From an uncultured Desulfobacter sp. (GTDB taxonomy: Bacteria; Desulfobacterota; Desulfobacteria; Desulfobacterales; Desulfobacteraceae), in assembly GCA_963665095.1 (NCBI GenBank), contig OY762069.1, positions 1,664,001 through 1,728,000 on the forward strand: a stretch of DNA of 64,000 bases, written 5' to 3'. The stretch's first letter is position 1, and each line of letters opens with the position of its first letter. The notes beneath the pieces were generated by a model that did no database searches, was not told the origin of the DNA, and was given only the letters and a program-made list of their open reading frames with translations. This document shows, one piece after another, positions 1 to 64,000 of this stretch. Position numbers and translations under genes: made by a program.

Positions 1-1
1 C

Positions 2-175
2 GATATTATTATGGAGCCTCTTGACACCAAACCCATGGATGTTGAAGACGCCGTCATTGAACTGGAATCGGGCAAAAAGTCATTTTACACGTTCATGAAT
101 GCCCGTACAAAACAGGTCAATGTTATTTATAAACATACAAACGGGAAACTTGGACTGATTGCCCCCCAAGGATAG
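2..175 (+). CDS. hpf: Ribosome hibernation promoting factor (long HPF), C-terminal part; 5'-truncated by window edge
   Basis: Frame 2 reads ...KPMDVEDAVIELESGKKSFYTFMNARTKQVNVIYKHTNGKLGLIAPQG*, typical of the long-HPF C-terminal domain; lies upstream of ptsN-rapZ as in rpoN operons. Confidence 0.85.
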   Translation, partial: DIIMEPLDTKPMDVEDAVIELESGKKSFYTFMNARTKQVNVIYKHTNGKLGLIAPQG

Positions 176-185
176 AGTCGGACCT

Positions 186-644
186 ATGAAAATCAGTGAC
201 ATTCTTAAGCTGGACGCCATTATATCAGACCTGAAAGCCGACAATAAACCAGACGCCATTAAGGAACTTGCGGCGGCCATGGCCCCTGTGGCCGGAGCTG
301 AAGCAGAAGAGATCACATCGGTTCTGATGGAACGTGAGTCTTTAGGCTCAACAGGCATCGGTGGCGGCATTGCCATTCCCCACGGCAAGCTTGATACTGT
401 GGCATCAGTGACGGTGGGATTCGGACGCAGCCTTGCCGGTATAGATTATGAGTCACTGGACAACCGGCCGGTACACCTTTTTTTTGTACTCTTAACCCCT
501 GAAAACTCAACTGGAGGCCACCTCAAGGTCCTGGCCCAGATCTCCAAACTTTTAAAAATGGAACAGTTTAAAGAGCGGCTAAGATCTGCAAAATCACAAG
601 AAGAGATTCATCAGATTGTTCTGGCCCAGGATGAAGAGTTCTAA
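186..644 (+). CDS. ptsN: PTS nitrogen-regulatory EIIA
   Basis: RESLGSTGIGGGIAIPHGK phospho-His motif; ATG at 186 preferred over the TTG at 159. Confidence 0.9.
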   Translation: MKISDILKLDAIISDLKADNKPDAIKELAAAMAPVAGAEAEEITSVLMERESLGSTGIGGGIAIPHGKLDTVASVTVGFGRSLAGIDYESLDNRPVHLFFVLLTPENSTGGHLKVLAQISKLLKMEQFKERLRSAKSQEEIHQIVLAQDEEF

Positions 645-646
645 CC

Positions 647-1528
647 ATGAAAAACCAGAAAGTCTATATTATCACAGGGATTTCAGGATCCGGAAAAACC
701 ACTGTGATCCAGGCATTTGAAGATGCATCTTTTTACTGCATTGACAACATGCCCATGGAGCTGGTTCCCAAGGTGCTTGAGCTGCCTATAGGGGATCATC
801 CTGACGTCCTGGGGGCCGCCTTTGTGATGGACATGCGATCCAAGACTTTCATCAAGACCTTTGTTTCCGGCCTCTCGGCTCTGCAAGAGATGGACATCAC
901 GCCTGAAATTATCTTTCTTGAAGCAAGTACAGACACCCTTGTCAAACGCTTCAGCCAGACCCGAAGACACCATCCTCTGAACGACGGAAAAAATCTTCTT
1001 GACAGTATCCTGGCTGAAAAAAAGAGTATGGCTGCCATCCGGAAGCTCGCCCATCACATCATCGACACCACGGACACCAACGTCCACAAGCTGAAATCTA
1101 AAATTCTGGCACTTGTGGCGGAAGATACCGGCTCCACCAGCCTGATGAAACTCAATATTCTCTCCTTTGGATATAAATACGGCATTCCAGTGGATGCCGA
1201 CATTGTCATGGACCTAAGGTTTCTACCAAATCCCTATTTTGTACCGGAACTTAAAAACCAGGATGGGGAATCCGACGGGGTAAGGACCTTTGTCATGGAT
1301 AATCTGGAAACGCAGAACTTTTTAAAAAAATATAACGATTTTATTGACTACCTCATTCCTTTGTATCAAAAAGAAAATAAGGCATATCTTACACTTGCCT
1401 TAGGTTGTACCGGCGGCCGCCACAGAAGTGTTGCCATTTCCCGGGCCGTATTTGAACGACTGGTAAAAATGGGCCTGAATCCAACCTTGCTGCACAGGGA
1501 TATTGACAGGGACACAAAAGAATTATGA
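647..1528 (+). CDS. rapZ: RNase adapter RapZ (P-loop protein)
   Basis: GISGSGKT Walker A; ETRRxHP-like SQTRRHHPL; SFGYKYG; GCTGGRHRSV. Confidence 0.95.
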   Translation: MKNQKVYIITGISGSGKTTVIQAFEDASFYCIDNMPMELVPKVLELPIGDHPDVLGAAFVMDMRSKTFIKTFVSGLSALQEMDITPEIIFLEASTDTLVKRFSQTRRHHPLNDGKNLLDSILAEKKSMAAIRKLAHHIIDTTDTNVHKLKSKILALVAEDTGSTSLMKLNILSFGYKYGIPVDADIVMDLRFLPNPYFVPELKNQDGESDGVRTFVMDNLETQNFLKKYNDFIDYLIPLYQKENKAYLTLALGCTGGRHRSVAISRAVFERLVKMGLNPTLLHRDIDRDTKEL

Positions 1529-1944
1529 CAGGCATTTTACTCGTCACCCATGCAAATCTGGGTGCAGCACTGATTGAAACGTGCGAATTCATTCTGGGGT
1601 CAGAACAGGAACATCTGGCTGCCATATCCATTGATATCAAACAGGATCCTGAAAGTTTACGAAATAAAATTAAACAGGGTATTAAAAAAGTTTACTGTGA
1701 ACAAGGGGTTATTATTTTAACCGATATGTTCGGCGGCACACCGTCAAACTTAGCCTATGCCTTCCTTGAAGAGGGCAAGGTAGAGGTCATTTCCGGTGTT
1801 AATCTGCCCATTCTGCTCAAGGCGGTTACCAGCCGGAAGAAGTTGGAAATTAAAAAATTAACAGCCGCCCTGATTGAACATGGGAAAAAAAGTATTTCCC
1901 TTGCAAGCGATATTCTGAAGGGGACCAGCCGGTCTTTATCCTAA
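1525..1944 (+). CDS. PTS EIIA component, mannose/fructose type
   Basis: LVTH, LTDMFGGTPSN and GVNLP motifs. Confidence 0.9.
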   Translation: MTGILLVTHANLGAALIETCEFILGSEQEHLAAISIDIKQDPESLRNKIKQGIKKVYCEQGVIILTDMFGGTPSNLAYAFLEEGKVEVISGVNLPILLKAVTSRKKLEIKKLTAALIEHGKKSISLASDILKGTSRSLS

Positions 1945-1995
1945 CCAACGCTTTGCGTCCTATCTTTGCCGGCGTAAAGCATTCATATATTTTAG

Positions 1996-3015
<1,020 letters not shown>

Positions 3016-3040
3016 CACGCTCGCGTAACGGAGGTGTAAA

Positions 3041-3796
3041 ATGACCAGAACCCCATTAATTGCAGGCAACTGGAAGATGTACAAAACCGGCACCAAGGCG
3101 GTTGAAACTGCCAGGGAGCTGGCGGACTTAAGCCGGGGCGTTTCAGGTGTAGATATCATGATTGCACCCACAGCGCTCTCCTTGCCTTTGGTGGCCCAGG
3201 CTTTGGGCAAAGGGTCCCACATCGGCTTAGGTGCCCAGAACATCTATCCGGGAACGGAAGGCGCGTTCACGGGTGAGGTGTCCGGACAGATGATCCGGGA
3301 TGCCGGTGCCGACTATGTCATTATCGGGCATTCGGAACGCCGGCAGTATTTTGGCGAAACCAATGAAAGCGTTGGGCTTAAAATCAGGGCAGCCATTGAT
3401 GAAGATCTGATTCCGGTGATGTGTATCGGTGAGACCGAAAGCGAAAGGGAAGCGGAAAAAACCTTTTTTGTGCTTGACAAACAGATCACAGATGGGTTAA
3501 AAGGCTTTGGTCTTGAGGATCTTGAGACTCTGGTTCTGGCGTATGAGCCTGTATGGGCCATAGGCACCGGTAAAACCGCTGGACCTGAGCAGGTTAAGGA
3601 AGTGCATGAATATTTAAGGAGCCTGCTCAAGGAGAAATTTTCAGAAAGCCTGGCGGCAAAAGTGAGAATCCTTTACGGAGGATCTGTCAAACCGGCAAAC
3701 ATCAAAGATCTCATGCAGATTGAAGATGTTGACGGTGCCTTGGTTGGTGGAGCCAGCCTGAAGCCGGAAGATTTTAACAAAATTATCAGATTTTAA
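3041..3796 (+). CDS. tpiA: Triosephosphate isomerase
   Basis: AGNWKM, IIGHSERR, AYEPVWAIGTG, YGGSV. Confidence 0.98.
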   Translation: MTRTPLIAGNWKMYKTGTKAVETARELADLSRGVSGVDIMIAPTALSLPLVAQALGKGSHIGLGAQNIYPGTEGAFTGEVSGQMIRDAGADYVIIGHSERRQYFGETNESVGLKIRAAIDEDLIPVMCIGETESEREAEKTFFVLDKQITDGLKGFGLEDLETLVLAYEPVWAIGTGKTAGPEQVKEVHEYLRSLLKEKFSESLAAKVRILYGGSVKPANIKDLMQIEDVDGALVGGASLKPEDFNKIIRF

Positions 3797-3801
3797 TAAC
3801 T

Positions 3802-4086
3802 ATGAGTATTCTAATAGCTTTACATGTTGCGGTTTGCATATTCTTGATACTGGTGGTACTTCTGCAGACCGGCAAGGGTGCTGAGATGGGTGTATCAATG
3901 GGTGGTGGAGGCAGTCAGGCACTTTTTGGAGCCGCCGGCCCTGCAAACATCCTGACAAAGATCACCACAGGTGTGGCAATTATATTTATGATCACCTCCC
4001 TGACCCTGGCCTATATGTCCGGGCACCAGTCAGAGTCCAGTGTCATGAGTGGCATACCCGCACCTGTTGAACAGCAGAGCGAATAA
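3802..4086 (+). CDS. secG: Preprotein translocase subunit SecG
   Basis: Two TM segments with VLLQ.GKG; tpiA-secG-tRNA-Leu synteny. Confidence 0.93.
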   Translation: MSILIALHVAVCIFLILVVLLQTGKGAEMGVSMGGGGSQALFGAAGPANILTKITTGVAIIFMITSLTLAYMSGHQSESSVMSGIPAPVEQQSE

Positions 4087-4102
4087 AAATTTAGAAGCCT
4101 TT

Positions 4103-4187
4103 GCCGAAGTGGTGGAATAGGTAGACACGCACGCTTGAGGGGCGTGTGGGGAGACCCGTGGGAGTTCAAATCTCCCCTTCGGCACCA
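4103..4187 (+). tRNA. tRNA-Leu (anticodon GAG)
   Basis: GCCGAAG acceptor stem, anticodon arm CACGC-TTGAGGG-GCGTG, long variable arm, GTTCAAATC T-loop, encoded CCA. Confidence 0.95.
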
Positions 4188-4192
4188 TTCTT

Positions 4193-4224
4193 AAAAGCCG
4201 CGGCATTTACCGCGGCTTTTTTTT
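4193..4224 (+). terminator. Rho-independent terminator
   Basis: AAAAGCCGCGG-loop-CCGCGGCTTTT followed by a T-run. Confidence 0.85.
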
Positions 4225-4234
4225 ATTCAGGGGC

Positions 4235-4426
4235 ATGGTTATGAATGAGGACAACAGGAGGAATTGTTATCAGTGTCGTTTTTTCTATGTCACCTGGGAT
4301 CCCGCCCATCCCAACGGGTGCAAGGCTCTGGGATTTAAAACAAAGCAGCTCCCAAGTATTACTGTGTTTCAATCCTCCGGGAAGCCCTGCCAGTATTTTG
4401 AAGAAAAAAAGAAGCCGGCGAAGTGA
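4235..4426 (+). CDS. Small Cys-rich conserved hypothetical protein (putative metal-binding)
   Basis: 63 aa with CxxC...HxxxC...C pattern. Confidence 0.65.
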   Translation: MVMNEDNRRNCYQCRFFYVTWDPAHPNGCKALGFKTKQLPSITVFQSSGKPCQYFEEKKKPAK

Positions 4427-4469
4427 TGCGCCTTGAATTCTGACCAAGGCGAACTTATTATACCCTATT

Positions 4470-6215
4470 ATGAGTTACGAACTTGATATGACAGGGCCAG
4501 ACCCTAAAAAAATTGAAAAAGAGCTTGGAGAGTTTCTTAACAAAAAATTCGGCGGTAATGTTAAGATATTGACTCCTTCCATTCAGCCCCAACAGGAAAT
4601 TGTAACGGGCTCAACCCCAGACAGCGGCAAAAAAAAGCTGATTGATTTTAACATCAAGCCTTCCGAACTGATAAGCTACCTTGACCAGTATGTTGTCCGA
4701 CAGGACAAGGCAAAATCTGTTCTGGCCACAAAGATCTGCACCCATTTTAACCGGATCCGGCACCAGGAAACTCTGACTACCGAACCATTTAAAATTACCG
4801 GTAACATTAAAAGTAATATTCTGATGCTCGGTCCCACAGGCATTGGTAAAACCTATCTGATCAAGCTCATTGCCAGGAAAATAGGTGTACCCTTTGTCAA
4901 GGCAGATGCCACCAAATTCTCTGAAACCGGATATGTGGGCGGGGATGTGGAGGACCTGATCAGAGACCTGGTTAAAGAGGCCAAGGATGATATTGAACTG
5001 GCAGAATGCGGTATCGTCTATATTGATGAAATTGACAAAATTGCGGCCAGTCCCAATGTCATCGGTGCTCAGATTTCCCGGACCGGGGTTCAACGTGCTC
5101 TTCTCAAGCCCATGGAAGAGACAGACGTTGACCTGAAGGTACCCCATGATCCTGTCTCAATGATGCAGGAACTTGAGATGTTTCAGCGCACAGGAAAGCG
5201 ATCAGCCCGACGGGTAAATACGGCCAATATTTTGTTTATTCTGTCCGGTGCGTTTTCAGGGCTGACAGATATTGTCAAAAAACGGCTAAGTAAACAGTCC
5301 ATCGGGTTTGGTGCCACCCTGCCACGTGCCAGAAAAGAGAACGAACTGCTCAAGTCCACGCGATCCGAAGACCTGGTTGAATATGGTTTTGAATCAGAAT
5401 TCATCGGCCGGGTGCCGGTGCGCTGTGTGCTGGATGAGCTCAGTGAAACAGATCTCTACGATATTTTAAAAATGCCCAACAATCCGGTAATTTTAAGCAA
5501 GCGACTGGATTTTAAATCCTACGGGATAGATGTGGTATTTACTGACGAGGCGCTCATGGAACTTGCCCGCCGTGCCCATCTTGAGAATACAGGTGCCCGG
5601 GGTCTGGTATCTGTGGTTGAAGAGACCATGCTGCCCTTTGAAGAAAAACTGCCCAGTGAATCCATACGGCACTTTGCTGTCACCAAACAGGTGGTCCATG
5701 CACCAGAGCAGATATTAAACGATCTGATCCAGGGAACTGACAAGGAAAAATACGAATCCACATACATTCAGGCCACAGCCCTTTTTACCGACTATATTAC
5801 CGATTATGTAAAAAGGAACTGGAAGACCTTTTCCATCCGCCATGGTCTGACATTGACAGAAATCCGCACCAAAATGGTGGCCCTATACTATACAAGTCAT
5901 GTCATGGAAGTAGAGGATGCCGTCCGGCAAATCAAAAAATTCCACGACCAGATCAAGGAAATTGAGGTGGAAATTTCCAAAAACTATGACCTGAATATTG
6001 CATTTGAAGAAGATGCCGCAGATTTCCTCATCCAACAGTTCATAGAACACAACGCCACCCCAGAAGAGATTATTTCCAAAATTCATACTGATTTTTATGA
6101 CGGGCTCAACCTGATCCGGGAAAAAACCGGAAAGGCCCGTTTCTTTTTAACAAAAAAAGCGCTTATCGACCATGAAAGCTACCTCAACGACCTTATCAGG
6201 GAAGAGATAAAATGA
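4470..6215 (+). CDS. ClpX/HslU-like AAA+ ATPase without N-terminal zinc finger, with C-terminal extension
   Basis: GPTGIGKT, DATKFSETGYVGGDVE, IDEIDKI, IGF loop, GARGL. Confidence 0.85.
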   Translation: MSYELDMTGPDPKKIEKELGEFLNKKFGGNVKILTPSIQPQQEIVTGSTPDSGKKKLIDFNIKPSELISYLDQYVVRQDKAKSVLATKICTHFNRIRHQETLTTEPFKITGNIKSNILMLGPTGIGKTYLIKLIARKIGVPFVKADATKFSETGYVGGDVEDLIRDLVKEAKDDIELAECGIVYIDEIDKIAASPNVIGAQISRTGVQRALLKPMEETDVDLKVPHDPVSMMQELEMFQRTGKRSARRVNTANILFILSGAFSGLTDIVKKRLSKQSIGFGATLPRARKENELLKSTRSEDLVEYGFESEFIGRVPVRCVLDELSETDLYDILKMPNNPVILSKRLDFKSYGIDVVFTDEALMELARRAHLENTGARGLVSVVEETMLPFEEKLPSESIRHFAVTKQVVHAPEQILNDLIQGTDKEKYESTYIQATALFTDYITDYVKRNWKTFSIRHGLTLTEIRTKMVALYYTSHVMEVEDAVRQIKKFHDQIKEIEVEISKNYDLNIAFEEDAADFLIQQFIEHNATPEEIISKIHTDFYDGLNLIREKTGKARFFLTKKALIDHESYLNDLIREEIK

Positions 6216-7402
6216 TTGGAATTTCAAAACTGTACTGTGCCACGGTGGAACCTTCGGATACGTTGAGATATTCAAGGCATTCAGGAAAACTGCCCTCCCA
6301 TTTGCTTCAATTCTCCATAGACAAAAAGCCGGTGGTAGTCTGGAACATGACCCGGCGCTGCAACCTGAAGTGTGTCCATTGTTATGCCCAGTCTGAAAAT
6401 ATTGCCTATGACAATGAACTGACCCATGAGCAGAGCCTTGCCATGCTGGATGATTTAGCACAATTTGGTGTTCCGGTCCTTCTTTTCTCCGGTGGAGAAC
6501 CGCTGATGCATCCGCGCCTTGTGGAATATGCCCAGTATGCGGTGTCCAAGGGTATGCGGGCTGTCATCTCCACCAACGGCACCCTGATCACCAAAGAAAA
6601 GGCCAAACAACTCAAGGAGGTCGGGCTATCATATGTTGGCATCAGTTTAGACGGCCTTGAGGCAACCCACGATATGTTCAGAGGCGTTCCTGGCGCCTAC
6701 AAAAAAGCCTTGCAGGCAGTGGACAACTGCCAGGAGGTTGGTATCAAAGTGGGGTTACGCTTCACCATAAACAAAAGAAATGTAAAAGACATCCCCGGTA
6801 TTTTTGATTTGCTGGAAGAAAAAAATATTCCCAGGGCCTGCTTCTATCACCTGGTTTATTCAGGCCGTGGCCAGGAGATTGCCAAGGAAGATCTAAGCCA
6901 TGAGGAGACCCGCAAGGTGCTGGATCTGATTATGGACCGGACCCGTGCCTTGCATGACCGCAACAAACCCAAAGAGATCCTCACGGTGGACAACCATGCA
7001 GACGGTCCCTACCTCTACCAGCGGCTGCTGAAAGAGGACCCTGAACGGGCCGCTGAAGTACTGGAACTGTTAGAAATGAACGAAGGCAACAACTCCGGCC
7101 GGGGCATCGGATGTATCTCCTGGGACGGAGAGGTGCATCCCGACCAGTTCTGGCGGGAGATCAGCTTCGGCAACATCAAGGATCTTCCGTTTTCAGAACT
7201 CTGGACTGACCCGGATAACGAATTCCTGATGAAGATGAAAGAAAAAAAGAAACATGTTAAGGGCAGATGTGCCCAGTGCCGGTGGCTGGATATCTGTGCA
7301 GGGAATTTCAGGGCCAGGGCTGAATCTGTAGCCAATGATCCCTGGGATTCAGATCCGGCCTGTTACCTTACTGATGAAGAGATCAAAAAGGAGAATGTAT
7401 AA
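6212..7402 (+). CDS. ahbC: Radical SAM 12,18-didecarboxysiroheme deacetylase (alternative heme pathway)
   Basis: MIGISKLYC N-terminus, CNLKCVHC, SPASM cysteines, adjacent to hemB and ahbD. Confidence 0.88.
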   Translation: MIGISKLYCATVEPSDTLRYSRHSGKLPSHLLQFSIDKKPVVVWNMTRRCNLKCVHCYAQSENIAYDNELTHEQSLAMLDDLAQFGVPVLLFSGGEPLMHPRLVEYAQYAVSKGMRAVISTNGTLITKEKAKQLKEVGLSYVGISLDGLEATHDMFRGVPGAYKKALQAVDNCQEVGIKVGLRFTINKRNVKDIPGIFDLLEEKNIPRACFYHLVYSGRGQEIAKEDLSHEETRKVLDLIMDRTRALHDRNKPKEILTVDNHADGPYLYQRLLKEDPERAAEVLELLEMNEGNNSGRGIGCISWDGEVHPDQFWREISFGNIKDLPFSELWTDPDNEFLMKMKEKKKHVKGRCAQCRWLDICAGNFRARAESVANDPWDSDPACYLTDEEIKKENV

Positions 7403-8379
7403 TGCTGTTTCCCGAATACAGAGGCAGGCGGTTGCGTGCCACAGACAATTTCAGACGGATGATACGGGAGACAAAACTTTCCAGGGATGACTTTGTGCTC
7501 CCCCTTTTTGCGGTTGAGGGTAAATCAGTTAAAAAACCTATTAACTCCATGCCCGGGCATTTTCAGCTCTCAGTGGATCACATTGTCACCAAGGCAAAGG
7601 AAGCCAGGGATGCAGGCATCCCTGGCATCATGCTCTTTGGTATCCCCGGCAAAAAAGACTGCCTGGCCACCCAGGCCTATGCCCCTGACGGAATTGTGCA
7701 AAAAGCCGTCACCGCTGTCAAAGAACAGGTGGAGGACCTTACCGTGATCACGGATGTCTGCCTGTGTGAATATACAGACCATGGCCACTGCGGTATGGTG
7801 ATGGATGACGGTACCATTGACAATGATTCCTCCCTGGACCTGATAGCAAAAACTGCTCTATCCCATGTGCAGGCCGGTGCCGACATGGTGGCCCCCTCCG
7901 ATATGATGGATGGTCGTGTGGCAGAGATCAGAGGGATTCTGGATGATGAAGGGTTCTCGAACATCCCCATCATGTCCTACGCGGTGAAATATGCCTCCTC
8001 TTTTTACGGACCTTTCAGGGAGGCTGCTGAATCTGCGCCCAAATTCGGGGACCGGAAAACCTATCAGATGGATCCTGCCAACTCCCTTGAAGCCATTCGG
8101 GAAGCCACTATGGACATTGAGGAAGGCGCGGACATCATCATGGTGAAACCGGCGTTGTCCTATCTGGATATTATCTACCGTGTCAGGGAGGAGATTGACC
8201 TGCCGGTTGCCGCATACAGTGTATCCGGAGAATATTCTCTTATCAAAGCCGCGGAAATGATGGGATGGGTGGACGGTAAAGCCATGGTGATGGAAACACT
8301 GTTATCCATCAAACGGGCTGGGGCCGACATTATCATGACCTATTCAGCCATTGAGGTGGCAAGGGAGTTGAACAGCTGA
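7402..8379 (+). CDS. hemB: Porphobilinogen synthase
   Basis: DVCLCEYTDHGHCG, APSDMMDGR, MVKPA. Confidence 0.97.
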   Translation: MLFPEYRGRRLRATDNFRRMIRETKLSRDDFVLPLFAVEGKSVKKPINSMPGHFQLSVDHIVTKAKEARDAGIPGIMLFGIPGKKDCLATQAYAPDGIVQKAVTAVKEQVEDLTVITDVCLCEYTDHGHCGMVMDDGTIDNDSSLDLIAKTALSHVQAGADMVAPSDMMDGRVAEIRGILDDEGFSNIPIMSYAVKYASSFYGPFREAAESAPKFGDRKTYQMDPANSLEAIREATMDIEEGADIIMVKPALSYLDIIYRVREEIDLPVAAYSVSGEYSLIKAAEMMGWVDGKAMVMETLLSIKRAGADIIMTYSAIEVARELNS

Positions 8380-9485
8380 TGGCGCATCCCCACGGACATT
8401 CTCCCCACGCGGCCGGTCATGGCGCTGCCAGCGGAAAAAACAACACATTGCGACTGGTGGCCTGGGAGACAACCCGCCGGTGTAATCTCACCTGCAAGCA
8501 TTGCCGGGCTGCTGCCGAAGACCATGTGTATGATAATGAACTGACCACTGAAGAGTCCTTTAAACTCCTGGACCAGATCCGGGAGGTGGGCAACCCCATT
8601 ATTATCCTCACCGGCGGAGAACCCCTGCTCAGGGATGATATTTTTGACATTGCCGCATATGGGGACAAAATTGGCCTTCGCATGGTTATGGCCCCCAATG
8701 GCACCCTGCTGAACGAAGAAAATGTGGCCCGTCTCAAGGCATCCGGCATCAAACGCATTTCCGTAAGCCTGGATGGTGCAACAGCGGCCTCCCACGATGC
8801 GTTCAGAGGCCTTGAAGGCGCCTTTGACAGGGCAGTAAACGGCATCAAAACAGCAAAATCCGCCGACCTGGAATTTCAGATCAATACCGTTATCACCAAA
8901 ACCAACCTGGATGAAATTCCTGCTATTCTGGCTTTGGCTGAAGAATTAGGCGCTGCAGCCCACCATATTTTTCTTCTCGTACCCACAGGACGTGGCAAAT
9001 ACATTGTAGATACCGCCATTGATGCCAAAGAGTACGAAGAGACCCTGAACTGGTTTTATGACCAGCGGGAAAAAACCACTCTACAGCTCAAAGCCACCTG
9101 CGCGCCCCATTATTACCGCATCCTGCGGCAACGGGCCAAACAGGACGGCAAAAAAGTCAGCTTTGAAACCCATGGCCTGGATGCTGTCACCCGGGGATGT
9201 CTTGCCGGGACGGGATTCTGCTTTATTTCCCATGTGGGCCGGGTTCAGACCTGCGGATTTCTGGATGTCACCTGCGGGGATATCAGAACCGAGCATTTTA
9301 AGGATGTCTGGGAGAACTCAAAAGTGTTTAACGAACTTCGGGACTTCAACAATCTTGAACCCAAATGCGGCATCTGTGAATACAAGCAGGTTTGCGGCGG
9401 CTGCCGGGCCAGGGCTTACGAGGCAACGGGCAGTTATCTGGCACAGGAGCCGTTGTGTACCTACCAGCCTGCCCGGAATACCTGA
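8379..9485 (+). CDS. ahbD: Radical SAM heme b synthase
   Basis: WETTRRCNLTCKHCRA, CAPHYYRI, RGCLAG, CGGCRARAY; His-rich N-terminus. Confidence 0.88.
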   Translation: MAHPHGHSPHAAGHGAASGKNNTLRLVAWETTRRCNLTCKHCRAAAEDHVYDNELTTEESFKLLDQIREVGNPIIILTGGEPLLRDDIFDIAAYGDKIGLRMVMAPNGTLLNEENVARLKASGIKRISVSLDGATAASHDAFRGLEGAFDRAVNGIKTAKSADLEFQINTVITKTNLDEIPAILALAEELGAAAHHIFLLVPTGRGKYIVDTAIDAKEYEETLNWFYDQREKTTLQLKATCAPHYYRILRQRAKQDGKKVSFETHGLDAVTRGCLAGTGFCFISHVGRVQTCGFLDVTCGDIRTEHFKDVWENSKVFNELRDFNNLEPKCGICEYKQVCGGCRARAYEATGSYLAQEPLCTYQPARNT

Positions 9486-9529
9486 AACTCAGGCAAGGAA
9501 AGTTCCAGGAGTCATGTTTTTGATAAAAT

Positions 9530-9568
9530 AAAACCGGCCACAGGTCTATTGTACCTGGGGCCGGTTTT
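9530..9568 (+). terminator. Probable (possibly bidirectional) terminator
   Basis: AAAACCGGCC...GGCCGGTTTT inverted repeat after ahbD. Confidence 0.65.
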
Positions 9569-9667
9569 ACTGTTTTGCGACTCAACCTATTTGCCTGATT
9601 CACAATAGGTTTTATATTCTTTTCTTCGGCCGATTCGGCCTATTCATTTGGACATACAAATATTACC

Positions 9668-9862
9668 TTAGCTTGGATCATTCAACTCAACAAATTTTTT
9701 ACAGAATTCGTCCCACTGGGTTTCAGCAGAAAACGGGACACTTTCCTGGTAATAATCAAAATCATATTCAAGCTCCGCCTGCTCTTCAGGCCAGTAAATG
9801 CTCAAACCATGCGCATTATCATATTCTGAATAATTTAAATATATCTTTTCAACTTCTGACAA
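9668..9862 (-). pseudogene. C-terminal remnant of a clostripain-like (peptidase C11) protein
   Basis: NAHGLSIYWP...Y...F...TQWDEF resembles the C11-family C-terminus; the rest of the gene is absent and it abuts the porin terminator. Confidence 0.5.
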
Positions 9863-9893
9863 AACAGGGGATGTGATATCACACCCCCCAGTT
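9861..9893 (-). terminator. Terminator of porin gene
   Basis: Minus strand GGGGGGTGTGAT/ATCACATCCCC hairpin followed by TGTTTT. Confidence 0.7.
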
Positions 9894-9919
9894 CATCTTT
9901 AGATCAGCTTTTCAAAATA

Positions 9920-11215
9920 TTAGAAATAGATTGCAAAATAAGCACCTGCTTCCAGAGGATTCTCATCATTCTCACCGTCAGCAGAAACCGCATCACCTGC
10001 AAACAGGTAAGCAAAAACCACATCTACATACAGATAGTCAGGAATAATCTGGGTGGAGAGACGGGCATCAAACTCAATGCCAAGATCAGTTTCTCCGAAT
10101 GCATTGTCTTCAGCCAGTTCAGCTTTCCACAGATCCAGAATCAAACTGGTTTTTTCAGTAAAAGAAATAGTGGTACCCAAGTTAATTGCCCAAACATTTC
10201 CAATCTGGTCAGCGGAAGAACCGGAGGGCGTGTAGTTCATATCAAACCAGCCATAACCCAGAATTTCAGCCCAGTAGTAGCTCTGTCCACCATACCCGTC
10301 ACCATTTCCAACAGAAAAAGTATTATCCTCATCATCGGTGGCATCGTCATCACCAGTGGCATAAAAAGCCTGTCCATGAATTTCAAACTTGTCTATGGTG
10401 GTAGCTCCGCCAAAGGCGACCAGATAGGCAGAGAAATCGACATCAGCGCCAGCATTTGTTTCAGAGCCGCCTTTATAGATGCCGGTAAACCAGACGCTGG
10501 TGCTGTCTGAAAATGAGTGGTTAACATCTACGGACAAGTAATAAGAATCATGATCGTCCTTGGCAGTGGTTGTTGAATCAAGGTCTTCAGAGTGTGCCCA
10601 CATCAGCCCGGGCACAACAGTAGTCTTACCCATGGTGATGGTCGGGTACACGCCGTAGTAATCAAGATCAGGATCATCTAACTCGTCGTAGGTGTAGGAA
10701 CCACCGAAAGAACCTTCTCTAAGCTTGGCCCAGATAAAGTTTGTGCTGACATTCCCGGTTTTCAAGGTAACGTTGGCTGAATAAAAATCATCCCATAACA
10801 TAAAACCACGGGCTACCACCAGCTCCTGGGCACCCACTTTCCAATTGGTCGGACCCCAGTTAAAATCAGCATACAGGTGCTTAATCTCAAAAGCATCATC
10901 ATCTGTGCCGACATCAGCGTAGTCGTAAAAACCGCCAGCTTCATCATAATGCTCTCCCCAGGTCAGGTCTCCAACCTCTACGGCTGCATTAAGTTTGAGG
11001 TCCTCGGTGAGTTTGAGTTTATAAAAAAGCCGTGCCCGGGTGTCAATGGCGCGGTAATCGGTCCATTCCGCATCGTCATCTCCATCCCAGTCACTGTTAA
11101 TGTAGGCCCTGGTACGCCACTCACCACTGAACTCCTGGTCATATGCCCAGGCAGACCCAGCCAGCATTGTTACAGCAGCAATCATTGCCAATCCCGTGAA
11201 AAAAAATTTCTTCAT
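9920..11215 (-). CDS. Outer-membrane beta-barrel porin
   Basis: Signal peptide MKKFFF...SAWA, amphipathic strands, acidic loops, C-terminal Phe (AYFAIYF); GGAGG RBS before ATG 11215. Confidence 0.8.
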   Translation of the reverse strand: MKKFFFTGLAMIAAVTMLAGSAWAYDQEFSGEWRTRAYINSDWDGDDDAEWTDYRAIDTRARLFYKLKLTEDLKLNAAVEVGDLTWGEHYDEAGGFYDYADVGTDDDAFEIKHLYADFNWGPTNWKVGAQELVVARGFMLWDDFYSANVTLKTGNVSTNFIWAKLREGSFGGSYTYDELDDPDLDYYGVYPTITMGKTTVVPGLMWAHSEDLDSTTTAKDDHDSYYLSVDVNHSFSDSTSVWFTGIYKGGSETNAGADVDFSAYLVAFGGATTIDKFEIHGQAFYATGDDDATDDEDNTFSVGNGDGYGGQSYYWAEILGYGWFDMNYTPSGSSADQIGNVWAINLGTTISFTEKTSLILDLWKAELAEDNAFGETDLGIEFDARLSTQIIPDYLYVDVVFAYLFAGDAVSADGENDENPLEAGAYFAIYF

Positions 11216-11470
11216 CTTTCTTCTCCTCCAGCTTGTTAGTATCAGCGTCAGCGTCAAACCTATAATGAACGGCCGCCCGGGGTGTCTTTAGTCCAGCCAC
11301 TGCGCTGGATTAAAGCGATTATGCCAGGATGTGCGGTCATCAATTAATTTCAGTTCAATCGCCATTGCCATTTTAGTTTTCCATACAATTTGGAAAACAA
11401 ATCCTCCAGATTCGTATGCGTTAACATATGTAAAAAACACCAGGGGACGGTCACTGTACAAACTTTTGCA

Positions 11471-12883
11471 CTATTCTTTCACAAGAGCTTTCTGGGCTGC
11501 CGACAGAATCGCATCCAGCTCTTTTTCCTGGGCATCTTCCAGAGGCTGTACTTCATGGGTACTTAAAATCTTATCCGCTGTTTCCATGGCGTTTTCCGCC
11601 ATCCCCAGACGACCTGCCTTGTCCCACTGTTCAAAGGTCTGCCGTTTGGCCAGTTTATTGATCCGAAGTTCACCGCTGCGGATAAACTGAATTGTATGCA
11701 TCTGGTCAATAAAATTACGGCTGCCGCCCATGACGGTATCCACCACATCAACGGCCAATGAATGGTCATTGGCCCGATATCCCTTTCTGATATGGCTGAT
11801 ATTTGAAATAATTTCATCATCACACACCATCATGGCAAGGGAACCGTGAATACCGCCGCCCATATCTCCGATGCCGGAAAGTTCATCCGCACCGGCCAAG
11901 GCGGGAATCAGGGCATTAAAACTTCTTTCAAATCCGCTCTGAATATCCAGGGCATAGGAGTTGGAAGTAAGGCCATACACATTGACCGGCAAACCGTAAA
12001 AATGACCAATCTGGACAGTGCCGGCAGAGGCAAGGCCGGTCTCAATGCCGTTGAGCACATTACCTGTTTTGGGATCCATCATGGAAATCCGACCGCAGTA
12101 CTGTACTGGCACCCCTTCTTTGATCAACTGAATAAGCACGATGGTGGCAAGAATCTCTGCGTTCTGCTGGGTGATGGCGCCGGCAAGTGACAAGGGAGAG
12201 GTCATGCCGGCCGTGGGACAGGGCAGAGGTGCAACAGGAATATCATTTTTGGCCAGTTCAAAGGCGGCATCCACAATATCATTCGGGAAAATCAGCGGAC
12301 TGATGGGCGAGATGGCAGCGCCAAGCAGTTCACTGGGCTTGCCGATGACTTCGGCCATTTTCAGCATGAAATGCACCTCATCCAGTGTCTGAACCGCGGG
12401 TCCCGCATTGGGTTTCACCGTGTGAGGGATGGAATAACGGTACATGGCCAGGGCGCAGATTTCAGGGGGTACATCCCTGGGGGTGTAGTAGGGAGTGATT
12501 TCAGCCACATTTTCCAAGGCATCCAGAAGTCTTGTACTGTCAATCAGATCCTGAATGGTGGCGGCACGCTGTTCTCCTGTTTTGGCGTTATAGACCTCGC
12601 AGGCCCCGCCCACGTTGTGCCAGAGCTGTTTTTCCCCGCCCAGAATAATACTTTCCCCGTTGCGCCCTTTCCGAACGATCTGTTTGGGACACTTGGCCAC
12701 CTGTGCTTCCACCAGGGCAGGAGGCAGATACACTCTGTCCCCCTTGATGGTGGCACCTGCACCCGAAAGTATTTCCCGGCCTTTGGGGTGGGTTAAAACA
12801 ATTCCGGTTTCACTTAATATTTTCAAAGTTGACGCATGGATCAGTTCAACTTCCTGGTCTGTCAGAATAGATAAATTTCCCAT
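11471..12883 (-). CDS. MttB-superfamily (trimethylamine methyltransferase-like) corrinoid methyltransferase, non-pyrrolysine
   Basis: IHASTLKIL.ETG, SPL.F, AGMTSPLSLAGAITQQNAE, D.QSGFE...ALAGA; no in-frame TAG. Confidence 0.88.
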   Translation of the reverse strand: MGNLSILTDQEVELIHASTLKILSETGIVLTHPKGREILSGAGATIKGDRVYLPPALVEAQVAKCPKQIVRKGRNGESIILGGEKQLWHNVGGACEVYNAKTGEQRAATIQDLIDSTRLLDALENVAEITPYYTPRDVPPEICALAMYRYSIPHTVKPNAGPAVQTLDEVHFMLKMAEVIGKPSELLGAAISPISPLIFPNDIVDAAFELAKNDIPVAPLPCPTAGMTSPLSLAGAITQQNAEILATIVLIQLIKEGVPVQYCGRISMMDPKTGNVLNGIETGLASAGTVQIGHFYGLPVNVYGLTSNSYALDIQSGFERSFNALIPALAGADELSGIGDMGGGIHGSLAMMVCDDEIISNISHIRKGYRANDHSLAVDVVDTVMGGSRNFIDQMHTIQFIRSGELRINKLAKRQTFEQWDKAGRLGMAENAMETADKILSTHEVQPLEDAQEKELDAILSAAQKALVKE

Positions 12884-13095
12884 ATTAACTCGTTCCTCTT
12901 ATGTTGTATCGTTGACCCCGGAATGCCATGGGCAGCCAGGTAAAGGGGTTTACCGTTTAGTATAATGTCACATCTTTTTAATTCGTAACACCTGATATAG
13001 TTTGTACCAAGCAGGTAGTCCACATACCCATTCAGACTATTTGTCAGGAGACCGGAATGTGACATCTGATCTGTCGCATGTAAAATAATGGGGCG

Positions 13096-13176
13096 TGGGG
13101 TCACATCTTGATTAGTGATTAGTCGGGCTTGAGTATGAAACAGCATTATTAAATCACTGATCAAGATGTGACCCCA
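13096..13176. repeat. REP-like inverted repeat pair (25-bp arms)
   Basis: TGGGGTCACATCTTGATTAGTGATT (13096-13120) and AATCACTGATCAAGATGTGACCCCA (13152-13176), one mismatch. Confidence 0.8.
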
Positions 13177-13182
13177 ATCTGC

Positions 13183-13220
13183 ATGCTGAATACAACCAAG
13201 CCTTATGCTGAATACAACCA
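13183..13220. repeat. 16-bp direct repeat x2, 22-bp period
   Basis: ATGCTGAATACAACCA at 13183-13198 and 13205-13220. Confidence 0.85.
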
Positions 13221-13246
13221 GGATAGACTTCGCAGTGAAGATGGGA

Positions 13247-13288
13247 ATCGGTATCAAAACCGAGGCAATGCCTTGGCTTTAATACCGA
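13247..13288 (-). terminator. Long hairpin downstream of the ABC operon (terminator or RNA stabiliser)
   Basis: ATCGGTATCAAAACCGAGGCA-A-TGCCTTGGCTTTAATACCGAT. Confidence 0.55.
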
Positions 13289-13308
13289 TCTGGTGTGACG
13301 GGATCAAA

Positions 13309-14295
13309 CTATTGTAGAGGGAAATGGCAGGTATATTTACGCCCGCCTTCGCGCACATCCGGCGGGGCTTCATGACGACAGATCTTTTTGGCAAACGGGC
13401 ATCTGGGATGGAACTCACACCCTTTGGGCCGTTTTAGCAGACTGGGTATATCCCCTTTAAGTTCCACACGCGACCGGCCGTTTTCCGGATTTAAATGGGA
13501 ATGGGCCGAAAGCAGCGCCAGGGTGTAAGGATGCCGGGGAGAATTAAATATTTCATCAGTATCCCCCTTTTCGACAATTTTACCCAGATACATAACAGCC
13601 AGCTTTTCAGAAACATGCCGAACCACGGCCAGGTTATGGGTGATCAGCAGGAATCCGACGTTATTTTCTCTTTTAATCCGGGTGCACAGGTTTAAAATAT
13701 CCCCCTGCACGGATACATCCAGCCCTGCTGTGGGCTCATCTGCAATAATCATTTTGGGAGAAAGCGCTAAAGCCCGGGCCACCCCCACACGCCGGGCCTG
13801 CCCACCGCTGAGCTGGTGCGGGGCTCTTCCAAGAAACGAATCCGGCGGCAGGCCCACCATTTTCAGCAACCGTTGCGCCTCTTCAACAAGATTGACATCA
13901 TCACCGTTCTCCCCATGAATCTTAAAGGGTTCGGTGATAAGATCTTTTACGGAAAATCTGGGGCTCAAGCTGCCGTTAGGGTCCTGGAACATCATGGCAA
14001 TCTGGCGGCGTACCGGTTTAAATTCCGACTGGGACAACCCCACAAGCTCCTTTCCTGCAAACCGGATACTGCCTGCCTGGGGGGTGTTCAATCCAATGAC
14101 ACTTCTGGCCACGGTTGTCTTTCCACACCCGCTCTCTCCCACAAGCCCAAGGATTGTGCCCTGCTCTACCCGTAAAGAGACATCGCTGACCGCTTCAATG
14201 ATCTGATAGGGATCTTTTCCAGCGAGCAGCTTGAGCAGGTTGGTACTCCAAAATCTGACTTTCAGCTTTTCTATTTCCAGCACATGATGCGCCAT
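13309..14295 (-). CDS. Dpp/Opp ABC transporter ATP-binding subunit (DppF/OppF-like)
   Basis: GESGCGKT, LSGGQ, ADEPT, HPYT, GCEFHPRC. Confidence 0.92.
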   Translation of the reverse strand: MAHHVLEIEKLKVRFWSTNLLKLLAGKDPYQIIEAVSDVSLRVEQGTILGLVGESGCGKTTVARSVIGLNTPQAGSIRFAGKELVGLSQSEFKPVRRQIAMMFQDPNGSLSPRFSVKDLITEPFKIHGENGDDVNLVEEAQRLLKMVGLPPDSFLGRAPHQLSGGQARRVGVARALALSPKMIIADEPTAGLDVSVQGDILNLCTRIKRENNVGFLLITHNLAVVRHVSEKLAVMYLGKIVEKGDTDEIFNSPRHPYTLALLSAHSHLNPENGRSRVELKGDIPSLLKRPKGCEFHPRCPFAKKICRHEAPPDVREGGRKYTCHFPLQ

Positions 14296-15272
14296 CACAT
14301 GGCCCCTTTTCTGCAATGGCACCGGACATAATGCCCCGGGGCAGCTTCGGTAAACTCCGGAGGATCTCCCTTGCATTCAGCCGCCTTTTCAAGACACCGG
14401 GCTGAAAAAATACAAGTTTCCGGTAAGTTGATCAGATTGGGAATTTCCCCTGCAATGGTGGGCATTAATTCAGCTTTTTCCTTTAACCCGGCCGGATCAC
14501 AGCTTAAAAGAGCCCTGGTATAGGGATGTCCCGGATGTTGAAACACATCTTTGACCGTGCCGTACTCCACCATCTCTCCGGCATACATCACGCCCACATA
14601 ATCACTGTACTGAGATACCAGGCACAGGTTATGGGAGATGAACAAAACCGCGCAGTCAAGCTCCTGCTGAAGCTTTCGCAACCGATTTAAAATCTGAATC
14701 TGCATGGTTTCGTCAAGGGCTGTGGTGGGCTCGTCAGCGATGAGCAGGGCAGGTTTGGACAACAGGGCCATGGCAATGGCAATTCGTTGCCGCATCCCGC
14801 CGGAAAAATGATGGGGATACTGTTTCAAACGGCTTTCGGCATCTGGGATACCCAGCTTTTCAAGCATCCGGGCGGCGCGTTTTTTCTTTCCGGATTTACG
14901 AATTTTTTCCCTGTACTGGATATCGGTCATCTGGGTGCCGATGGAAACCACCGGATTCAAAGAGGTCATGGGATCCTGAAATACCACAGAGATCCGCCGT
15001 CCAAGGATATCGCGCATCTCTTTCTGGCTCATTTTCAAAATATCCTTACCCTCAAACAGCACCTTTCCACCCCGGATCTCGGCATTTTCCGACAGCAGCC
15101 TTAAAATGGCCATGATCAGGGTGGATTTTCCGCAGCCGCTTTCTCCCACAATACCCACAAAACTGCCCTGGGGCACCTTGAGATTCACATCCCGCAAAGC
15201 ATTCACCCGGCCTCGGAAGGTGCGGTATTCAATGGTTAAATGCCGGATATCAAGAATGGATGTCGGGTTCAT
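14295..15272 (-). CDS. Dpp/Opp ABC transporter ATP-binding subunit (DppD/OppD-like)
   Basis: GESGCGKS, FQDPMTSLNP, FSGGMRQR, ADEPTTALD. Confidence 0.92.
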   Translation of the reverse strand: MNPTSILDIRHLTIEYRTFRGRVNALRDVNLKVPQGSFVGIVGESGCGKSTLIMAILRLLSENAEIRGGKVLFEGKDILKMSQKEMRDILGRRISVVFQDPMTSLNPVVSIGTQMTDIQYREKIRKSGKKKRAARMLEKLGIPDAESRLKQYPHHFSGGMRQRIAIAMALLSKPALLIADEPTTALDETMQIQILNRLRKLQQELDCAVLFISHNLCLVSQYSDYVGVMYAGEMVEYGTVKDVFQHPGHPYTRALLSCDPAGLKEKAELMPTIAGEIPNLINLPETCIFSARCLEKAAECKGDPPEFTEAAPGHYVRCHCRKGAM

Positions 15273-15276
15273 GGCT

Positions 15277-16158
15277 TTAGTAATCCTTTCTGAGCTTGGG
15301 ATCAAAAATATCCCGTAAAGACTCACTTAAGAAAGTAAAGCCAAGGGTGGTCAGAACCAGGGGGACACCAGCGGCAATCACCAGCCAGGGAGACTGCCGC
15401 AGCACCGTGTAACCGTCATTGAGAATCGCCCCCCAGCTTGGTGTGGGCGGACGAACGCCAAGCCCTAAGAAACTTAAGCCGGCTTCCAGGGTAATGACCG
15501 TGGGAATATCCATACTGGCAAGAATGAGCAAAGGCCCCACCACATTGGGCAGGATATGAAACATCAGCACCCGGAAGGTACTTGCGCCCATGGCCCTTTC
15601 CGCCAGGATAAATTCATTGTTTTTCAGCGACTGAGTCTGGGCCCTGACAATCCGGCCGTACACAGGGTTGCAGGTCACCACGATAATCATGATCACGGTG
15701 TAAAGGCCCGGGCCCGTAAGCGTCACAACGGCCAGGGCAAACACCACCGTGGGAAATGAATACATGGTGTCAAAATAGATAATGATGATCTTGTCCAGCC
15801 ACACCGGCCCGTAGCCTGCTATCAGCCCCAGTATCAGGCCGATGAAACCGGCCCCGAAAATGGAAATGAATGCCACGGTAAGTGCGATCTGACCGCCGGC
15901 CAGTACCCGGGAAAGCACATCACGCCCGAGCTGGTCCGTGCCCAGCCAGTGGGTGGTCGTGGGCATCTGCAGCATGTTTGATATGTCAATCTGGTTGGGA
16001 TCAAAGGGCATCAGGATGTTTGCCAGCAAACCGCAGCCCACAATCAGGACCACCAGAACCAGGCCAAGCATCCCCAAAGGATCGCTGGTGATCCCGCGAA
16101 GGGGGCCCAAAAAAGTGACAAATTCAGAAATTCTGTTTTTCAGATACTTGAACAACAT
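15277..16158 (-). CDS. Dpp/Opp ABC permease (DppC-like)
   Basis: HWLGTDQLGRD, EAA-like loop, LSFLGLG..PP.PSWG. Confidence 0.92.
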   Translation of the reverse strand: MLFKYLKNRISEFVTFLGPLRGITSDPLGMLGLVLVVLIVGCGLLANILMPFDPNQIDISNMLQMPTTTHWLGTDQLGRDVLSRVLAGGQIALTVAFISIFGAGFIGLILGLIAGYGPVWLDKIIIIYFDTMYSFPTVVFALAVVTLTGPGLYTVIMIIVVTCNPVYGRIVRAQTQSLKNNEFILAERAMGASTFRVLMFHILPNVVGPLLILASMDIPTVITLEAGLSFLGLGVRPPTPSWGAILNDGYTVLRQSPWLVIAAGVPLVLTTLGFTFLSESLRDIFDPKLRKDY

Positions 16159-16159
16159 T

Positions 16160-17104
16160 TTACAGGTTCTCCCTCACTCGGGGATCCAGAATCGCCGTCA
16201 CAATATCCGCACACATGGTGGAGAGGACGAATAAAAAGGTGGTCACCAGCACCCCTCCCATGACCAGGGGATAGTTTCTTGTTATAACAGCATCATAAAT
16301 CAGCTTTCCGATGCCCGGACGGGAAAAAACAATCTCCGCAAACACCGCACTGGACATCATGCTGCCGATACTGACACCAAGAAGCGCTACCGTGGGCAGA
16401 ACCGACAGCTTCAGTGTATAACGGAAGGTGATTTTATATTCAGGCAGCCCAAAGGCACGTGCGGTCCGCAGATGATTTTCATTGAGTACTTCAAGCATAG
16501 ATGCCCTTAAAAGGCGTGCAATGTAACCCACCCATCCCAGCCCCAGGGCAATGCCGGGAAGGATCAGATGCCGTAAAATATCCCAAGGGTTCCCCGAATC
16601 TCCGGCCCCGATGGCCGGCAGCCACTTCAGGGTCACAGCAAAGAGCAGCAAAGAGTAAATGGCAACCACAAAAGGCGGAATGGCGATGGTTCCCACAGAT
16701 AAGATCCCAATGAACTTATCTAAAAAACTGTTTCTGTGCATGGAGGAAAAGCAGCCCAAGGGAATGCCCAGCAAAATGGCCCCTCCCATGCCGAAAAGCA
16801 CCAGGTGAATGGTATATGGAAGCTGCTCCAGAATCACATTGAGCACCGGCCTTTTGGAAAAAAGATCGGTTCCCAGATTCCCCTGGAACACATTTGTCAG
16901 AAACCGTCCGATCTGGATCACCAAAGGCCTGTCCAATCCCAGCTCGGTTCGAAGCGCCGCCTTCATTTCCGGTGTGGCCCTGGGCCCGAGGATCACGTTC
17001 AAGGGGTCCCCGGGCACCATATGGATCATACCGTAAAGAAGCACAACAGCAATAATCGTGATGATGATTCCAACGCCTACTCTTTTTATCAGATAGCTTG
17101 CCAT
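16160..17104 (-). CDS. Dpp/Opp ABC permease (DppB-like)
   Basis: PGDP, GLDRP, TARAFGL, E.VFS.PGIG, RNYP. Confidence 0.92.
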   Translation of the reverse strand: MASYLIKRVGVGIIITIIAVVLLYGMIHMVPGDPLNVILGPRATPEMKAALRTELGLDRPLVIQIGRFLTNVFQGNLGTDLFSKRPVLNVILEQLPYTIHLVLFGMGGAILLGIPLGCFSSMHRNSFLDKFIGILSVGTIAIPPFVVAIYSLLLFAVTLKWLPAIGAGDSGNPWDILRHLILPGIALGLGWVGYIARLLRASMLEVLNENHLRTARAFGLPEYKITFRYTLKLSVLPTVALLGVSIGSMMSSAVFAEIVFSRPGIGKLIYDAVITRNYPLVMGGVLVTTFLFVLSTMCADIVTAILDPRVRENL

Positions 17105-17124
17105 TGTTTTTCTTTATATCAATC

Positions 17125-18735
17125 TTAGTTCTTTTGAAAGAAGTGAAGCAGCGGAATTCCGTCAGGGCGCAATCCCGGAACAATGGTATTGCGATACATC
17201 GCAGGTGTGGTTTCGTTGGTCAGGAACAGGTAGCACCCGGATTCCTCCATCAGTTCCTGCATGCGCTGGTAGATGGGTGCCCGTTTTTTGAGATCCAGCT
17301 CCTTGTAGCCTTCAACGAGCAGCTTGTCATACTCTTCGTTGCTGAAGCGTTCCCAGTTCCAGAAACCCACGCCTTTTGTATTGAAATACTGCAGCATGTA
17401 GTTTGGATCCGGGTCACTGGACCATCTTTGAAGTACCAGCTGCAGGTCTTTCCAGGTATCTCCGGAAGCCTCTTCGCCCAGAGTCCAGAATGTACCTTCA
17501 TCATACTGGTTGATCTGCAGGGTGATGCCGACCTGGGCCAGATTTGCCTGGATAATCTGGGCCGTGGTCAAGTCGTTGCTGATGTTCTGGCAGGAAACGG
17601 TCAAAGAAAGATTTTTAACCCCGGCCTCTTTCAGCAATTCCTTGGCTTTTTGCACATTCGCTTCAGGTGGAATCAAAGTTTTTTCCCTGTAGCCTGTAAT
17701 CCCCTTTGCAACCATACCAGTGGCAGGTGCGCCAAGCCCCGCATAGGTCGCCTTAATAATAGAAGGGACATCCACAGCATACTGGATCGCTTTCCTGACC
17801 CGGATGTCCTTAAGTGCCGCATTATCCTTGTTCATACCCAGCCAGACGGCAAAAATACTGGGACGGTTTTCAACGGTGGTGTTTTTCGGAGGTTTGGCTT
17901 TGTAGCTGGCATAGGAGGATGCGCTGATCCAGGTATAATCTATGTCGCCGGCCTCATAGACCATTTCAGCCGTCTTGGCATCATCAATGGGGAACAGCCA
18001 GATTTCATCAAATTCGGGCTTATGAGCACCGTTGTACACTTCATTTTTGACCAGAATGGTTTTATCCCCGGCCACCCATTTACCAAATTTATAGGGTCCG
18101 GAGCAACCCTTGGGATAATCCTTTTCTCCGCCGATCTCAAAGTACTTGTTTGTGGTCTTTTCAATGGCTTTTTTTGAGACAATATGACCGGCCACGCTGG
18201 GCATGGCTGTGGTCCAGAGTGTGGCGGCAGGTGCTTTCAGAATAATTGTACCAGAATACTTGCCTGTTACCTCCACATGGTCAAGGTTCTCCCACTCACC
18301 TTTGTAGTAGGAGCCAAGATCCGGATCCAGATGTCTCTCAAATGAAAACTTGACATCCTCAGCCGTCATCTCGCCAAAGCCGTCGGCAAACATAATCCCT
18401 TTTTTAAGGGTAAACTCAACATGGGTGGGATCCACCTGTTTAAGGCTTTCAGCCGCGTCCAGCTCCCATTCCCAGGTGTGCCCCGGTTTGTAGGTGATCA
18501 GTTTGCGGTAAAGGGCTTCGATGGTAATACTTTCGGGTGTGGCATAGATGTAAATGGGATCCAGATAGGCAATGTCTGCATAGTTTCGAATTTTAAGAAT
18601 GCTCTTCTCAGCCTGTGCAGTGGAAAAAGGATGGATTGTCAGCATCATGGCAAGTAACACCATAAAAACCGTCGCTCTCTTCATTAACAGTGTAATACAT
18701 TTTACCCTTGTACAGTGCGATTCAGCGTTTTCCAT
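17125..18735 (-). CDS. ABC substrate-binding protein, family 5 (DppA/OppA-like); start uncertain
   Basis: LDP, LAES, F.DG..MTAEDVKFS, GPYK, VRKAIQYAVD; signal peptide; GGAGG-like RBS before 18735. Confidence 0.9.
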   Translation of the reverse strand: MENAESHCTRVKCITLLMKRATVFMVLLAMMLTIHPFSTAQAEKSILKIRNYADIAYLDPIYIYATPESITIEALYRKLITYKPGHTWEWELDAAESLKQVDPTHVEFTLKKGIMFADGFGEMTAEDVKFSFERHLDPDLGSYYKGEWENLDHVEVTGKYSGTIILKAPAATLWTTAMPSVAGHIVSKKAIEKTTNKYFEIGGEKDYPKGCSGPYKFGKWVAGDKTILVKNEVYNGAHKPEFDEIWLFPIDDAKTAEMVYEAGDIDYTWISASSYASYKAKPPKNTTVENRPSIFAVWLGMNKDNAALKDIRVRKAIQYAVDVPSIIKATYAGLGAPATGMVAKGITGYREKTLIPPEANVQKAKELLKEAGVKNLSLTVSCQNISNDLTTAQIIQANLAQVGITLQINQYDEGTFWTLGEEASGDTWKDLQLVLQRWSSDPDPNYMLQYFNTKGVGFWNWERFSNEEYDKLLVEGYKELDLKKRAPIYQRMQELMEESGCYLFLTNETTPAMYRNTIVPGLRPDGIPLLHFFQKN

Positions 18736-18972
18736 TGGTTCCTCCTTAAAGCGTATGTTTATTATGCGTGTACTTCCGCTGCCTGGCATTCTCATCAAAA
18801 TCACGAAAGCCTGCGGATGCGCTTATAGCCTTTGGGTACCTATCTTTCCACTGATGATCAACTTACTGCATTGCCGGCAATACTCAAACCTCAATATTCG
18901 GGTATGGATCAGGTAGATGCCCTACCCGTTTATTTCAAAGGCTGTCTCCCTGAAGGGTATAATTCAAATCCA

Positions 18973-19155
18973 CTATGGATTTTGCTTGAAAATACAGCTT
19001 TTCCCGCATTTACACATTTCGTGGAAACGGCCGCCCCTATTATTAAAGGTTCTCGGGTACTTTCGTCCCAGCCTTACCGGTTCAATAGTTTTTACCACGA
19101 CCTCTTGGATATCGGGTATCAATCTGGTCACGGCCTCTAAAGGCCAGAGGAACAA
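18973..19155 (-). pseudogene. Possible C-terminal scrap of an IS4-family transposase
   Basis: KTIEPVRLGRKYPR resembles the PVRPGRxxPR tail of IS4-type transposases. Confidence 0.35.
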
Positions 19156-19313
19156 AAATTAGAATAAGTTCTATATATGAAAAAAAACGTGTATTTTATA
19201 TGGCTTCGAAAAAAGACAAGATAGGTTTTTTGATAAAACATACAGATTTTTTGTATAAACTAAGAAAAATTTATGTAAACAAGCCTTTTCATCTTAAATT
19301 AAATAAATTTAAT

Positions 19314-20629
19314 CAGTAGTGTCCGGTTAGGTTGTTGCATATAAAAAACATCTAAAATTATTCAAAAAAACGTCATTTTATGTTGACAAATGTGCGTAAA
19401 AATTTTTGCGCGCCTTGAAAAATTTTATCAAGGAGCCCAAATGACGCGCATTTCAATTACCAAAGCCACAATACAGTCCCTGAATTTTGACAAGTTTCGT
19501 GACCCTCTGATAAGGTCGTTTCCACAAGCACCAGAATTGAAATCTCGAGGAGACCGACCGTTAAAAATGACATTCGAAGACCAGATAAATGCCCTGATTT
19601 ATTTCCATCTGCAGGAACACAAATCAGCCCGGCATTTAGTCCAAGATCTCAAGGAAAATATTTTTGCCAAAGAACATATTGCTCCGGAAGGCGGTATCAG
19701 CCGCAGTAGCTTTTGCGAAGCAGTCAACCACCGAGGGCTTGAACAACTGCAATTTTTGTTCGAAGACCTTTATAAACAGGCTGTTGGGTGTCTACCAAAG
19801 GAGCATGCTGAGTTGGGCGATCTGGTATCCATTGACGGCAGTCTTATAAATGCTGTTCTTTCAATGCATTGGGCCAACTACAGGAAAGGAAGCAAGAAAG
19901 CCAAAGCACATTGCGGATTTGATATTAATCACGGCATTCCAAACAAAATATTTCTGACAGAGGGCAATGGAGCTGAGCGTCCTTTTGTTCCAAAGATACT
20001 TTCCAAAGGGCAAACTGGTGTCATGGATCGTGGTTATCAATCACATCACGATTTTGATCTGCTTCAGGCGCAGGGCAAGCATTTTGTTTGCCGTATAAAA
20101 GCCAAAACAACCAGAACGGTAATTGATACTCACGAAGTCAACGCTGACAGTTACATCTTTTATGACGCTCTGGTTCTTCTTGGCACTCCGAATCAAAACC
20201 AGACGAAAATGCCGGTTCGGGTTGTTGGCTATAAAATTGCCGGTGTGAAATACTATGTGGCAACGGACAGGCATGATTTAACAGCAGAACAAATAGCGAC
20301 CGTTTATAAACTCCGGTGGACCATTGAAGATTTTTTCAAATGGTGGAAAGAGCACCTGAAAGTTTACCACCTCATTGCCCGTAGTGAATATGGCCTCATG
20401 GTGCAAATCCTTAGTGGCCTCATCACGTACCTGTTGCTGGCAATCTATTGCCGAGACGAATTTAACGAGAAGGTTTCTGTTAAAAGGGTTCGACAGCTAA
20501 GAACAGCCATCTTGAATGATCTGATCGAGCAGAACCAGGGTGCGACTGAGGGTTTAAACAGAGACAATATTGTCAAAGATCAAAAAATCACAAGTACAGC
20601 GCAAGCAAAAACCTAACCGGACACTACTG
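19314..20629 (+). mobile_element. IS4-family insertion sequence
   Basis: Perfect 20-bp terminal inverted repeats CAGTAGTGTCCGGTTAGGTT flanking a DDE transposase; no target duplication. Confidence 0.92.
19441..20616 (+). CDS. IS4-family transposase
   Basis: IDGS, MDRGY, Y.LRW.IE.FFK (YREK) motifs. Confidence 0.93.
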   Translation: MTRISITKATIQSLNFDKFRDPLIRSFPQAPELKSRGDRPLKMTFEDQINALIYFHLQEHKSARHLVQDLKENIFAKEHIAPEGGISRSSFCEAVNHRGLEQLQFLFEDLYKQAVGCLPKEHAELGDLVSIDGSLINAVLSMHWANYRKGSKKAKAHCGFDINHGIPNKIFLTEGNGAERPFVPKILSKGQTGVMDRGYQSHHDFDLLQAQGKHFVCRIKAKTTRTVIDTHEVNADSYIFYDALVLLGTPNQNQTKMPVRVVGYKIAGVKYYVATDRHDLTAEQIATVYKLRWTIEDFFKWWKEHLKVYHLIARSEYGLMVQILSGLITYLLLAIYCRDEFNEKVSVKRVRQLRTAILNDLIEQNQGATEGLNRDNIVKDQKITSTAQAKT

Positions 20630-20674
20630 ACATTATATAATTTTCTTTCACCAGATTTTCGCCAGAGCGCAGAC

Positions 20675-20716
20675 AAAAAAATAGGGAGTCGATCAATATT
20701 GATCTAACTCCCTGAT
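20675..20716 (-). terminator. Terminator downstream of tRNA-Leu(TAG)
   Basis: Minus strand AGGGAGTTAGATC...GATCGACTCCCT followed by a T-run. Confidence 0.7.
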
Positions 20717-20724
20717 TTTATTAT

Positions 20725-20809
20725 TGGTACCGAAGAGAGGACTTGAACCTCCACGCCTCGCGGCACTAGATCCTAAGTCTAGCGTGTCTACCAGTTCCAC
20801 CACTTCGGC
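20725..20809 (-). tRNA. tRNA-Leu (anticodon TAG)
   Basis: Reverse complement GCCGAAGTGGTGGAACTGGTAGACACG-CTAGA-CTTAGGA-TCTAG...GGTTCAAGTCC...TTCGGTACCA. Confidence 0.95.
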
Positions 20810-21024
20810 AAAATCAAACTGTTTTGTTGGAATCTTATAGAGAAATAACCCCTTAATTGTCAAGATCTATTTAATTATGGTTTATATGCAAAGACCCAAA
20901 TGGACAGAGACCCACCCGATGGTTCAAAAAAATTGATTTAAAATACAGCATTGATATAATACCTGATAAGAAAACTGAGATAAGAGCCCCTGATGAAAAT
21001 GAGACCTGCCGGGAAAGAGGCCCT

Positions 21025-22326
21025 ATGGATATTATCACCACCCACAAAGGAGCTGATTTTGATGCTCTGGCCAGCCTTGTGGCGGCCACAATCATTTACC
21101 CTGATGCCAAACCGATTCTGCCCGGATCGATCAACGCCAATTTAAAAAAATTTTTAGCGATTCACAAAGACCTTTTTGATCTCTGGGAACCCGGTGAAGT
21201 TGATTTGGATGATGTAGATACCCTTATCTGTGTTGATACCCATTCCTGGTCCCGACTGGACCAGCGGTTAACCGTGCTGTCCGAAAAAAAGAACCTTAAC
21301 ATTATTATCTGGGACCACCATGAAGACGGTGATATGGATGCAAAGGAGTTGCATCTCCAGACCACGGGCGCAGCCGTCACCCTGTTGGTCCAGCAGATTG
21401 AAAAAGAACGCAAACTGATCACCCCGATTCAAGCCACTTTGTTTCTTATCGGCCTGTATGAGGATACCGGACATTTATCCTACCCCTCCACCCTGCCTGA
21501 AGATGCCTTTGCGGCCGGTTTTCTTTTGGACCGCAAAGCCGATCTCAATATTCTTGGCACCTTTCTGCAGCCGGCCTATGGAAAAAAACAGAAAGAGATT
21601 CTTTTTGAGATGATTCAAAAGGCAGACCGCAGTGAAGTGAACGGCTTTTCTTTAAGCCTGTCCCGGGTGGAGATCAAAGGTAGAGTGGAAAACCTTGCCA
21701 TGGTCATGCAGATGTTTCGGGAGTTAATGAACGTGGATGTGGCGTTCGGCATATTCAAGGACGTGGAAAAAGATAAATGCATGGTCATTGGCCGAAGCGG
21801 AGTGGATGACATCAATATTGGTGTCATCATGCGCTCTTTAGGCGGCGGCGGTCACCCAGGAGCCGGGTCCGCGCTGGTTAAAGGGGCCAATCCCGACGTC
21901 CTGATCGAAACAGTTATGGAACTGTTAAAAGGCAACCAGTACTCATCAGTTATGCTGTCAGATATCATGTCTTACCCGGTTGTCACGGTAAAATCCGATA
22001 CGCCTGTGGGTGAGGTGGCCATGATGCTGCGGGAAATGGGCTGCAGCGGAATGCCGGTGGTGGATGAAAATGACAAATTGGTGGGCGTAATTTCAAGGCG
22101 GGATTTCAGAAAGGTCCGAAAATCAAAACAGATGGAAGCCCCGGTAAAATCAATCATGAGCCGGAAACTGATCACCATTGAGTATGACAGAAGTGCATTT
22201 GAGGCTGCCCGCCTTATGATCAAGCACGATATCGGCAGACTGCCGGTCATGCAGGATGCAAAAATTATCGGGATCATCACCCGATCCGATGCCATGCTAT
22301 ACTTTTACGATCTGCTTCCCGATTAG
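21025..22326 (+). CDS. DHH/DHHA1 phosphoesterase with C-terminal CBS pair
   Basis: H.GADFDA, VDT, WDHH, EDTG, GGGGHPGAG, two CBS repeats. Confidence 0.85.
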   Translation: MDIITTHKGADFDALASLVAATIIYPDAKPILPGSINANLKKFLAIHKDLFDLWEPGEVDLDDVDTLICVDTHSWSRLDQRLTVLSEKKNLNIIIWDHHEDGDMDAKELHLQTTGAAVTLLVQQIEKERKLITPIQATLFLIGLYEDTGHLSYPSTLPEDAFAAGFLLDRKADLNILGTFLQPAYGKKQKEILFEMIQKADRSEVNGFSLSLSRVEIKGRVENLAMVMQMFRELMNVDVAFGIFKDVEKDKCMVIGRSGVDDINIGVIMRSLGGGGHPGAGSALVKGANPDVLIETVMELLKGNQYSSVMLSDIMSYPVVTVKSDTPVGEVAMMLREMGCSGMPVVDENDKLVGVISRRDFRKVRKSKQMEAPVKSIMSRKLITIEYDRSAFEAARLMIKHDIGRLPVMQDAKIIGIITRSDAMLYFYDLLPD

Positions 22327-22349
22327 CCTGACCGCTTACAAGTTCTCTT

Positions 22350-23038
22350 CTAAACAGGTTTTAACTGCCTGTTTGACAAGACAAACTGCCGATCGGCAAT
22401 ACGTTTTACCTGATCCATATAGTGGGACACCATGATAATTGTGCATCGAATTTTTAAATGTTCCAGCAGCTCTTCTATAACCTGTACCGAATTTTCATCC
22501 AGGGAAGAGGTGGGCTCATCCAACAGCAGAATCTCGGGTTGGAGCACCAGGGCTCTGGCCAGACAGAGTCGCTGCTGTTGCCCTCTGGAAAGAAAACTTG
22601 CATCCTCCATGAGCCGGTTCTTGACCTCGTCCCACAAAAAGGCCTGCTCAAGGGCCAGCCTTACTTTCTGCCCGACGGTCTCCTTATTTTTTTCTCCGGC
22701 AAGCCTGAGTGGAAAGGCAATATTTTTGAAAATACTTACAGGCAATGGATTGGGTGTCTGAAACACCATGCCCACACGTTTTCTAAGCAGCGGCAGCGAA
22801 TAACCTGCCTGAAAAATATCTTCAAATCCGCTGCCAAAATCAATCTTCACCTCTCCTTGAACCCTTGCCCCGTCTATATAGTTAGAAAAGAAGATTTTCC
22901 CTGGCCGGACGGCCCTGTAATCGAGGTAATGGTGTGTTCATGAATGTCCACATGAATATTTTCCAGGATCTGCCGCGACTTGTACCAGAACCCAAGATTT
23001 CTTACCTTTATTTTTACAGGAGTTTCCATATGCGACAT
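22350..23038 (-). pseudogene. pstB: Phosphate ABC ATPase, broken
   Basis: N-terminal fragment 23038-22874 with Walker A GPSGQGKS ends at TAG; the rest (MVFQ.PNP, LSRGQQQRL, LLLDEPT) is in another frame. Confidence 0.8.
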
Positions 23039-23683
23039 TTATCCGAATTTTGTCTTTTGATCAATCCGTACCCGGATAACATGGGCAAGGACGAACAGAC
23101 TTGTAATAATCATTAAAAGAATCAATGCGGCCCCATATCCTTTAACAAGTTCCGAAGGACCTGAATATTCCGACGCCATGTAATAGATATAAAACGGCAG
23201 GGCCTCAAAGCTTGAAAACGGGGATTTTGGCACACAAGCGGTGGCCACGACGCCTGTGAGCATTATGACGGCGGTGTCTTCCGCACACCGGCCAATGGCC
23301 AGGACCACCCCCGACACAATATCGGAAATGGCTGCAGGCAATAATACCAGAACGATATTCTGTAATCTGGAGGCACCCATGCTTGGGACTGTCAGCCGTG
23401 TCAGCAGCGGAATGCTTTCAATGGCATTCTGGGTGGTTTTAATAATATAGGGCAGCACCAGAAAAAAGGTACCTGCCATTGCCGGGAACAAACCGTCAAA
23501 CACCTGTTGCCGGAGCAGAATGGCGTTCAAAGGCGTGGTGTTTGCAAAGATCAACTCAAGGGTTAAAGCCTTCCACCCTTTCAGGATTAAAAAACCAATG
23601 ATCAGGGAGACCCCGGCCGTCAACGTGAGGGCACAAATCCACGAAAAAAAGCAAAGAAGCCTGTCTGCAATAGTTGCGGGCAT
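23039..23683 (-). pseudogene. pstA: Phosphate ABC permease with internal deletion
   Basis: Jumps from AGTFFLVL directly to PYIIKTT, missing the central TM helices; GRCAEDTA motif retained. Confidence 0.7.
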
Positions 23684-23684
23684 A

Positions 23685-24343
23685 TCAGCCGGTTCTCCTT
23701 TCAGACAACCTCGCCAAAATGATCCCCAAACCAGTCATCAGATAAAGAACGGCACCGCTGACGAAAATGGTTTTACATTCAATGCTGTCAAAATCCGCAG
23801 CCATGACCATGGCGATGCGGGCCGTCAGGGTCCTGGCCGAATCCAGGACGGAATGCGGCATCATGACACTGTTCCCGCTGAGCATCAGGGCGACAAGCGT
23901 GTCCCCCATGGCCCGGCCGAAGGCCAGGATGAGCCCTGTTAAAACACCGGGCCACGCCTGGGGGAGGATGACATAAAACAATTTTTGAGCCGCGCTGCCG
24001 CCAAGGGCATCCACCGCATCTGTGTAGGTTTTGGGCGCCCGTTCAAAACTTTGGGAAAAAAATAAAATCATGGTGGGGGAGATCAGCAGGCTCAGCATAA
24101 TGGATGCGGATAAAATACTCATGCCCGATCCGTGGGAAAAAAGGTGCCGGCAACCATGGAAAGAATCCCGAATTTTCCGTGGTCAGGAGACCAGGCACCG
24201 GTCAGGATCTGCCAGCTCATCCCGCTTTTCAGCACCGGCAGACTTAATACCACCATAACCCCCGAACACACAGGGTCACAGCCGCGCATAAAAAAGAGGC
24301 ACCGGCAAACACTGCCGGTGCAATTTGTTCCCTGGAACGACAT
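23685..24343 (-). pseudogene. pstC: Phosphate ABC permease, split and deleted
   Basis: N-part (W.PDHGKFGILSMVAGT) and C-part (GRAMGDT) in different frames with the middle missing. Confidence 0.75.
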
Positions 24344-25158
24344 CAGTTTACTGGAATAAAACCCATGTCAGAAACGATTTTTTGTCCATCAGGACTTAAA
24401 AGGTAGGCGATCAGTTTTTCAGCCAGCCCCTTGGTGTTGCTGAATAGGCCCCGGGCCACCTTATACTCGCCTGACTGGACCGTTTTAAGCGTGGGGACCA
24501 CCCCGTCAAGGGCCACAGGAGCCACAGACGCATCCATGTACCCCACAGAGACATAACCGATGGCATAGAGATCATTTGTCACAGCCGATTTCATGGCTCC
24601 GTTGGATGCGACAAAATTGGCTTTTTCAGTGATATCTCCCTTTTTCCGGGCCTTTTTCCAAAAAACCGCCCGGGTTCAGGAGCTTTTGTCCCTCGTGTAG
24701 ATATTAATGGGCCTGTCCTCTCCGCCCAAATCTTTCCAGATGACGATTTTACCGGCATTAATTTCCTGAAGCTGCTGGCCGGTCAGTGCCTTTACCGGAT
24801 TTGAGGGATGAACCACGGTGCCAACCCCGTCAATAGCCCATTTGTACATTGACAGCCCATACTTGCTCACCTCTTCGTACGTGGGTTTGCGACCGGAATT
24901 TCCAATATCCACCAGCCCTTCACCCACCTGTTTGATTCCGGCACCTGAGCCACCGCCGGCAATGGTGATCTGGATATCGGCGTTCATTGTCATAATCCGT
25001 TTGGCCGCCTCTTTCATCACAGGAATGTGCGCCGTACCATCGGCAATTCTTAATACCCCCTTATCCCCCTTGAATGCATCAAGTTCCGACGCATATAAGG
25101 TACCTGCGGCAAATACAATAGCGGACAACACAACCAGCCATTTGAACGGGCACATCAC
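24343..25158 (-). pseudogene. pstS: Phosphate ABC substrate-binding protein with in-frame nonsense codon
   Basis: GGGSGAGI, DIGNSGR; TGA at 24678-24676 replaces Gly of the R...SGT motif and the frame continues to AIGYVS. Confidence 0.82.
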
Positions 25159-25374
25159 TCGTTTCCTTTCTTTCTCCTTTCAAATTGTTAAATAATGATT
25201 AGAACAATTAATGGATACAACAAATCCGCTTTTTTCAACATCCGCAAAATAAAAATCCGACAGTCTGGGCCAAAATGGCCCGAAATGTCCGCATAAAGTC
25301 CTTTTATAATCCAGAATGTCTTTTATAATAAGCCATATTAATAATAATACTAATTTCAGTTAGGAGGTCTTTAA

Positions 25375-25971
25375 ATGTCCGATATAATCAATTCAAAAAA
25401 AACAGCCCTACTTGTTGTAGATGCCCAGGAATCTTTTAAGGCCAGAGGAGATGGGTTTTGGGATAACAGAGGTCCAAGTGGATTTGAATACCATATAAAA
25501 ACCCTTGTCACCGGCTTTCGCAAACGGGGTCAGCCTCTGTTTTTCATCCTGCATACGGACAGTGATCCCGGCTTCTCAACGGACTCGTCTTTTTTCAGGG
25601 TCATGGATTTTCTGGAATACCAGCCCTGTGAACCTTTAATCGTTAAACAGTCCCACAACGCGTTCACAAGTACCCCGCTTCTGCCCATGCTGCTTAAAAA
25701 AGGCATTACAAAGGTGGCTGTCTGCGGCATCCGCACGGAACAGTGCTGTGAGACAACCGCCCGGGTGGCATCCGATCTTGGATTTAAGGTGGATTTTGTT
25801 ACCCAGGCCACCCTGACATTTCCGCTGTCTCACCCTGTAACCGGACAGTTTCTGACTGTCGAACAGATCCAGGCCCGGACTGAAACCGTTTTGCACAATA
25901 GATTCGCACGCATTGCCACGGTGGATCAAATTCTTGGTGATATACACCAGTCAAGGATTAACGCGTCTTAG
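25375..25971 (+). CDS. Isochorismatase-family cysteine hydrolase
   Basis: ALLVVDAQ, K..HNAF, GIRTEQCCETTAR. Confidence 0.9.
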   Translation: MSDIINSKKTALLVVDAQESFKARGDGFWDNRGPSGFEYHIKTLVTGFRKRGQPLFFILHTDSDPGFSTDSSFFRVMDFLEYQPCEPLIVKQSHNAFTSTPLLPMLLKKGITKVAVCGIRTEQCCETTARVASDLGFKVDFVTQATLTFPLSHPVTGQFLTVEQIQARTETVLHNRFARIATVDQILGDIHQSRINAS

Positions 25972-26022
25972 CCGGAAACAAAGCAATCCGTTAACAACCG
26001 TCACACATAGAAAGGAATCCAG

Positions 26023-26982
26023 ATGAAAAAAATCCTGTTCTTATTATTTCCGGGAATGGAAATTCTCTATTTTTCCGGCCCCTTGCAAACCTTTGCAGAA
26101 GCAAAGAACTATGGCTGCCCTTTAAAAATTGAGTATTGTTCATGGCTGCCGGAAATCACCACCACACAAGGCGTTATCCTCCACAGGCTGGGCCATTTTT
26201 CAAACACCACACCTTGCAGGGAAGATATCATTATCATTCCCGGGGTTGAGCATGGGATCTATACCGATAACGGGTTTCAAAAAATTCCAGATCAGGTGTT
26301 TGAATGGCTGATCAAGGCCCATGAGAACGGGGTGACGCTTTGTTCCATCTGCACAGGCGCCTTTATTCTGGGCCATGCAGGACTTCTGGACGGCCGGAAA
26401 TGCACCACCCACTGGAAAAGAGTCCGGGAACTTGAAAAAACATATCCCAATGCCCATGTACAGACTGACACCTTGTTTACCCATGACCATGATATTTATA
26501 CCAGTGCTGGCATTGCATCAGGCATTGATCTCTCCCTGGCCCTTATTGAAAAACACTGGGGACCCAATATAACCGCCAAAGTAGCAAGGGAGCTTGTGGT
26601 ATACATGAGACGGGACGGTCGTGACAGCCAGACATCCATCTATCTTGATTTCCGGGATCACATCAACCCTGTCATTCACAAGGTGCAGGACTGGCTGATA
26701 TCGCACCCCGAAGAGAACAAAGGCATAGAAGCGCTGGCCCTAAATTTTGGGGTGAGCCCACGCCACCTGACCCGGCTGTTCAAAAATGCGGCCGGCATCA
26801 CCATCAAGCAGTATAAAACCCTTGTGACCCTGGCCCATGCAAAACGCCTGATGCAGTCCACGGATAACACCCTTGACACCATCGCGGACAAATGTGGTTT
26901 CCATGATGCAAGACAACTCAGAAGACTGTGGAACAAGCACTTTGGGACCAGCCCTTCACATGCCAGACGTAAAAACATGTAA
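26023..26982 (+). CDS. GlxA-family AraC regulator (DJ-1/PfpI + HTH)
   Basis: SICTGAF, TTHW, TSAG.ASGIDL, C-terminal AraC HTH. Confidence 0.9.
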   Translation: MKKILFLLFPGMEILYFSGPLQTFAEAKNYGCPLKIEYCSWLPEITTTQGVILHRLGHFSNTTPCREDIIIIPGVEHGIYTDNGFQKIPDQVFEWLIKAHENGVTLCSICTGAFILGHAGLLDGRKCTTHWKRVRELEKTYPNAHVQTDTLFTHDHDIYTSAGIASGIDLSLALIEKHWGPNITAKVARELVVYMRRDGRDSQTSIYLDFRDHINPVIHKVQDWLISHPEENKGIEALALNFGVSPRHLTRLFKNAAGITIKQYKTLVTLAHAKRLMQSTDNTLDTIADKCGFHDARQLRRLWNKHFGTSPSHARRKNM

Positions 26983-27296
26983 ACATGCCGGCAAAATATC
27001 GTCTGGACCGAGGGCTGTTTTCGTAAGTAACAATTGATGGGAACCTGCTGGCATCTGCCAATACCAAACTACAGGCATTTCCGACATATTCATTGTTTTT
27101 TTGGGTTGAATTAATAATAAATTTACCATAAAAAAGAGAAAAAATTTACCACATACTCTAATTCTTATAACTTATTTTTCATATTTTCTTTAAATTCGTT
27201 TTTGCAGCAACTTTTTTTCTTTTTCTCCAAAAGAATACAAACAAATCATATAAATTCAGTATATTAAATAAATACCAGTTCATATTTTTATGTTCC

Positions 27297-27312
27297 TGGC
27301 ACACATTCTGCT
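27297..27312 (+). promoter_or_regulatory. Sigma54 -24/-12 promoter of the PEP-CTERM gene
   Basis: TGGCACACATTCTGCT with exact GG-N10-GC spacing. Confidence 0.7.
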
Positions 27313-27388
27313 AACAATGCATCCATCGTAAAAAAACGATAGTAAGATCAAAACAAAGAAAATGAATCAAAGAAAAGGAACACAAACA

Positions 27389-28222
27389 ATGAATTTCGTA
27401 AAAGCAACTACCTTATTTGTATCTACAATTTTATTATTAACGCTGTCCATGATCTTTTTGACAGGCAACACATTCGCAAACCCCATTTCCAGTGCCAATG
27501 AGATAACCATTTACGACGGGAATTATTCAAGTGCCTCAGCCTGGTACGGACAGTCGGAAAATAACGAGGTCGAGCCCGGAATGGTCACCTCCCAGAGCTG
27601 GGACCTTGAAGGTTTTTTCCTGGAATACACAAATCTTTATATGGTAGGCGGGTACGATTTTAAGAACGGTAATCAGGGGTTCACATCAGGGGATATTTTT
27701 ATTGATATTGACGGCGACGCTGAATACGGCGACATCCACGGCACGCAAAACGGGCAAAGAGATATGACAGATACCTATGGATATGATTATGTAATTGATC
27801 TTGATTTCTCATCTTTGACTTACACGGTACTGGCTCTTGATAGTGACACGGTACTGCGGACGGCCTATTATTCAGCCAATCAGGGCTCAAGCCCCTGGCA
27901 ATATGTCAGCAATGGCAATGTGATGACCACCGGCCAGATTACCTATGAAGAAAGCAGCTCAGATGCGGCTGATTTTTTCAATGATTCAGACCTTCATAAC
28001 ATGGTTGCCGTAGATTTATCTTTCCTTCTCGGAGTTGACGCTGACACCATCACCTATCACTTTACCATGGGGTGCGGCAATGACAATCTTATGGGCCAGA
28101 GTGGAGAGATTCTCAGTTCCGGATCCGGTTCGCATGCCCCGGAACCTGGCACCATTCTTCTTCTTGGCTTCGGCATGTTAAGTTTTGCAGGTCTGACACG
28201 CGCCAATGCAAATAAAGGCTGA
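27389..28222 (+). CDS. PEP-CTERM (exosortase-sorted) surface protein
   Basis: Signal peptide; C-terminal APEPGTILLLGFGMLSFAGLTR. Confidence 0.88.
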   Translation: MNFVKATTLFVSTILLLTLSMIFLTGNTFANPISSANEITIYDGNYSSASAWYGQSENNEVEPGMVTSQSWDLEGFFLEYTNLYMVGGYDFKNGNQGFTSGDIFIDIDGDAEYGDIHGTQNGQRDMTDTYGYDYVIDLDFSSLTYTVLALDSDTVLRTAYYSANQGSSPWQYVSNGNVMTTGQITYEESSSDAADFFNDSDLHNMVAVDLSFLLGVDADTITYHFTMGCGNDNLMGQSGEILSSGSGSHAPEPGTILLLGFGMLSFAGLTRANANKG

Positions 28223-28319
28223 TTCCCTTTTATAACGGCAGTATCCTTCCGGATGCTGCCGTTATTACTTTCTGGGAATTTCCGTCCGGGTAGGCCCCAG
28301 TTAAAACGCCCGTTCAAAT

Positions 28320-29972
28320 TTAACTTTTAACCCGCTCTCCGGCAATGACAGCCAGTTTTTCCCTGAATATTTTTGAGTTGTGCCGGATATCCACAGGAAA
28401 CCGGTATTCAATAAAAATATGTTTAATCCCTGCGGTTAACGGATTTTTGCGGGCCAGAACAAAAAGCTCCTGAATAAAACTGTTTTCATTTGAAATTTTT
28501 TCGGTAGGTTCCACAAAAATCACCGGTGTTTGCGCGCTTTTGGGTCCCACCCCGGTCAAAGCAGAGCGGTATACCTTTTCATGGTTGTTAAAAATTGCCT
28601 CCACAGGAATGGTGAACAAGGTCTCTTTACCGGTTTCCACCCGATGGGCCTTTCTGCCACAGAACCAGATCCGGCCTTTTGAATCCCGCCAGCCAAGATC
28701 CCCCATTCTATGCCAGACCGTGCCATCGGGGTCAGGAATTTTGGCCAACAGATCTGCATTGGTATCATTAAAATACTGCTGAGTAACCAAATCTGCCTTC
28801 ACCGTAATTTCCCCCACCTGATTTTCAGGCACATCCAGGTTATCGCGGATCTGGGAGATGGGATCATCTGTAATTTTAATCAGTCTGACTTGTGTATCTG
28901 CAATGGGCCGTCCCACACACATGCCAAACCCCTGTTCGGAAAGCTTTCTGGTTTCCGATAAAATTTCGTGTGAACCAATGGATATGACAGGTACGGCCTC
29001 TGTGGCACCGTAAGGGGTATGAATCTGGGTGGAACCTGCAAGCATGGAAGAAAACTGCTCAATATTGGCAGGGCTCACAGGGGCACCGGCCGAGACCACC
29101 CGGCGAAGCGAAGGCAACTTAATACCGTTCTCTTTTCCATATTTTCCCACCCGGTTCAGCAGGGCGGGTGAGGCAAACATATTAGTGACCCCGTGATTCT
29201 CTATGGCCTCAATAATTTTAGTGGGATCCACCTGGGCAGGCTTGGTGGGGTCCATGTCCGGGATCACGGCTGTCATGCCAAGAGCCGGGTCAAACAGGGC
29301 AAACAATGGAAAGGTGGGCAGGTCCACCTCATCCGGAGCCACTTGAAAATGGGACTGGATCTGCCGGATCTGGGCTTCAAAATTGCCGTGGGTATAGACC
29401 ACCCCCTTGGCAGGACCTGTGGAACCGGTGGTGAACGCCACCGCGGCTGTCTCGTTTTCCGTGGTCTGCACCGGGTTAAAGGGCTGGGACAACGGCCGTT
29501 TCAACAACTGGTTCAGAGTATATCCACCCCAGAACCATTTCCGTCCCACAGTCACCCACCGTTTCACTGTTTTAAAATACCCCGGACGAAAAGTGCGCAG
29601 CACATGTGCTTTCTCAATACCGATAAATGCCCTGGGCCTGCTCTGGGCAAGACATTGAAGCATCCTGTCAATACCCATGCCAGGATCCACGACCACAGGC
29701 ACCGCCCCTACCTTGAACATGGCAAAAACGGTTAAAAAGAACTCCATCCCCGGCGGTACCATTAAAATAGTCCGGGTGCCCCGGCTGATACCGATACTTT
29801 CCAGTGCAGCAGCCAGAACATCAGACTGCTGATCCAGCTGCAAAAAAGTCAGCTGGCTATACAGCACCCGACCGGATTTGTCCCTTGACGCCGGATAGAC
29901 CACAGCCCGTTTAAACGGATAAATCTGAGCCGATTGTTTCAGGCTTAACGCAATATTGGTATAGCGTGTCAT
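28320..29972 (-). CDS. oleC: OleC olefin beta-lactone synthetase (AMP-dependent ligase)
   Basis: FTTGSTGPAKG, TPYGATE, HRMGDLG, PVDIRHNSKI; clustered with oleA/oleB. Confidence 0.85.
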   Translation of the reverse strand: MTRYTNIALSLKQSAQIYPFKRAVVYPASRDKSGRVLYSQLTFLQLDQQSDVLAAALESIGISRGTRTILMVPPGMEFFLTVFAMFKVGAVPVVVDPGMGIDRMLQCLAQSRPRAFIGIEKAHVLRTFRPGYFKTVKRWVTVGRKWFWGGYTLNQLLKRPLSQPFNPVQTTENETAAVAFTTGSTGPAKGVVYTHGNFEAQIRQIQSHFQVAPDEVDLPTFPLFALFDPALGMTAVIPDMDPTKPAQVDPTKIIEAIENHGVTNMFASPALLNRVGKYGKENGIKLPSLRRVVSAGAPVSPANIEQFSSMLAGSTQIHTPYGATEAVPVISIGSHEILSETRKLSEQGFGMCVGRPIADTQVRLIKITDDPISQIRDNLDVPENQVGEITVKADLVTQQYFNDTNADLLAKIPDPDGTVWHRMGDLGWRDSKGRIWFCGRKAHRVETGKETLFTIPVEAIFNNHEKVYRSALTGVGPKSAQTPVIFVEPTEKISNENSFIQELFVLARKNPLTAGIKHIFIEYRFPVDIRHNSKIFREKLAVIAGERVKS

Positions 29973-30691
29973 AAAAACTTCTTCTTTAATTTAAATATAG
30001 TTCCCTTGATAAGACCACCCGGTGGTTGATTCATGGCCTCTTTAAGCGGGGCTGTCTGTTCGTTGGATTTTTCCAGGGCTTCTTGGGCGGTCTGGGCCAT
30101 CTGCCGGGCAGACTGTGCCACTTTTTCCTGGCCTAGGGTCTCATTTACCTGGAACAGCACAAAAGTTTCCTTGATAGGCTTTTCAAGTTTTTCAAAGGAT
30201 TTTACCAGGGTTGTCTTACCCTTTTCCCACACCTTTTTCTGGGCGTCGGCGATTTTCTGCTGATCCGGGTATTTGGCGGCAATATCCTCAATGCGTTTGA
30301 TCTCAGCCTCAAACAGACTGACTTCTGCGTCATATATCAACAGCGCATCATAAAGCTCAGGCATATTGGCAAAACAAAATTTGAGCATCTCTTCGGGCAG
30401 ATTAACATGGGAAAGTGTTCCTGCCTGATACTGACGGCCGTCTTCAGACCCGCCCCCTGAAAAGAATTTGGTATAGGCAAAAAAACCGCCGCCCCCGAGA
30501 ATCAAAAGAATCAGCAGAAGAAATATCAGCTTTTTCAGAAGGGATTTCTTTTTAGGCTTTTTCCCCTCTGCCGCAGAAGTATCCTCACCCTCCTTTGCCT
30601 GACCTTTATTCGCTGGCTCCTTACTTGCCGGGCCTTTACCGGCTCCGCCATCCTCAGGGTCATTCTTTTTTTTCTTTTTAAATAATCCCAT
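29969..30691 (-). CDS. Single-pass membrane hypothetical protein with coiled-coil C-terminus
   Basis: Charged N-terminus, one TM helix (LIFLLLILLILGGGGFFAY); ATGA-coupled to oleC. Confidence 0.75.
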   Translation of the reverse strand: MGLFKKKKKNDPEDGGAGKGPASKEPANKGQAKEGEDTSAAEGKKPKKKSLLKKLIFLLLILLILGGGGFFAYTKFFSGGGSEDGRQYQAGTLSHVNLPEEMLKFCFANMPELYDALLIYDAEVSLFEAEIKRIEDIAAKYPDQQKIADAQKKVWEKGKTTLVKSFEKLEKPIKETFVLFQVNETLGQEKVAQSARQMAQTAQEALEKSNEQTAPLKEAMNQPPGGLIKGTIFKLKKKFL

Positions 30692-30762
30692 AGCTTTCCT
30701 ATGTATCCGGCATGGACCGGAAAGTCAAAATATAGATGGAAAGGATAGAATCTCCGTAACAA

Positions 30763-31677
30763 TTAGGACAAAAAGCTCCGGATTAATTCCAGGGTGGGTT
30801 TTGGCTTGTCTTCAAACAGATAATGTCCGGCATCTTCAAACACATGGGCCTTGGTATCAGGAAAGCGATTCCGGAATTCCGCAAGAAAATGACGGTCAAA
30901 CACAAAGTCTTTTGTACCCCACAAAAAAAGCAGGCGTCTTGGATCAAGCCGGTTCAACTGCCGGTCCACCTGGTCCACCCGTGCATAACTTCGATCTTTT
31001 GAAGTTATCGGTATATCCTGGACAAATTTTAAGGTCGCAATGCGATTTTTCCAGCAGTTGTAGGGTGCCACAAGGCCTTTTTTCACAGGCTTTGAGAGCC
31101 TTGTCTCAGGGGCAAGGTAAAGCGCGCCGCCAGCAAACACATTTCCCGCCAGTACGGCCGGTACGGCAAAGGGGGTCAGATGTTTAATGGCCCATAGGGC
31201 AGGAGGAAACCGTTTGGATGGGGGCAGAAAAAATCCGGATGTGTTGGTAATCACAATCTTATCCACCCGGTGAAGGTTGTCCAGGGCCCAGGCAAGACCG
31301 ATCATGCCCCCCCAGTCATGCACGATCAAGGATATTTTTTCATTCAGGTCCAGGTGACTCACTAGGGCATCAAGATCCGCCACCCGCCGGTCCAGGGTAT
31401 AGTCGTACGATTTGGCAGAGGGCTTGTCTGAAAATCCACACCCGATATGATCCAATGCAATGGTGCGAAAACGCCCCCGCAACCCTTTGATCAGATGCCG
31501 GTAATAAAAAGACCAGGTGGGATTGCCGTGGACCATGAGCACCGGGGACCCGGCCCCTTCATCCACATAGTGCATCTTGTGCCCGTTGATCCAGGCATAG
31601 TGGGGAGCAAAGGGATAAAGGGATTCAAACCCACAGGAAGAGGTGAGCCGGCCGTTGATTTTACGAGATGTTACCAT
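30763..31677 (-). CDS. oleB: OleB beta-lactone decarboxylase (haloalkane dehalogenase-like hydrolase)
   Basis: HGNPTWSFYYR, DHIGCG.SDKP, VHDWGG, AGHYLFED. Confidence 0.85.
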   Translation of the reverse strand: MVTSRKINGRLTSSCGFESLYPFAPHYAWINGHKMHYVDEGAGSPVLMVHGNPTWSFYYRHLIKGLRGRFRTIALDHIGCGFSDKPSAKSYDYTLDRRVADLDALVSHLDLNEKISLIVHDWGGMIGLAWALDNLHRVDKIVITNTSGFFLPPSKRFPPALWAIKHLTPFAVPAVLAGNVFAGGALYLAPETRLSKPVKKGLVAPYNCWKNRIATLKFVQDIPITSKDRSYARVDQVDRQLNRLDPRRLLFLWGTKDFVFDRHFLAEFRNRFPDTKAHVFEDAGHYLFEDKPKPTLELIRSFLS

Positions 31678-32723
31678 TCCACCCCCAGAAAATAGCAGTT
31701 AAGTCCTGACCCCACCCCTAAAAACGCCACAAAATCGTTGGGAGCGAAAAAACCGCGTTCATCGGCAATGGCCGCTGTAATGGGCAGGGAGACAGTTCCC
31801 ACATTCCCCAGAAAGGGAAAGGTGACAAAATCCTTTTTTCGATCAATTTTCATTGTTGAGTAAAATTTGTGGTGGTGCCCCTCCCCCACCTGGTGGGCAA
31901 TGAATTTATCCGGTTTGTCCGGGGGCAGGTTGAACTCTTTCCTGAACATCTGGTAGGTGTCCATTGCAAGGCCCACCCCCTGATCAAGCACCGCCTGGGC
32001 ATTGGTGCGCATGATCACCCGGGAGTCTGTGGGCATGCCTTTTTCTTCGTGTCCCCAGTAACATAAATCCCAGTGTTGGATGGTATTATTCACCACCCCG
32101 CCCTTCACGGCATGGCGCGGGGTATCAGCCCTGCCAAGGGTTCCGTCTGTGAGCAAAATGGCCGCAGCCCCGGAACCGCCGGTCATGGTGGCAACAGCCT
32201 CCCGGTAGAAATCAATGCTTTTGTGCAGGTTAATCTCTGTGATGGTGGCATCCACGATCTGCCGGGCGGATTCACAGGAGGTGACAAGCCCTGCTTTAAT
32301 GTGGCCAAGCTGAATCTCATTGGCCACGTGGACCATGCCGGTAATCATGCCAAGACAGGCAGATTTAACATCATATACATGGGCACCCGGCCCCACCCCG
32401 ATCTTATCGGCCACAGCACAGGAGGTGGCGGGTTCATACCCGTCCTGACACACCCCGCAAAAGCACAGTGCACCAAGGTCTTTGGCACTGATACCCGCTT
32501 CATCAAGTGCCCTTTGGCCGGCCACGGCCGCATGCTCTGCCAGGGTATGGTCCACATCCCAGTAGCGCCGTTCCCGAATCCCGGTCAGGGCCTCCAGCTG
32601 GCCGGGCTTAAACCCCACGGTATCGAAAAACGGCTGCAGTTTTTCATCTATCTCCAGGCTGGTCACGATATTGGGTGCCAGCTCATAGCCAAAGGATTCA
32701 ATAAATACCTTGTCGTATCTCAT
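31671..32723 (-). CDS. oleA: OleA head-to-head acyl-CoA condensing enzyme (thiolase/FabH fold)
   Basis: TGIRERR, EPAT (Glu), ACLG (Cys), HQVG (His), GNVG (Asn), GSGLNC. Confidence 0.85.
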   Translation of the reverse strand: MRYDKVFIESFGYELAPNIVTSLEIDEKLQPFFDTVGFKPGQLEALTGIRERRYWDVDHTLAEHAAVAGQRALDEAGISAKDLGALCFCGVCQDGYEPATSCAVADKIGVGPGAHVYDVKSACLGMITGMVHVANEIQLGHIKAGLVTSCESARQIVDATITEINLHKSIDFYREAVATMTGGSGAAAILLTDGTLGRADTPRHAVKGGVVNNTIQHWDLCYWGHEEKGMPTDSRVIMRTNAQAVLDQGVGLAMDTYQMFRKEFNLPPDKPDKFIAHQVGEGHHHKFYSTMKIDRKKDFVTFPFLGNVGTVSLPITAAIADERGFFAPNDFVAFLGVGSGLNCYFLGVEW

Positions 32724-35700
32724 CTTTTTCTCCAATATTCCTCAAGACATTCACGGGATGCACCGGAAAGTTTCATCCCCATATCTTTGTACAATACAAT
32801 CTCAAGGTCGTCGGAAAACATATGGGCATCGGCCGTCACAAAGGGAACCGGGTCAAAACCCATTGTCTTTATTTCAATATCATACCGGGCCTTTTGGGTG
32901 TAACGCGTCACAGGTCCACGGCATTTCAGGTCACTTTCATTATCCGCCAGCACATCATAGTGGACGTCATCATCCGGCAGTATCCAGCCCATGCGCTGGA
33001 CAAACACCCGCAGGGTATGGGCGCAGCACTCGTACATCAAGGTGCCCGGCATCACCATGTCATCAATAAAATGGCAGGTTAAAAACCAGTCGTCCGGATG
33101 GATATCTGCTTCGGCCACAATACGCCCTAAGCCAAACCGGCCGCCTTCGGGATCAAGGTCCAGCACCCGGTGAATCAGTCGCATCCGTTCGCCGGGCAGC
33201 CACTGGTTCCGACCAGTGCGCTTTCCTTTAAAATCGGGTCCGAATGCTGTTTCAAGATCACCATTACGTAAGGCGTCCACCTGCTGATCTGTACAGGAAA
33301 TCCGTTTTACCGGGGCAATCCAAAGTGGGCGCTGCTCTGCAGGACTCTGTTCTTTGTCCTCTTTTTTGAGGATAATGCCGCCGGAATTTTCAACTTCCGC
33401 TTCGGTGAAAAATCCTGCACATCCGTCTCGCATGGATATAAAAGGCAGCTGGTCGATATAGCCTTTATAGTGAAAAAAAAACAGATAAATCTCGCCCTGC
33501 CGTAAAAACCGGTCTATCTCAATGTGATATTCGATTGTTTCCCCGGGATCGGGCAGGGTGCGGTGAAAGGTCACCCTGGCATCCAGAAGTCTGTATTTTC
33601 GTTTTCCCTTGACCACATGGTCGATGCCTAGCCAGGAACACAGAAACAGATCGGCCTGGCCCGCCTCGATGGAGATGGACACAGGGGTTTTCCCGCCATC
33701 CAGGTACCATGCATTTTCATGCACATCGTGCTGGGTAACTACTTTGCCCCGGGTTAAAGAAAGCTTTTCTCCTTCCACTGAGATGATCCGGTCCACCAGC
33801 ATCAGGGGATCATCCGGCAGCCGGACCCGGACCGGATAGGTGTCAATGATTTTAAAATCGTCACCCAGGACATTGCCGGCCTTTCCCACGGCAAATTCAC
33901 GGCACTGATCGCGGTCCATGAACACCCTGGGTGCTTCAACCGGCATTACATCCTGTGCAGGCGCTTTGGAGATCACAGGGTCCGGTTGAAAGGGCGCCAT
34001 GCCATGGCCGGTCAGAGGCCCTGCATTGGCAATGGCTGCAAGCTGTTCGGCCATGGCCCGGGTATTCCGGCTTGAAAAGGTTAAAAACTGTTCATGGGCT
34101 CTTGCTGTGGCCGCCTGGGTTTCAACAAACAGGGCAGTAACGCTGTCGGAAATCACCTGAGAAGGTATTTCAGGAGGGTCAGCCAGCGACATGAGGGTTA
34201 CGTCGTCCGAACCGACCTGGATACTATTATTTGTATCTGTAATTTTTCGGGCATATAGTAACGACTCTGGAATCACAGGCCGGGTCACAGGAATCCGGAC
34301 CACTGTCCCCGAATCTTTATTCGTGGCATTTTTTTGCAGGTTGGAAGATAGGTGCGACCCCAAAGACTCTTTTCCTGTTTTGCGACCACTTGTTTCAGGG
34401 CAGGCTGTCAGAACAGCATGGGCCGCAGCCCCGTCCCGGGTCAGGCACCCGGCCATCACGGTTTGCGGGGCATCGGCGCTTTGGGACAAAGGGCAGGGAT
34501 TGTACCCGGTGTAAAGGCAAAGTGCCGCTGTTGCAAGGGTAAAAAGCCCTGCCGAAGCGCCGGTGTGACCGATGAGCGAGGCAGGACAAAATACCGGCAC
34601 CGATGGATCTTCAGAACCGGTGTGCCCGAATCCGGCCAGTTCTCCGGCACCCAGGAAATGGGAACGGCTGTGGGTCACCGCACCGAAGCTGATGTCAGAG
34701 AAATGAACCCCTGCGCTTTCAAGTGCCTGCTGCAGGGAACGCTTTACGGCATCTGCTGCGGGCCTGAGCTGCCGTCCGTTGTCTTCGCTTGCCAGGGGGG
34801 CACCCCCGGCCCGCCCTGCCCCGTTGACCACGGCATAAATCCGGTCCTGATCCCGCAGCGCTGCATCCAGCGGTTTCAGCACCAGGGCGGCCGCCCCTTC
34901 TGACGGCAGCGTCCCTGGATCCAGGCCGGACAGGGCCATATTCCGGGTAAAGCTGCGAATATCCCCGGCAAGGTCCACGGCCGCGCATAAAAAGAGGTCT
35001 GTCTCCCGGGCAGACAATGATTTAATGGCCACATCAACAGCAGCAAAGCCGGATGCCGCATCCGCAGACAGGGTAAAACAAGGACCGCCAAGTTTAAAAG
35101 CCCGGGCCAGACGTGAGGCCACAATACCGCCAAGCGCGCCCAGGGTGGTGTCAAAATCCAGGGCCGGCCCTATTTGCTCTAAAAGCTCGGCCGGAACACT
35201 TTGTTTATGATTTTTGATCTGCCATCGCAAATGATGGTCTGTAGCCCCAAAATCAAATTCAATGCCCACAGCACAGCCCATGTTTTCCCTGCAGGGGTCC
35301 AAAGCGGTCGGTTTGGGCGAAATCCCTGCATCTTCAAGAGCAGTCCGGGCAGCATTGAGCATGACCAGGTGCTGGGGCAGAATCCGGGAAAGCTGGTTGG
35401 GCGGAATATTAAAATTTTTGAGATCAATGCCAACATCCTCCATGAACAAGCTTTGGGCATTGAGTAGTTCCGGAGGCAGATGATCCGCTCTTCGCCAGCG
35501 GGAATGACCCGGTCGGGATTCAAGCTTTTTTTGTTCCTGCAGCAGGTCTGCAAAATCGGCAAGCGTATCACCCGCACCGGAGACCATTCCCATGCCCACA
35601 ATGGCACAGGGGATGGTGGGCGCAATCCTAACGGGCGCGGCCGACACCGGGTAGCGGCAGGCGTCAGGTACAAAACCTTCCACCAAAAGATGGGCATTGA

Positions 35701-37048
35701 TGCCGCCAAATCCAAAAGCAGAGACAGCGGCCCGCCTAAGCCCGTTATTCTCTCCGGGCCTCCAGGGTTCCGGCGTCTCCTGAACGTGGACACCTGTACC
35801 GTTTAGCGGACTGTCATCAGGCAGGCAGGAAAAATTCAGGGACGGCGGCAGCATTTCGTCTTCCATGGCCATGATGGTCTTGATAAATCCGGCAGCCCCT
35901 GCGGCTGTCAACAGATGACCAATATTGGATTTTACCGACCCTATGGAAAAACCAGCCCCTTTGCAATGGTGTCTCTCCAGCATATTGCAGATGGTCTGTG
36001 CCTCCACCTGGTCGCCTTTGGGGGTACCGGACCCATGGCACTCCATATACTGGATATCCCCCACAGACCAGCCCGCCATTTTATAGGCCGCAGACATGGC
36101 TCTGATTTGGCCGTCGCTGGCCGGGGCCACCAGGTTCCCCTCAATATCATTGCTCACGCCCCACCCCTTGATCACGGCGCGGATGGTATCTCCGGCAGCC
36201 AGGGCATCGTCCAGGCGTTTGAGCAGAACAAGCCCTGCCCCCTCTCCCACCACCAGGCCGTCGGCATCCCGGTCAAAGGGAGCGCACCGCCCCGATGAGG
36301 ACAATGCCTGCAACTGAGTAAAACCCACCTGGGTATATAAGGATTGGGGCCGGGATACCCCGCCTGCCACCATGGCGTCCGAGCGGCCGAGCTGCAGTTG
36401 TTCGCAGGCAAGCTTAATGGAAAACAGAGAGGATGCACAGGCCGCGTCCAAAGTAAAACTGCCTCCTTCAAGTCCCCATACCCGTGCGGCAAGCGCAGCA
36501 GGAAAAGAGAGCATGCTCGCCCCGAAGGCCTTGGGTCCTGTGAGCATCATAGGGTTGGCGTCCAGGAAAAGATGCCGGGTAAGATCCGTTGCACCCGGCG
36601 TGGGAAGTGCAATGGCCGCAAGGATTACACCGGTGCGCCGCCGCACCTCCCGGGAAAGCCGGGCATTGGCCATAAGCCGTCCCCCGGCTTTAAGAACCAG
36701 GTGATGAACCGGATCAAGGTCAACGAAAAAATCGTTATCCAGACCATGCCCGGGGAATTCTGGTTTTATAGGATGTGCATCAGATAAAAAAGGGGTTAAA
36801 GGGTCAAACAAGGCCGTAGTAATCAAACCGGCAAAGGGGCTGCGTGCCAGATCCGGCCCCGGGGTACCCGAACCTTGATCCACCATCATCTCCCGGCATC
36901 CGCCCCAGCGGTCATCCGGCACCTGGATCACGGCACTTTTTTTCGCCATGACATTGGCACTGAACTGCTCAACATTCCCGGCACCCGGAAAGATGCCGGA
37001 CATCCCCACAACTGCTATATCAACGGGTTTTAAGCTCATGGAGCCCAT
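32720..37048 (-). CDS. PUFA-synthase PfaC-like subunit: KS + inactive KS (CLF) + pseudo-DH + FabA-like DH
   Basis: DAACASS/ECHGSGT/KSNIGH triad; second KS has SADAASG (no Cys); WFLTCHFIDDMVMPGTLMYE DH motif. Confidence 0.85.
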   Translation of the reverse strand: MGSMSLKPVDIAVVGMSGIFPGAGNVEQFSANVMAKKSAVIQVPDDRWGGCREMMVDQGSGTPGPDLARSPFAGLITTALFDPLTPFLSDAHPIKPEFPGHGLDNDFFVDLDPVHHLVLKAGGRLMANARLSREVRRRTGVILAAIALPTPGATDLTRHLFLDANPMMLTGPKAFGASMLSFPAALAARVWGLEGGSFTLDAACASSLFSIKLACEQLQLGRSDAMVAGGVSRPQSLYTQVGFTQLQALSSSGRCAPFDRDADGLVVGEGAGLVLLKRLDDALAAGDTIRAVIKGWGVSNDIEGNLVAPASDGQIRAMSAAYKMAGWSVGDIQYMECHGSGTPKGDQVEAQTICNMLERHHCKGAGFSIGSVKSNIGHLLTAAGAAGFIKTIMAMEDEMLPPSLNFSCLPDDSPLNGTGVHVQETPEPWRPGENNGLRRAAVSAFGFGGINAHLLVEGFVPDACRYPVSAAPVRIAPTIPCAIVGMGMVSGAGDTLADFADLLQEQKKLESRPGHSRWRRADHLPPELLNAQSLFMEDVGIDLKNFNIPPNQLSRILPQHLVMLNAARTALEDAGISPKPTALDPCRENMGCAVGIEFDFGATDHHLRWQIKNHKQSVPAELLEQIGPALDFDTTLGALGGIVASRLARAFKLGGPCFTLSADAASGFAAVDVAIKSLSARETDLFLCAAVDLAGDIRSFTRNMALSGLDPGTLPSEGAAALVLKPLDAALRDQDRIYAVVNGAGRAGGAPLASEDNGRQLRPAADAVKRSLQQALESAGVHFSDISFGAVTHSRSHFLGAGELAGFGHTGSEDPSVPVFCPASLIGHTGASAGLFTLATAALCLYTGYNPCPLSQSADAPQTVMAGCLTRDGAAAHAVLTACPETSGRKTGKESLGSHLSSNLQKNATNKDSGTVVRIPVTRPVIPESLLYARKITDTNNSIQVGSDDVTLMSLADPPEIPSQVISDSVTALFVETQAATARAHEQFLTFSSRNTRAMAEQLAAIANAGPLTGHGMAPFQPDPVISKAPAQDVMPVEAPRVFMDRDQCREFAVGKAGNVLGDDFKIIDTYPVRVRLPDDPLMLVDRIISVEGEKLSLTRGKVVTQHDVHENAWYLDGGKTPVSISIEAGQADLFLCSWLGIDHVVKGKRKYRLLDARVTFHRTLPDPGETIEYHIEIDRFLRQGEIYLFFFHYKGYIDQLPFISMRDGCAGFFTEAEVENSGGIILKKEDKEQSPAEQRPLWIAPVKRISCTDQQVDALRNGDLETAFGPDFKGKRTGRNQWLPGERMRLIHRVLDLDPEGGRFGLGRIVAEADIHPDDWFLTCHFIDDMVMPGTLMYECCAHTLRVFVQRMGWILPDDDVHYDVLADNESDLKCRGPVTRYTQKARYDIEIKTMGFDPVPFVTADAHMFSDDLEIVLYKDMGMKLSGASRECLEEYWRKR

Positions 37049-37105
37049 ATAGATGAGTCAGTAAAAGATTGCAACACCGGTATGTAAAACTTGTGTAAAA
37101 CGGTT

Positions 37106-37816
37106 TTATTTCAATACCAGCACCAGGCCCTGGACCACGGCCCGAACCAGAAGGAATCCTGTGAACAGGCAAAGCCCGGTACAGATTATCGTGTCCGGAA
37201 GGCTTGATTTTCTCCGGCGTTCATGCCCGAAAAAAAAGGCAAGCAGATAACCGGCCGCGAACCCGCCCCCATGGCCCCAGTTATTGATATTGGGCAGGAT
37301 CAGCCCGATGAGAATGAGGCTGAATATCCACGACTTGGTCTGTTTAAATACCATGCGTCCCCACATATCCCCCTGGGAGCGGCCAAAATAGAACAATGCA
37401 CCAATGAGGCCGCACAGCCCGGCAGAGGCGCCAATGGTCAAGGGCACCCCCCCCAGACAGGAGAGGTAAAAACCGCCGGCACCGGACAAGATATAGATGG
37501 ACAACATCCGGCTGGTGCCGAACTCTTTTTCCGTTAGTGGTGCAAGGGTGCGCAGCGCCATCATATTAAACAGAATATGAAGCAGACTGCCGTGAAGCCA
37601 GTTGGCCGTAAAAATACTTGTCCAGTCATGGAACCGGGCCAGAGGAATGGTGCCGGACGCCCCAAGAAAAATCAGGGCATTGCTGGAGGGTGCCAGGGCA
37701 TTAAAGGGATTTATTGTAAAATGAACTCCCCGTGAAAGGAGCAAAGAGACCACATACAGGATCACATTGATCCAGATAAGCGTGTTCACCACCTGTCTGC
37801 TGCGAATATTTATCAT
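37106..37816 (-). CDS. Rhomboid intramembrane serine protease
   Basis: H.SLLHILFNM, GASAG, HGGG. Confidence 0.9.
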   Translation of the reverse strand: MINIRSRQVVNTLIWINVILYVVSLLLSRGVHFTINPFNALAPSSNALIFLGASGTIPLARFHDWTSIFTANWLHGSLLHILFNMMALRTLAPLTEKEFGTSRMLSIYILSGAGGFYLSCLGGVPLTIGASAGLCGLIGALFYFGRSQGDMWGRMVFKQTKSWIFSLILIGLILPNINNWGHGGGFAAGYLLAFFFGHERRRKSSLPDTIICTGLCLFTGFLLVRAVVQGLVLVLK

Positions 37817-37837
37817 ACGGTAACTTATATTGGGAAC

Positions 37838-38407
37838 TTAATGAATAGTGACGTCTTTAATCGTTACGGCTGCCAGGTACTCTTTGACGGCGCCAAGTGT
37901 CAAAGCAAACATCTTGGTACCGCACAGAATCACCAAAGGGTCCTCCGCTGCATTGCAGGCCCTTGCAAATACAGGTCCCATTACGGCTGTGGGATCGGCA
38001 TCAGCGGCTGCGTTTTCCTGCATCTGCTGCACAAAGGTATCCAGCCGCTCCTTGAGGATGGCAAAATAATCAATCCGGGTGCCTGTGGTCGTTTCAGTCA
38101 GGGTGGAGACATTATTGGAAATCTGGCGGATCTGCTCCCAGAAGGTCTGGGTCAAAGGGGCCTTGTTCGGGTCTGTGGCCGCCATAAAAAAGGCAAGCCC
38201 CCATCCCACGCTTAAAATTTTAAGAATCGCCAGTTCATACTCAAGACGGGTCAGATCAATGGTGTGATCTTTTGGAAGCGAGGCCATCAGAGTTTTAAGA
38301 TCGGCCCTGTCAATGGCAAAGGCTGCCAGGTTTTCAGCAATCTGCTCAATGGTCAGCGTTCCTGCAGGGTTTCCTTCGGATGCCGGTTGTCCCTTATCTG
38401 CATTCAT
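37838..38407 (-). CDS. Conserved hypothetical protein
   Basis: 189-aa ORF with host-like codon usage, co-oriented with the rhomboid gene. Confidence 0.7.
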   Translation of the reverse strand: MNADKGQPASEGNPAGTLTIEQIAENLAAFAIDRADLKTLMASLPKDHTIDLTRLEYELAILKILSVGWGLAFFMAATDPNKAPLTQTFWEQIRQISNNVSTLTETTTGTRIDYFAILKERLDTFVQQMQENAAADADPTAVMGPVFARACNAAEDPLVILCGTKMFALTLGAVKEYLAAVTIKDVTIH

Positions 38408-38521
38408 CTGTGTTTAATTTACCTTTACGCCCTATGGAAATACAGTTATTTTTAATCTTCAAATATCAAAATAACAATCCCCGGGACACGTGTAAACCCC
38501 AATGAAATAAATCAGCAACTG

Positions 38522-38790
38522 TTGAATCAAAGGATTAGAATGCGATATCACATGACAGGATTGTCGGAGCAGGACACCAGTAATTATATTATGTCACGAC
38601 TTAAATGGGCCGGCTGTTCAATTCCTATATTTAAAGAGGATGCTTTAGCGGCCATCCGGGAATACTTATACGATTTTCCAAGGCTGATCGGGAATATCTG
38701 CGAAGAGGCCCTGACCTATGCCATGTTCTGTGAGCGGAAAACAGTGGATGCGGACATGATACTAAAAATTAAGATGACAGACGATATGAC
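38522..38790 (+). pseudogene. ExeA-like AAA ATPase C-terminal fragment (transposon-associated type)
   Basis: QRI.MRYH..GLS..DT..YI..RL..AG....F...A.....PRLI.NIC..AL; no Walker A/B. Confidence 0.7.
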
Positions 38791-38837
38791 TACAAATCAA
38801 AATTATTGGCTCAACCGAAAACAGCATAAAATTCAAG

Positions 38838-39030
38838 TCAACACCTGTGGTAACGGTCAATGGGACGTTCGTCTATGCCGGTATGCAGTTTATGGTGATA
38901 ATCGTCATGCAGCCACAGGTCAAGGGCTGCATTGAGTTCTTCCAGTGTCAGTTTTTCGGTAAGGGATGACAAAAACCGGTCCCGGACCGTACGAAAGACC
39001 CTCTCAATTTTCCCTCGGGAAGGTGAATCA
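38838..39030 (-). pseudogene. DDE integrase/Mu-like transposase fragment
   Basis: PSRGKIERVFRTV...F......EELN..L..W...YH...H.GI...P..RY. Confidence 0.75.
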
Positions 39031-39411
39031 TAGGTTTTTCGCCGGCGTCTCACTTACCACTGAGGTTGGTGCCTTTTCAGCAAACTTTAAACCCTTATAT
39101 AGGATAAATCCAACACATTTCTTAAAAGCGCTCAAACTGAGCTGATAGAAATAAATGTCGCCTTTTCCGGGGGGGTCACCAGAGGCGGGAGTATAATATA
39201 TTAAATTTACTGGTGGCGTTTCCGGGCTGACACAATATATGGTGGCCGGGGATTTTTTGAAAAAGTGTTCAATCATACCGGTACATTACAAAATGATTGA
39301 TGGCGTGAATTTGTAAGAGAATTTCATTCAATCTCACACAGAGTCACGACTCAATCATTTTGAGGTAATAGTTTCGCTTTTCCTCTGAATTTTTAATTTT
39401 TGAATTCAAAC

Positions 39412-39509
39412 AGTGAAGCTCCTCATAAACAAAAATTACCATCCATAAATGGTGATATTCTTAAGATCAATCTGCAATAAAGCAGTTGAATGTTATAAGG
39501 AGCTTCACT
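39412..39509 (+). promoter_or_regulatory. Hairpin sequestering the transposase RBS
   Basis: AGTGAAGCTCCT (39412-39423) is the exact reverse complement of AGGAGCTTCACT (39498-39509) just before ATG 39510. Confidence 0.75.
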
Positions 39510-40958
39510 ATGAAAAAAAGAAACATTTTTCAAAATCAAAGTCAAGAAATCCTTACTCTTTTTGAAATGGCAAAAGACAGGTCCAAGGTCATGTGCATCC
39601 CTATGGATTATGCCAAAAAAGATCATGTGGCCATGTTTTGCAATGGGAATGGAAAAATCCTTCGAAAGCCCTTTTCCATAAAAAACACACCTGAAGGAGT
39701 GGAATATTTAATTGATCAAGTCACAAAATCTTGTCACCATCATGGGATTGATATTAAAAACACTCTTTTCGGCGGGGAGGATTGCGGGACATATGCGAAT
39801 AATTTCATTGAAGCTCTACGTTCGGAAAATTGGCTGGTGGCAGGGGTAAATGCACTTGATGCCAAAAGACACCGGGAAAATATTCAAGCGAGCACGGACC
39901 GGTTAGATCTATTGGGTATCAGTAAAATGCTTCTTAACTGTAGTGGGAATTGTTCTCCGGCTCAATCCGGAATTTATTGGAATTTGAGAACGCTTTGTCG
40001 AGAAAGACAGAAATTGGTGGTCACGAAAAGCGGTGTGAAAAACAGGGTTCACACCATTGTAGATCAGATTTTCCCGGGCTTTTTAAATGAAGCCAAAAGT
40101 GGAATTCCTCCATTTTCACCGGCATCATTAATATTGATGGAAGACCGATTCAGTGTGCATCAGATCCGGCGCCGAAGGCCAGCCGCATTAGTGAAAAACC
40201 TTGCTAAACAAGGTTTACCGAATCCAGAGATCCGTGCAGAAAAACTTCAACGTTATGCCTCCCAGGTCCTCAGACCCCAAAAAGATCATATTGTTACATT
40301 GCAGATGTCATTAAAACAGCAAGTCAGATTAATTCTATGCCTCCAAGAAAGCACTGACCAATTAGAACGAGATATCGCGGCACATTCAGCGCAGACCCCA
40401 GGCGCATTCTTAACCACCATTCGAGGAATAGGTTTAATTTTAGCTGCCGGTGTAAGTGCTGAAATTGGAGATCCCGATAAGCAGAAATCTTTGACCAATC
40501 TGGTGTCTTATGCCGGCATAATTCCGCAAATAAAACAGACCGGAGGGGAACAAGGGAAAACTCAAGTGATTAGAGTCGGTAAGCGGTGTAATCGTATTTT
40601 AAAAAATTATGTCGTCCAGTCCGGCTTGCATATGGGGATTCATGGCCCCGACGAATTAATTGCCGACTATAAACGAAGAGAAGCCCGGGATCAGCATGCT
40701 GATTTCGGCATGGCAAGAAGATTTCTGAGAATGGCAATGTGTTTGATGCGGACCCACCAAGCTTATTTGCCAAAGCGCTTAAGAAGCCAACAGTGCCCGA
40801 TGGAAGAACGAGGCCGTTATTACCAAGAGGCTTGGCCGTTACTCATGGATAAATGGAGAAGGGTCAAGAAGTTAGATATTGCCTTCGATAAAAAAATGCC
40901 CTTGGGGCAATGGCGCAACATGATACAGGAGCTTTATGACATACAATTAAGGTTGTAG
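39510..40958 (+). CDS. IS110-family transposase/recombinase (482 aa)
   Basis: RuvC-like DEDD motifs MDYAK, GGED, TDRLD; C-terminal L.TIRGIG...AEIGD...YAGI.P...QTGG. Confidence 0.88.
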   Translation: MKKRNIFQNQSQEILTLFEMAKDRSKVMCIPMDYAKKDHVAMFCNGNGKILRKPFSIKNTPEGVEYLIDQVTKSCHHHGIDIKNTLFGGEDCGTYANNFIEALRSENWLVAGVNALDAKRHRENIQASTDRLDLLGISKMLLNCSGNCSPAQSGIYWNLRTLCRERQKLVVTKSGVKNRVHTIVDQIFPGFLNEAKSGIPPFSPASLILMEDRFSVHQIRRRRPAALVKNLAKQGLPNPEIRAEKLQRYASQVLRPQKDHIVTLQMSLKQQVRLILCLQESTDQLERDIAAHSAQTPGAFLTTIRGIGLILAAGVSAEIGDPDKQKSLTNLVSYAGIIPQIKQTGGEQGKTQVIRVGKRCNRILKNYVVQSGLHMGIHGPDELIADYKRREARDQHADFGMARRFLRMAMCLMRTHQAYLPKRLRSQQCPMEERGRYYQEAWPLLMDKWRRVKKLDIAFDKKMPLGQWRNMIQELYDIQLRL

Positions 40959-41009
40959 ATAAAACATAAGCTTGATTTGTTGTCTCATATCAAAATTTTA
41001 ACGATTTTT

Positions 41010-41180
41010 GCGGACGGGATGGCTTCGTTGATACTGTCGCATTGGCTCAGACTAACGAGTCTCATTGACGGCTACTAATAGAATGTCCACCATGTCCGCT
41101 CCAATACTTTCATTATGGCTCAAAGGTGCTCTGATCCTCGGAAATTATGCCGAGAGATCTTGTTATACCAGTATGCCAAA
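41010..41180 (+). ncRNA. Putative bridge/seek RNA with target-binding and donor-binding loops
   Basis: Two stem-internal loop-stem modules; loop segments match the element ends and right flank (see findings). Confidence 0.72.
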
Positions 41181-41499
41181 TTTTGGATTTGTAGGGCATG
41201 GTCTTCCACCAGTAACGCAAATTATTTAAAATCGATGACTTTGGGATACAATTGATCTTATTGTGTATCATTAAAAAACCGATCATATCGGACAGGGATG
41301 GTACGTCTCAAAAAAATATTGAAAATATTCCTTGTTTTCTCTCTGGTGCTCTATTAGTGCTTGGTCAACTATGTGACAAATTGAAGAAAAAAATTGCAAG
41401 CATTTTCAGATGATGTTAATGACTTTATCATTATTAGTTTGAATATTAATACAATTCTGACTATGCTTACTTTTTACACCTACCAGAGACAACCATAAT

Positions 41500-44469
41500 A
41501 TGAGCAGCTTGATCGACAACACTTTCAGAAATGAATTGAACCGTATGGAAATGCTTCGCCCTGAAGAGGAGTTGTCGAGTCTTTATTTTGTCGCTGACAA
41601 AAATGAAGTACAACCGTGTATACGTATTGCTCTTGAACAGGCTGAGCGTTATAAGGCTGACGCAGTTTTTTTCCGAATTTTTCCTATTGGTGACAACCGT
41701 TCCCCGCTTCCCCAGATTTATATTTATTATGACACTGCGCTGTCCCTTGACGATACCTATTATGCCGGGATACACCGCCGCCTATGGAATGCGGGCATTC
41801 CCCCATTAGTATTCATCCTGACTGCCGGGCAGGTGAAAATCCTCAATTGTCGGCAGAAACCTGAAATTGACAAAGACTCCAAAAAACCTGTCTTCACTCC
41901 ATTCCGTACACTTGAAAGGGTAATAGCCGTCGAACGGGCATTTGCCGCTCGGGAAATTGCAGCCGGAACACTCTGGGAAAATACAAAATTTAAGAGTGAC
42001 TTCGTACTTGAAAAAACCGCTTACTTCGAGTTACTTACTCACCTCAAGTCGTTCCGACAGAAACTGCTTTTATTAAAAATTTTGTCAGAGCCTACTGTCA
42101 ACCGAATCTTGGTTATGGCGATTTTAGTCAAATATTTGAATGATCGCCAGGATTCTTCAGGAAACCGTGTTTTCGCGGAAGGGTTCCTGCGTCGATTTTC
42201 CAGTGCGAATAATGATGATATTGAATCTCTCTTCATAGAGAAGGGGAGTTGTATTAAGCTGTTTGATCATTTAAGCAGGCATTTTAATGGTGGCATTTTC
42301 GAATTGACCGATAGTGAAAAAAAGGAATTGTATCAGGCTGATCTCTCACCGATTGCGGTCTTCCTGAAAGGAGATCAGGACCCGACAGGTCAGATGCTCT
42401 TTTGGCCGCTCTATTCGTTTGAAGACCTTCCGGTTGAGTTAATCAGCAATATTTACGAGGAGTTTCTGGCAAAAAAAGAGGATGGTAACGGTGTGGTTTA
42501 CACGCCACCAATGATGGTTGATTTTCTTATAGATCGTTGCTTGCCTCTTGAAGCAAGTACGCTTTCCCGAAAAATTCTCGATCCTGCATGTGGTTCCGGT
42601 GTTTTCCTGGTTGGCGCTTTCAAACGCTTGATACAATGCTGGCGTGTGGCCAACGACTGGAAACAGCCGACTTATCGTGATTTACAGGCAATTCTTAAGA
42701 ATAGCATTTTCGGAATCGACAAAGCGCCCGAAGCAGTTCTGGTAACGGCTTTCAGCCTCTGCGTTGCGCTTTGCGATGAATTGGAGCCGTTGATTATCTG
42801 GAATGAACTTAAATTCGACAACCTGCAAAATAGTAATCTCCAGGATAGAGATTTTTTTGAAATTGTTGAATCTGGGGAATTCAATAATCACTTCGAGTTA
42901 ATTATCGGCAACCCTCCGTTTGACAGCAAACTGACGACTAATGCCGCCAAGCGGATTGAGAAAACTGAAGCCAAAGTTCGTCCCAAACTCCCAGATACTC
43001 AACTTGCGCTACTTTTTCTTGAGCAATCCTTCCGACTTGCCCGTAAGGATGCAACGGTCTGCCTGATTCAACCGGCGGGGCCGCTGCTGTACAACGGTAA
43101 CGCACTGCCTTTCCGCGGCCACCTGTTTGAGCAATTCGCCATTAATCAGGTATTTGATTTCACTCCGCTGGAAGGGGTTCTTTTCAAAGCAAAGGTTGCG
43201 GCAGCGGCGATAGTTGGCTTAAATAAGCCCCCATCGACAGAGAAAATTCAGCATATAACAGTACGTAGAACCAAGGCGCTCAAGGAAAAACTTCTGTTTG
43301 AGTTGGACCCCTATGATTTCCACTGGATACCTCGTGAATCCGTAAAGCAGAAACAATATGTATGGAAAACCAATCTGCTTGGCGGCGGAAGGCTTCACCG
43401 AATGATGGATCGCCTAATTACCGGCGTTAAAACATTGGGCGAGTATCTGGCAGAGAAAAAGGATAATAAAGGCTGGCAATTTGGTGAAGGTTTTAGTGTC
43501 GGATGCGGAAGTTATTTAAATGAGTTGTCCAACGCAAAAGAATTAGCAAAATTATCGCCCAAAAAACTAACGTACCAGTTTAAATTAAAAAGACCCCCTA
43601 AGCTTGCTTCTTGGATAACAGGGAAAAACAATGTTCCGCCAAAAGCTTTGACAAAAGATGGCATTGATTGGAATTCAGTAAAGAGTATCAATAAACTTTT
43701 TTTTGAAGAACCACGCAGGACGACTCAACTCATTTTCTCCGCTCCACATGTGTTAATCAGAGAAAAAGTTGATGGATTGGCTATCCCCGCTGTTTACACG
43801 GACAAAAAATTGGTGTTCACTAATCAAGTTATTGGGGTGTATGCACCTGAGAATGAACAGAATCATTTGAAAGTTCTTGCTGAGCGCTTAAACGACTCCA
43901 AACTCTTTGGGATTCTATCCATATTGCTTAGCGGGAGAATACTGGTCGGGCGATCAAACTCTTTGTATGCAAGAGATATCATGGCATTACCTTATCCTGA
44001 TGATCTGCAGGATATAGATCTGAATTTCTGGGAGCAAGCCCTTGTCGATGACATTGATAACTATCTCGTCGATTTTCGGCGCAGCGGTGAAAAGGCCGCA
44101 ATTTTATCCGAAACAGATGAATCCGACCTGCACAATTTCGGCAAAATGTACTGTAGTATTCTTAACCCTGTGTACAAACAATTCCGCCCCTTAGACCCAA
44201 TTCAAATTGGTTCCTTTATCTGTTACCCTTTTTGCTACGGAGATACGCCCACGATTGAAATGCCTGAAGAAAACAAGGTCGTTCCATTTCTTGATAGTTT
44301 GTTACACTGCCAACAAGGCAGCCGCCTGTTTGTAAACCGCATACTTCGCATGTACGAACAAAACGTAATCTTTATGATCAAACCGAATCAGAAGAGGTAC
44401 TGGCTACGTTCTATAGCTCTTCGCGACGCTGACGAGACATTAGTTGATCTCTTGGAACAAGGATATTGA
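41500..44469 (+). CDS. N6-adenine DNA methyltransferase, Type IIG/Eco57I-like architecture
   Basis: ELISNIYEEFL, GVVYTP, ILDPACGSGVFL (motif I), IIGNPPF (motif IV), TRD-like C-terminal half. Confidence 0.88.
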   Translation: MSSLIDNTFRNELNRMEMLRPEEELSSLYFVADKNEVQPCIRIALEQAERYKADAVFFRIFPIGDNRSPLPQIYIYYDTALSLDDTYYAGIHRRLWNAGIPPLVFILTAGQVKILNCRQKPEIDKDSKKPVFTPFRTLERVIAVERAFAAREIAAGTLWENTKFKSDFVLEKTAYFELLTHLKSFRQKLLLLKILSEPTVNRILVMAILVKYLNDRQDSSGNRVFAEGFLRRFSSANNDDIESLFIEKGSCIKLFDHLSRHFNGGIFELTDSEKKELYQADLSPIAVFLKGDQDPTGQMLFWPLYSFEDLPVELISNIYEEFLAKKEDGNGVVYTPPMMVDFLIDRCLPLEASTLSRKILDPACGSGVFLVGAFKRLIQCWRVANDWKQPTYRDLQAILKNSIFGIDKAPEAVLVTAFSLCVALCDELEPLIIWNELKFDNLQNSNLQDRDFFEIVESGEFNNHFELIIGNPPFDSKLTTNAAKRIEKTEAKVRPKLPDTQLALLFLEQSFRLARKDATVCLIQPAGPLLYNGNALPFRGHLFEQFAINQVFDFTPLEGVLFKAKVAAAAIVGLNKPPSTEKIQHITVRRTKALKEKLLFELDPYDFHWIPRESVKQKQYVWKTNLLGGGRLHRMMDRLITGVKTLGEYLAEKKDNKGWQFGEGFSVGCGSYLNELSNAKELAKLSPKKLTYQFKLKRPPKLASWITGKNNVPPKALTKDGIDWNSVKSINKLFFEEPRRTTQLIFSAPHVLIREKVDGLAIPAVYTDKKLVFTNQVIGVYAPENEQNHLKVLAERLNDSKLFGILSILLSGRILVGRSNSLYARDIMALPYPDDLQDIDLNFWEQALVDDIDNYLVDFRRSGEKAAILSETDESDLHNFGKMYCSILNPVYKQFRPLDPIQIGSFICYPFCYGDTPTIEMPEENKVVPFLDSLLHCQQGSRLFVNRILRMYEQNVIFMIKPNQKRYWLRSIALRDADETLVDLLEQGY

Positions 44470-45170
44470 GCTCCATGAAAAAACATCCAACCGGACGGAT
44501 GCTTGCAGGCACAGGCACCTTACTTGGTCCATCTCAAAATACACAATTCAGCATGGTTGTTACGTTTATCAAGGCAAAACTTCCCATATTTGCGGAATCC
44601 ATTTTGAAAACTAAAATTTGTAGTGAAAATGGCCTAAACAGCCGACTTTCTCGTTTTATTACCAATGCTGCCGCCCAAGAATTTTTTTTTGCGAATCGTG
44701 AGTGTATGGAAGATGAAACCTATGGAAGCAGTCCCGCAGTTGATATCGGCGTTTATCTTAAAATGGATGATACTGAAATCGATCCCCCAATGATTACGGT
44801 TTTTGAAGGGAAAAGGCTTACAACAAAATTGACTAAAAAACGACGTCGCGAATATGTCATAGGGCATGAAGAAAGTGGGAAACATATTCGCTGCGGCGGC
44901 ATAGAGCGTTTTAAGCTTGCCATCCACGGAGCCAGACTCAATCGTGCCGGAATGATAGGTTATATTCAAGATGGGACATCTGACGATTGGCAAAAGAAAA
45001 CCAATACATGGATTTGCGAGCTATGCAACCAGCCTTTTAATCCGGTATGGTCAGAGCGTGAACAGCTTACGCGGCAAAAATCCGATGAACGAGTTATTGA
45101 ATATTCATCAATTGTAAACCGTATCGACAGCGTACTTCATCTGGCTCACCTGTGGATTGACCTTTCCTAA
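44466..45170 (+). CDS. Hypothetical protein, probable PD-(D/E)XK nuclease; start uncertain (44466/44475/44499)
   Basis: PAVDIGV...VFEGKRL (D...ExK), EYV, GGIERFK, GMIGY; overlaps or abuts the MTase stop. Confidence 0.65.
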   Translation: MSSMKKHPTGRMLAGTGTLLGPSQNTQFSMVVTFIKAKLPIFAESILKTKICSENGLNSRLSRFITNAAAQEFFFANRECMEDETYGSSPAVDIGVYLKMDDTEIDPPMITVFEGKRLTTKLTKKRRREYVIGHEESGKHIRCGGIERFKLAIHGARLNRAGMIGYIQDGTSDDWQKKTNTWICELCNQPFNPVWSEREQLTRQKSDERVIEYSSIVNRIDSVLHLAHLWIDLS

Positions 45171-45405
45171 TAACGTGCCGTTCGAAAGTGAACTATTCCA
45201 TATTAGGTTCGGCCATTAGATTTCCAGAGATGGTGATACTCAATTTCTAACCCCAAAAATCACTGGACAAGCCGGTAATTTTGCGTTGACTTTGTCTATT
45301 AGTCCTGTTTTTTTTGTAAAACGGTTCACCCCTATATGTTGTGCCTGCTTTGAAAAGCCCAGAATCAATTTAATAGAACAAATTATAGACTCAGGGTGGG
45401 TAGAG

Positions 45406-45441
45406 AAAAAGGCCCCGGCAGTAAACTCCACTGCCGGGGCC
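45406..45441 (-). terminator. Terminator of gdhA
   Basis: Minus strand GGCCCCGGCAGT...ACTGCCGGGGCC followed by TTTTT. Confidence 0.85.
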
Positions 45442-45490
45442 GGACGGCTATCAGGACGAAAATCTTTCAGAGCTACAATAGAAAATTGAG

Positions 45491-46840
45491 TTAAACAATA
45501 CCCTGGTCCATCATGGCGTCGGCCACTTTGACGAACCCTGCGATATTGGCGCCGTTCACGTAGTTGCCGGGGGTGCCGTACTCTTCGGCAGCGTCCAGGC
45601 AGGCGTGGTGGATGCTTTGCATGATGCCTTTGAGCTTGGCTTCGACTTCTTCTCTGGTCCATTTGATGCGCATGGAATTCTGGGACATTTCCAGGCCGGA
45701 AACAGCCACGCCGCCGGCATTGGAGGCTTTGCCCGGTGCATAGAGCAGCTTGTGATCCAGGAAAAGGTCAATGGCTTCGGGTGTGGAGGGCATATTGGCC
45801 CCTTCACACACAAGATAGACACCGTTGTTTACCAGGTTTTCGGCATCTTCTCCATTGACTTCGTTCTGGGTGGCGGAAGGGAAGGCGCAATCTGCTTTGT
45901 GATCCCACAAAGGATTGCAGTCTTCACTGCCGTCAATGGCGGCATATTTGGCTGAGGGGTATTTCTGGGCATACTCTTTGATGCGGCCGCGCTTGACGTT
46001 TTTCAGATACATCACCCAGGCAAGTTTGTCCTCATCAATGCCTTCCTCATCATAGATGTAACCGGAGGAATCAGACAGGGTCACAACCTTTCCGCCGAGC
46101 TGGTTGATCTTCTGGGTGGTGAACTGGGCGACGTTGCCGGAACCGGAAACCAGACAGATCTTCCCTTCAAGGCTTTGACTGCGGGTGGCCAGCATCTCAT
46201 CTGCAAAGAAAACAGAGCCGTATCCTGTGGCTTCGGGCCGGATAAGAGATCCGCCCCAGTTCAGCGCTTTGCCGGTGAGAACCCCTGTAAACTCGTTTTT
46301 CAGTTTTTTATACATACCGAACAGATAGCCGATTTCACGTCCGCCCACGCCGATGTCCCCAGCTGGGACGTCTGTGTCATGGCCGATGTGACGGTAGAGT
46401 TCAGACATGAAACTCTGGCAGAAACGCATTACTTCGAAGTCGGACTTTCCCTTGGGATCGAAGTCGGAACCGCCTTTACCGCCCCCCATGGGAAGGGTGG
46501 TCAACGCGTTTTTGAACACCTGCTCAAAGGCCAGGAACTTCAGAATGGACAGGTTCACGGAAGGATGGAACCGCAGCCCCCCCTTATATGGTCCGATGGC
46601 GGAATTCATTTCAATTCTGAACCCGCGGTTTACCTGCACCCTTCCCTGGTCATCCACCCAGGGCACCCGGAACTGGATGATCCTTTCCGGTTCCACCATA
46701 CGCTCCATGATACCGGCCTGCCGGTATTCAGGATTTTTATCCAGCACTGGTTTTACAGATTCCGCGACCTCATGAACGGCCTGGTGAAATTCTTTTTCAA
46801 AAGGATCTCTTTTGCTGACAACATCCATAATGGTTCCCAT
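45491..46840 (-). CDS. gdhA: NADP-specific glutamate dehydrogenase
   Basis: GPYKGGLRFHPSV, GGGKGG, DVPAGDIGVG, RPEATGYG, SGSGNVA. Confidence 0.95.
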   Translation of the reverse strand: MGTIMDVVSKRDPFEKEFHQAVHEVAESVKPVLDKNPEYRQAGIMERMVEPERIIQFRVPWVDDQGRVQVNRGFRIEMNSAIGPYKGGLRFHPSVNLSILKFLAFEQVFKNALTTLPMGGGKGGSDFDPKGKSDFEVMRFCQSFMSELYRHIGHDTDVPAGDIGVGGREIGYLFGMYKKLKNEFTGVLTGKALNWGGSLIRPEATGYGSVFFADEMLATRSQSLEGKICLVSGSGNVAQFTTQKINQLGGKVVTLSDSSGYIYDEEGIDEDKLAWVMYLKNVKRGRIKEYAQKYPSAKYAAIDGSEDCNPLWDHKADCAFPSATQNEVNGEDAENLVNNGVYLVCEGANMPSTPEAIDLFLDHKLLYAPGKASNAGGVAVSGLEMSQNSMRIKWTREEVEAKLKGIMQSIHHACLDAAEEYGTPGNYVNGANIAGFVKVADAMMDQGIV

Positions 46841-46904
46841 CTTACGCTATCTCCTGTTGAGTAATAAATAGTGTCTGAAAAATGACGTTGTGTTCGAACA
46901 ACAG

Positions 46905-47270
46905 TTATTCTGTTTCCAGATGTGCTGCTGAAACAAAAATTTTCTTGGCAAAGTCGTCCACCACCCAGGTGACAGGGGTGCCTTTGGGTACTACAAAGGC
47001 GTCACCGGCCTTGAATTCATGGGTAGGGCCGTCTTTTTCAATGATTTTTACACTGCCTTCCATGATGATGCAGAACTCAAGTTTGGGGTGCAGATGCGTC
47101 CAGGATCCTGCGGTGCAGGTCCAGATGCCGGACTTGAAGTTGCCGGAAGCATGCTCGAAATAGGTCCAGTTATTGGCCACGGGCGCACCGGATGCCGGGT
47201 TCTTTTTGGGACCTTCGGTGTGATGCAGCACTTCTGATTTATCAATAACGACGATTTTTCCTTCGCTCAT
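46905..47270 (-). CDS. Cupin domain protein (DUF861-like)
   Basis: GIWTCTAG, EFC.I.EG, AGDAFVVPKG, W. Confidence 0.82.
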   Translation of the reverse strand: MSEGKIVVIDKSEVLHHTEGPKKNPASGAPVANNWTYFEHASGNFKSGIWTCTAGSWTHLHPKLEFCIIMEGSVKIIEKDGPTHEFKAGDAFVVPKGTPVTWVVDDFAKKIFVSAAHLETE

Positions 47271-47341
47271 ATCTGTTTCTCCTAGGGGTTGTGCCTGTCC
47301 GTAGATTGGGGCGGACAGGCGCTGGTTCGGTTTACTTTTTT

Positions 47342-48466
47342 TTATGCGGCTTTGGTCTCAAACCGGTCGGGCCGGAATACATCCAGGGGAATTTCCGGTT
47401 CCTGCCCTGTCACCAGCTGGCACATGAGACGTCCCATGATGGGGGCCAGCTGAAAGCCGTGGGCGGAAAATCCGCAGACATGGAAAAGACCCGGTACTTT
47501 GACCGATTCGCCCACAATGGGCACCTTGTCGGCCAGGCACCCTTCAAAGGCGGCCCAGCAACGGATCATCTGGGCTCTGGAAAGCTTTGGCAGAATTTCA
47601 ATCATCAGCTTGGAGGCCTTGGTCATCTGCATGGGATCAATCCAGATCATCTCCCGGTCCAGATCCAGGGGAGACCGATAGCCACCACCCACGATAATGG
47701 TACCGTTTTTTGCCGCCATCAGTCCGAGCAGGCGTCCTGTCAATCCCAAAGAGGTACCGTTCATGAAACCGGGTACCCGGCTGGTCACCATCATGGTGGG
47801 GGCTGCGGCAAATACAGGCAAGGGATCATCCAGCATGTTTGAAAACCGGGCAGCCCAGGCACCTGTGGCATTGACCAGCACTTCGCTTTCAAACACCTCA
47901 CCGGCTGCCGTTTTTACCCGGAAACCGTTTGCTGTGGTCCGGGCTTCCACCACCCGGGTTCTGGAGTGGATTTTCACCCCTTTGTTCTCGGCGGTTTTGG
48001 CATAGGCTTTGGACGTAAGCAGGGGGTTTGCCAGGCCGTCGGTGTAGCAGACCAGCCCGCCCACAACATGTCCGGAAAGGTTGGGAGACAGCTTCATCAC
48101 CTGGTCGCGGTCCACCATGACTTCATGGTCATACCCCAGATCCCTCAGGGTTTTACACCGTTTTTCAAGTTTTTCCAGCTCTTCTTCGGATTCTGCCAGA
48201 CGCAGCCGGGGAGAGACATGGAAACCGCAGTCGGAATTCACGGTTTTTTCATGCAGGTCCCACAGTTTTCTGGAGGCAAGGGCCATGGGAATTTCCCGGA
48301 CATCCCTGCCCTGGCACCGGACACCGCCGGAGTTATGGCCCGAGGCATGACGGCCGGGCACATCTTTTTCCAGAATGGTGACGGACTTTCCTTTTAACGC
48401 AAGCTCCAGGGCTGTGGCACATCCCATCAACCCGCCGCCCACGATTAATACATCACTTTTCATCAT
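47342..48466 (-). CDS. DadA-family FAD oxidoreductase (OoxB/HcnC-like catalytic subunit)
   Basis: IVGGGLMG, ASG.NSGGVR, DGLANP, CGFSAHGFQLAP. Confidence 0.85.
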   Translation of the reverse strand: MMKSDVLIVGGGLMGCATALELALKGKSVTILEKDVPGRHASGHNSGGVRCQGRDVREIPMALASRKLWDLHEKTVNSDCGFHVSPRLRLAESEEELEKLEKRCKTLRDLGYDHEVMVDRDQVMKLSPNLSGHVVGGLVCYTDGLANPLLTSKAYAKTAENKGVKIHSRTRVVEARTTANGFRVKTAAGEVFESEVLVNATGAWAARFSNMLDDPLPVFAAAPTMMVTSRVPGFMNGTSLGLTGRLLGLMAAKNGTIIVGGGYRSPLDLDREMIWIDPMQMTKASKLMIEILPKLSRAQMIRCWAAFEGCLADKVPIVGESVKVPGLFHVCGFSAHGFQLAPIMGRLMCQLVTGQEPEIPLDVFRPDRFETKAA

Positions 48467-49865
48467 CCCCTCCCAGTTGTGCGTTGGCCATCTCCCCAAG
48501 GGTTACGGGTTTGATTGGCGGGCGGACTCTCAAGGGCCGGTTGGCTTCCGGATTGGTGTTGGATGCGGCAGCCACAATTTCCACCAGGGCCGGGCCGCAC
48601 ATGCGTCCCTGACAAGGTCCCATTCCGCACCGGGCAATGGATTTGATCTCGTTATGATCGGTAAAGCCCTGGGCCACAAGTTCCCGGATACTGCCTGCAG
48701 TCACCCCTTCACACCGGCAGACAATGGTATTGTCCGGCACCTGATACAGGTGGGTGGCCGGCCGGTACATCTCATCCACAAAAGGCCGTGGCAAAAGTTC
48801 CTTGGCCAGGGCCTTTCGCAAAGGCGCGGCCTGTTTTTCATATTCGCCCTGGGTGAAGCTGCGCATCTCCCGCTCAATGGCAAGCGCAGTTAACTGCCCT
48901 TTGATCCGGGCAGGTTCTCCACCATGGACAAAGGCCCCGTCACCAGGGATAAAAATCTGTTCCTGGCTGGTGCGTCCGTCCGCATCGGTTTTGGGATGCC
49001 AGTACCGCTGTACCGGATTCCAGATATGACGGCAGCCTGCCTGGCGTAACAAAGAGGTATTTGGGATCACGCCCTCATGGATCAGCAAGGTTGCCACCTC
49101 AAACTCCAGGGGCTGTCCCTTTGACTGGGCCGTGACCCGACACACAGCATCCTTGCCATGGGCGGCAAGGCCTGTAACCTTATTATAAATGGGAACCTTG
49201 GCTTTTTTTGCAGCAAGCTTTGCCGCCCCCATGAGCACCACGCCTTTGGAAAGATACAGCGGTCGCATCATGGCCTTGGGCATCTGTTTCATCGCGCCAA
49301 AGGGAGGCAGGCTGCCGGAACCGGTATTCAAAATCGCCTTGATGGGGGCGTTAAGATCCAGAAGATGTTTGGCCACCAGCCAGAACAAGGGGCCGGAACC
49401 TGCCATGACAAGGGGATTGGAAGGATAATAGCCAGAATCCTTGAACAGGTTTGAAATCCCGCCGCAGGTCATGACACCGGGCAGGGTCCATCCCTCAAAG
49501 GGTACCGGACGCTCCATGGCACCGGTACCCAACACCAGGTACTTGGCTGTAAACTTTCCGGAAGCCCCGTTCCTGGACCAGAAAATATCGCCGTTAGGCT
49601 CTGCCTGCCAGACACGGGTGGCCGGCAGGTAGTCCAGTTTGGAGGCGGAAAAGCCCTTCAATACGGCAAGGCCGGCTGCATAATCTTTGCCAAGTACCTT
49701 ACGCTGGGCAGATGAGGAGCCGGCAAGGTTCCTGTAAATCTGCCCGCCGGGCTTGGCCTGTTCGTCCAGCAGTGCCACCTCAAGCCCCTTGCTGCAAAGC
49801 TCAGTGGCACAGGCCAGACCCGAAGGCCCTGCGCCTGTAATCACCACATCATATGTGTGTTTCAT
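48453..49865 (-). CDS. FAD/NAD(P) oxidoreductase with BFD-like Fe-S domain (OoxA/HcnB-like)
   Basis: GAGPSG, GGQIYR, ERPVPF.GWTLPGV, VCRCE, RCGMGPCQGRMC, RPP.KPV. Confidence 0.88.
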   Translation of the reverse strand: MKHTYDVVITGAGPSGLACATELCSKGLEVALLDEQAKPGGQIYRNLAGSSSAQRKVLGKDYAAGLAVLKGFSASKLDYLPATRVWQAEPNGDIFWSRNGASGKFTAKYLVLGTGAMERPVPFEGWTLPGVMTCGGISNLFKDSGYYPSNPLVMAGSGPLFWLVAKHLLDLNAPIKAILNTGSGSLPPFGAMKQMPKAMMRPLYLSKGVVLMGAAKLAAKKAKVPIYNKVTGLAAHGKDAVCRVTAQSKGQPLEFEVATLLIHEGVIPNTSLLRQAGCRHIWNPVQRYWHPKTDADGRTSQEQIFIPGDGAFVHGGEPARIKGQLTALAIEREMRSFTQGEYEKQAAPLRKALAKELLPRPFVDEMYRPATHLYQVPDNTIVCRCEGVTAGSIRELVAQGFTDHNEIKSIARCGMGPCQGRMCGPALVEIVAAASNTNPEANRPLRVRPPIKPVTLGEMANAQLGGDDEK

Positions 49866-50176
49866 GATTCCTGCTCCACCTTTTGCTGACGTTTAATCTG
49901 CATGCCGTCGACCACCTGCTCCAGACAGGCCTGCCGGTTGGGAACCCCGTCGATTTCACACAGGCACTCAAAGCAGACCCCCATAAGACAGTGGGGGCTG
50001 CGCTTGTCATGGTCGGCTGCGGAGTGGCAAAAGTGTTCTGCATCCTTGTTCAGGATGGCGGCGGCCACAGTGATGCCGGCAGGTACCTGCATGGGCCGCC
50101 CCTCCACATGGATGGTGACAGTCTTTTCCGGCGTGTCCATGGAAACCCTGTTGAATGTGCGTTTATTATCTGTCAT
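49862..50176 (-). CDS. [2Fe-2S] subunit (HcnA/OdhC-like)
   Basis: TVAAA, CLMGVCFECL...RQAC. Confidence 0.88.
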   Translation of the reverse strand: MTDNKRTFNRVSMDTPEKTVTIHVEGRPMQVPAGITVAAAILNKDAEHFCHSAADHDKRSPHCLMGVCFECLCEIDGVPNRQACLEQVVDGMQIKRQQKVEQES

Positions 50177-50214
50177 ATGCCTATCATCCTTTGCTTGGCC
50201 ATTTTTCCAAAGAC

Positions 50215-51330
50215 CTAAACAGCGTAGGGTTCATCCCAGAGTACCAGTTCCTGGCCAAGGCCTTTTTCCAGCGCATTTTCATAAAGCGTCATGGCCCAGG
50301 CGATATCCTGAAGGATCATGCCGTTGGAGACAAAGTATTTGCGTTTGGCACTGTTACGATCCACTTTGAAATTGCCGGCTACGACCTGGCCCAGGTCATG
50401 GATATCGCTGTCTTTGATTTTTCCGGCATCCACAAGATCATGCAGCTGGGGATGGGGATAGGTCTGCTCACCTTCGGGCAGCATGCGGCCTTCAATTTTA
50501 TAGGTTTTCTGCATTTCCCAATTATCCGGCACAATGTAGGCACTCATCAGATAGCTGTCTTCCACATTGACCCTGCCGGGAAGCGTCAGCAAAGAGCCCT
50601 CTTTCAGGCAGCGGTCTTCAAGCAGCGGGGAGTGATCGCCGGAAATAGCGGAAGTAACGACATCCATCCCTTTATATGCATCTTCATGATTATCACAGAT
50701 CACCACTTCCACGCCGAATTTTTCGGTCATCTCTTTGGCAAAACGTTCAGACGCATCGGTGTTGATATCAAATACCCGAACCTGTTTGATGGAAGGAAGT
50801 GCTGAAAGTATGGCGATGGTGGAGTATCTGGCAATGGGACCTGCGGCAATGACGCCTAAGGTTTCACTGTTCTCAGGGGCAAGATAGCGGGCGGACAGGC
50901 CGACCACGGCGCCGGTACGCATGCCGCTTAGGATGTTGGCCTCCATGATGGCAAGCGGGCGGGCAGTTTCTGCTTCGTTCAGGGTCATCAGCAGAATGGA
51001 GCGGGGAAGACCGTGATTTTTAGGATTAAAAATATTGGAACCATACCATTTGTTGCCGCACACTTTGAAACGGCCGCCAAGGTATCCCTGCAGTCCCATG
51101 AACCGCTGGTCCGGGCCGCCCTTGGGCATGCCCTCAAACTTGGGCTCTTTGGGAAACCACACCCGTTGACCGTGGGAGTTCCGGGTGGAACCGCCCATGA
51201 CATAATCGCCCTGTCCAAGCAGGGTGAATGCTTCTTCCATAACATCAATGCATTTTGCAATATCTGTAACACCGGCCTCAATCATATCTTTCTGGCCCAA
51301 AAATTTCATAGCCAATCTTGATGAACCCAT
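50215..51330 (-). CDS. Ornithine cyclodeaminase/mu-crystallin family protein
   Basis: GDYVMGG...SHG, KWYGSN, GLPRS, LSGMRTGAV, GM..QD.AWA. Confidence 0.82.
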   Translation of the reverse strand: MGSSRLAMKFLGQKDMIEAGVTDIAKCIDVMEEAFTLLGQGDYVMGGSTRNSHGQRVWFPKEPKFEGMPKGGPDQRFMGLQGYLGGRFKVCGNKWYGSNIFNPKNHGLPRSILLMTLNEAETARPLAIMEANILSGMRTGAVVGLSARYLAPENSETLGVIAAGPIARYSTIAILSALPSIKQVRVFDINTDASERFAKEMTEKFGVEVVICDNHEDAYKGMDVVTSAISGDHSPLLEDRCLKEGSLLTLPGRVNVEDSYLMSAYIVPDNWEMQKTYKIEGRMLPEGEQTYPHPQLHDLVDAGKIKDSDIHDLGQVVAGNFKVDRNSAKRKYFVSNGMILQDIAWAMTLYENALEKGLGQELVLWDEPYAV

Positions 51331-51348
51331 GATGTTTTCCTCTCTTTA

Positions 51349-51498
51349 CCTGAAATTGTGTTTGAATGTAAAGGCACTCACCTGCGGCGTTGCTTCACAA
51401 CATTCAAATCCTCACGTACTAAAGTACGCTTGCGGTTTAAATATTGCTTGCGCCTTGCATCTGAGCACCTTTCCATCCAAACAGGCTGCAGTTTCAGG
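51349..51498. repeat. About 150-bp imperfect palindromic element (REP/MITE-like)
   Basis: CCTGAAATTG..TGTTTGAATGTAAAGG / CCTTTCCATCCAAACA..CAGTTTCAGG arms around a central CGTAC-TAAA-GTACG hairpin. Confidence 0.7.
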
Positions 51499-51611
51499 CT
51501 CTATTTTTATTGTTAGTTGTTGATCCGGTCGCTATCGTCCCGGTTATTTTTTCTCAAACCTGTTTTGTTCCGCCCCGTCAGGCTACGGCCATACCGAAGC
51601 GGGTTCACTTT

Positions 51612-53390
51612 TTATGCGCCTTGCTGGGGTCTCATGTCTGCTTTATCAATGCCGGCTACGGCAACCGGTTTTTTCATGGCATCCCGGCGGAACGGTTCGC
51701 CAAGTTCCATGTTGGTCATGACCTCGATGAAGGTGGTTTTGCCCTCTTCCATCTGGCGTTTGACGGCTGCTTCAAGCTCTTTTGTCACATCATCCATGCT
51801 CCAGGCCTTTACGCCTTCAACCCCGCACGCCTTGGCAATTTCAGAGTAGTGAACGTCGCGGTCAAGCTCGGTGCCCACAAAGTTGTCGTTGTACCAGAGG
51901 GTGGAGTTTCTCTTTTCCGCACCCCAGTGGTAATTGCGGAAAACCACCATGGTGATGGCCGGCCACTCGTCACGGCCGCAGGCAGCCATTTCGTTCATGG
52001 AAATACCAAAGGCACCGTCACCGGCAAAGCCCACCACCGGCACATCAGGACAAGCGATTTTGGCACCCAGGATGGCGGGAAAACCGTAACCGCAGGGTCC
52101 GAACATGCCAGGTGCCAGGTATTTTCGGCCTGCTTCAAAACAGGGATAGGCATTTCCAATGGCGCAGGAGTTGCCAATATCGCAGGACATGATGGCCTCC
52201 TTGGGCAGCGCCTTGACAATGGCACGCCATGCCATTCTGGAGGTGATCTTTTCAGGGTCGGCGGCCTGGGCACGCTGGTTCCAGGTGGTACCGGGATCGT
52301 CCTGTTCATGGTCCATGCCTTCAAGCTCTGTGGCCCACGCTTCTTTGGTGGATGCGATCAGCGCCATTCTGGCTTCACGGCCGGCATCACCGGCGGTATC
52401 GGACAGGTTGGCAAGAAGGGTGTCGGCCACTTTTTTGGCATCCCCCACAATACCAACGGAAACGGGCTTGGTCAGTCCGATGCGGTCGGGGTTGATGTCC
52501 ACCTGGATAAGGGCTGCATCCTTGGGCCAGTAATCAATGCCGTAGCCGGGCAAGGTGGAGAAGGGGTTGAGCCGGGTGCCCAGGGCCAGAACCACGTCCG
52601 CCTTGGAGATCAGTTCCATGCCTGCCTTGGAGCCGTTGTAGCCCAAGGGCCCTGCAAACAGGGGGTGGGATCCCGGAAAAGCGTCATTGTGCTGGTAGCC
52701 GCAGCATACCGGGGCAGCCAGTCGTTCAGCCAAAGCTTTGGAGGCCTCAATGGCACCGCCGATGACAACTCCGCCGCCGTTCAGGATCACAGGGAATTTT
52801 GCATTGGAAAGCAGGTCGGCAGCTTTGGCAAGGGCCTCTTCTCCGCCGGAAGGCCGTTCAAACTCAACAATGGGGGGCAGCTCAATGTCAATCACCTGGG
52901 TCCAGAAGTCCCGGGGCACGTTGATCTGGGCAGGGGCAGAGGCCCGTTTTGCCTGGAGGATGACGCGGTTGAGAACTTCAGCCATACGGGAAGGATGCAG
53001 GACCTCTTCCTGGTATGCCACCATATCTTCAAAAGCCGCCATCTGGGGCACTTCCTGGAAACCGCCCTGCCCCATGGACATATTGGCGGCCTGGGGCGTG
53101 ACCAGCAGCAGCGGGGTGTGGTTCCAGTAAGCTGTTTTCACAGGGGTTACAAAATTGGTGATGCCAGGCCCGTTCTGGGCGATCATCATGGACATTTTAC
53201 CGGAAGCTCTGGTAAAACCGTCCGCCATCATACCGGCATTGCCTTCATGTCCGCAGTCCCAGAACGTGATCCCGGCCTTGGGAAAAAGGTCTGACACCGG
53301 CATCATGGCAGAACCGATAATTCCGAATGCGTGTTCAATTCCGTGCATCTGGAGCACTTTAACAAAGGCTTCTTCCGTGGTCATCTTCAT
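51612..53390 (-). CDS. xsc: Sulfoacetaldehyde acetyltransferase (ThDP-dependent)
   Basis: MKMTTEEAFVKVLQMHGIEHAFGIIGSA, AQNGPGITNF, GDGAFG ThDP motif, WGAEKRN, ELGEPFRRDAM. Confidence 0.93.
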   Translation of the reverse strand: MKMTTEEAFVKVLQMHGIEHAFGIIGSAMMPVSDLFPKAGITFWDCGHEGNAGMMADGFTRASGKMSMMIAQNGPGITNFVTPVKTAYWNHTPLLLVTPQAANMSMGQGGFQEVPQMAAFEDMVAYQEEVLHPSRMAEVLNRVILQAKRASAPAQINVPRDFWTQVIDIELPPIVEFERPSGGEEALAKAADLLSNAKFPVILNGGGVVIGGAIEASKALAERLAAPVCCGYQHNDAFPGSHPLFAGPLGYNGSKAGMELISKADVVLALGTRLNPFSTLPGYGIDYWPKDAALIQVDINPDRIGLTKPVSVGIVGDAKKVADTLLANLSDTAGDAGREARMALIASTKEAWATELEGMDHEQDDPGTTWNQRAQAADPEKITSRMAWRAIVKALPKEAIMSCDIGNSCAIGNAYPCFEAGRKYLAPGMFGPCGYGFPAILGAKIACPDVPVVGFAGDGAFGISMNEMAACGRDEWPAITMVVFRNYHWGAEKRNSTLWYNDNFVGTELDRDVHYSEIAKACGVEGVKAWSMDDVTKELEAAVKRQMEEGKTTFIEVMTNMELGEPFRRDAMKKPVAVAGIDKADMRPQQGA

Positions 53391-53456
53391 GGGTTTTCCT
53401 CCATTTTTTTAATTGCCTGCCTGATTGGCGGCCGGCAAATTTAATTCATCAAGCTC

Positions 53457-53508
53457 TCTGATACATCTAATATCTGGCACATCTGATATCTGATATCTGA
53501 TATATCAG
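53457..53508. promoter_or_regulatory. Heptamer repeat/palindrome upstream of xsc (probable operator)
   Basis: (ATCTGAT)x3 at 53481-53501, degenerate copies upstream, palindrome CTGATATATCAG at 53497-53508. Confidence 0.6.
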
Positions 53509-53884
53509 CTATGTTGTATTTTCTCTATATAGCCTTTTATTTTAAATGTAAACAATTTCTGTGCCGATTTTCTTCACGCACACAGAAAAAAAACATCACT
53601 GCGGAAAAGCCCTTATTCACCGCCTTTCTTAAAAGTACCCATGGATAGAAACGCCAACTGGCCAGAACCAAAGGAATCTGCATACAGGGCATTTTTGCCC
53701 CTTATTTTCATTGAGCCGCTTCTGATACGCCGACGCATCCTGCACTAACCTGCTGGTTTACAAAGAAATCCGCAGGAATAATATCGTATGGGGCAATTTA
53801 GACCCGGTAAATTTATCAGCATTTATCAATTTAACAATCTGAAAACAAATATAATATCGACGTATGTCCCGAATATGCTGGGGC

Positions 53885-54061
53885 ATAAATACCCCGCCGT
53901 TAGGGGAAAACCTCTTCATTGCCTCGGGCATTGCCAATGTCAGCATTGAGGAGATATCGCTTAAAGCAATTCCCTTCTCCATTGTCGCCGTCATTGCGGT
54001 CTTTATCATTGCCTTTATCCCCGAGATCACCCTGTGGCTTCCCAGAATGATGAGATATTGA
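53885..54061 (+). pseudogene. TRAP transporter large permease (DctM) C-terminal remnant
   Basis: TPPLGENLFIASGIA...PF...FIPEITLWLP is the DctM C-terminal signature; the remainder is absent. Confidence 0.75.
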
Positions 54062-54073
54062 TTCTTTCAAGCG

Positions 54074-54123
54074 TTTCCGCCGCAGGGATCGCCTTAAAAA
54101 AGACGCGGTCCCCGCAGCGGAAA
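54074..54123. terminator. GC-rich hairpin after the dctM remnant
   Basis: TTTCCGCCGCAGGGATCGC...GCGGTCCCCGCAGCGGAAA. Confidence 0.45.
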
Positions 54124-54252
54124 TCCATGAACAACAATCCAGGCAGTTAACATCCTTTGAAGTCACACTTTGTGACCTTAAGCTGATCATATATCAAGAA
54201 CACAATTTGTATGGTATGATGCCGGGACAACCTTTACAAAGAGGACGCTTTA

Positions 54253-55170
54253 ATGCCAGGTAAAAAAACAAACTTTAAAAATCCATGGGACCAGTCACAA
54301 AAGCAGACGGGTAATGCCAGTAACCCGGAGAATAAGACACGTATCAAAATTGGCAGCTATAATCGACTGGGTGTCCAAACCAAATCAGATTTCGGCATGT
54401 ATTTAGGCACTGCCAATGACCGGGTGCTTCTGCCCAATAAATATGTTCCCAAAAACCTGTCAGCTGGAGATTTCATTGATGTCTTTGTGTATACGGATTC
54501 CGAAGACCGGCTGGTGGCAACCACTTTAAAACCCATGGGCGTGGTGGGTGATTTCGTTTTTTTAATCGCAAAAGATGTTGCCCCTTTTGGCACCTTCATG
54601 GACTGGGGATTGGAAAAAGATTTGCTGGTACCCAGAAATGAACAGCAGAACAGGATGGAGTCCGGGAAAAAATATTTAGTCAAAATCTGCCGGGATGACA
54701 GAACCCACAGGGTGTATGGAACCACGCAGATTTCCGCCAATTGTGACAAAGACACCAGCGGTTTAAAAGTCGGGCAACAGGTTGACATCCTTGTTCACTC
54801 AATTACAACCATTGGCATCATGGCTGTTGTTGATAATAGATACTATGGCATGATGTACCTGAACGAAACCTTTCAAAAACTATTTATCGGGGATACGTGC
54901 AAAGGATATATCGTCCGGATCCGTGAGGATGGAAAAATTGACCTCAGCTTAAAAAAGCCCGGATACTCATCGGTTCCTAAATCTGCAGAAGTCATTTTAT
55001 ATCGCTTAAATAAATCCAAAGGCTTTATCCCCTGCCATGACAAGAGTTCGCCTGAAGAGATCCGCAAGCGATTTTCCATGAGTAAAAAAGAATTTAAAAG
55101 GGCTGTGGGCAGTCTGTATAAGAAAAGAATGATTGAAATAAAAGACAATGGAATCGGCCTGTTAAAATGA
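54253..55170 (+). CDS. cvfB: CvfB/YitL S1-domain RNA-binding protein
   Basis: VLLP, VFVYTDSEDR, FMDWGLEKDLLVP, DKSSPEEI..F.MSKK.FKRA.G.LYK. Confidence 0.88.
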   Translation: MPGKKTNFKNPWDQSQKQTGNASNPENKTRIKIGSYNRLGVQTKSDFGMYLGTANDRVLLPNKYVPKNLSAGDFIDVFVYTDSEDRLVATTLKPMGVVGDFVFLIAKDVAPFGTFMDWGLEKDLLVPRNEQQNRMESGKKYLVKICRDDRTHRVYGTTQISANCDKDTSGLKVGQQVDILVHSITTIGIMAVVDNRYYGMMYLNETFQKLFIGDTCKGYIVRIREDGKIDLSLKKPGYSSVPKSAEVILYRLNKSKGFIPCHDKSSPEEIRKRFSMSKKEFKRAVGSLYKKRMIEIKDNGIGLLK

Positions 55171-55206
55171 ATAGAGATGATGTGTTGTGAAGGATAATGT
55201 ACCGCA

Positions 55207-58134
55207 TCAATCGCTGTCTTTTTCGATCACCACCCTGTTTCTTCCGCTGTTTTTAGCCCGATACAGGGCATTGTCAGCCTTTGTGAGAAACATATCCAGG
55301 GTTTCATTTTCCCCGGGAACTTTACTGAACACACCTGCGCAGATATTGATTGACAGGACTGTGCCCTGAAAATTCAGTTCCTGCTCTGAGATGACATGGC
55401 GTACTGTTTCCATCCGTAAAGGCAGCTCTTCCTGTGTATCTCCGGCAAGATAGACCAGAAATTCTTCTCCGCCATAACGAACCACTGTGTCGGTTTGCCG
55501 CCGAAAATGCTTCAGCAGTGTATCTGCAAGATATTTCAGACATTCATCACCAATACCGTGTCCGTAGGTATCGTTTACCCTTTTAAAAAAATCGATATCA
55601 ACCATGGCGATGGAAAAGGACATTTTGTTCCTCTTGCAGATGTTGAAGCCTGCCCGGGCATTGTCAACAAAATAGTGTCTGTTGTAAAGACCGGTCAGCT
55701 GGTCATGGTTGCCGAGATGCTGCAATTTTTCGTTGGCTTGGTTCAGCTCGCGGTTCAGATGTTTAAGCTTGCCGGAGCGATACCAGATACCCATGATGAC
55801 CAGGAGAAAGACGCCGGTGATTTCCCACAGGGTTCGATAGTCTATGGCTTGCTCAAAACGCACACTCATCCATGCGCCGGCTATCCGGGTACGGTCTTTT
55901 TCCCGCACGCTGGCAACTGTTTTTTGAAGAATGTGTGTCAGCAGCGGTTCACCCTTCTTCACCCACACAGAAAGGGTCATATCCTTGGGGATACGTCCGG
56001 AGATCTTGATATCGGAAATCCGTTTCTGCTGAATTTGATAGCCGATCCCCAGCATGCTGCCTGCATAGCCGAATATGGTGCCGTCACGCAGTTTTGCAAT
56101 CCCCTCCTCATCATCTTTTACAGGGATGAGTTTTATGTCTGCCACACTGGCCTTCAGATAGGCAGACAATGGAGACTCTTTTATTACGCCGATGGACTTT
56201 CCGCCTACATCTTTCATATCCGTGATAAAAAGATCACTGATGGACGTGGCAATAACGTACGGAGAGGAAAAAAATGTCCCTGCATTTACCATTGACCCTG
56301 CAGGTTTTACTGAAGGTGCACTGTCCAACACTGCCAGTTCACACCGGCCCTCCTGCAGGGGCAGGTGTCCGGACTCAGTAACCGGCATAGATGTGGCCTG
56401 TATCTGCACACCGGAAATCTCTTCAAAAAAATCGATGAAATCAGGTATGATTCCTGCGATATCACCATTTTTGCTACGCGTACTGAAAGGGGCCTGTGCC
56501 GTGCCGACGCATACGGAAAATGGACCGTGTTTTTGAAGAAAGCGCGCCTCTTCTCCTGTCAGGGCAATGGTGGAAACATCCTGTTTCTGGGGTTGAGAGG
56601 AGAGCCATGTCTCTTCGATGGCCTGCTTTTCCTCCTGGGAGATACGCGCCATTGATTTCTCCAGGATGGCGTGTAATTCGGGAAAGCGAAAGTTGACCCC
56701 AAAGCACAAATCTTCCATTGCCTTATCCGGGAAAGTAATTTCTCCTGCAACCTGAATGTTAACCAGTCCCAGCTTGCGTTTCATATTGGTGGCCGTATTC
56801 AATGAGCAGATCACAGCATCCGTCTTGCCAAAGGCCAGCGAGCGCAAAAGCGCGTCTTGCTCGGTATATTCTACAACTGAATTCCCAAAGTGCGCCTGGA
56901 TATAGTCTGCGTAAAAAATGTTTTTTATTATACCGATCCGTTTGCCCTTCAGGCTGACAGGGGAGTCGTAGTGACCAAAGTCATCCCGAATAAATACGAC
57001 CACGGGAATGTGGTAATAGGCCTTGGTAAAAAGAGTGTATTTGCTGCGCTCCTGAGTCACGGACATATTTGCAACGACATCCAGCCGGCCGTTTTTCAAG
57101 TCGTTGATCTGCTCATACCACGGCCTGACCACAAATTGAAAATGCAGACCACTGTAACTGCTGATGAGATCAAGCAGGGAGCGGGTGTACCCATAGACAT
57201 CATCATGGACAAAAAAACTGAACGGTGCGTAATCCGGTTGCATGCCAATGGATACCACCGGATGATTTCTGAGAAACTGCTGTTCCTTTTTGGTAAATGC
57301 TGTCTCCATGTCTGTATTTATGTTGTTGATGTGCAACCATTTTATGGCAATGTCATTTTTTGTTTTCTTTGTCAGGGCCTCTACGGATTTATTTAGAATC
57401 CGGTGCAGTACCGGGTTGCCCTGCAGAACACCTATACGAAAATCTTCCTCGCCAATACCCGGAATCTTTACAGGGCCCGCCACTGTGATATTTGAAAGGC
57501 TGCAGGCACGTAACGTATAAAGGCCTGTAAACTCGCTTGCCACAACAATATCTATCCAGCCAAATGCCAAAGATTTCATCAACTCGGGGTAAGTGCGGTA
57601 TTCCACCACATCGATGTCCGGCAGGTTTTCAATTATATCCTGGTAATAGATGCCGCGTATTATTCCGATGCGCAGAGGTTTTTCAGCCGTAGATTCAAAA
57701 GAGTGTATAGGGTTGTCTGCACGGGAAAAAATAACTGTTTTTCTCGTGGTATAAGGCTCTGTGAACGATATGGTTTTGCTGCGTTCACCGGTATACGAGA
57801 TGGCGTCAATGGCGTCCAGTCTTCCCTGAATAAAGGAGTCATATATCTCACTCCAGTTACCCATCCGATATTCAAATGTCAGTCCGGAGATAGCAGATAT
57901 ATTTTCCAGAATATCATGGGAGTAACCCTGGTATTGCCCATGATTCATAAAAGAGTAAGGCTCATCATCAGCCGGAATACCTATGGAGATCCTTTTGTGC
58001 TCTAAGATATACTGCTGCTCTTCCCGGGTGAATTCCACGGCGCCGGCAAAATTCCAGTCAAACAACTGGATGATGCACATCAGGGGAAGAATAAAAAAAA
58101 CCTGTTTAAAAAAAACAGTCGTTGTCCTGTGCAT
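55207..58134 (-). CDS. Membrane diguanylate cyclase with three periplasmic PBP (SBP_bac_3) domains
   Basis: Three FT.EE..(F/Y)L repeats, TM helix, D.LTGLYNR, DIDFFK.VNDTYGH, RQTD I-site, GGEEF. Confidence 0.9.
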   Translation of the reverse strand: MHRTTTVFFKQVFFILPLMCIIQLFDWNFAGAVEFTREEQQYILEHKRISIGIPADDEPYSFMNHGQYQGYSHDILENISAISGLTFEYRMGNWSEIYDSFIQGRLDAIDAISYTGERSKTISFTEPYTTRKTVIFSRADNPIHSFESTAEKPLRIGIIRGIYYQDIIENLPDIDVVEYRTYPELMKSLAFGWIDIVVASEFTGLYTLRACSLSNITVAGPVKIPGIGEEDFRIGVLQGNPVLHRILNKSVEALTKKTKNDIAIKWLHINNINTDMETAFTKKEQQFLRNHPVVSIGMQPDYAPFSFFVHDDVYGYTRSLLDLISSYSGLHFQFVVRPWYEQINDLKNGRLDVVANMSVTQERSKYTLFTKAYYHIPVVVFIRDDFGHYDSPVSLKGKRIGIIKNIFYADYIQAHFGNSVVEYTEQDALLRSLAFGKTDAVICSLNTATNMKRKLGLVNIQVAGEITFPDKAMEDLCFGVNFRFPELHAILEKSMARISQEEKQAIEETWLSSQPQKQDVSTIALTGEEARFLQKHGPFSVCVGTAQAPFSTRSKNGDIAGIIPDFIDFFEEISGVQIQATSMPVTESGHLPLQEGRCELAVLDSAPSVKPAGSMVNAGTFFSSPYVIATSISDLFITDMKDVGGKSIGVIKESPLSAYLKASVADIKLIPVKDDEEGIAKLRDGTIFGYAGSMLGIGYQIQQKRISDIKISGRIPKDMTLSVWVKKGEPLLTHILQKTVASVREKDRTRIAGAWMSVRFEQAIDYRTLWEITGVFLLVIMGIWYRSGKLKHLNRELNQANEKLQHLGNHDQLTGLYNRHYFVDNARAGFNICKRNKMSFSIAMVDIDFFKRVNDTYGHGIGDECLKYLADTLLKHFRRQTDTVVRYGGEEFLVYLAGDTQEELPLRMETVRHVISEQELNFQGTVLSINICAGVFSKVPGENETLDMFLTKADNALYRAKNSGRNRVVIEKDSD

Positions 58135-58664
58135 TAAGTTCTCACTTTGTTAAAAACAATTAAGATGGGACACAGGTCTTATGCCCCATCACGGTGTCCT
58201 TTTACCTTTACCGCATCAAGGAAGTCAACACCCTCAAAAGAGCTATTGTAACCTATTGCCCGTAGATTTCAGAATTCTATTTTGAATCGGCCTGAGTTGC
58301 TTTATTTGACCAAAGAGTTATCCGGCCAATCTGGCCCCCTATCTGATTCCAAAATTAAATAGTGCCTGCACGCAGGCATGTCCAGCAGATGTTGACATCG
58401 ACATCAAACTGCGGGAAAGTTTTCTCATGTTGCTGCGCAAGATCTGCCAGAACGCTTTGCTTTACCTTTTTTTTTGTGTATCTTATTTTGGATTCCATTT
58501 GCATACATGTTGACAAATCAAACATAGTCATTTCAAAAAGGCCAAGCTATTTTCGCAGGCAGGCCTGGACGGCATATGTTCATGTAAATGATTGAAGCGG
58601 TATGTCGCAGGATCAAAAAGGCATTAACAAAGAAAGACGCAGAGCATATGCGCAGAAGGTTGCC

Positions 58665-61600
58665 ATGAAGCTGGGTAAATATGAGATCCTAGAAATTTTC
58701 AAAACTGAAAAATACAAAACCATCTATTCCGCACAGGCTGACAGGAAGCGTTTTCTCGTGCATGAATATCGGAATGCCCAGATGGCAGACCATGAGGAAA
58801 AGATAACCGCCTGCCTTTCCGGATGTCATGTGGATCAGTTCATCGATTCATATCAATTTAAAGGGAAAAAGCTGCTGGTTCAAAAAATTTATACCGGTGT
58901 CACTTCAGACCAGTATTTCAATGATCACTCTTTGCTTGCGGAAAAAATCGCTATTGCCAGGTCTGTGCTGGCCACACTAAAAAAAATTCATGACGCAGGG
59001 GTGATTTATAATAACCTGTCATTAAAAAATATCACTATTGAGCCATCCGGCAATGTCATGCTGCATAATTTTTTACCGGCTGTCCTCTCTGGAGATGACG
59101 CCATTCATGAATTCAACAATCTGACAGATCCTTGTTTTACGGCGCCTGAACAAACGGAGAGAATGGAAGGAAAGACGTCCTTCAGCAGCGATTACTATTC
59201 CTTTGGCATCTTTATGTATTGGCTTCTCACCAAAAGACTTCCCTTTAATGCGGAGGATCTTTCCGCACTGATCTTGCTGCATGTGGCCCAGCAGCCGACC
59301 AGGCCGTCACGGGTTGACGAACAGATTCCTGAAAATCTTTCCAGTATCGTTGAAAAGCTGCTGGAGAAGGCGCCCTCAAACAGGTACAGATCCATTGAGG
59401 GTATCTTACACGATTTAGATCACTTTTTTGATCCGAACTTCCAGTTAGCCGGGATGGATATGGACATCCAATTTAGGGTCTGTGCCAAAATATACGGCAG
59501 GGAAGAGGAAGCGGACCGGCTAAAAAAGGCAGCAGACTCACTTAAAGAGGGTAAGGTCAGCCTGGTCAGCATTTCAGGCTATTCGGGCGTGGGCAAGTCA
59601 ACCCTTGTGCTTGAATTTCAAAAATCCATTGCCGCCCGTACGTTTCGGTTTATCTCAGGTAAATTCCAGCAATATAAAAAAGATACGCCTTACTTTGCGC
59701 TGATTGAAGCCTTTGACAGCCTTTTTGACATGCTCCTTTTATCAAAACAGGCAGTGCTGGATGAATTCTGCATGTCTTTTAAAATGGCCATAGGGGATCA
59801 GGGACAGGTCCTGACATCCGTCTTTCCTAAACTGGAACTGATTGTCGGCACACAGAAACCTGTGGAAGAGCTTGTGGGGGAAAATGCCCAGAACCGATTT
59901 AACTATTGTTTTATCATATTCATCAACCTCATTGCCACCCGCCAACGTCCCCTGATCCTTTTTCTGGACGATCTTCAGTGGACCGACCTGGTATCTTTGA
60001 ATGTATTGCGCGCTGTATTCCAGCATATGACCGGGTTTCTGCTGGTGGTACTGTGCCACCGTTCCAATGAAGTGGGCCCCCACCATCCCTTCCGGCAGTG
60101 GCTGAATGACATCGGCACGCTTCAAATCCCGTATGAACGGATCACTGTGACAGATTTGCGGCCGGGAGATGTTTCTGCCCTGGTGGCAGACAGTTTGGGC
60201 CGGCCCAACCCGGAATTAAGCCGGATGGTATTCGAGAAGACCAATGGGAATGCCTTTTTTATCCATCAGCTGCTGAATGGTATGGCAGATGACAACTTTT
60301 TTATCCGGGATGTAAAAAACAAAGCCTGGCAGGTTGACCTGAAAAAGGTCTCGTCTTTAAAAGTCTCCAGCAATGTAGTTGAACTTATGCAGGCACGGCT
60401 GACACGTTTGCCGGCAAAGGTGGCGAATCTGATAAAGGTCATTGGCGCCGTGGGCCACAACGTGGATCTTGATGTACTGGCCATTGTTACAGCCAAAAGC
60501 ACGGATTATATTAGGCAGACCCTGAGGCAGCCTTTTGAATACGGGCTCCTGGTTCTGAAAAAAAACCGGCTTTATTTCACCCACGATAAAATCCAGCAGG
60601 CCTGCTACCAGCTCAACATGCCTGAAGACCTTCCCCGGCTGCACTTTACCATTGCAGACACCCTTATGCGAAACAAACTGAACCAGCGACTTGATGATCT
60701 TTTCAATCTTGCGGGCCATCTGGACAAAGGGTTTGACCACATATCCGATAATTTAGAAGAATATATCAAAATTTACATGAAGGCGGCCCTTAAAAGCAAA
60801 GAGATCTCGGCGTATCATAAGTTCCTGCACTATATGGAAAAGGCGTTGTCCCTGCTGGAAAAAAACCATCCTGAATCCCTTAGGAACAAGATATGCTGCC
60901 AGTATCATATCGCTTTGTACCTGAACAGTCGGTTTAAAGAGGCAGACGCCTTTTTTAACGATAAACTGAGCCGGATTCAGGACCATCTGACGTTAAGGGA
61001 AAACTATTTCGCCAAGGTCTCCCAGGACAGCATGCTGAAAAATTATAAACAGGCTGTTGAACTGGGAATGGAAGTTTTAAAACCCTTTAGAGTTTCGCTG
61101 ACCGCAGATCCTTCGGCTGAACAGTTGATTCGGCTGATGGATGAGATGGGATCGGGCTTAAAACAGTGTGGTATAACCAGCATTTCAGATCTTCAGAAGA
61201 TTAAGCAACAAAATAAAGATGAGATGGAATTTATCTGTGGGATCATTATGGCCATGCTGCCGGCCTCCTATTTTTATAACCCCAAAATTTCATGTCTGCT
61301 CTTTTTTGCCACGGTTCAACTGGCACTTAAAAACGGCGTTTTTGAAACCATGGCATATGCCTTTGCCATTGCATCCATGCCGTTTATCCTGATCAAAAAC
61401 GATTACCGTTCCGCCTTTCAGTATGTGGAATTTGCCGTACAGGCAGCCGGGGCCAACAAACGGGCTCTGGGCAATGCCAAACATATATTGATCCTGGTAA
61501 CCTGGCACTGGAACAGACCCATGAAAGACGATACCGCCCTGGAAATTGCCAGGGACGCCCACCATCTATTAGTGCAGGGTGGTGATATTCAGATGGCGGG

Positions 61601-64000
61601 ATACACCTATTTTGACACGGTGTCATATATGTGGGAACGAGGAGATGCCTTGCTAAACGTCCTGGCAGAAACCGAAAAGACAATTGAGTTTAACGAAAAG
61701 ACAAAAAATATTCATGGGACCACCATTATTCTGCCCTTTTATCAGATAGTGAAAACACTGATGGCAGGGGATGGGGATTTCTGCAATTTCAGCCAGGACG
61801 GATTCAGTGAAAAAGAGTACATTGAGACCAATGAGGGAAACCCCATGGCTCTTTGTTTTCTTTATGTGTATAAAACCCAGCTGGCCTATATGGGCGGTGC
61901 TTTTAACGAAGCTTACGCCTTTGGGGTAAAGGCCCGGGCTCACCTCCTTTATATCACCGGAATCATTTCAGCCCAGACAGGAATTTTTTACGCAGCCCTA
62001 AGCGCCTGTGCGGTGCTGGCCCCGGACAGCGACCAATGGGACACCGTCACCCGGGCCTTGGAGCAGATGCATGAGTGGAGTAAGGGATCTTCCGACAATT
62101 TTAAACATAAATTTCACTTCCTGGAAGCAGAGATTGCCAGAAAAAAGGGGGATATTACGCAGGCCATTCGATGTTATATCCAGGCGATTCTGGCAGTCAG
62201 ACAGAACCGCTTTCTGCATGAAAAAGCCTTGATCTGTGAAAGGTTTGCCGCTTTCTGGGAGGAGCAGGAGAATACGGAGTTAAGTGAGTATTACGTAAGG
62301 GAGGCCATCCAGGATTACGAGGAATGGGGCGCAACGCTAAAGAGCCGGCAGCTAAGGCAGAAATACCACAAGATCCACTTTGAAAGCCAGTCCCATGGCC
62401 TGGATCTCTTAAGCGTCATCAATGCCCAGAATGCCCTTGCCCAGGAGACCAATATAAAGGCCCTTTTAAAACAGATGATGCAGATTCTTCTTGAGGTGTC
62501 CGGTGCTGAACGAGGATTTCTGATTCTTAAAGACACAGCGTGGTGTATTGAGGCGTTCAAAACCATTGAAGGTGAAGAAATTTTTCTGGAAAGCCTGCCT
62601 TTAAGCGAAAACATGCTCTGCGTTGACATGGTCAACTACGTGATCCGTACCGGCCAGACTGCCAACCTTGAACAGCTGCCAGTCCATCTGGAGGATCCTT
62701 ATCTGAACCGTGTAAAGCCGCAATCCCTGATTGCCCTGCCTGCGGTTGTCAGCTCCAGAATCATTGCCGTGATCTATCTGGAACACAGGCGGATTAAAAA
62801 TATATTTACCGCCAGCCGTAAAGAGACAATCAAACTGTTGTCCACCCAAATCGCCATATCCCTGAACAATGCCCAGATTTACAACCAGCTGGAGCAGCGG
62901 GTCCAGGAGCGGACCCGGGAGCTGGCCGCCCAGAACGAAGCGCTTAAGGTTGCCCGCAGAAAAGCGGATGAGGCCAATGAGGCCAAGTCGGAATTTTTAA
63001 ACAACATGAGCCATGAACTGCGTACGCCGCTGATTGCGGTCACGGGTTTCAGTGAACTTTTATCCACTTTGGTTTCCGACCCCAAGCAGAAAAGCTATCT
63101 GGAAGCCATCAAAACCGCGGGAAAAAATCTGGTCACCCTGGTAAACGATGTGCTGGATCTGTCAAAAATTGAGGCAGGCAAGATGGAGCTTGCCCCCGCA
63201 CCTGTAAATCTGAAAACCATTTTCATGGAGATCGAGCAGATTTTCAGAATAAAATGCAAGGCAAAAAAGATAGGTTTTCTTATATCCCATTGTCCGGGAC
63301 TGCCCGACCGTCTCTTTCTTGATGAAATCAGGATCAGACAGATCCTGTTAAACCTTGTGGGAAATGCCGTAAAATTCACGGATAAGGGTGAGGTGACGCT
63401 CTCATCACGGATAAAAAAAACAGATGAAAACAAACTGGCATTAACCATATCCGTCCAGGATACAGGAATCGGAATCGCCAAAAAGGAACAGGAGAGCATT
63501 TTTAACTCCTTTGAGCAGCAGAAAAACCAGAACACAGCCAAGTATGGGGGAACAGGCCTTGGCCTTGCCATCACCCGGCGGCTGGTGCGCCTGATGGAGG
63601 GCAGCATTTCCGTCGCAAGTACACCCGGCAAAGGCAGCCGGTTTGATGTCCGGCTTTTTGATGTGAAAAAGGCCGGAGCCGGCGATCCGGGGCCTGAGAT
63701 CCCCGCCAGCCCCCTTGAAAATATCGAGTTCAACCGGGAAAGAATACTTGTTGTGGATACCACTGATGCCAACCGCCTCTTTCTGCAGGAGGCCCTGTCT
63801 AAAATGAATCTGGAAGTGATGACAGCCAATAATGGACATGAAGCCCTGCTGCTTTCCATTGAGCTGATACCGGACCTCATTTTAATGGATATCAGAATGC
63901 CGGTAATCAGCGGTTTTGAGGCTGTCGAACTATTGAAAAATCGCCCGGAAACCAGACAGGTGCCTGTTATCGCATTATCCGCTTCTCCGACCAGGGAAGA
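58665..64000 (+). CDS. Giant hybrid sensor: pseudo-Ser/Thr kinase + AAA ATPase + GAF + histidine kinase + REC; runs off the window end (alternative start 58602)
   Basis: Open frame absent from the ORF track because no stop lies in the window: APEQT, SGYSGVGKS, FLDDLQW, GAF, MSHELRTPL (63006, same frame), NLVGNAVKFT, GGTGLGLAI, LMDIRMP. Confidence 0.88.
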   Translation, partial: MKLGKYEILEIFKTEKYKTIYSAQADRKRFLVHEYRNAQMADHEEKITACLSGCHVDQFIDSYQFKGKKLLVQKIYTGVTSDQYFNDHSLLAEKIAIARSVLATLKKIHDAGVIYNNLSLKNITIEPSGNVMLHNFLPAVLSGDDAIHEFNNLTDPCFTAPEQTERMEGKTSFSSDYYSFGIFMYWLLTKRLPFNAEDLSALILLHVAQQPTRPSRVDEQIPENLSSIVEKLLEKAPSNRYRSIEGILHDLDHFFDPNFQLAGMDMDIQFRVCAKIYGREEEADRLKKAADSLKEGKVSLVSISGYSGVGKSTLVLEFQKSIAARTFRFISGKFQQYKKDTPYFALIEAFDSLFDMLLLSKQAVLDEFCMSFKMAIGDQGQVLTSVFPKLELIVGTQKPVEELVGENAQNRFNYCFIIFINLIATRQRPLILFLDDLQWTDLVSLNVLRAVFQHMTGFLLVVLCHRSNEVGPHHPFRQWLNDIGTLQIPYERITVTDLRPGDVSALVADSLGRPNPELSRMVFEKTNGNAFFIHQLLNGMADDNFFIRDVKNKAWQVDLKKVSSLKVSSNVVELMQARLTRLPAKVANLIKVIGAVGHNVDLDVLAIVTAKSTDYIRQTLRQPFEYGLLVLKKNRLYFTHDKIQQACYQLNMPEDLPRLHFTIADTLMRNKLNQRLDDLFNLAGHLDKGFDHISDNLEEYIKIYMKAALKSKEISAYHKFLHYMEKALSLLEKNHPESLRNKICCQYHIALYLNSRFKEADAFFNDKLSRIQDHLTLRENYFAKVSQDSMLKNYKQAVELGMEVLKPFRVSLTADPSAEQLIRLMDEMGSGLKQCGITSISDLQKIKQQNKDEMEFICGIIMAMLPASYFYNPKISCLLFFATVQLALKNGVFETMAYAFAIASMPFILIKNDYRSAFQYVEFAVQAAGANKRALGNAKHILILVTWHWNRPMKDDTALEIARDAHHLLVQGGDIQMAGYTYFDTVSYMWERGDALLNVLAETEKTIEFNEKTKNIHGTTIILPFYQIVKTLMAGDGDFCNFSQDGFSEKEYIETNEGNPMALCFLYVYKTQLAYMGGAFNEAYAFGVKARAHLLYITGIISAQTGIFYAALSACAVLAPDSDQWDTVTRALEQMHEWSKGSSDNFKHKFHFLEAEIARKKGDITQAIRCYIQAILAVRQNRFLHEKALICERFAAFWEEQENTELSEYYVREAIQDYEEWGATLKSRQLRQKYHKIHFESQSHGLDLLSVINAQNALAQETNIKALLKQMMQILLEVSGAERGFLILKDTAWCIEAFKTIEGEEIFLESLPLSENMLCVDMVNYVIRTGQTANLEQLPVHLEDPYLNRVKPQSLIALPAVVSSRIIAVIYLEHRRIKNIFTASRKETIKLLSTQIAISLNNAQIYNQLEQRVQERTRELAAQNEALKVARRKADEANEAKSEFLNNMSHELRTPLIAVTGFSELLSTLVSDPKQKSYLEAIKTAGKNLVTLVNDVLDLSKIEAGKMELAPAPVNLKTIFMEIEQIFRIKCKAKKIGFLISHCPGLPDRLFLDEIRIRQILLNLVGNAVKFTDKGEVTLSSRIKKTDENKLALTISVQDTGIGIAKKEQESIFNSFEQQKNQNTAKYGGTGLGLAITRRLVRLMEGSISVASTPGKGSRFDVRLFDVKKAGAGDPGPEIPASPLENIEFNRERILVVDTTDANRLFLQEALSKMNLEVMTANNGHEALLLSIELIPDLILMDIRMPVISGFEAVELLKNRPETRQVPVIALSASPTRE

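Follow-up and report, generated by a model that had tools for sequence, protein, structure and literature searches.

The window (the whole stretch of DNA that was analysed, 64,000 nt) very probably holds, at 39280..41352, an autonomous insertion sequence of the IS110 group, that is, an IS110-family element with a bridge-type guide RNA lying 3′ of its recombinase gene; all features below are on the forward strand unless marked otherwise. Bridge-type guide-RNA transposons have been known since 2024, and bridge recombinases are under development as genome-writing tools, with structural work nearly all on the short IS621 branch. The element and its homologues form a fully mapped natural set: the ends are defined, guides have been reprogrammed many times, cores read CT, TT, CA or a mismatched CC, the handshake bases follow the target, and Ser and Thr replace each other at the nucleophile position. 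An IS110 recombinase with a bridge- or seek-type RNA in its 3′ end had been proposed in a preliminary description, all quoted strings of which are found in the window where it placed them; Pfam domains and the covariation of guides with flanks both uphold that proposal.

The ends were located by comparison of homologues. A scan of genome contigs, mostly Desulfobacterales-type assemblies, gave 54 loci, of which 53 were used (L053, with 31 residues, was left out). In the upstream end alignment conservation sets in sharply with a dinucleotide that precedes GGTAC (window 39278-84), and in the downstream one it ceases past GGTGCT plus a dinucleotide (window 41351-52). The element so delimited is 2,073 bp long including the right-hand CT core, and the 23 elements in which both ends were found measure 2003-2112 bp. 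The dinucleotide at 40 left junctions was CT in 25, TT in 13, CC in 1 and TA in 1, and at 32 right junctions CT in 24, TT in 7 and CA in 1. All 23 complete elements have a 2-nt core at both junctions, identical in 20, which amounts to no target duplication. In the window the left-junction core is CC (39278..39279) and appears to derive from the target, with element-free copies of the surrounding repeat reading CC here; CC is found at this junction in all four close relatives (window included), although the guide reads CT.

The four guides each have a counterpart at the edges of the element. The left target guide (41025..41035, a variable 9 nt plus the core-binding CT) is identical at 4/7 positions, with one more by wobble, to the left target arm in the flank (39271..39277), and the right target guide (41074..41083; guide 41074-79, core-binding AG 41080-81, handshake bases 41082-83) is complementary at 6/6 positions to the right target arm (41353..41358). 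The left donor guide with its core-binding CT (41124..41132) is 8/9 identical to the element's right end, where homologue alignment puts the left donor arm and donor core CT (41344..41352), and the right donor guide (41163..41173; guide 41163-69, core-binding AG 41170-71, handshake TA 41172-73) matches at 5/7 positions the right donor arm formed by the element's left end (39280..39286).

We then compared guides and flanks across the homologues, with guides, ends and flanks pulled by patterns written after the alignment had been seen; loci that did not fit these patterns gave no row, rows without either partner were uncounted, and 29 of the 54 rows entered each target-guide test. The left target guide was identical to the left flank at 149 of 203 bases (mean 74.1 and maximum 110 over 20,000 shuffles), or at 93 of 140 with one row per guide sequence (50 when shuffled), and the complement of the right target guide agreed with the right flank at 117 of 145 bases (shuffled mean 45.6, maximum 73), or at 87 of 110 with one row per guide sequence (34 when shuffled); because the homologues are kin, these shuffle tests overstate significance. 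The signal stood in a single register on either side, with agreement of 0.73 on the left against 0.18-0.41 elsewhere and of 0.81 on the right against 0.23-0.35. The right core complemented the core bases of the right target guide in 29/29 rows and those of the right donor guide in 31/31, including the 7 TT cores and the CA core, while the left-junction core agreed with the core-binding bases in 26/31 and 24/28. As the element ends are nearly invariant, support for the donor loop comes from identity, the left donor 6-mer equalling the right end exactly in 22/31 rows and with one difference in 9/31, together with this core covariation (31/31). Lastly, the two handshake bases past the right donor guide complemented the final dinucleotide of the left flank at 43 of 56 positions (shuffled mean 27, maximum 39). 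By these comparisons module 1, whose guides covary with the flanks, is the target loop, and module 2, whose guides match the element ends, is the donor loop, as the preliminary description had assigned them.

Guides vary even among close kin: locus L073, 98% identical to the window's copy, has one base changed in the right target guide and a change at the corresponding base of its flank. The core has also changed naturally in L031 (TA at the left, CA at the right), where both top-strand guides have shifted to TG and both bottom-strand guides still end in T; in L008-L011 and L013-L015, which have TT at both junctions, the CT of the left donor guide has been retained, with a G facing an A in the donor. 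In L028, L030 and L002 the left flank agrees less well with the element's own guide than with that of another element (the flank of L028 equals the guide of L029), which may reflect either guides acting in trans or chimeric assemblies.

The predicted bridge RNA extends approximately from 40990 to 41240, basal stem included, as judged from pair counts in an alignment of 38 of the 45 rows reaching the 3′ end; the other 7 were too short or lacked the anchor, and rows L039, L041 and L046 are misaligned in their 5′ part. In line with the two folded modules of the preliminary description, 41005-41105 and 41105-41190 form more stable folds than their dinucleotide-shuffled versions (z of -3.21 and -2.06), and the 3′ end as a whole shows the same weakly (z of -1.76). 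No Rfam family reached gathering level in the guide-RNA region, and a match to mir-395 was set aside as chance (20.2 bits against 56). Each guide is preceded by a stem with a bulged A, at 41019, 41068, 41115 and 41155, which is present in 38, 38, 38 and 36 of the 38 rows, and five bases after this A, immediately before the guide, stands a U in 35, 38, 38 and 36 of the 38 rows.

Four segments take part in two pairing schemes, which compete for 41094-97. Segment a (41010..41022, with the bulged A41019) can pair with segment b (41086..41099) in a local fold or with segment d (41205..41222) in a nested fold, in which b pairs instead with segment c (41194..41202), outside the coordinates of the preliminary description, and d seals the target loop so that it encloses the donor arm. 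The six-pair a:b outer stem is 100% paired, with compensatory changes at two pairs, while the b:c helix (41090-97 with 41194-201), which RNAalifold picked unaided, is 93.6% paired over eight pairs, with compensatory changes at four. With b:c formed, 41017-22 pairs with 41206-10 and the basal stem encloses the whole RNA. Both folds scored above every one of 500 shuffles and every slid control, although kinship alone can be enough to pass this test; a candidate further helix, TCCAA/TTGGA, falls at a register slip of the alignment. By these counts the local and nested pairings are both conserved and mutually exclusive.

The alternative with the largest remaining share, which we regard as a serious minority reading, is that the working RNA consists of two separate hairpin modules as in IS621, corresponding to the local fold, with the nested pairing incidental or an inactive storage form. 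It would account for the full pairing and two compensatory changes of the outer stem, for segment b being a perfect partner of the bulged-A stem in the window, and for constrained energies in the window that lie less than 1 kcal/mol apart (-63.7 for the local and -64.6 for the nested fold); in addition, RNA of the target loop alone makes up 90.4% of the bound CazIS110-1 transcripts according to part of the text of 10.1101/2025.10.25.684509. Across the homologues, however, the stem with the bulged A that precedes the left target guide can make all five of its pairs with segment d in 36, and with segment b in 26, of the 37 distinct sequences, so that the stem is broken in 1/37 with the distal partner and in 11/37 with the local one, which pairs mostly by G-U (Watson-Crick in 7/37 and 10/37 at two positions). 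The b:c helix has its compensatory changes at half of its pairs, one pair alone contributing 10 cells, and the nested energy is the lower in 27/38 rows, a count that includes the three misaligned rows and an inner-stem constraint one register off in both folds. Most likely, then, the full-length RNA takes the nested fold, in which the donor arm is a branch of the target loop. The outer stem GCGGAC/GTCCGC of the preliminary description thus stands as a conserved pairing with two compensatory changes, but it has a competitor in b:c, and the nested fold is the likelier for full-length RNA.

The local fold would suit a short RNA of the target loop alone, as in CazIS110-1. A bolder proposal, to which we give only a modest chance, is that in this long, largely Thr-nucleophile clade the RNA is a two-state switch between a:b and a:d plus b:c, which would choose a stand-alone target loop or a nested RNA and hence the reaction; the fold would then set whether donor-target recombination, excision or target-loop-only transfer takes place. 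Should a nested or two-state fold prove true, it would show that a bridge RNA can work without keeping its two loops in hairpins of their own, and that the reaction is open to control through the folding of the RNA.

The recombinase (39510..40958, 482 aa) matches PF01548 (DEDD; 73 bits, cut-off 29) and then PF02371 (42.6 bits, cut-off 21.3), whereas its score with the NCBIfam equivalog NF033542, 122.2 bits, is below the cut-off of 140, which indicates a divergent branch rather than a different family. Residues D33, E90, D130 and D133 are invariant in 20 of 20 aligned homologues, and E90, D130 and D133 align with IS621. Automatic alignment of distant relatives places A or S instead of D at the fourth acidic residue in P0128, P0139, P0146, P0161, P0163, P0165, P0172, P0184 and P0205. 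T344, found in 19 of the 20, aligns without gaps in the motif with a Ser at residue 243 of the 328-residue IS621 chain, which would be S241 if that chain carries two extra residues; this stretch is without significance alone (i-Evalue 9.4), and the AlphaFold2 model there falls below a pLDDT of 50. At the G--P----S(t)G motif, 120 close homologues have T in 106, S in 12 and an unmatched residue in 2, and of 150 distant rows listed, 99 extend over the motif, with T in 57 and S in 42. The S or T state is unclustered on a quick tree in which 23 of 77 rows are unlabelled (13 changes; 54 of 500 shuffles as low). A Thr nucleophile as a novelty was considered and rejected, a TG motif being already described in part of the text of PMC11187229.

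Among solved structures, a phmmer search with the single protein gave no matches and a profile search gave three, the best being IS621. The AlphaFold2 model is poor (mean pLDDT 61.8, pTM 0.39, Tnp domain under 50), and for this reason its Foldseek matches to IS621 and ISCro4 (E of about 2e-5, TM 0.18) show kinship alone. The enzyme family comprised 1,073 proteins among 8,000 candidates scored and occurred in 26 of the 151 genomes sampled from the family, the element's own included. The best matches in a plasmid search had 25-27% identity and were labelled merely IS110 family transposase.

The insertion target is a dispersed host repeat outside the element (39181..39279), a stretch that recurs without the element elsewhere in the same genome, among other places at G000 6006665 with 99% identity over 99 nt; there the sequence goes on like the window's right flank, agreeing at 11/11 positions on the left and 10/12 on the right. 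At E <1e-7, 11 copies came out of a search whose profile had itself been made from them. Besides the window's own, copies lie at G000 6006709, 3354789, 2467280, 337337, 3649534, 374763, 5620885, 5838346, 314970 and 6182443. The repeat is about 60 bp long, longer in some copies, and intergenic, and several copies keep an intact site with a CC core. A short palindrome within it is reminiscent of an NrdR-type operator. In assembled contigs of public runs, pieces matching the element start at 39270-39275 (X10, X12 and X15) and stop at 41354-41358 (X8, X10 and X12); in one contig of X10, 39277 and 41353 are separated by the letters ACC alone. We read this contig as an element-free allele with a CC core, to within one base in the tool's count, though it may be a paralogous repeat copy. 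The right flank (41353-41432) is matched in run X10 by many contigs at high summed depth, which makes it a repeat in other genomes, though it is nearly unique in its own.

These observations bear on whether the copy is decayed and inactive, with the RNA matches as relics, which we consider improbable. The element is single-copy in its own 6.9-Mb genome, where no other copy of the enzyme was found, and several homologues carry stops; moreover, the left guide matches its own flank at 4/7 positions with a CC target core against a CT guide. Weaker matches occur among the 29 homologues (three at 2-3/7 and one at 1/7), and L057 matches its own left flank at 7/7. Against decay, the window copy is an open frame with all catalytic residues present, near-identical copies at other sites are present in public contigs together with the element-free allele, and relatives at 92-98% identity occupy different sites.

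Membership in the IS1111 group with a seekRNA, as the preliminary description had hinted, has very little left in its favour. The guides do lie in the 3′ end, whose non-coding region of 392 nt exceeds the 230 nt of the left end, an IS1111-like trait, and a Thr-Gly motif is described for IS1111 enzymes in part of the text of PMC11187229. Against it, the 11-13 bp sub-terminal repeat is missing, the best run being 6 nt in the window and 6-9 nt in 23 of 23 elements, the bottom-strand guide precedes the top-strand guide, which is the IS110 order, and the enzyme has 482 aa as opposed to the 330-350 aa given in that text. The missing repeat and the guide order put the element, a member of the IS110 family, outside the IS1111 group.

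The least probable reading, with practically no chance left, is the register of the preliminary description, in which the element ran from 39192 to 41353 around a TA core and a guide TGTTATA paired with TATAATA: the strings exist, and within 39000-39509 no site other than 39192 comes within one mismatch of that 7-mer, but this register is already refuted by homologues that are unconserved upstream of 39278 and begin at 39278-84, by the element-free recurrence of 39181-39279 elsewhere in the genome, by TA occurring in 14 of 32 right junctions in that register where the dinucleotide two bases earlier gives the CT, TT and CA counts above and register scans peak, and by contig breakpoints at 39270-39275. 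TATAATA is present at 418 places on a single strand of the genome, so its match to TGTTATA is a chance one, and the fourth guide is shifted, the real right donor guide reading TTATACC-AG (41163-71). The right end at 41353 was correct to within one base of 41352, and homologue alignment, proposed there as a check, confirmed that guides covary with flanks and moved the left end of the copies to 39280. With left end and core misplaced, the donor junction GGTGCTC-TA-TAATA and the predicted circle junction fall as well. Two of its guide matches are more than chance: the module-2 left guide equals the right end as GGTGCT-CT (41125-32), and the match of ACTAATA to the right junction survives once taken out of the TA-core register, as ACTAAT(AG) at 41074-81, the reverse complement of CT plus ATTAGT. 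The CT that it saw ahead of the guides is made up of a stem's end and the invariant U and is not the core, and the core-binding bases lie at the 3′ ends of the guides.

The neighbourhood contains other genes. Directly 3′ of the element, 41500-44469 encodes a 989-aa type IIG restriction-modification-like protein (PADLOC, E of 4e-47); the next ORF, of 234 aa (44466-45170), matches no family in Pfam, NCBIfam or PADLOC. On the other side, a 137-aa fragment (38522-38935) aligns, below the cut-off, with the C-terminal portion of TIGR03015, a model of ExeA-type ATPases, and is probably the remnant of another mobile element, and a 1,442-aa ORF on the minus strand (32720-37048) is polyketide-synthase-like by motifs.

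Joining the ends would also create a promoter. The putative -35 hexamer (41332..41337), recognised by comparing joined ends, and the putative -10 hexamer (39282..39287) would come together only when the ends are joined, and ends joined by script gave TTGnnn, 17 nt and TAnnnT in 22 of 23 elements. Junction promoters are reported for IS621 and ISPpu10 in text passages of PMC13626964 and 10.64898/2026.03.19.712850. A promoter and terminator scan of the linear element found 7 promoter-like sites against 5.9 expected, none of them useful. Just past the junction promoter, the 230-nt left end contains a long hairpin (39289..39362), self-complementary in blastn and in the fold and coinciding with a conserved block in homologues, which may control translation or read-through. 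No circle joint was found among the contigs of 4 public runs, and contigs cannot show absence. In run X15, RNA by its record, a contig over 40995-41247 has a depth of 16.3 and gene contigs have 2-4.9; we do not count this depth as expression, because the copy is a variant, contigs show neither level nor strand, and a 6.7-kb contig over the left end has a depth of 22.

Taken together with what is known of IS621 and its relatives, from which transcription, protein binding, strand exchange and the role of Thr344 are extrapolated here, the element would move by bridge-RNA-guided recombination. Its joined ends would form the donor site, consisting of right end, CT core and left end, and at the same time a sigma-70-type promoter, from which transcription would run across the recombinase gene and on into the 3′ RNA. 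The recombinase would bind four stems, each with its bulged A five bases ahead of the invariant U and the guide; the first loop would pair with both target strands around the 2-nt core and the second with both donor strands. The DEDD site and the Thr344 hydroxyl would cut the top strands 3′ of the core, after which strands would be exchanged, and the handshake bases would favour insertion. Top strands cut in this way would leave the target core at the left junction (CC here) and the donor core at the right (CT), and the CC-left, CT-right asymmetry of the window fits such cutting. The handshake pairing and cut geometry of IS621 are described in part of the text of PMC11208158. The later steps are uncertain, as two recent preprints describe copy-out and single-strand routes and not cut-out with a Holliday junction (10.1101/2025.10.25.684509; 10.64898/2026.08.31.748434).

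In our literature search, with figures and supplements outside its scope, neither this clade nor a nested or switching bridge-RNA fold was found described; no IS110 paper with a catalytic threonine, threonine nucleophile or phosphothreonine appeared by title or start of abstract, and nothing linked an IS110 bridge RNA with Desulfobacter or a three-way junction. Part of the text of PMC11208160 notes that bridge RNAs fold in diverse ways and can have their donor guides in multi-loops, and 32,190 bridge RNAs with predicted guides and 86 models are given in part of that of 10.64898/2026.10.21.760802; passages of 10.1101/2025.05.14.653916 and PMC12288879 were also covered, and a term search of 10.64898/2026.08.14.744561 gave none. 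The class is known, and the branch and the fold are apparently undescribed. The preliminary description's uncharacterised programmable recombinase holds for this branch alone, in a class that is well described.

The nearest relatives by arrangement are the IS110-group elements with a downstream non-coding region, which as far as the consulted text of Siddiquee et al. 2024 goes (PMC11187229) share the 3′ RNA, the IS110-type guide order and the lack of a sub-terminal repeat. Two long non-coding ends, as found here, occur according to the same text in 26 of over 350 elements surveyed, and the 482 aa of the recombinase, compared by text, exceed the 315-455 aa quoted there. The IS1111 seekRNA elements ISEc11, ISKpn4 and ISPa11 resemble the present element in their downstream guide RNA, in allowing Thr and in inserting into a repeated host motif; the element differs from them in lacking the sub-terminal repeat, in its reversed guide order and in its much longer enzyme. 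CazIS110-1 likewise has a bridge RNA with separate target and donor loops, and its target-loop-only RNA offers a reason for the locally closed target loop seen here, whereas a nested alternative fold was not found in the part of its text consulted (10.1101/2025.10.25.684509). With IS621 and ISCro4 (IS622) the element shares the DEDD and Tnp domains, the CT core, handshake bases, four bulged A's, a putative junction promoter and the guide order left target, right target, left donor and right donor. Passages of PMC11208158 describe four A's flipped out at the corresponding places of IS621, together with syn G's. In contrast to IS621, the RNA here lies 3′ of the gene instead of 5′, the enzyme has 482 aa as against a 328-residue chain, a Thr stands at the position of Ser241, a U takes the place of the syn G five bases after the bulged A, and the RNA may adopt a nested fold.

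Follow-up and report, generated by a model that had tools for sequence, protein, structure and literature searches.

Gene Content and Organization of the Locus

The window, a 64,000-nt stretch of DNA from an uncultured Desulfobacter sp. (GCA_963665095.1 OY762069.1:1664001-1728000), contained seven genes between positions 45491 and 53390, all on the minus strand and in the order xsc, an OCD/mu-crystallin dehydrogenase, three subunits (gamma, alpha, and beta) of a flavin Fe-S dehydrogenase, a cupin, and gdhA (Table 1). Open reading frames, with the same coordinates, and domain scores agreed with the initial annotation of these co-oriented genes, and the overlap that it reported for the three oxidoreductase genes was found: gamma and alpha shared 4 nt, and alpha and beta at least 14 nt, which is the overlap if beta starts at the Met of MMKSD (48466), or 47 nt if it starts at a TTG (48499). 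The remaining intergenic gaps were 281 nt (xsc-OCD), 38 nt (OCD-gamma), 71 nt (beta-cupin), and 64 nt (cupin-gdhA). The only strong terminator of the array was located 3' of gdhA (45441-45411). Co-transcription of xsc with the downstream genes is predicted, in which case one xsc promoter would drive all seven genes. The xsc-OCD spacer had a predicted RNA fold of -93.8 kcal/mol (z = -5.8) and included a repeat that matched, wholly or partially, 46 further places in the genome (72-85% identity by blastn); this strongly folding repeat could attenuate read-through.

Table 1. Features of the xsc locus; positions are counted from the first nucleotide of the window.
Feature	Position	Strand	Basis
Intrinsic-terminator-like hairpin closing the seven-gene array	45411..45441	-	14-pair stem with 10 G-C pairs, T-rich tail
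gdhA, NADP glutamate dehydrogenase	45491..46840	-	NF006929, 760 bits (cut-off 536)
Cupin_3 (EutQ-like) protein, last conserved module gene	46905..47270	-	PF05899, 72 bits
Beta (catalytic) subunit, DAO family, type-2 opine dehydrogenase kind	47342..48466 (48499 if TTG start)	-	PF01266, 242 bits
Alpha subunit: FAD/NAD fold, BFD-like 2Fe-2S, sarcosine-oxidase A3	48453..49865	-	PF07992, PF04324, PF17806
Gamma subunit, Fer2_4 [2Fe-2S] protein	49862..50176	-	PF13510, 86.5 bits
OCD/mu-crystallin-family NAD(P) dehydrogenase, first module gene	50215..51330	-	PF02423, NF004848
Dispersed palindromic repeat (~130 nt), xsc/OCD junction	51353..51483	.	blastn, RNA fold
xsc, sulfoacetaldehyde acetyltransferase	51612..53390	-	TIGR03457, NF005713, identity to same-genus xsc
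Operator-like series of 7-nt repeats surrounding the palindrome TGATATATCA	53456..53510	-	~65-120 nt upstream of xsc start
TRAP dctM remnant, last 59 of 446 codons	53882..54058	+	tblastn, blastn

Xsc matched TIGR03457 with 912.7 bits (cut-off 676.4) over model positions 1-578 of 579 and NF005713 with 1016 bits, and possessed all three ThDP-enzyme domains (PF02776, PF00205, and PF02775); its identity is assigned by membership in the equivalog TIGR03457. It was 88-89% identical at the amino acid level to the xsc products of xsc-tpa-ald loci in the same genus, and a second xsc copy in the genome was 90.7% (aa) and 83.8% (nt) identical to it. GdhA is likewise assigned by membership in the equivalog NF006929. 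A gdhA paralogue was found at C1:309644-310990 (92.7% aa and 83.1% nt identity), and the copy in the window is judged from sequence to be a diverged duplicate of this resident gene that is particular to the version of the operon in this genome.

Genes of the canonical taurine pathway other than xsc were sought with queries from related loci (tblastn, E <= 1e-3), and no match to Tpa, Ald, TauE, or a tau-type GntR regulator was detected in the window, as the initial annotation had stated for taurine:pyruvate aminotransferase. Its statement that pta is missing from the window also held, because all four pta-family matches of the genome fell outside it; the genome carried pta in two copies as well as dsrAB. 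The sole Tpa candidate of the genome was a 68% paralogue adjoining an aldehyde dehydrogenase, and a search of the genome for a conventional (AlaDh_PNT) alanine dehydrogenase gave no match. TRAP proteins of related loci matched the window (tblastn, E <= 1e-3) only at the dctM remnant, which was 59% identical to residues 388-446 of Desulfosediminicola DctM and, by blastn, 83% identical in nucleotides to the intact TRAP dctM of the genome (C1:2548571-2548739). With the beta subunit as a query, no second closely related DAO gene was found in the window.

The Flavin Fe-S Complex and the OCD Dehydrogenase

In line with the earlier assignment, the domains, motifs, and overlaps of the three genes and the kinship of beta support their product as a flavin Fe-S dehydrogenase with alpha, beta, and gamma subunits, of the kind that comprises opine and D-hydroxyproline dehydrogenases and HCN synthase. 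According to PMC4575208, the flavin opine dehydrogenases described there carry C-x4-C-x2-C-x11~12-C in gamma, C-x-C-x15~20-C-x4-C in alpha, an N-terminal GxGxxG in both alpha and beta, and R-x-W in beta. All of these cofactor motifs were found in the trio, with a spacer of 27 residues rather than 15-20 between the alpha cysteine pairs: gamma contained C63-x4-C68-x2-C71-x12-C84, alpha an N-terminal GAGPSG and C383-x-C385...C413-x4-C418, and beta R313-x-W315. The Pfam domains of alpha were Pyr_redox_2, BFD (Fer2_BFD, 40 bits), and SO_alpha_A3, and its PDB relatives were 2gag_A and 1y56_A. The best solved relative of both alpha and beta was the Pyrococcus L-proline dehydrogenase 1y56, with 1y56_B scoring 110 bits for beta. 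Beta showed 37-41% identity to the products of B2, the second of two beta genes, from the Ti plasmid pTiEU6 and from B1-C-A-B2 clusters of Azospirillum, shared the W-A-x-x-E/D signature of these B2 genes, and carried Glu319 in place of the carboxylate-binding Arg of ThiO.

The trio resembles the OdhABC systems (P. putida and B. japonicum) and the Ti-plasmid nox/oox, sacEFGH, and lecFGH genes in its tandem overlapping three-subunit arrangement, its gamma [2Fe-2S] motif, alpha BFD-type cluster, two ADP-binding motifs, and beta R-x-W, in the likeness of its beta to the second beta at the sacH position, and in the presence of an NAD(P)-linked dehydrogenase within the same cluster. However, it differs in the gamma-alpha-beta order, the single beta, the alpha cysteine spacing, the absence of an opine ABC transporter, an NAD(P) partner from the OCD family instead of the octopine/nopaline dehydrogenase family, and its association with xsc/taurine genes of anaerobic sulfite reducers. 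HcnABC, the D-hydroxyproline dehydrogenase LhpBEF, and the Pyrococcus L-proline dehydrogenase have the same set of subunits and follow the same cofactor logic. The gene order of hcnABC is gamma-alpha-beta, and the order and domains of the module fit hcnA-B-C, with no Hcn-specific model scoring. In contrast to HcnABC and LhpBEF, the module occurs with xsc and taurine genes and in no glycine/HCN context, and this conserved xsc context argues for a substrate other than that of HcnABC. Of the hydroxyproline pathway, 4-hydroxyproline epimerase, Pyr4H2C deaminase, and KGSA dehydrogenase were absent from the scanned proteins of the window, L008-L012, and L093-L103.

The OCD protein scored 196.8 bits against PF02423 and did not reach the cut-off of any equivalog model, among them the archaeal-type alanine dehydrogenase (TIGR02371, 117 bits; cut-off 409) and the SbnB-type N-substituted-glutamate dehydrogenase (TIGR03944, 151 bits; cut-off 327); no PLP-dependent SbnA-like gene was found in the window cluster by a domain scan. 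Among the nearest named models, it passed only NF004848, and this right at the cut-off (363 bits; cut-off 362); the group is uncharacterised and bears the uninformative name "tyramine oxidase subunit B." Its best solved relatives were Pyr2C reductase (6t3e), AlaDH (1omo), and SbnB (4m54), with E values of 1e-26 to 1e-27. As the initial annotation had stated, tauropine dehydrogenases and an archaeal alanine dehydrogenase belong to the superfamily; strombine dehydrogenases are members as well, and the substrates described for the family are alpha-carboxylated amines (PMC4141209). The PF02423 fold is shared with the sponge tauropine/strombine dehydrogenases, SbnB, archaeal AlaDH, Pyr2C reductase, and DauB, all of which oxidise or reduce a C-N bond beside a carboxylate; the likeness to sponge tauropine dehydrogenase is one of PF02423 membership. 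By sequence, the OCD protein is probably orthologous to no characterised enzyme. In the tree, it belonged to a clade of 15 rows, mostly from taurine-gene loci, with the OCD of an opine-type operon in a Bilophila MAG (SBP_bac_5-OCD-Opp-Octopine_DH-hydantoinase) as a sister. Further relatives adjoined Opp-type transporters and a cucumopine-synthase domain.

Conservation and Linkage to Taurine Genes

The genes from OCD to cupin recurred at 51-79% identity in five genome loci (L008-L012) and 13 metagenome loci, from genomes and metagenome contigs of Desulfocapsaceae/Desulfobulbaceae, and OCD led the module in every locus that had flavoprotein genes. Isolates with the module include Desulfosediminicola flagellatus and Desulfogranum marinum. 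Near-duplicate loci (L009/L099/L100, L012/L101, L095-L097, and L102-L104) are not independent, and G574 and G531 denote one genome. The gene-neighbourhood comparison proposed in the initial annotation revealed linkage: xsc was located within 5 kb of the module in six of the nine lineage-level loci with enough flank (the window, L008, L009, L010/L116, L011, and L102+L103, but not L012, L093, and L098), in three different arrangements. L012/L101, L093, and L098 contained OCD or the full module with no xsc nearby. Other neighbours were tpa, ald, GntR/FCD, a TRAP transporter, or TauE; in L095-L097, a TauA/NMT1-type ABC transporter was present instead. The transporters linked to the module were only taurine-type TRAP or TauA-like ABC systems, and an opine-type SBP_bac_5 or SBP_bac_3 transporter was found in no module locus scanned. 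A close beta orthologue (75-76%) occurred in 3 of the 119 genomes of family f47, the identical three that had xsc, and in just one of 400 other genomes sampled across the phylum; all five genomes behind L008-L012 possessed xsc.

The run of repeats upstream of xsc is predicted to be the binding site of a GntR/FCD taurine-gene regulator. It was the only cluster of four half-sites in the genome, and TGATATATCA occurred exactly once in the window (six matches with at most one mismatch, 1.6 expected). The palindrome TGTGATATATCA was found upstream of xsc, the module, tauE, and the TRAP transporter gene, and it also preceded xsc in canonical xsc-tpa-ald loci that lack the module. The 8-mer TGATATAT/ATATATCA gave 27 merged sites across 18 loci (353 kb), 20 of them at most 260 nt in front of a gene: nine before xsc, nine before ocd (at -64 to -92), and one each before tauE and dctP, including module-free xsc-tpa-ald loci of the genus of the window. 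Because of conserved synteny, co-occurrence, and this shared upstream motif, the grouping of the module with xsc exceeds chance.

Relatives in the same genus had a TRAP / xsc-tpa-ald layout. The window kept their xsc and a dctM remnant, divergent from xsc as in their canonical taurine loci, and the module and the duplicated gdhA occupied the place of tpa-ald. Its operon differs from the canonical pathway (TauKLM or TauABC, Tpa, Ald, Xsc, Pta, and TauE), although modules of relatives are flanked by xsc, taurine-type TRAP, TauE, and GntR-type regulators, the upstream palindrome is the same, and Pta and DsrAB are encoded in the genome. In the nearest clade (L102-L104), the layout was TRAP-xsc-GntR-module, with no tpa or ald in the DNA scanned there. 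On the other hand, the module occurred alongside tpa-ald in Desulfocapsaceae and is therefore no mere replacement in that family.

Proposed Function and Alternative Explanations

On balance, we lean toward OCD to cupin being a conserved taurine-regulon module that would convert taurine, a tauropine-type N-(1-carboxyalkyl)taurine, or both to sulfoacetaldehyde for Xsc, replacing Tpa-Ald in this genome. The flavin Fe-S complex would oxidise a C-N bond in the taurine part of the molecule to an imine, which would hydrolyse to sulfoacetaldehyde, and electrons would leave via FAD/FMN/[2Fe-2S] instead of NADH. OCD may act on the carboxyalkyl side (tauropine + NAD+ <-> taurine + pyruvate) or may release or regenerate a 2-oxo acid. 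Xsc would then form acetyl phosphate and sulfite, usable by the Pta and DsrAB of the genome. The module likely provides an undescribed route by which taurine, or a conjugate resembling tauropine, enters sulfite respiration. The location of the module at the tpa-ald place in the window and its nearest clade points to taurine at least as much as to a conjugate. The sulfonate pathway of the initial annotation is supported in part, by the tie to xsc/taurine genes (synteny, co-occurrence, and motif) and by relatives in opine-type clusters. Its proposal that GdhA captures the released nitrogen as a part of the system is weakened, since gdhA was absent from all other module loci examined and is a diverged duplicate. 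GdhA may instead be a substitute for Ald, a role in which it would regenerate 2-oxoglutarate or assimilate ammonium.

The characterised flavin opine dehydrogenases described in PMC4575208 cleave the carboxyalkyl side, which would give taurine and not sulfoacetaldehyde, and OCD-type tauropine dehydrogenase works on the same bond (PMC4141209). Classical opine catabolism would have imported tauropine, or an analogue derived from 2-oxoglutarate, split by the flavin complex and/or OCD into taurine and pyruvate, with a separate aminotransferase making sulfoacetaldehyde, and the module would only widen the range of substrates open to the ordinary taurine pathway. The existence of Ti-plasmid and P. 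putida clusters that encode both a flavin and an NAD(P) opine dehydrogenase (PMC4575208), the adjacency to tpa-ald in Desulfocapsaceae, and the retained 68% Tpa paralogue agree with such a scheme. It is nevertheless unlikely, given that SBP_bac_5/SBP_bac_3 transporters occur in no module locus, that the window and L102-L104 combine the module with xsc but neither tpa nor ald, and that no alanine dehydrogenase for alanine recycling was detected in the genome. The lack in beta of the Arg that binds the alpha-carboxylate in glycine oxidases would suit a plain taurine dehydrogenase, an anaerobic counterpart of TauXY that involves no carboxyalkyl-taurine and leaves OCD and cupin to side roles (alanine or imine handling), as would the exclusively taurine-type transporters, the operator identical to that of canonical taurine loci, and the position at the tpa-ald place. 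However, Glu at the Arg position is common to type-2 opine dehydrogenase genes and is therefore not taurine-specific, the nearest OCD relatives reside in opine-type operons, and OCD, whose family uses alpha-carboxylated amines (PMC4141209), leads every flavoprotein-bearing locus, which makes this a rather improbable account.

In TauXY, a DAO-family catalytic subunit uses a non-NAD acceptor to turn taurine into sulfoacetaldehyde, and TauX is a small cytochrome-type subunit. The DAO-family subunit of the module would act in a similar way, but its partners are a [2Fe-2S] gamma, a flavin/BFD alpha, an OCD enzyme, and a cupin. The top solved relatives, 1y56 for beta and alpha and Pyr2C reductase for OCD, together with the three lineages that have no nearby xsc, could indicate another substrate (N-methyltaurine, hypotaurine, an opine without a sulfonate group, or a D-amino/imino acid such as proline or hydroxyproline), the module being merely co-regulated or co-located with the taurine genes. 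We regard this as very unlikely: proline racemase/epimerase, Pyr4H2C deaminase, and an opine transporter occurred in no locus scanned, and mere co-location would not suit the shared operator or the exact match between the occurrence of the module and that of xsc across 119 genomes. The cupin, whose PDB relative 3bcw is an uncharacterized protein, was kept 3' of beta at 52-79% identity in every related locus extending that far.

Gene content of the xsc operon

ORF calling at 45491-53390 of the window returned seven minus-strand ORFs, all in one direction, for xsc, an OCD/mu-crystallin-family dehydrogenase (OCD), the gamma, alpha, and beta subunits of a flavin Fe-S dehydrogenase, a cupin, and gdhA (see table). 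The five genes from OCD to cupin are referred to here as the module. The gamma, alpha, and beta genes overlapped by 4 nt and by at least 14 nt. PMC4575208 lists motifs for flavin-containing opine, D-hydroxyproline, and L-proline dehydrogenases. Among these, C-x4-C-x2-C-x12-C was present in gamma, C-x-C...C-x4-C with a spacer of 27 residues in alpha, an N-terminal GxGxxG in both alpha and beta, and R-x-W in beta. Since the ORFs, the family matches, and the opine-dehydrogenase motifs were all found, the gene description in the initial annotation was correct, including its coordinates.

OCD scored far under the cut-off of every NCBIfam model for SbnB, archaeal alanine dehydrogenase (AlaDH), and Pyr2C reductases, and a literature search under the name of its matching model, "tyramine oxidase subunit B," found nothing. 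The cupin fell into Cupin_3/EutQ-like clusters in the ESM Atlas, none with a function; the idea of a EutQ-type acetate kinase with acetyl phosphate as its substrate was dropped because the sole basis was a sub-threshold match to PF06249 (19.8 vs. 21 bits). At the Rfam gathering threshold, the window contained two tRNAs, with no riboswitch before xsc or the OCD gene.

Coordinates of features in the window, elsewhere on its contig (C1), and in related loci (L numbers)
Feature	Position	Strand	Description
MTTB/Opp cluster	11471-18804	-	
Transposase/methyltransferase genes	39486-45170		gdhA side of operon
Repeated segment	45285-45393		109 nt, just past gdhA terminator
Terminator	45441-45411		sole strong terminator of region, 3' of gdhA
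Operon	45491-53390	-	seven ORFs
gdhA		-	NADP-GdhA, 760 bits (cut-off 536)
cupin		-	Cupin_3
beta		-	DAO family
alpha		-	470 aa, Pyr_redox_2/BFD/SO_alpha_A3 domains
gamma		-	104 aa, Fer2_4 [2Fe-2S] protein
OCD		-	PF02423; NF004848, 363 (cut-off 362)
xsc		-	TIGR03457, 912.7 bits (cut-off 676.4)
xsc-OCD spacer	51331-51611		
Palindromic repeat	51353-51483		~130 nt, in spacer, exactly at xsc/OCD junction
Palindrome cluster	53456-53510		before xsc
dctM remnant	53882-54058	+	last 59 codons of TRAP dctM, ~490 nt upstream of xsc, divergent, between xsc and cvfB
Multidomain protein gene	58602-63998	+	runs off window
Second xsc locus (L007)	C1:1936000-1955999		
TRAP transporter locus (L088)	C1:2541000-2559000		
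GntR/FCD homologue	C1:4240416-4241075		
Copies of 109-nt segment	C1:6008689; C1:6189612		96-98% identical
Bilophila operon	L013 7119-16265		
Acetokinase-family genes and class I/II aminotransferase	L103 713-3231; L102 6517-7602		

The module at the place of tpa and ald

Three same-genus genomes (G011, G019, and G009) contained a canonical taurine locus, in which TRAP transporter genes dctM-dctQ-dctP are divergent from xsc, the taurine:pyruvate aminotransferase gene (tpa), and the alanine dehydrogenase gene (ald). The window xsc was 88-89% identical to theirs, and the dctM remnant upstream of it is what is left of a deleted transporter operon of this taurine type. The place of tpa-ald, 3' of the window xsc, was taken by the module and by a gdhA that is a diverged duplicate of the one resident in the genome; the two gdhA copies were 92.7% (aa) and 83.1% (nt) identical. 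G+C content was 0.50-0.57 in the module genes vs. 0.43-0.47 in the flanking genes and 0.487 in the genome. For the repeat at the xsc/OCD junction, blastn listed 46 other full or partial matches in the genome (72-85% identity), and the spacer gave an RNA folding z of -5.8; a MITE/REP-like element that marks a recombination joint is a possible interpretation. On the gdhA side, the region just past the operon had a G+C of 0.43 and encoded an IS110-family transposase, a restriction-modification protein of 989 aa (Eco57I/MmeI-type methyltransferase-endonuclease-like), and a 234-aa product that matched no family; the 109-nt segment past the terminator recurred at two distant sites.

The OCD tree grouped the window with a metagenome clade, L102-L104 (97/92), outside Desulfocapsaceae, which does not support acquisition from Desulfocapsaceae specifically. 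The layout of this clade was TRAP-xsc-GntR-module, with tpa and ald absent within about 10 kb upstream and about 7 kb downstream. Thus, the module holds the Tpa-Ald place both in the window's genome and in its nearest clade. The L102 and L103 loci were also flanked by genes of the acetokinase family and by one for a class I/II aminotransferase, which could use the acetyl phosphate made by Xsc.

The 6.9-Mb, single-contig genome contained dsrAB and two pta genes outside the window. Its sole Tpa-like gene product was 68% identical to Tpa of the same-genus taurine loci and likewise 68% to Desulfocapsaceae Tpa. Because these two groups are 78-79% identical to each other, and because the gene adjoins an aldehyde dehydrogenase and an AsnC regulator, it is a paralogue. 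An alanine dehydrogenase of the AlaDh_PNT type was not found in the genome by tblastn or PF01262 (best match 29.7 bits, 37 of 214 positions).

Distribution of the module and its association with xsc

Alignment-based scanning, with each species represented by one genome, confirmed 596 relatives of OCD, of which the best 80 were kept as 79 distinct loci. In related loci, genes are the longest non-overlapping ORFs named by Pfam alone, many loci being fragmentary. Among these best 80, the five closest OCDs (73-76%) stood in the same order, OCD-gamma-alpha-beta-cupin, with 51-79% identity per gene. The carriers were Desulfosediminicola flagellatus, Desulfogranum marinum, a Desulfofustis MAG, a Desulfocapsaceae MAG, and one unclassified MAG. 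In four of the five loci, xsc lay within 5 kb of the module, accompanied by genes for Tpa, Ald, a GntR/FCD regulator, a TRAP transporter and/or TauE. Scanning of metagenomes gave a further 15 loci (OCD 65-77% identical), of which 13 had at least the gamma gene 3' of OCD. None of these other module loci contained gdhA.

Related genomes are not independent of one another, and near-duplicates were merged before counting (L009=L099=L100, L012=L101, L095-L097, L102-L104, and L010 with G218/G531), leaving nine lineages with enough flank. In six of the nine (the window, L008, L009, L010/L116, L011, and L102+L103), xsc lay within 5 kb, in three arrangements: divergent, module then xsc, and xsc then module. 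The exceptions were L012/L101, L093, and L098. L012/L101 had an OYE gene on the upstream side and an AEC transporter on the downstream side, and that genome carried its xsc on another contig; L093 had a GntR/FCD gene upstream and xsc was not nearby; L098 had OCD without the rest of the module. The contigs of L095-L097 ended upstream; on the downstream side, they encoded an ABC transporter of the TauA/NMT1 type.

Of 400 other genomes sampled across the phylum, a single one had a close orthologue of beta (76%). Among the 119 genomes of that carrier's family, three had a beta orthologue (75-76%) and exactly those three had xsc; they belong to one genus and count as one lineage rather than three events. 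A fourth genome (G528) had just a 40% relative with an internal stop. All module-bearing genomes tested had xsc (G000, the window's own, and G218, G531=G574, G535, G571, G572, G573, and G575). The close orthologue was not found in 24 other same-genus and 36 same-family genomes (best match 41%), of which 5 and 10, respectively, had xsc; xsc is therefore not dependent on the module.

A shared operator-like palindrome and predicted transcription

When the 350-nt upstream regions of xsc and the OCD gene were compared by k-mers, they yielded a palindrome with the consensus of about TGTGATATATCA(C/G)A, often flanked by CTGAT(A/G)T repeats. Its core 8-mer occurred at 27 merged sites in 18 loci (353,346 nt). 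Of these, 20 preceded a taurine-related gene by no more than 260 nt and 7 lay elsewhere. Nine sites preceded xsc, including those of all four module-free same-genus loci; nine preceded the OCD gene, every one at -64 to -92; and tauE and dctP had one each. Degenerate copies stood before the OCD gene in L009 and before xsc in L011 and L103, and no clear copy was seen before the OCD gene of L011, L012, or L093. A genome-wide regulon based on the exact 10-mer palindrome was rejected as not specific (14 sites vs. 7.7 expected), and the weight of the palindrome lies only in its position before taurine genes across loci.

In the window, the motif stood solely before xsc, as the only cluster of four half-sites in the genome, and none preceded the OCD gene. 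Because of this and the one terminator after gdhA, a single transcript from xsc to gdhA is predicted; the folded spacer repeat leaves room for attenuation. GT...AC palindromes are of the type bound by GntR-family regulators, and the form of the palindrome fits such a site. Most of these taurine/module loci contained a GntR/FCD gene, and the window's genome encoded a 58% homologue at a distant site.

Relationship of beta and OCD to opine dehydrogenases

The best plasmid matches of beta (37-40%) were the second beta genes of B1-gamma-alpha-B2 clusters on Azospirillum plasmids and the succinamopine Ti plasmid pTiEU6. In pTiEU6, the cluster is followed by ABC transporter genes and two octopine/nopaline-dehydrogenase-family genes. 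These genes are named sacEFGH in PMC6733357, where the extra beta is likened to lecH of leucinopine/succinamopine catabolism. In the alignment, window beta, its orthologues, and the B2 genes shared W-A-x-x-E/D-G/A; at that position, the carboxylate-binding Arg is found in B1 genes and glycine oxidases, and Tyr in Pyrococcus proline dehydrogenase.

The OCD superfamily includes tauropine/strombine dehydrogenases, SbnB, AlaDH, Pyr2C reductases, and L-arginine dehydrogenase, according to PMC4141209. The sister of the window OCD clade (100/99) was a 56% homologue in a MAG of Bilophila. This genus is known for taurine respiration. The homologue lies in an operon of opine type (SBP_bac_5-OCD-OppBC-OppDF-Octopine_DH family-hydantoinase), which is a candidate system for opine uptake and cleavage, possibly of tauropine. 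The next OCD clade had Opp-type transporters, M29 peptidases, a cucumopine-synthase C domain, or a B1-gamma-alpha-B2 set as neighbors. More distant proteobacterial OCDs were found in GntR-glycerate kinase-enolase-OCD-GDH clusters. In two of these loci, from a Pararhizobium plasmid (L057) and Erwinia (L060), the conserved order was GntR-glycerate kinase (DUF4147/MOFRL)-enolase-OCD (42%)-[cupin]-Glu/Leu/Phe/Val dehydrogenase; here, for the second time, an OCD of this group lies beside a GDH-type gene.

Proposed route to sulfoacetaldehyde

Taurine and its conjugates are major organosulfonates, tauropine occurs in marine invertebrates, sponges, and red algae, and anaerobic breakdown of these compounds leads to sulfite and then to sulfide. 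To our knowledge, the known entries to sulfoacetaldehyde are the aminotransferases Tpa and Toa, and TauXY. The results assign the module to the taurine regulon and to the kinship of opine dehydrogenases, and they show it at the Tpa-Ald place in this genome and its nearest clade; it is therefore read as a route to sulfoacetaldehyde. That it serves taurine/sulfoacetaldehyde catabolism at all is probable. One rival, a module for an unrelated substrate, would accord with the lineages in which xsc is not nearby, set against the exact co-occurrence with xsc among the 119 genomes and the shared palindrome; one such reading, with hydroxyproline or proline as substrate, was rejected since its pathway partners were absent from the scanned loci.

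The mechanism is less certain, with the balance tilting slightly toward the following scheme. The flavin Fe-S complex would oxidize the C-N bond of the taurine moiety to give sulfoacetaldehyde, and OCD would handle the carboxyalkyl substituent, either by interconverting tauropine with taurine and pyruvate or in a 2-oxo acid cycle; the bonds assigned to both enzymes are putative. GdhA in the window operon would take the part of Ald. The entering compound may be free taurine, to which the linked transporters point, or a tauropine-type conjugate, as enzyme kinship suggests. Besides an unrelated substrate, the rivals to this scheme are a plain tauropine-to-taurine step and a plain taurine dehydrogenase.

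The boldest variant, an unlikely one, is a PLP-free, saccharopine-like "opine shunt" for taurine. In this scheme, OCD would join taurine to pyruvate or 2-oxoglutarate, forming an N-(1-carboxyalkyl)taurine. Oxidation of its other C-N bond by the flavin Fe-S complex would release sulfoacetaldehyde and alanine or glutamate, and the 2-oxo acid and NAD(P)H would be restored by Ald in Desulfocapsaceae and by the recruited GdhA in the window's genome. The net reaction would be that of a taurine dehydrogenase with electrons passing to a flavin/Fe-S acceptor instead of NAD+. Such a shunt would account for OCD always standing at the head of the module, an amino-acid dehydrogenase always being near, taurine transporters alone being linked, and tpa-ald missing from the window operon.

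If the proposed route to sulfoacetaldehyde holds, the flavin Fe-S/OCD module would be a further entry to this compound in sediment sulfate reducers and possibly the first bacterial tauropine route, and xsc-bearing genomes without tpa would have to be read differently. No description of a flavin Fe-S/OCD route beside xsc was found in the literature searched, which lay outside subscription journals. Testable parts are at hand in two module-bearing isolates and in candidates for an operator and for a GntR/FCD regulator.

Other sulfonate- and amine-related loci in the genome

A second xsc in the genome was 90.7% (aa) and 83.8% (nt) identical to that of the window. Its locus had the order TetR-SDR-ThDP enzyme (2-hydroxyacyl-CoA lyase/acetolactate synthase-like)-BASS transporter-SDR-xsc and lacked the palindrome; this cluster probably serves another sulfonate, e.g., isethionate. 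The genome also encoded an intact taurine-type TRAP transporter (L088), 65-73% identical to that of Desulfosediminicola. Its neighbors were EtfAB, a sigma-54 activator, and a DAO+GCV_T protein of 814 aa resembling dimethylglycine/sarcosine dehydrogenases. The locus is a candidate for the demethylation of an N-methylated amine, with N-methyltaurine as one possibility. Within the window, a gene of the MTTB family (non-pyrrolysine trimethylamine methyltransferase-like) adjoined a complete Opp-type ABC transporter (SBP_bac_5, two permeases, and two ATPases); the cluster, which showed no connection with the xsc operon, may serve a quaternary amine. Near the window's end, a gene encoded a protein of more than 1799 aa with Pkinase, AAA_16, HisKA/HATPase, and receiver domains.
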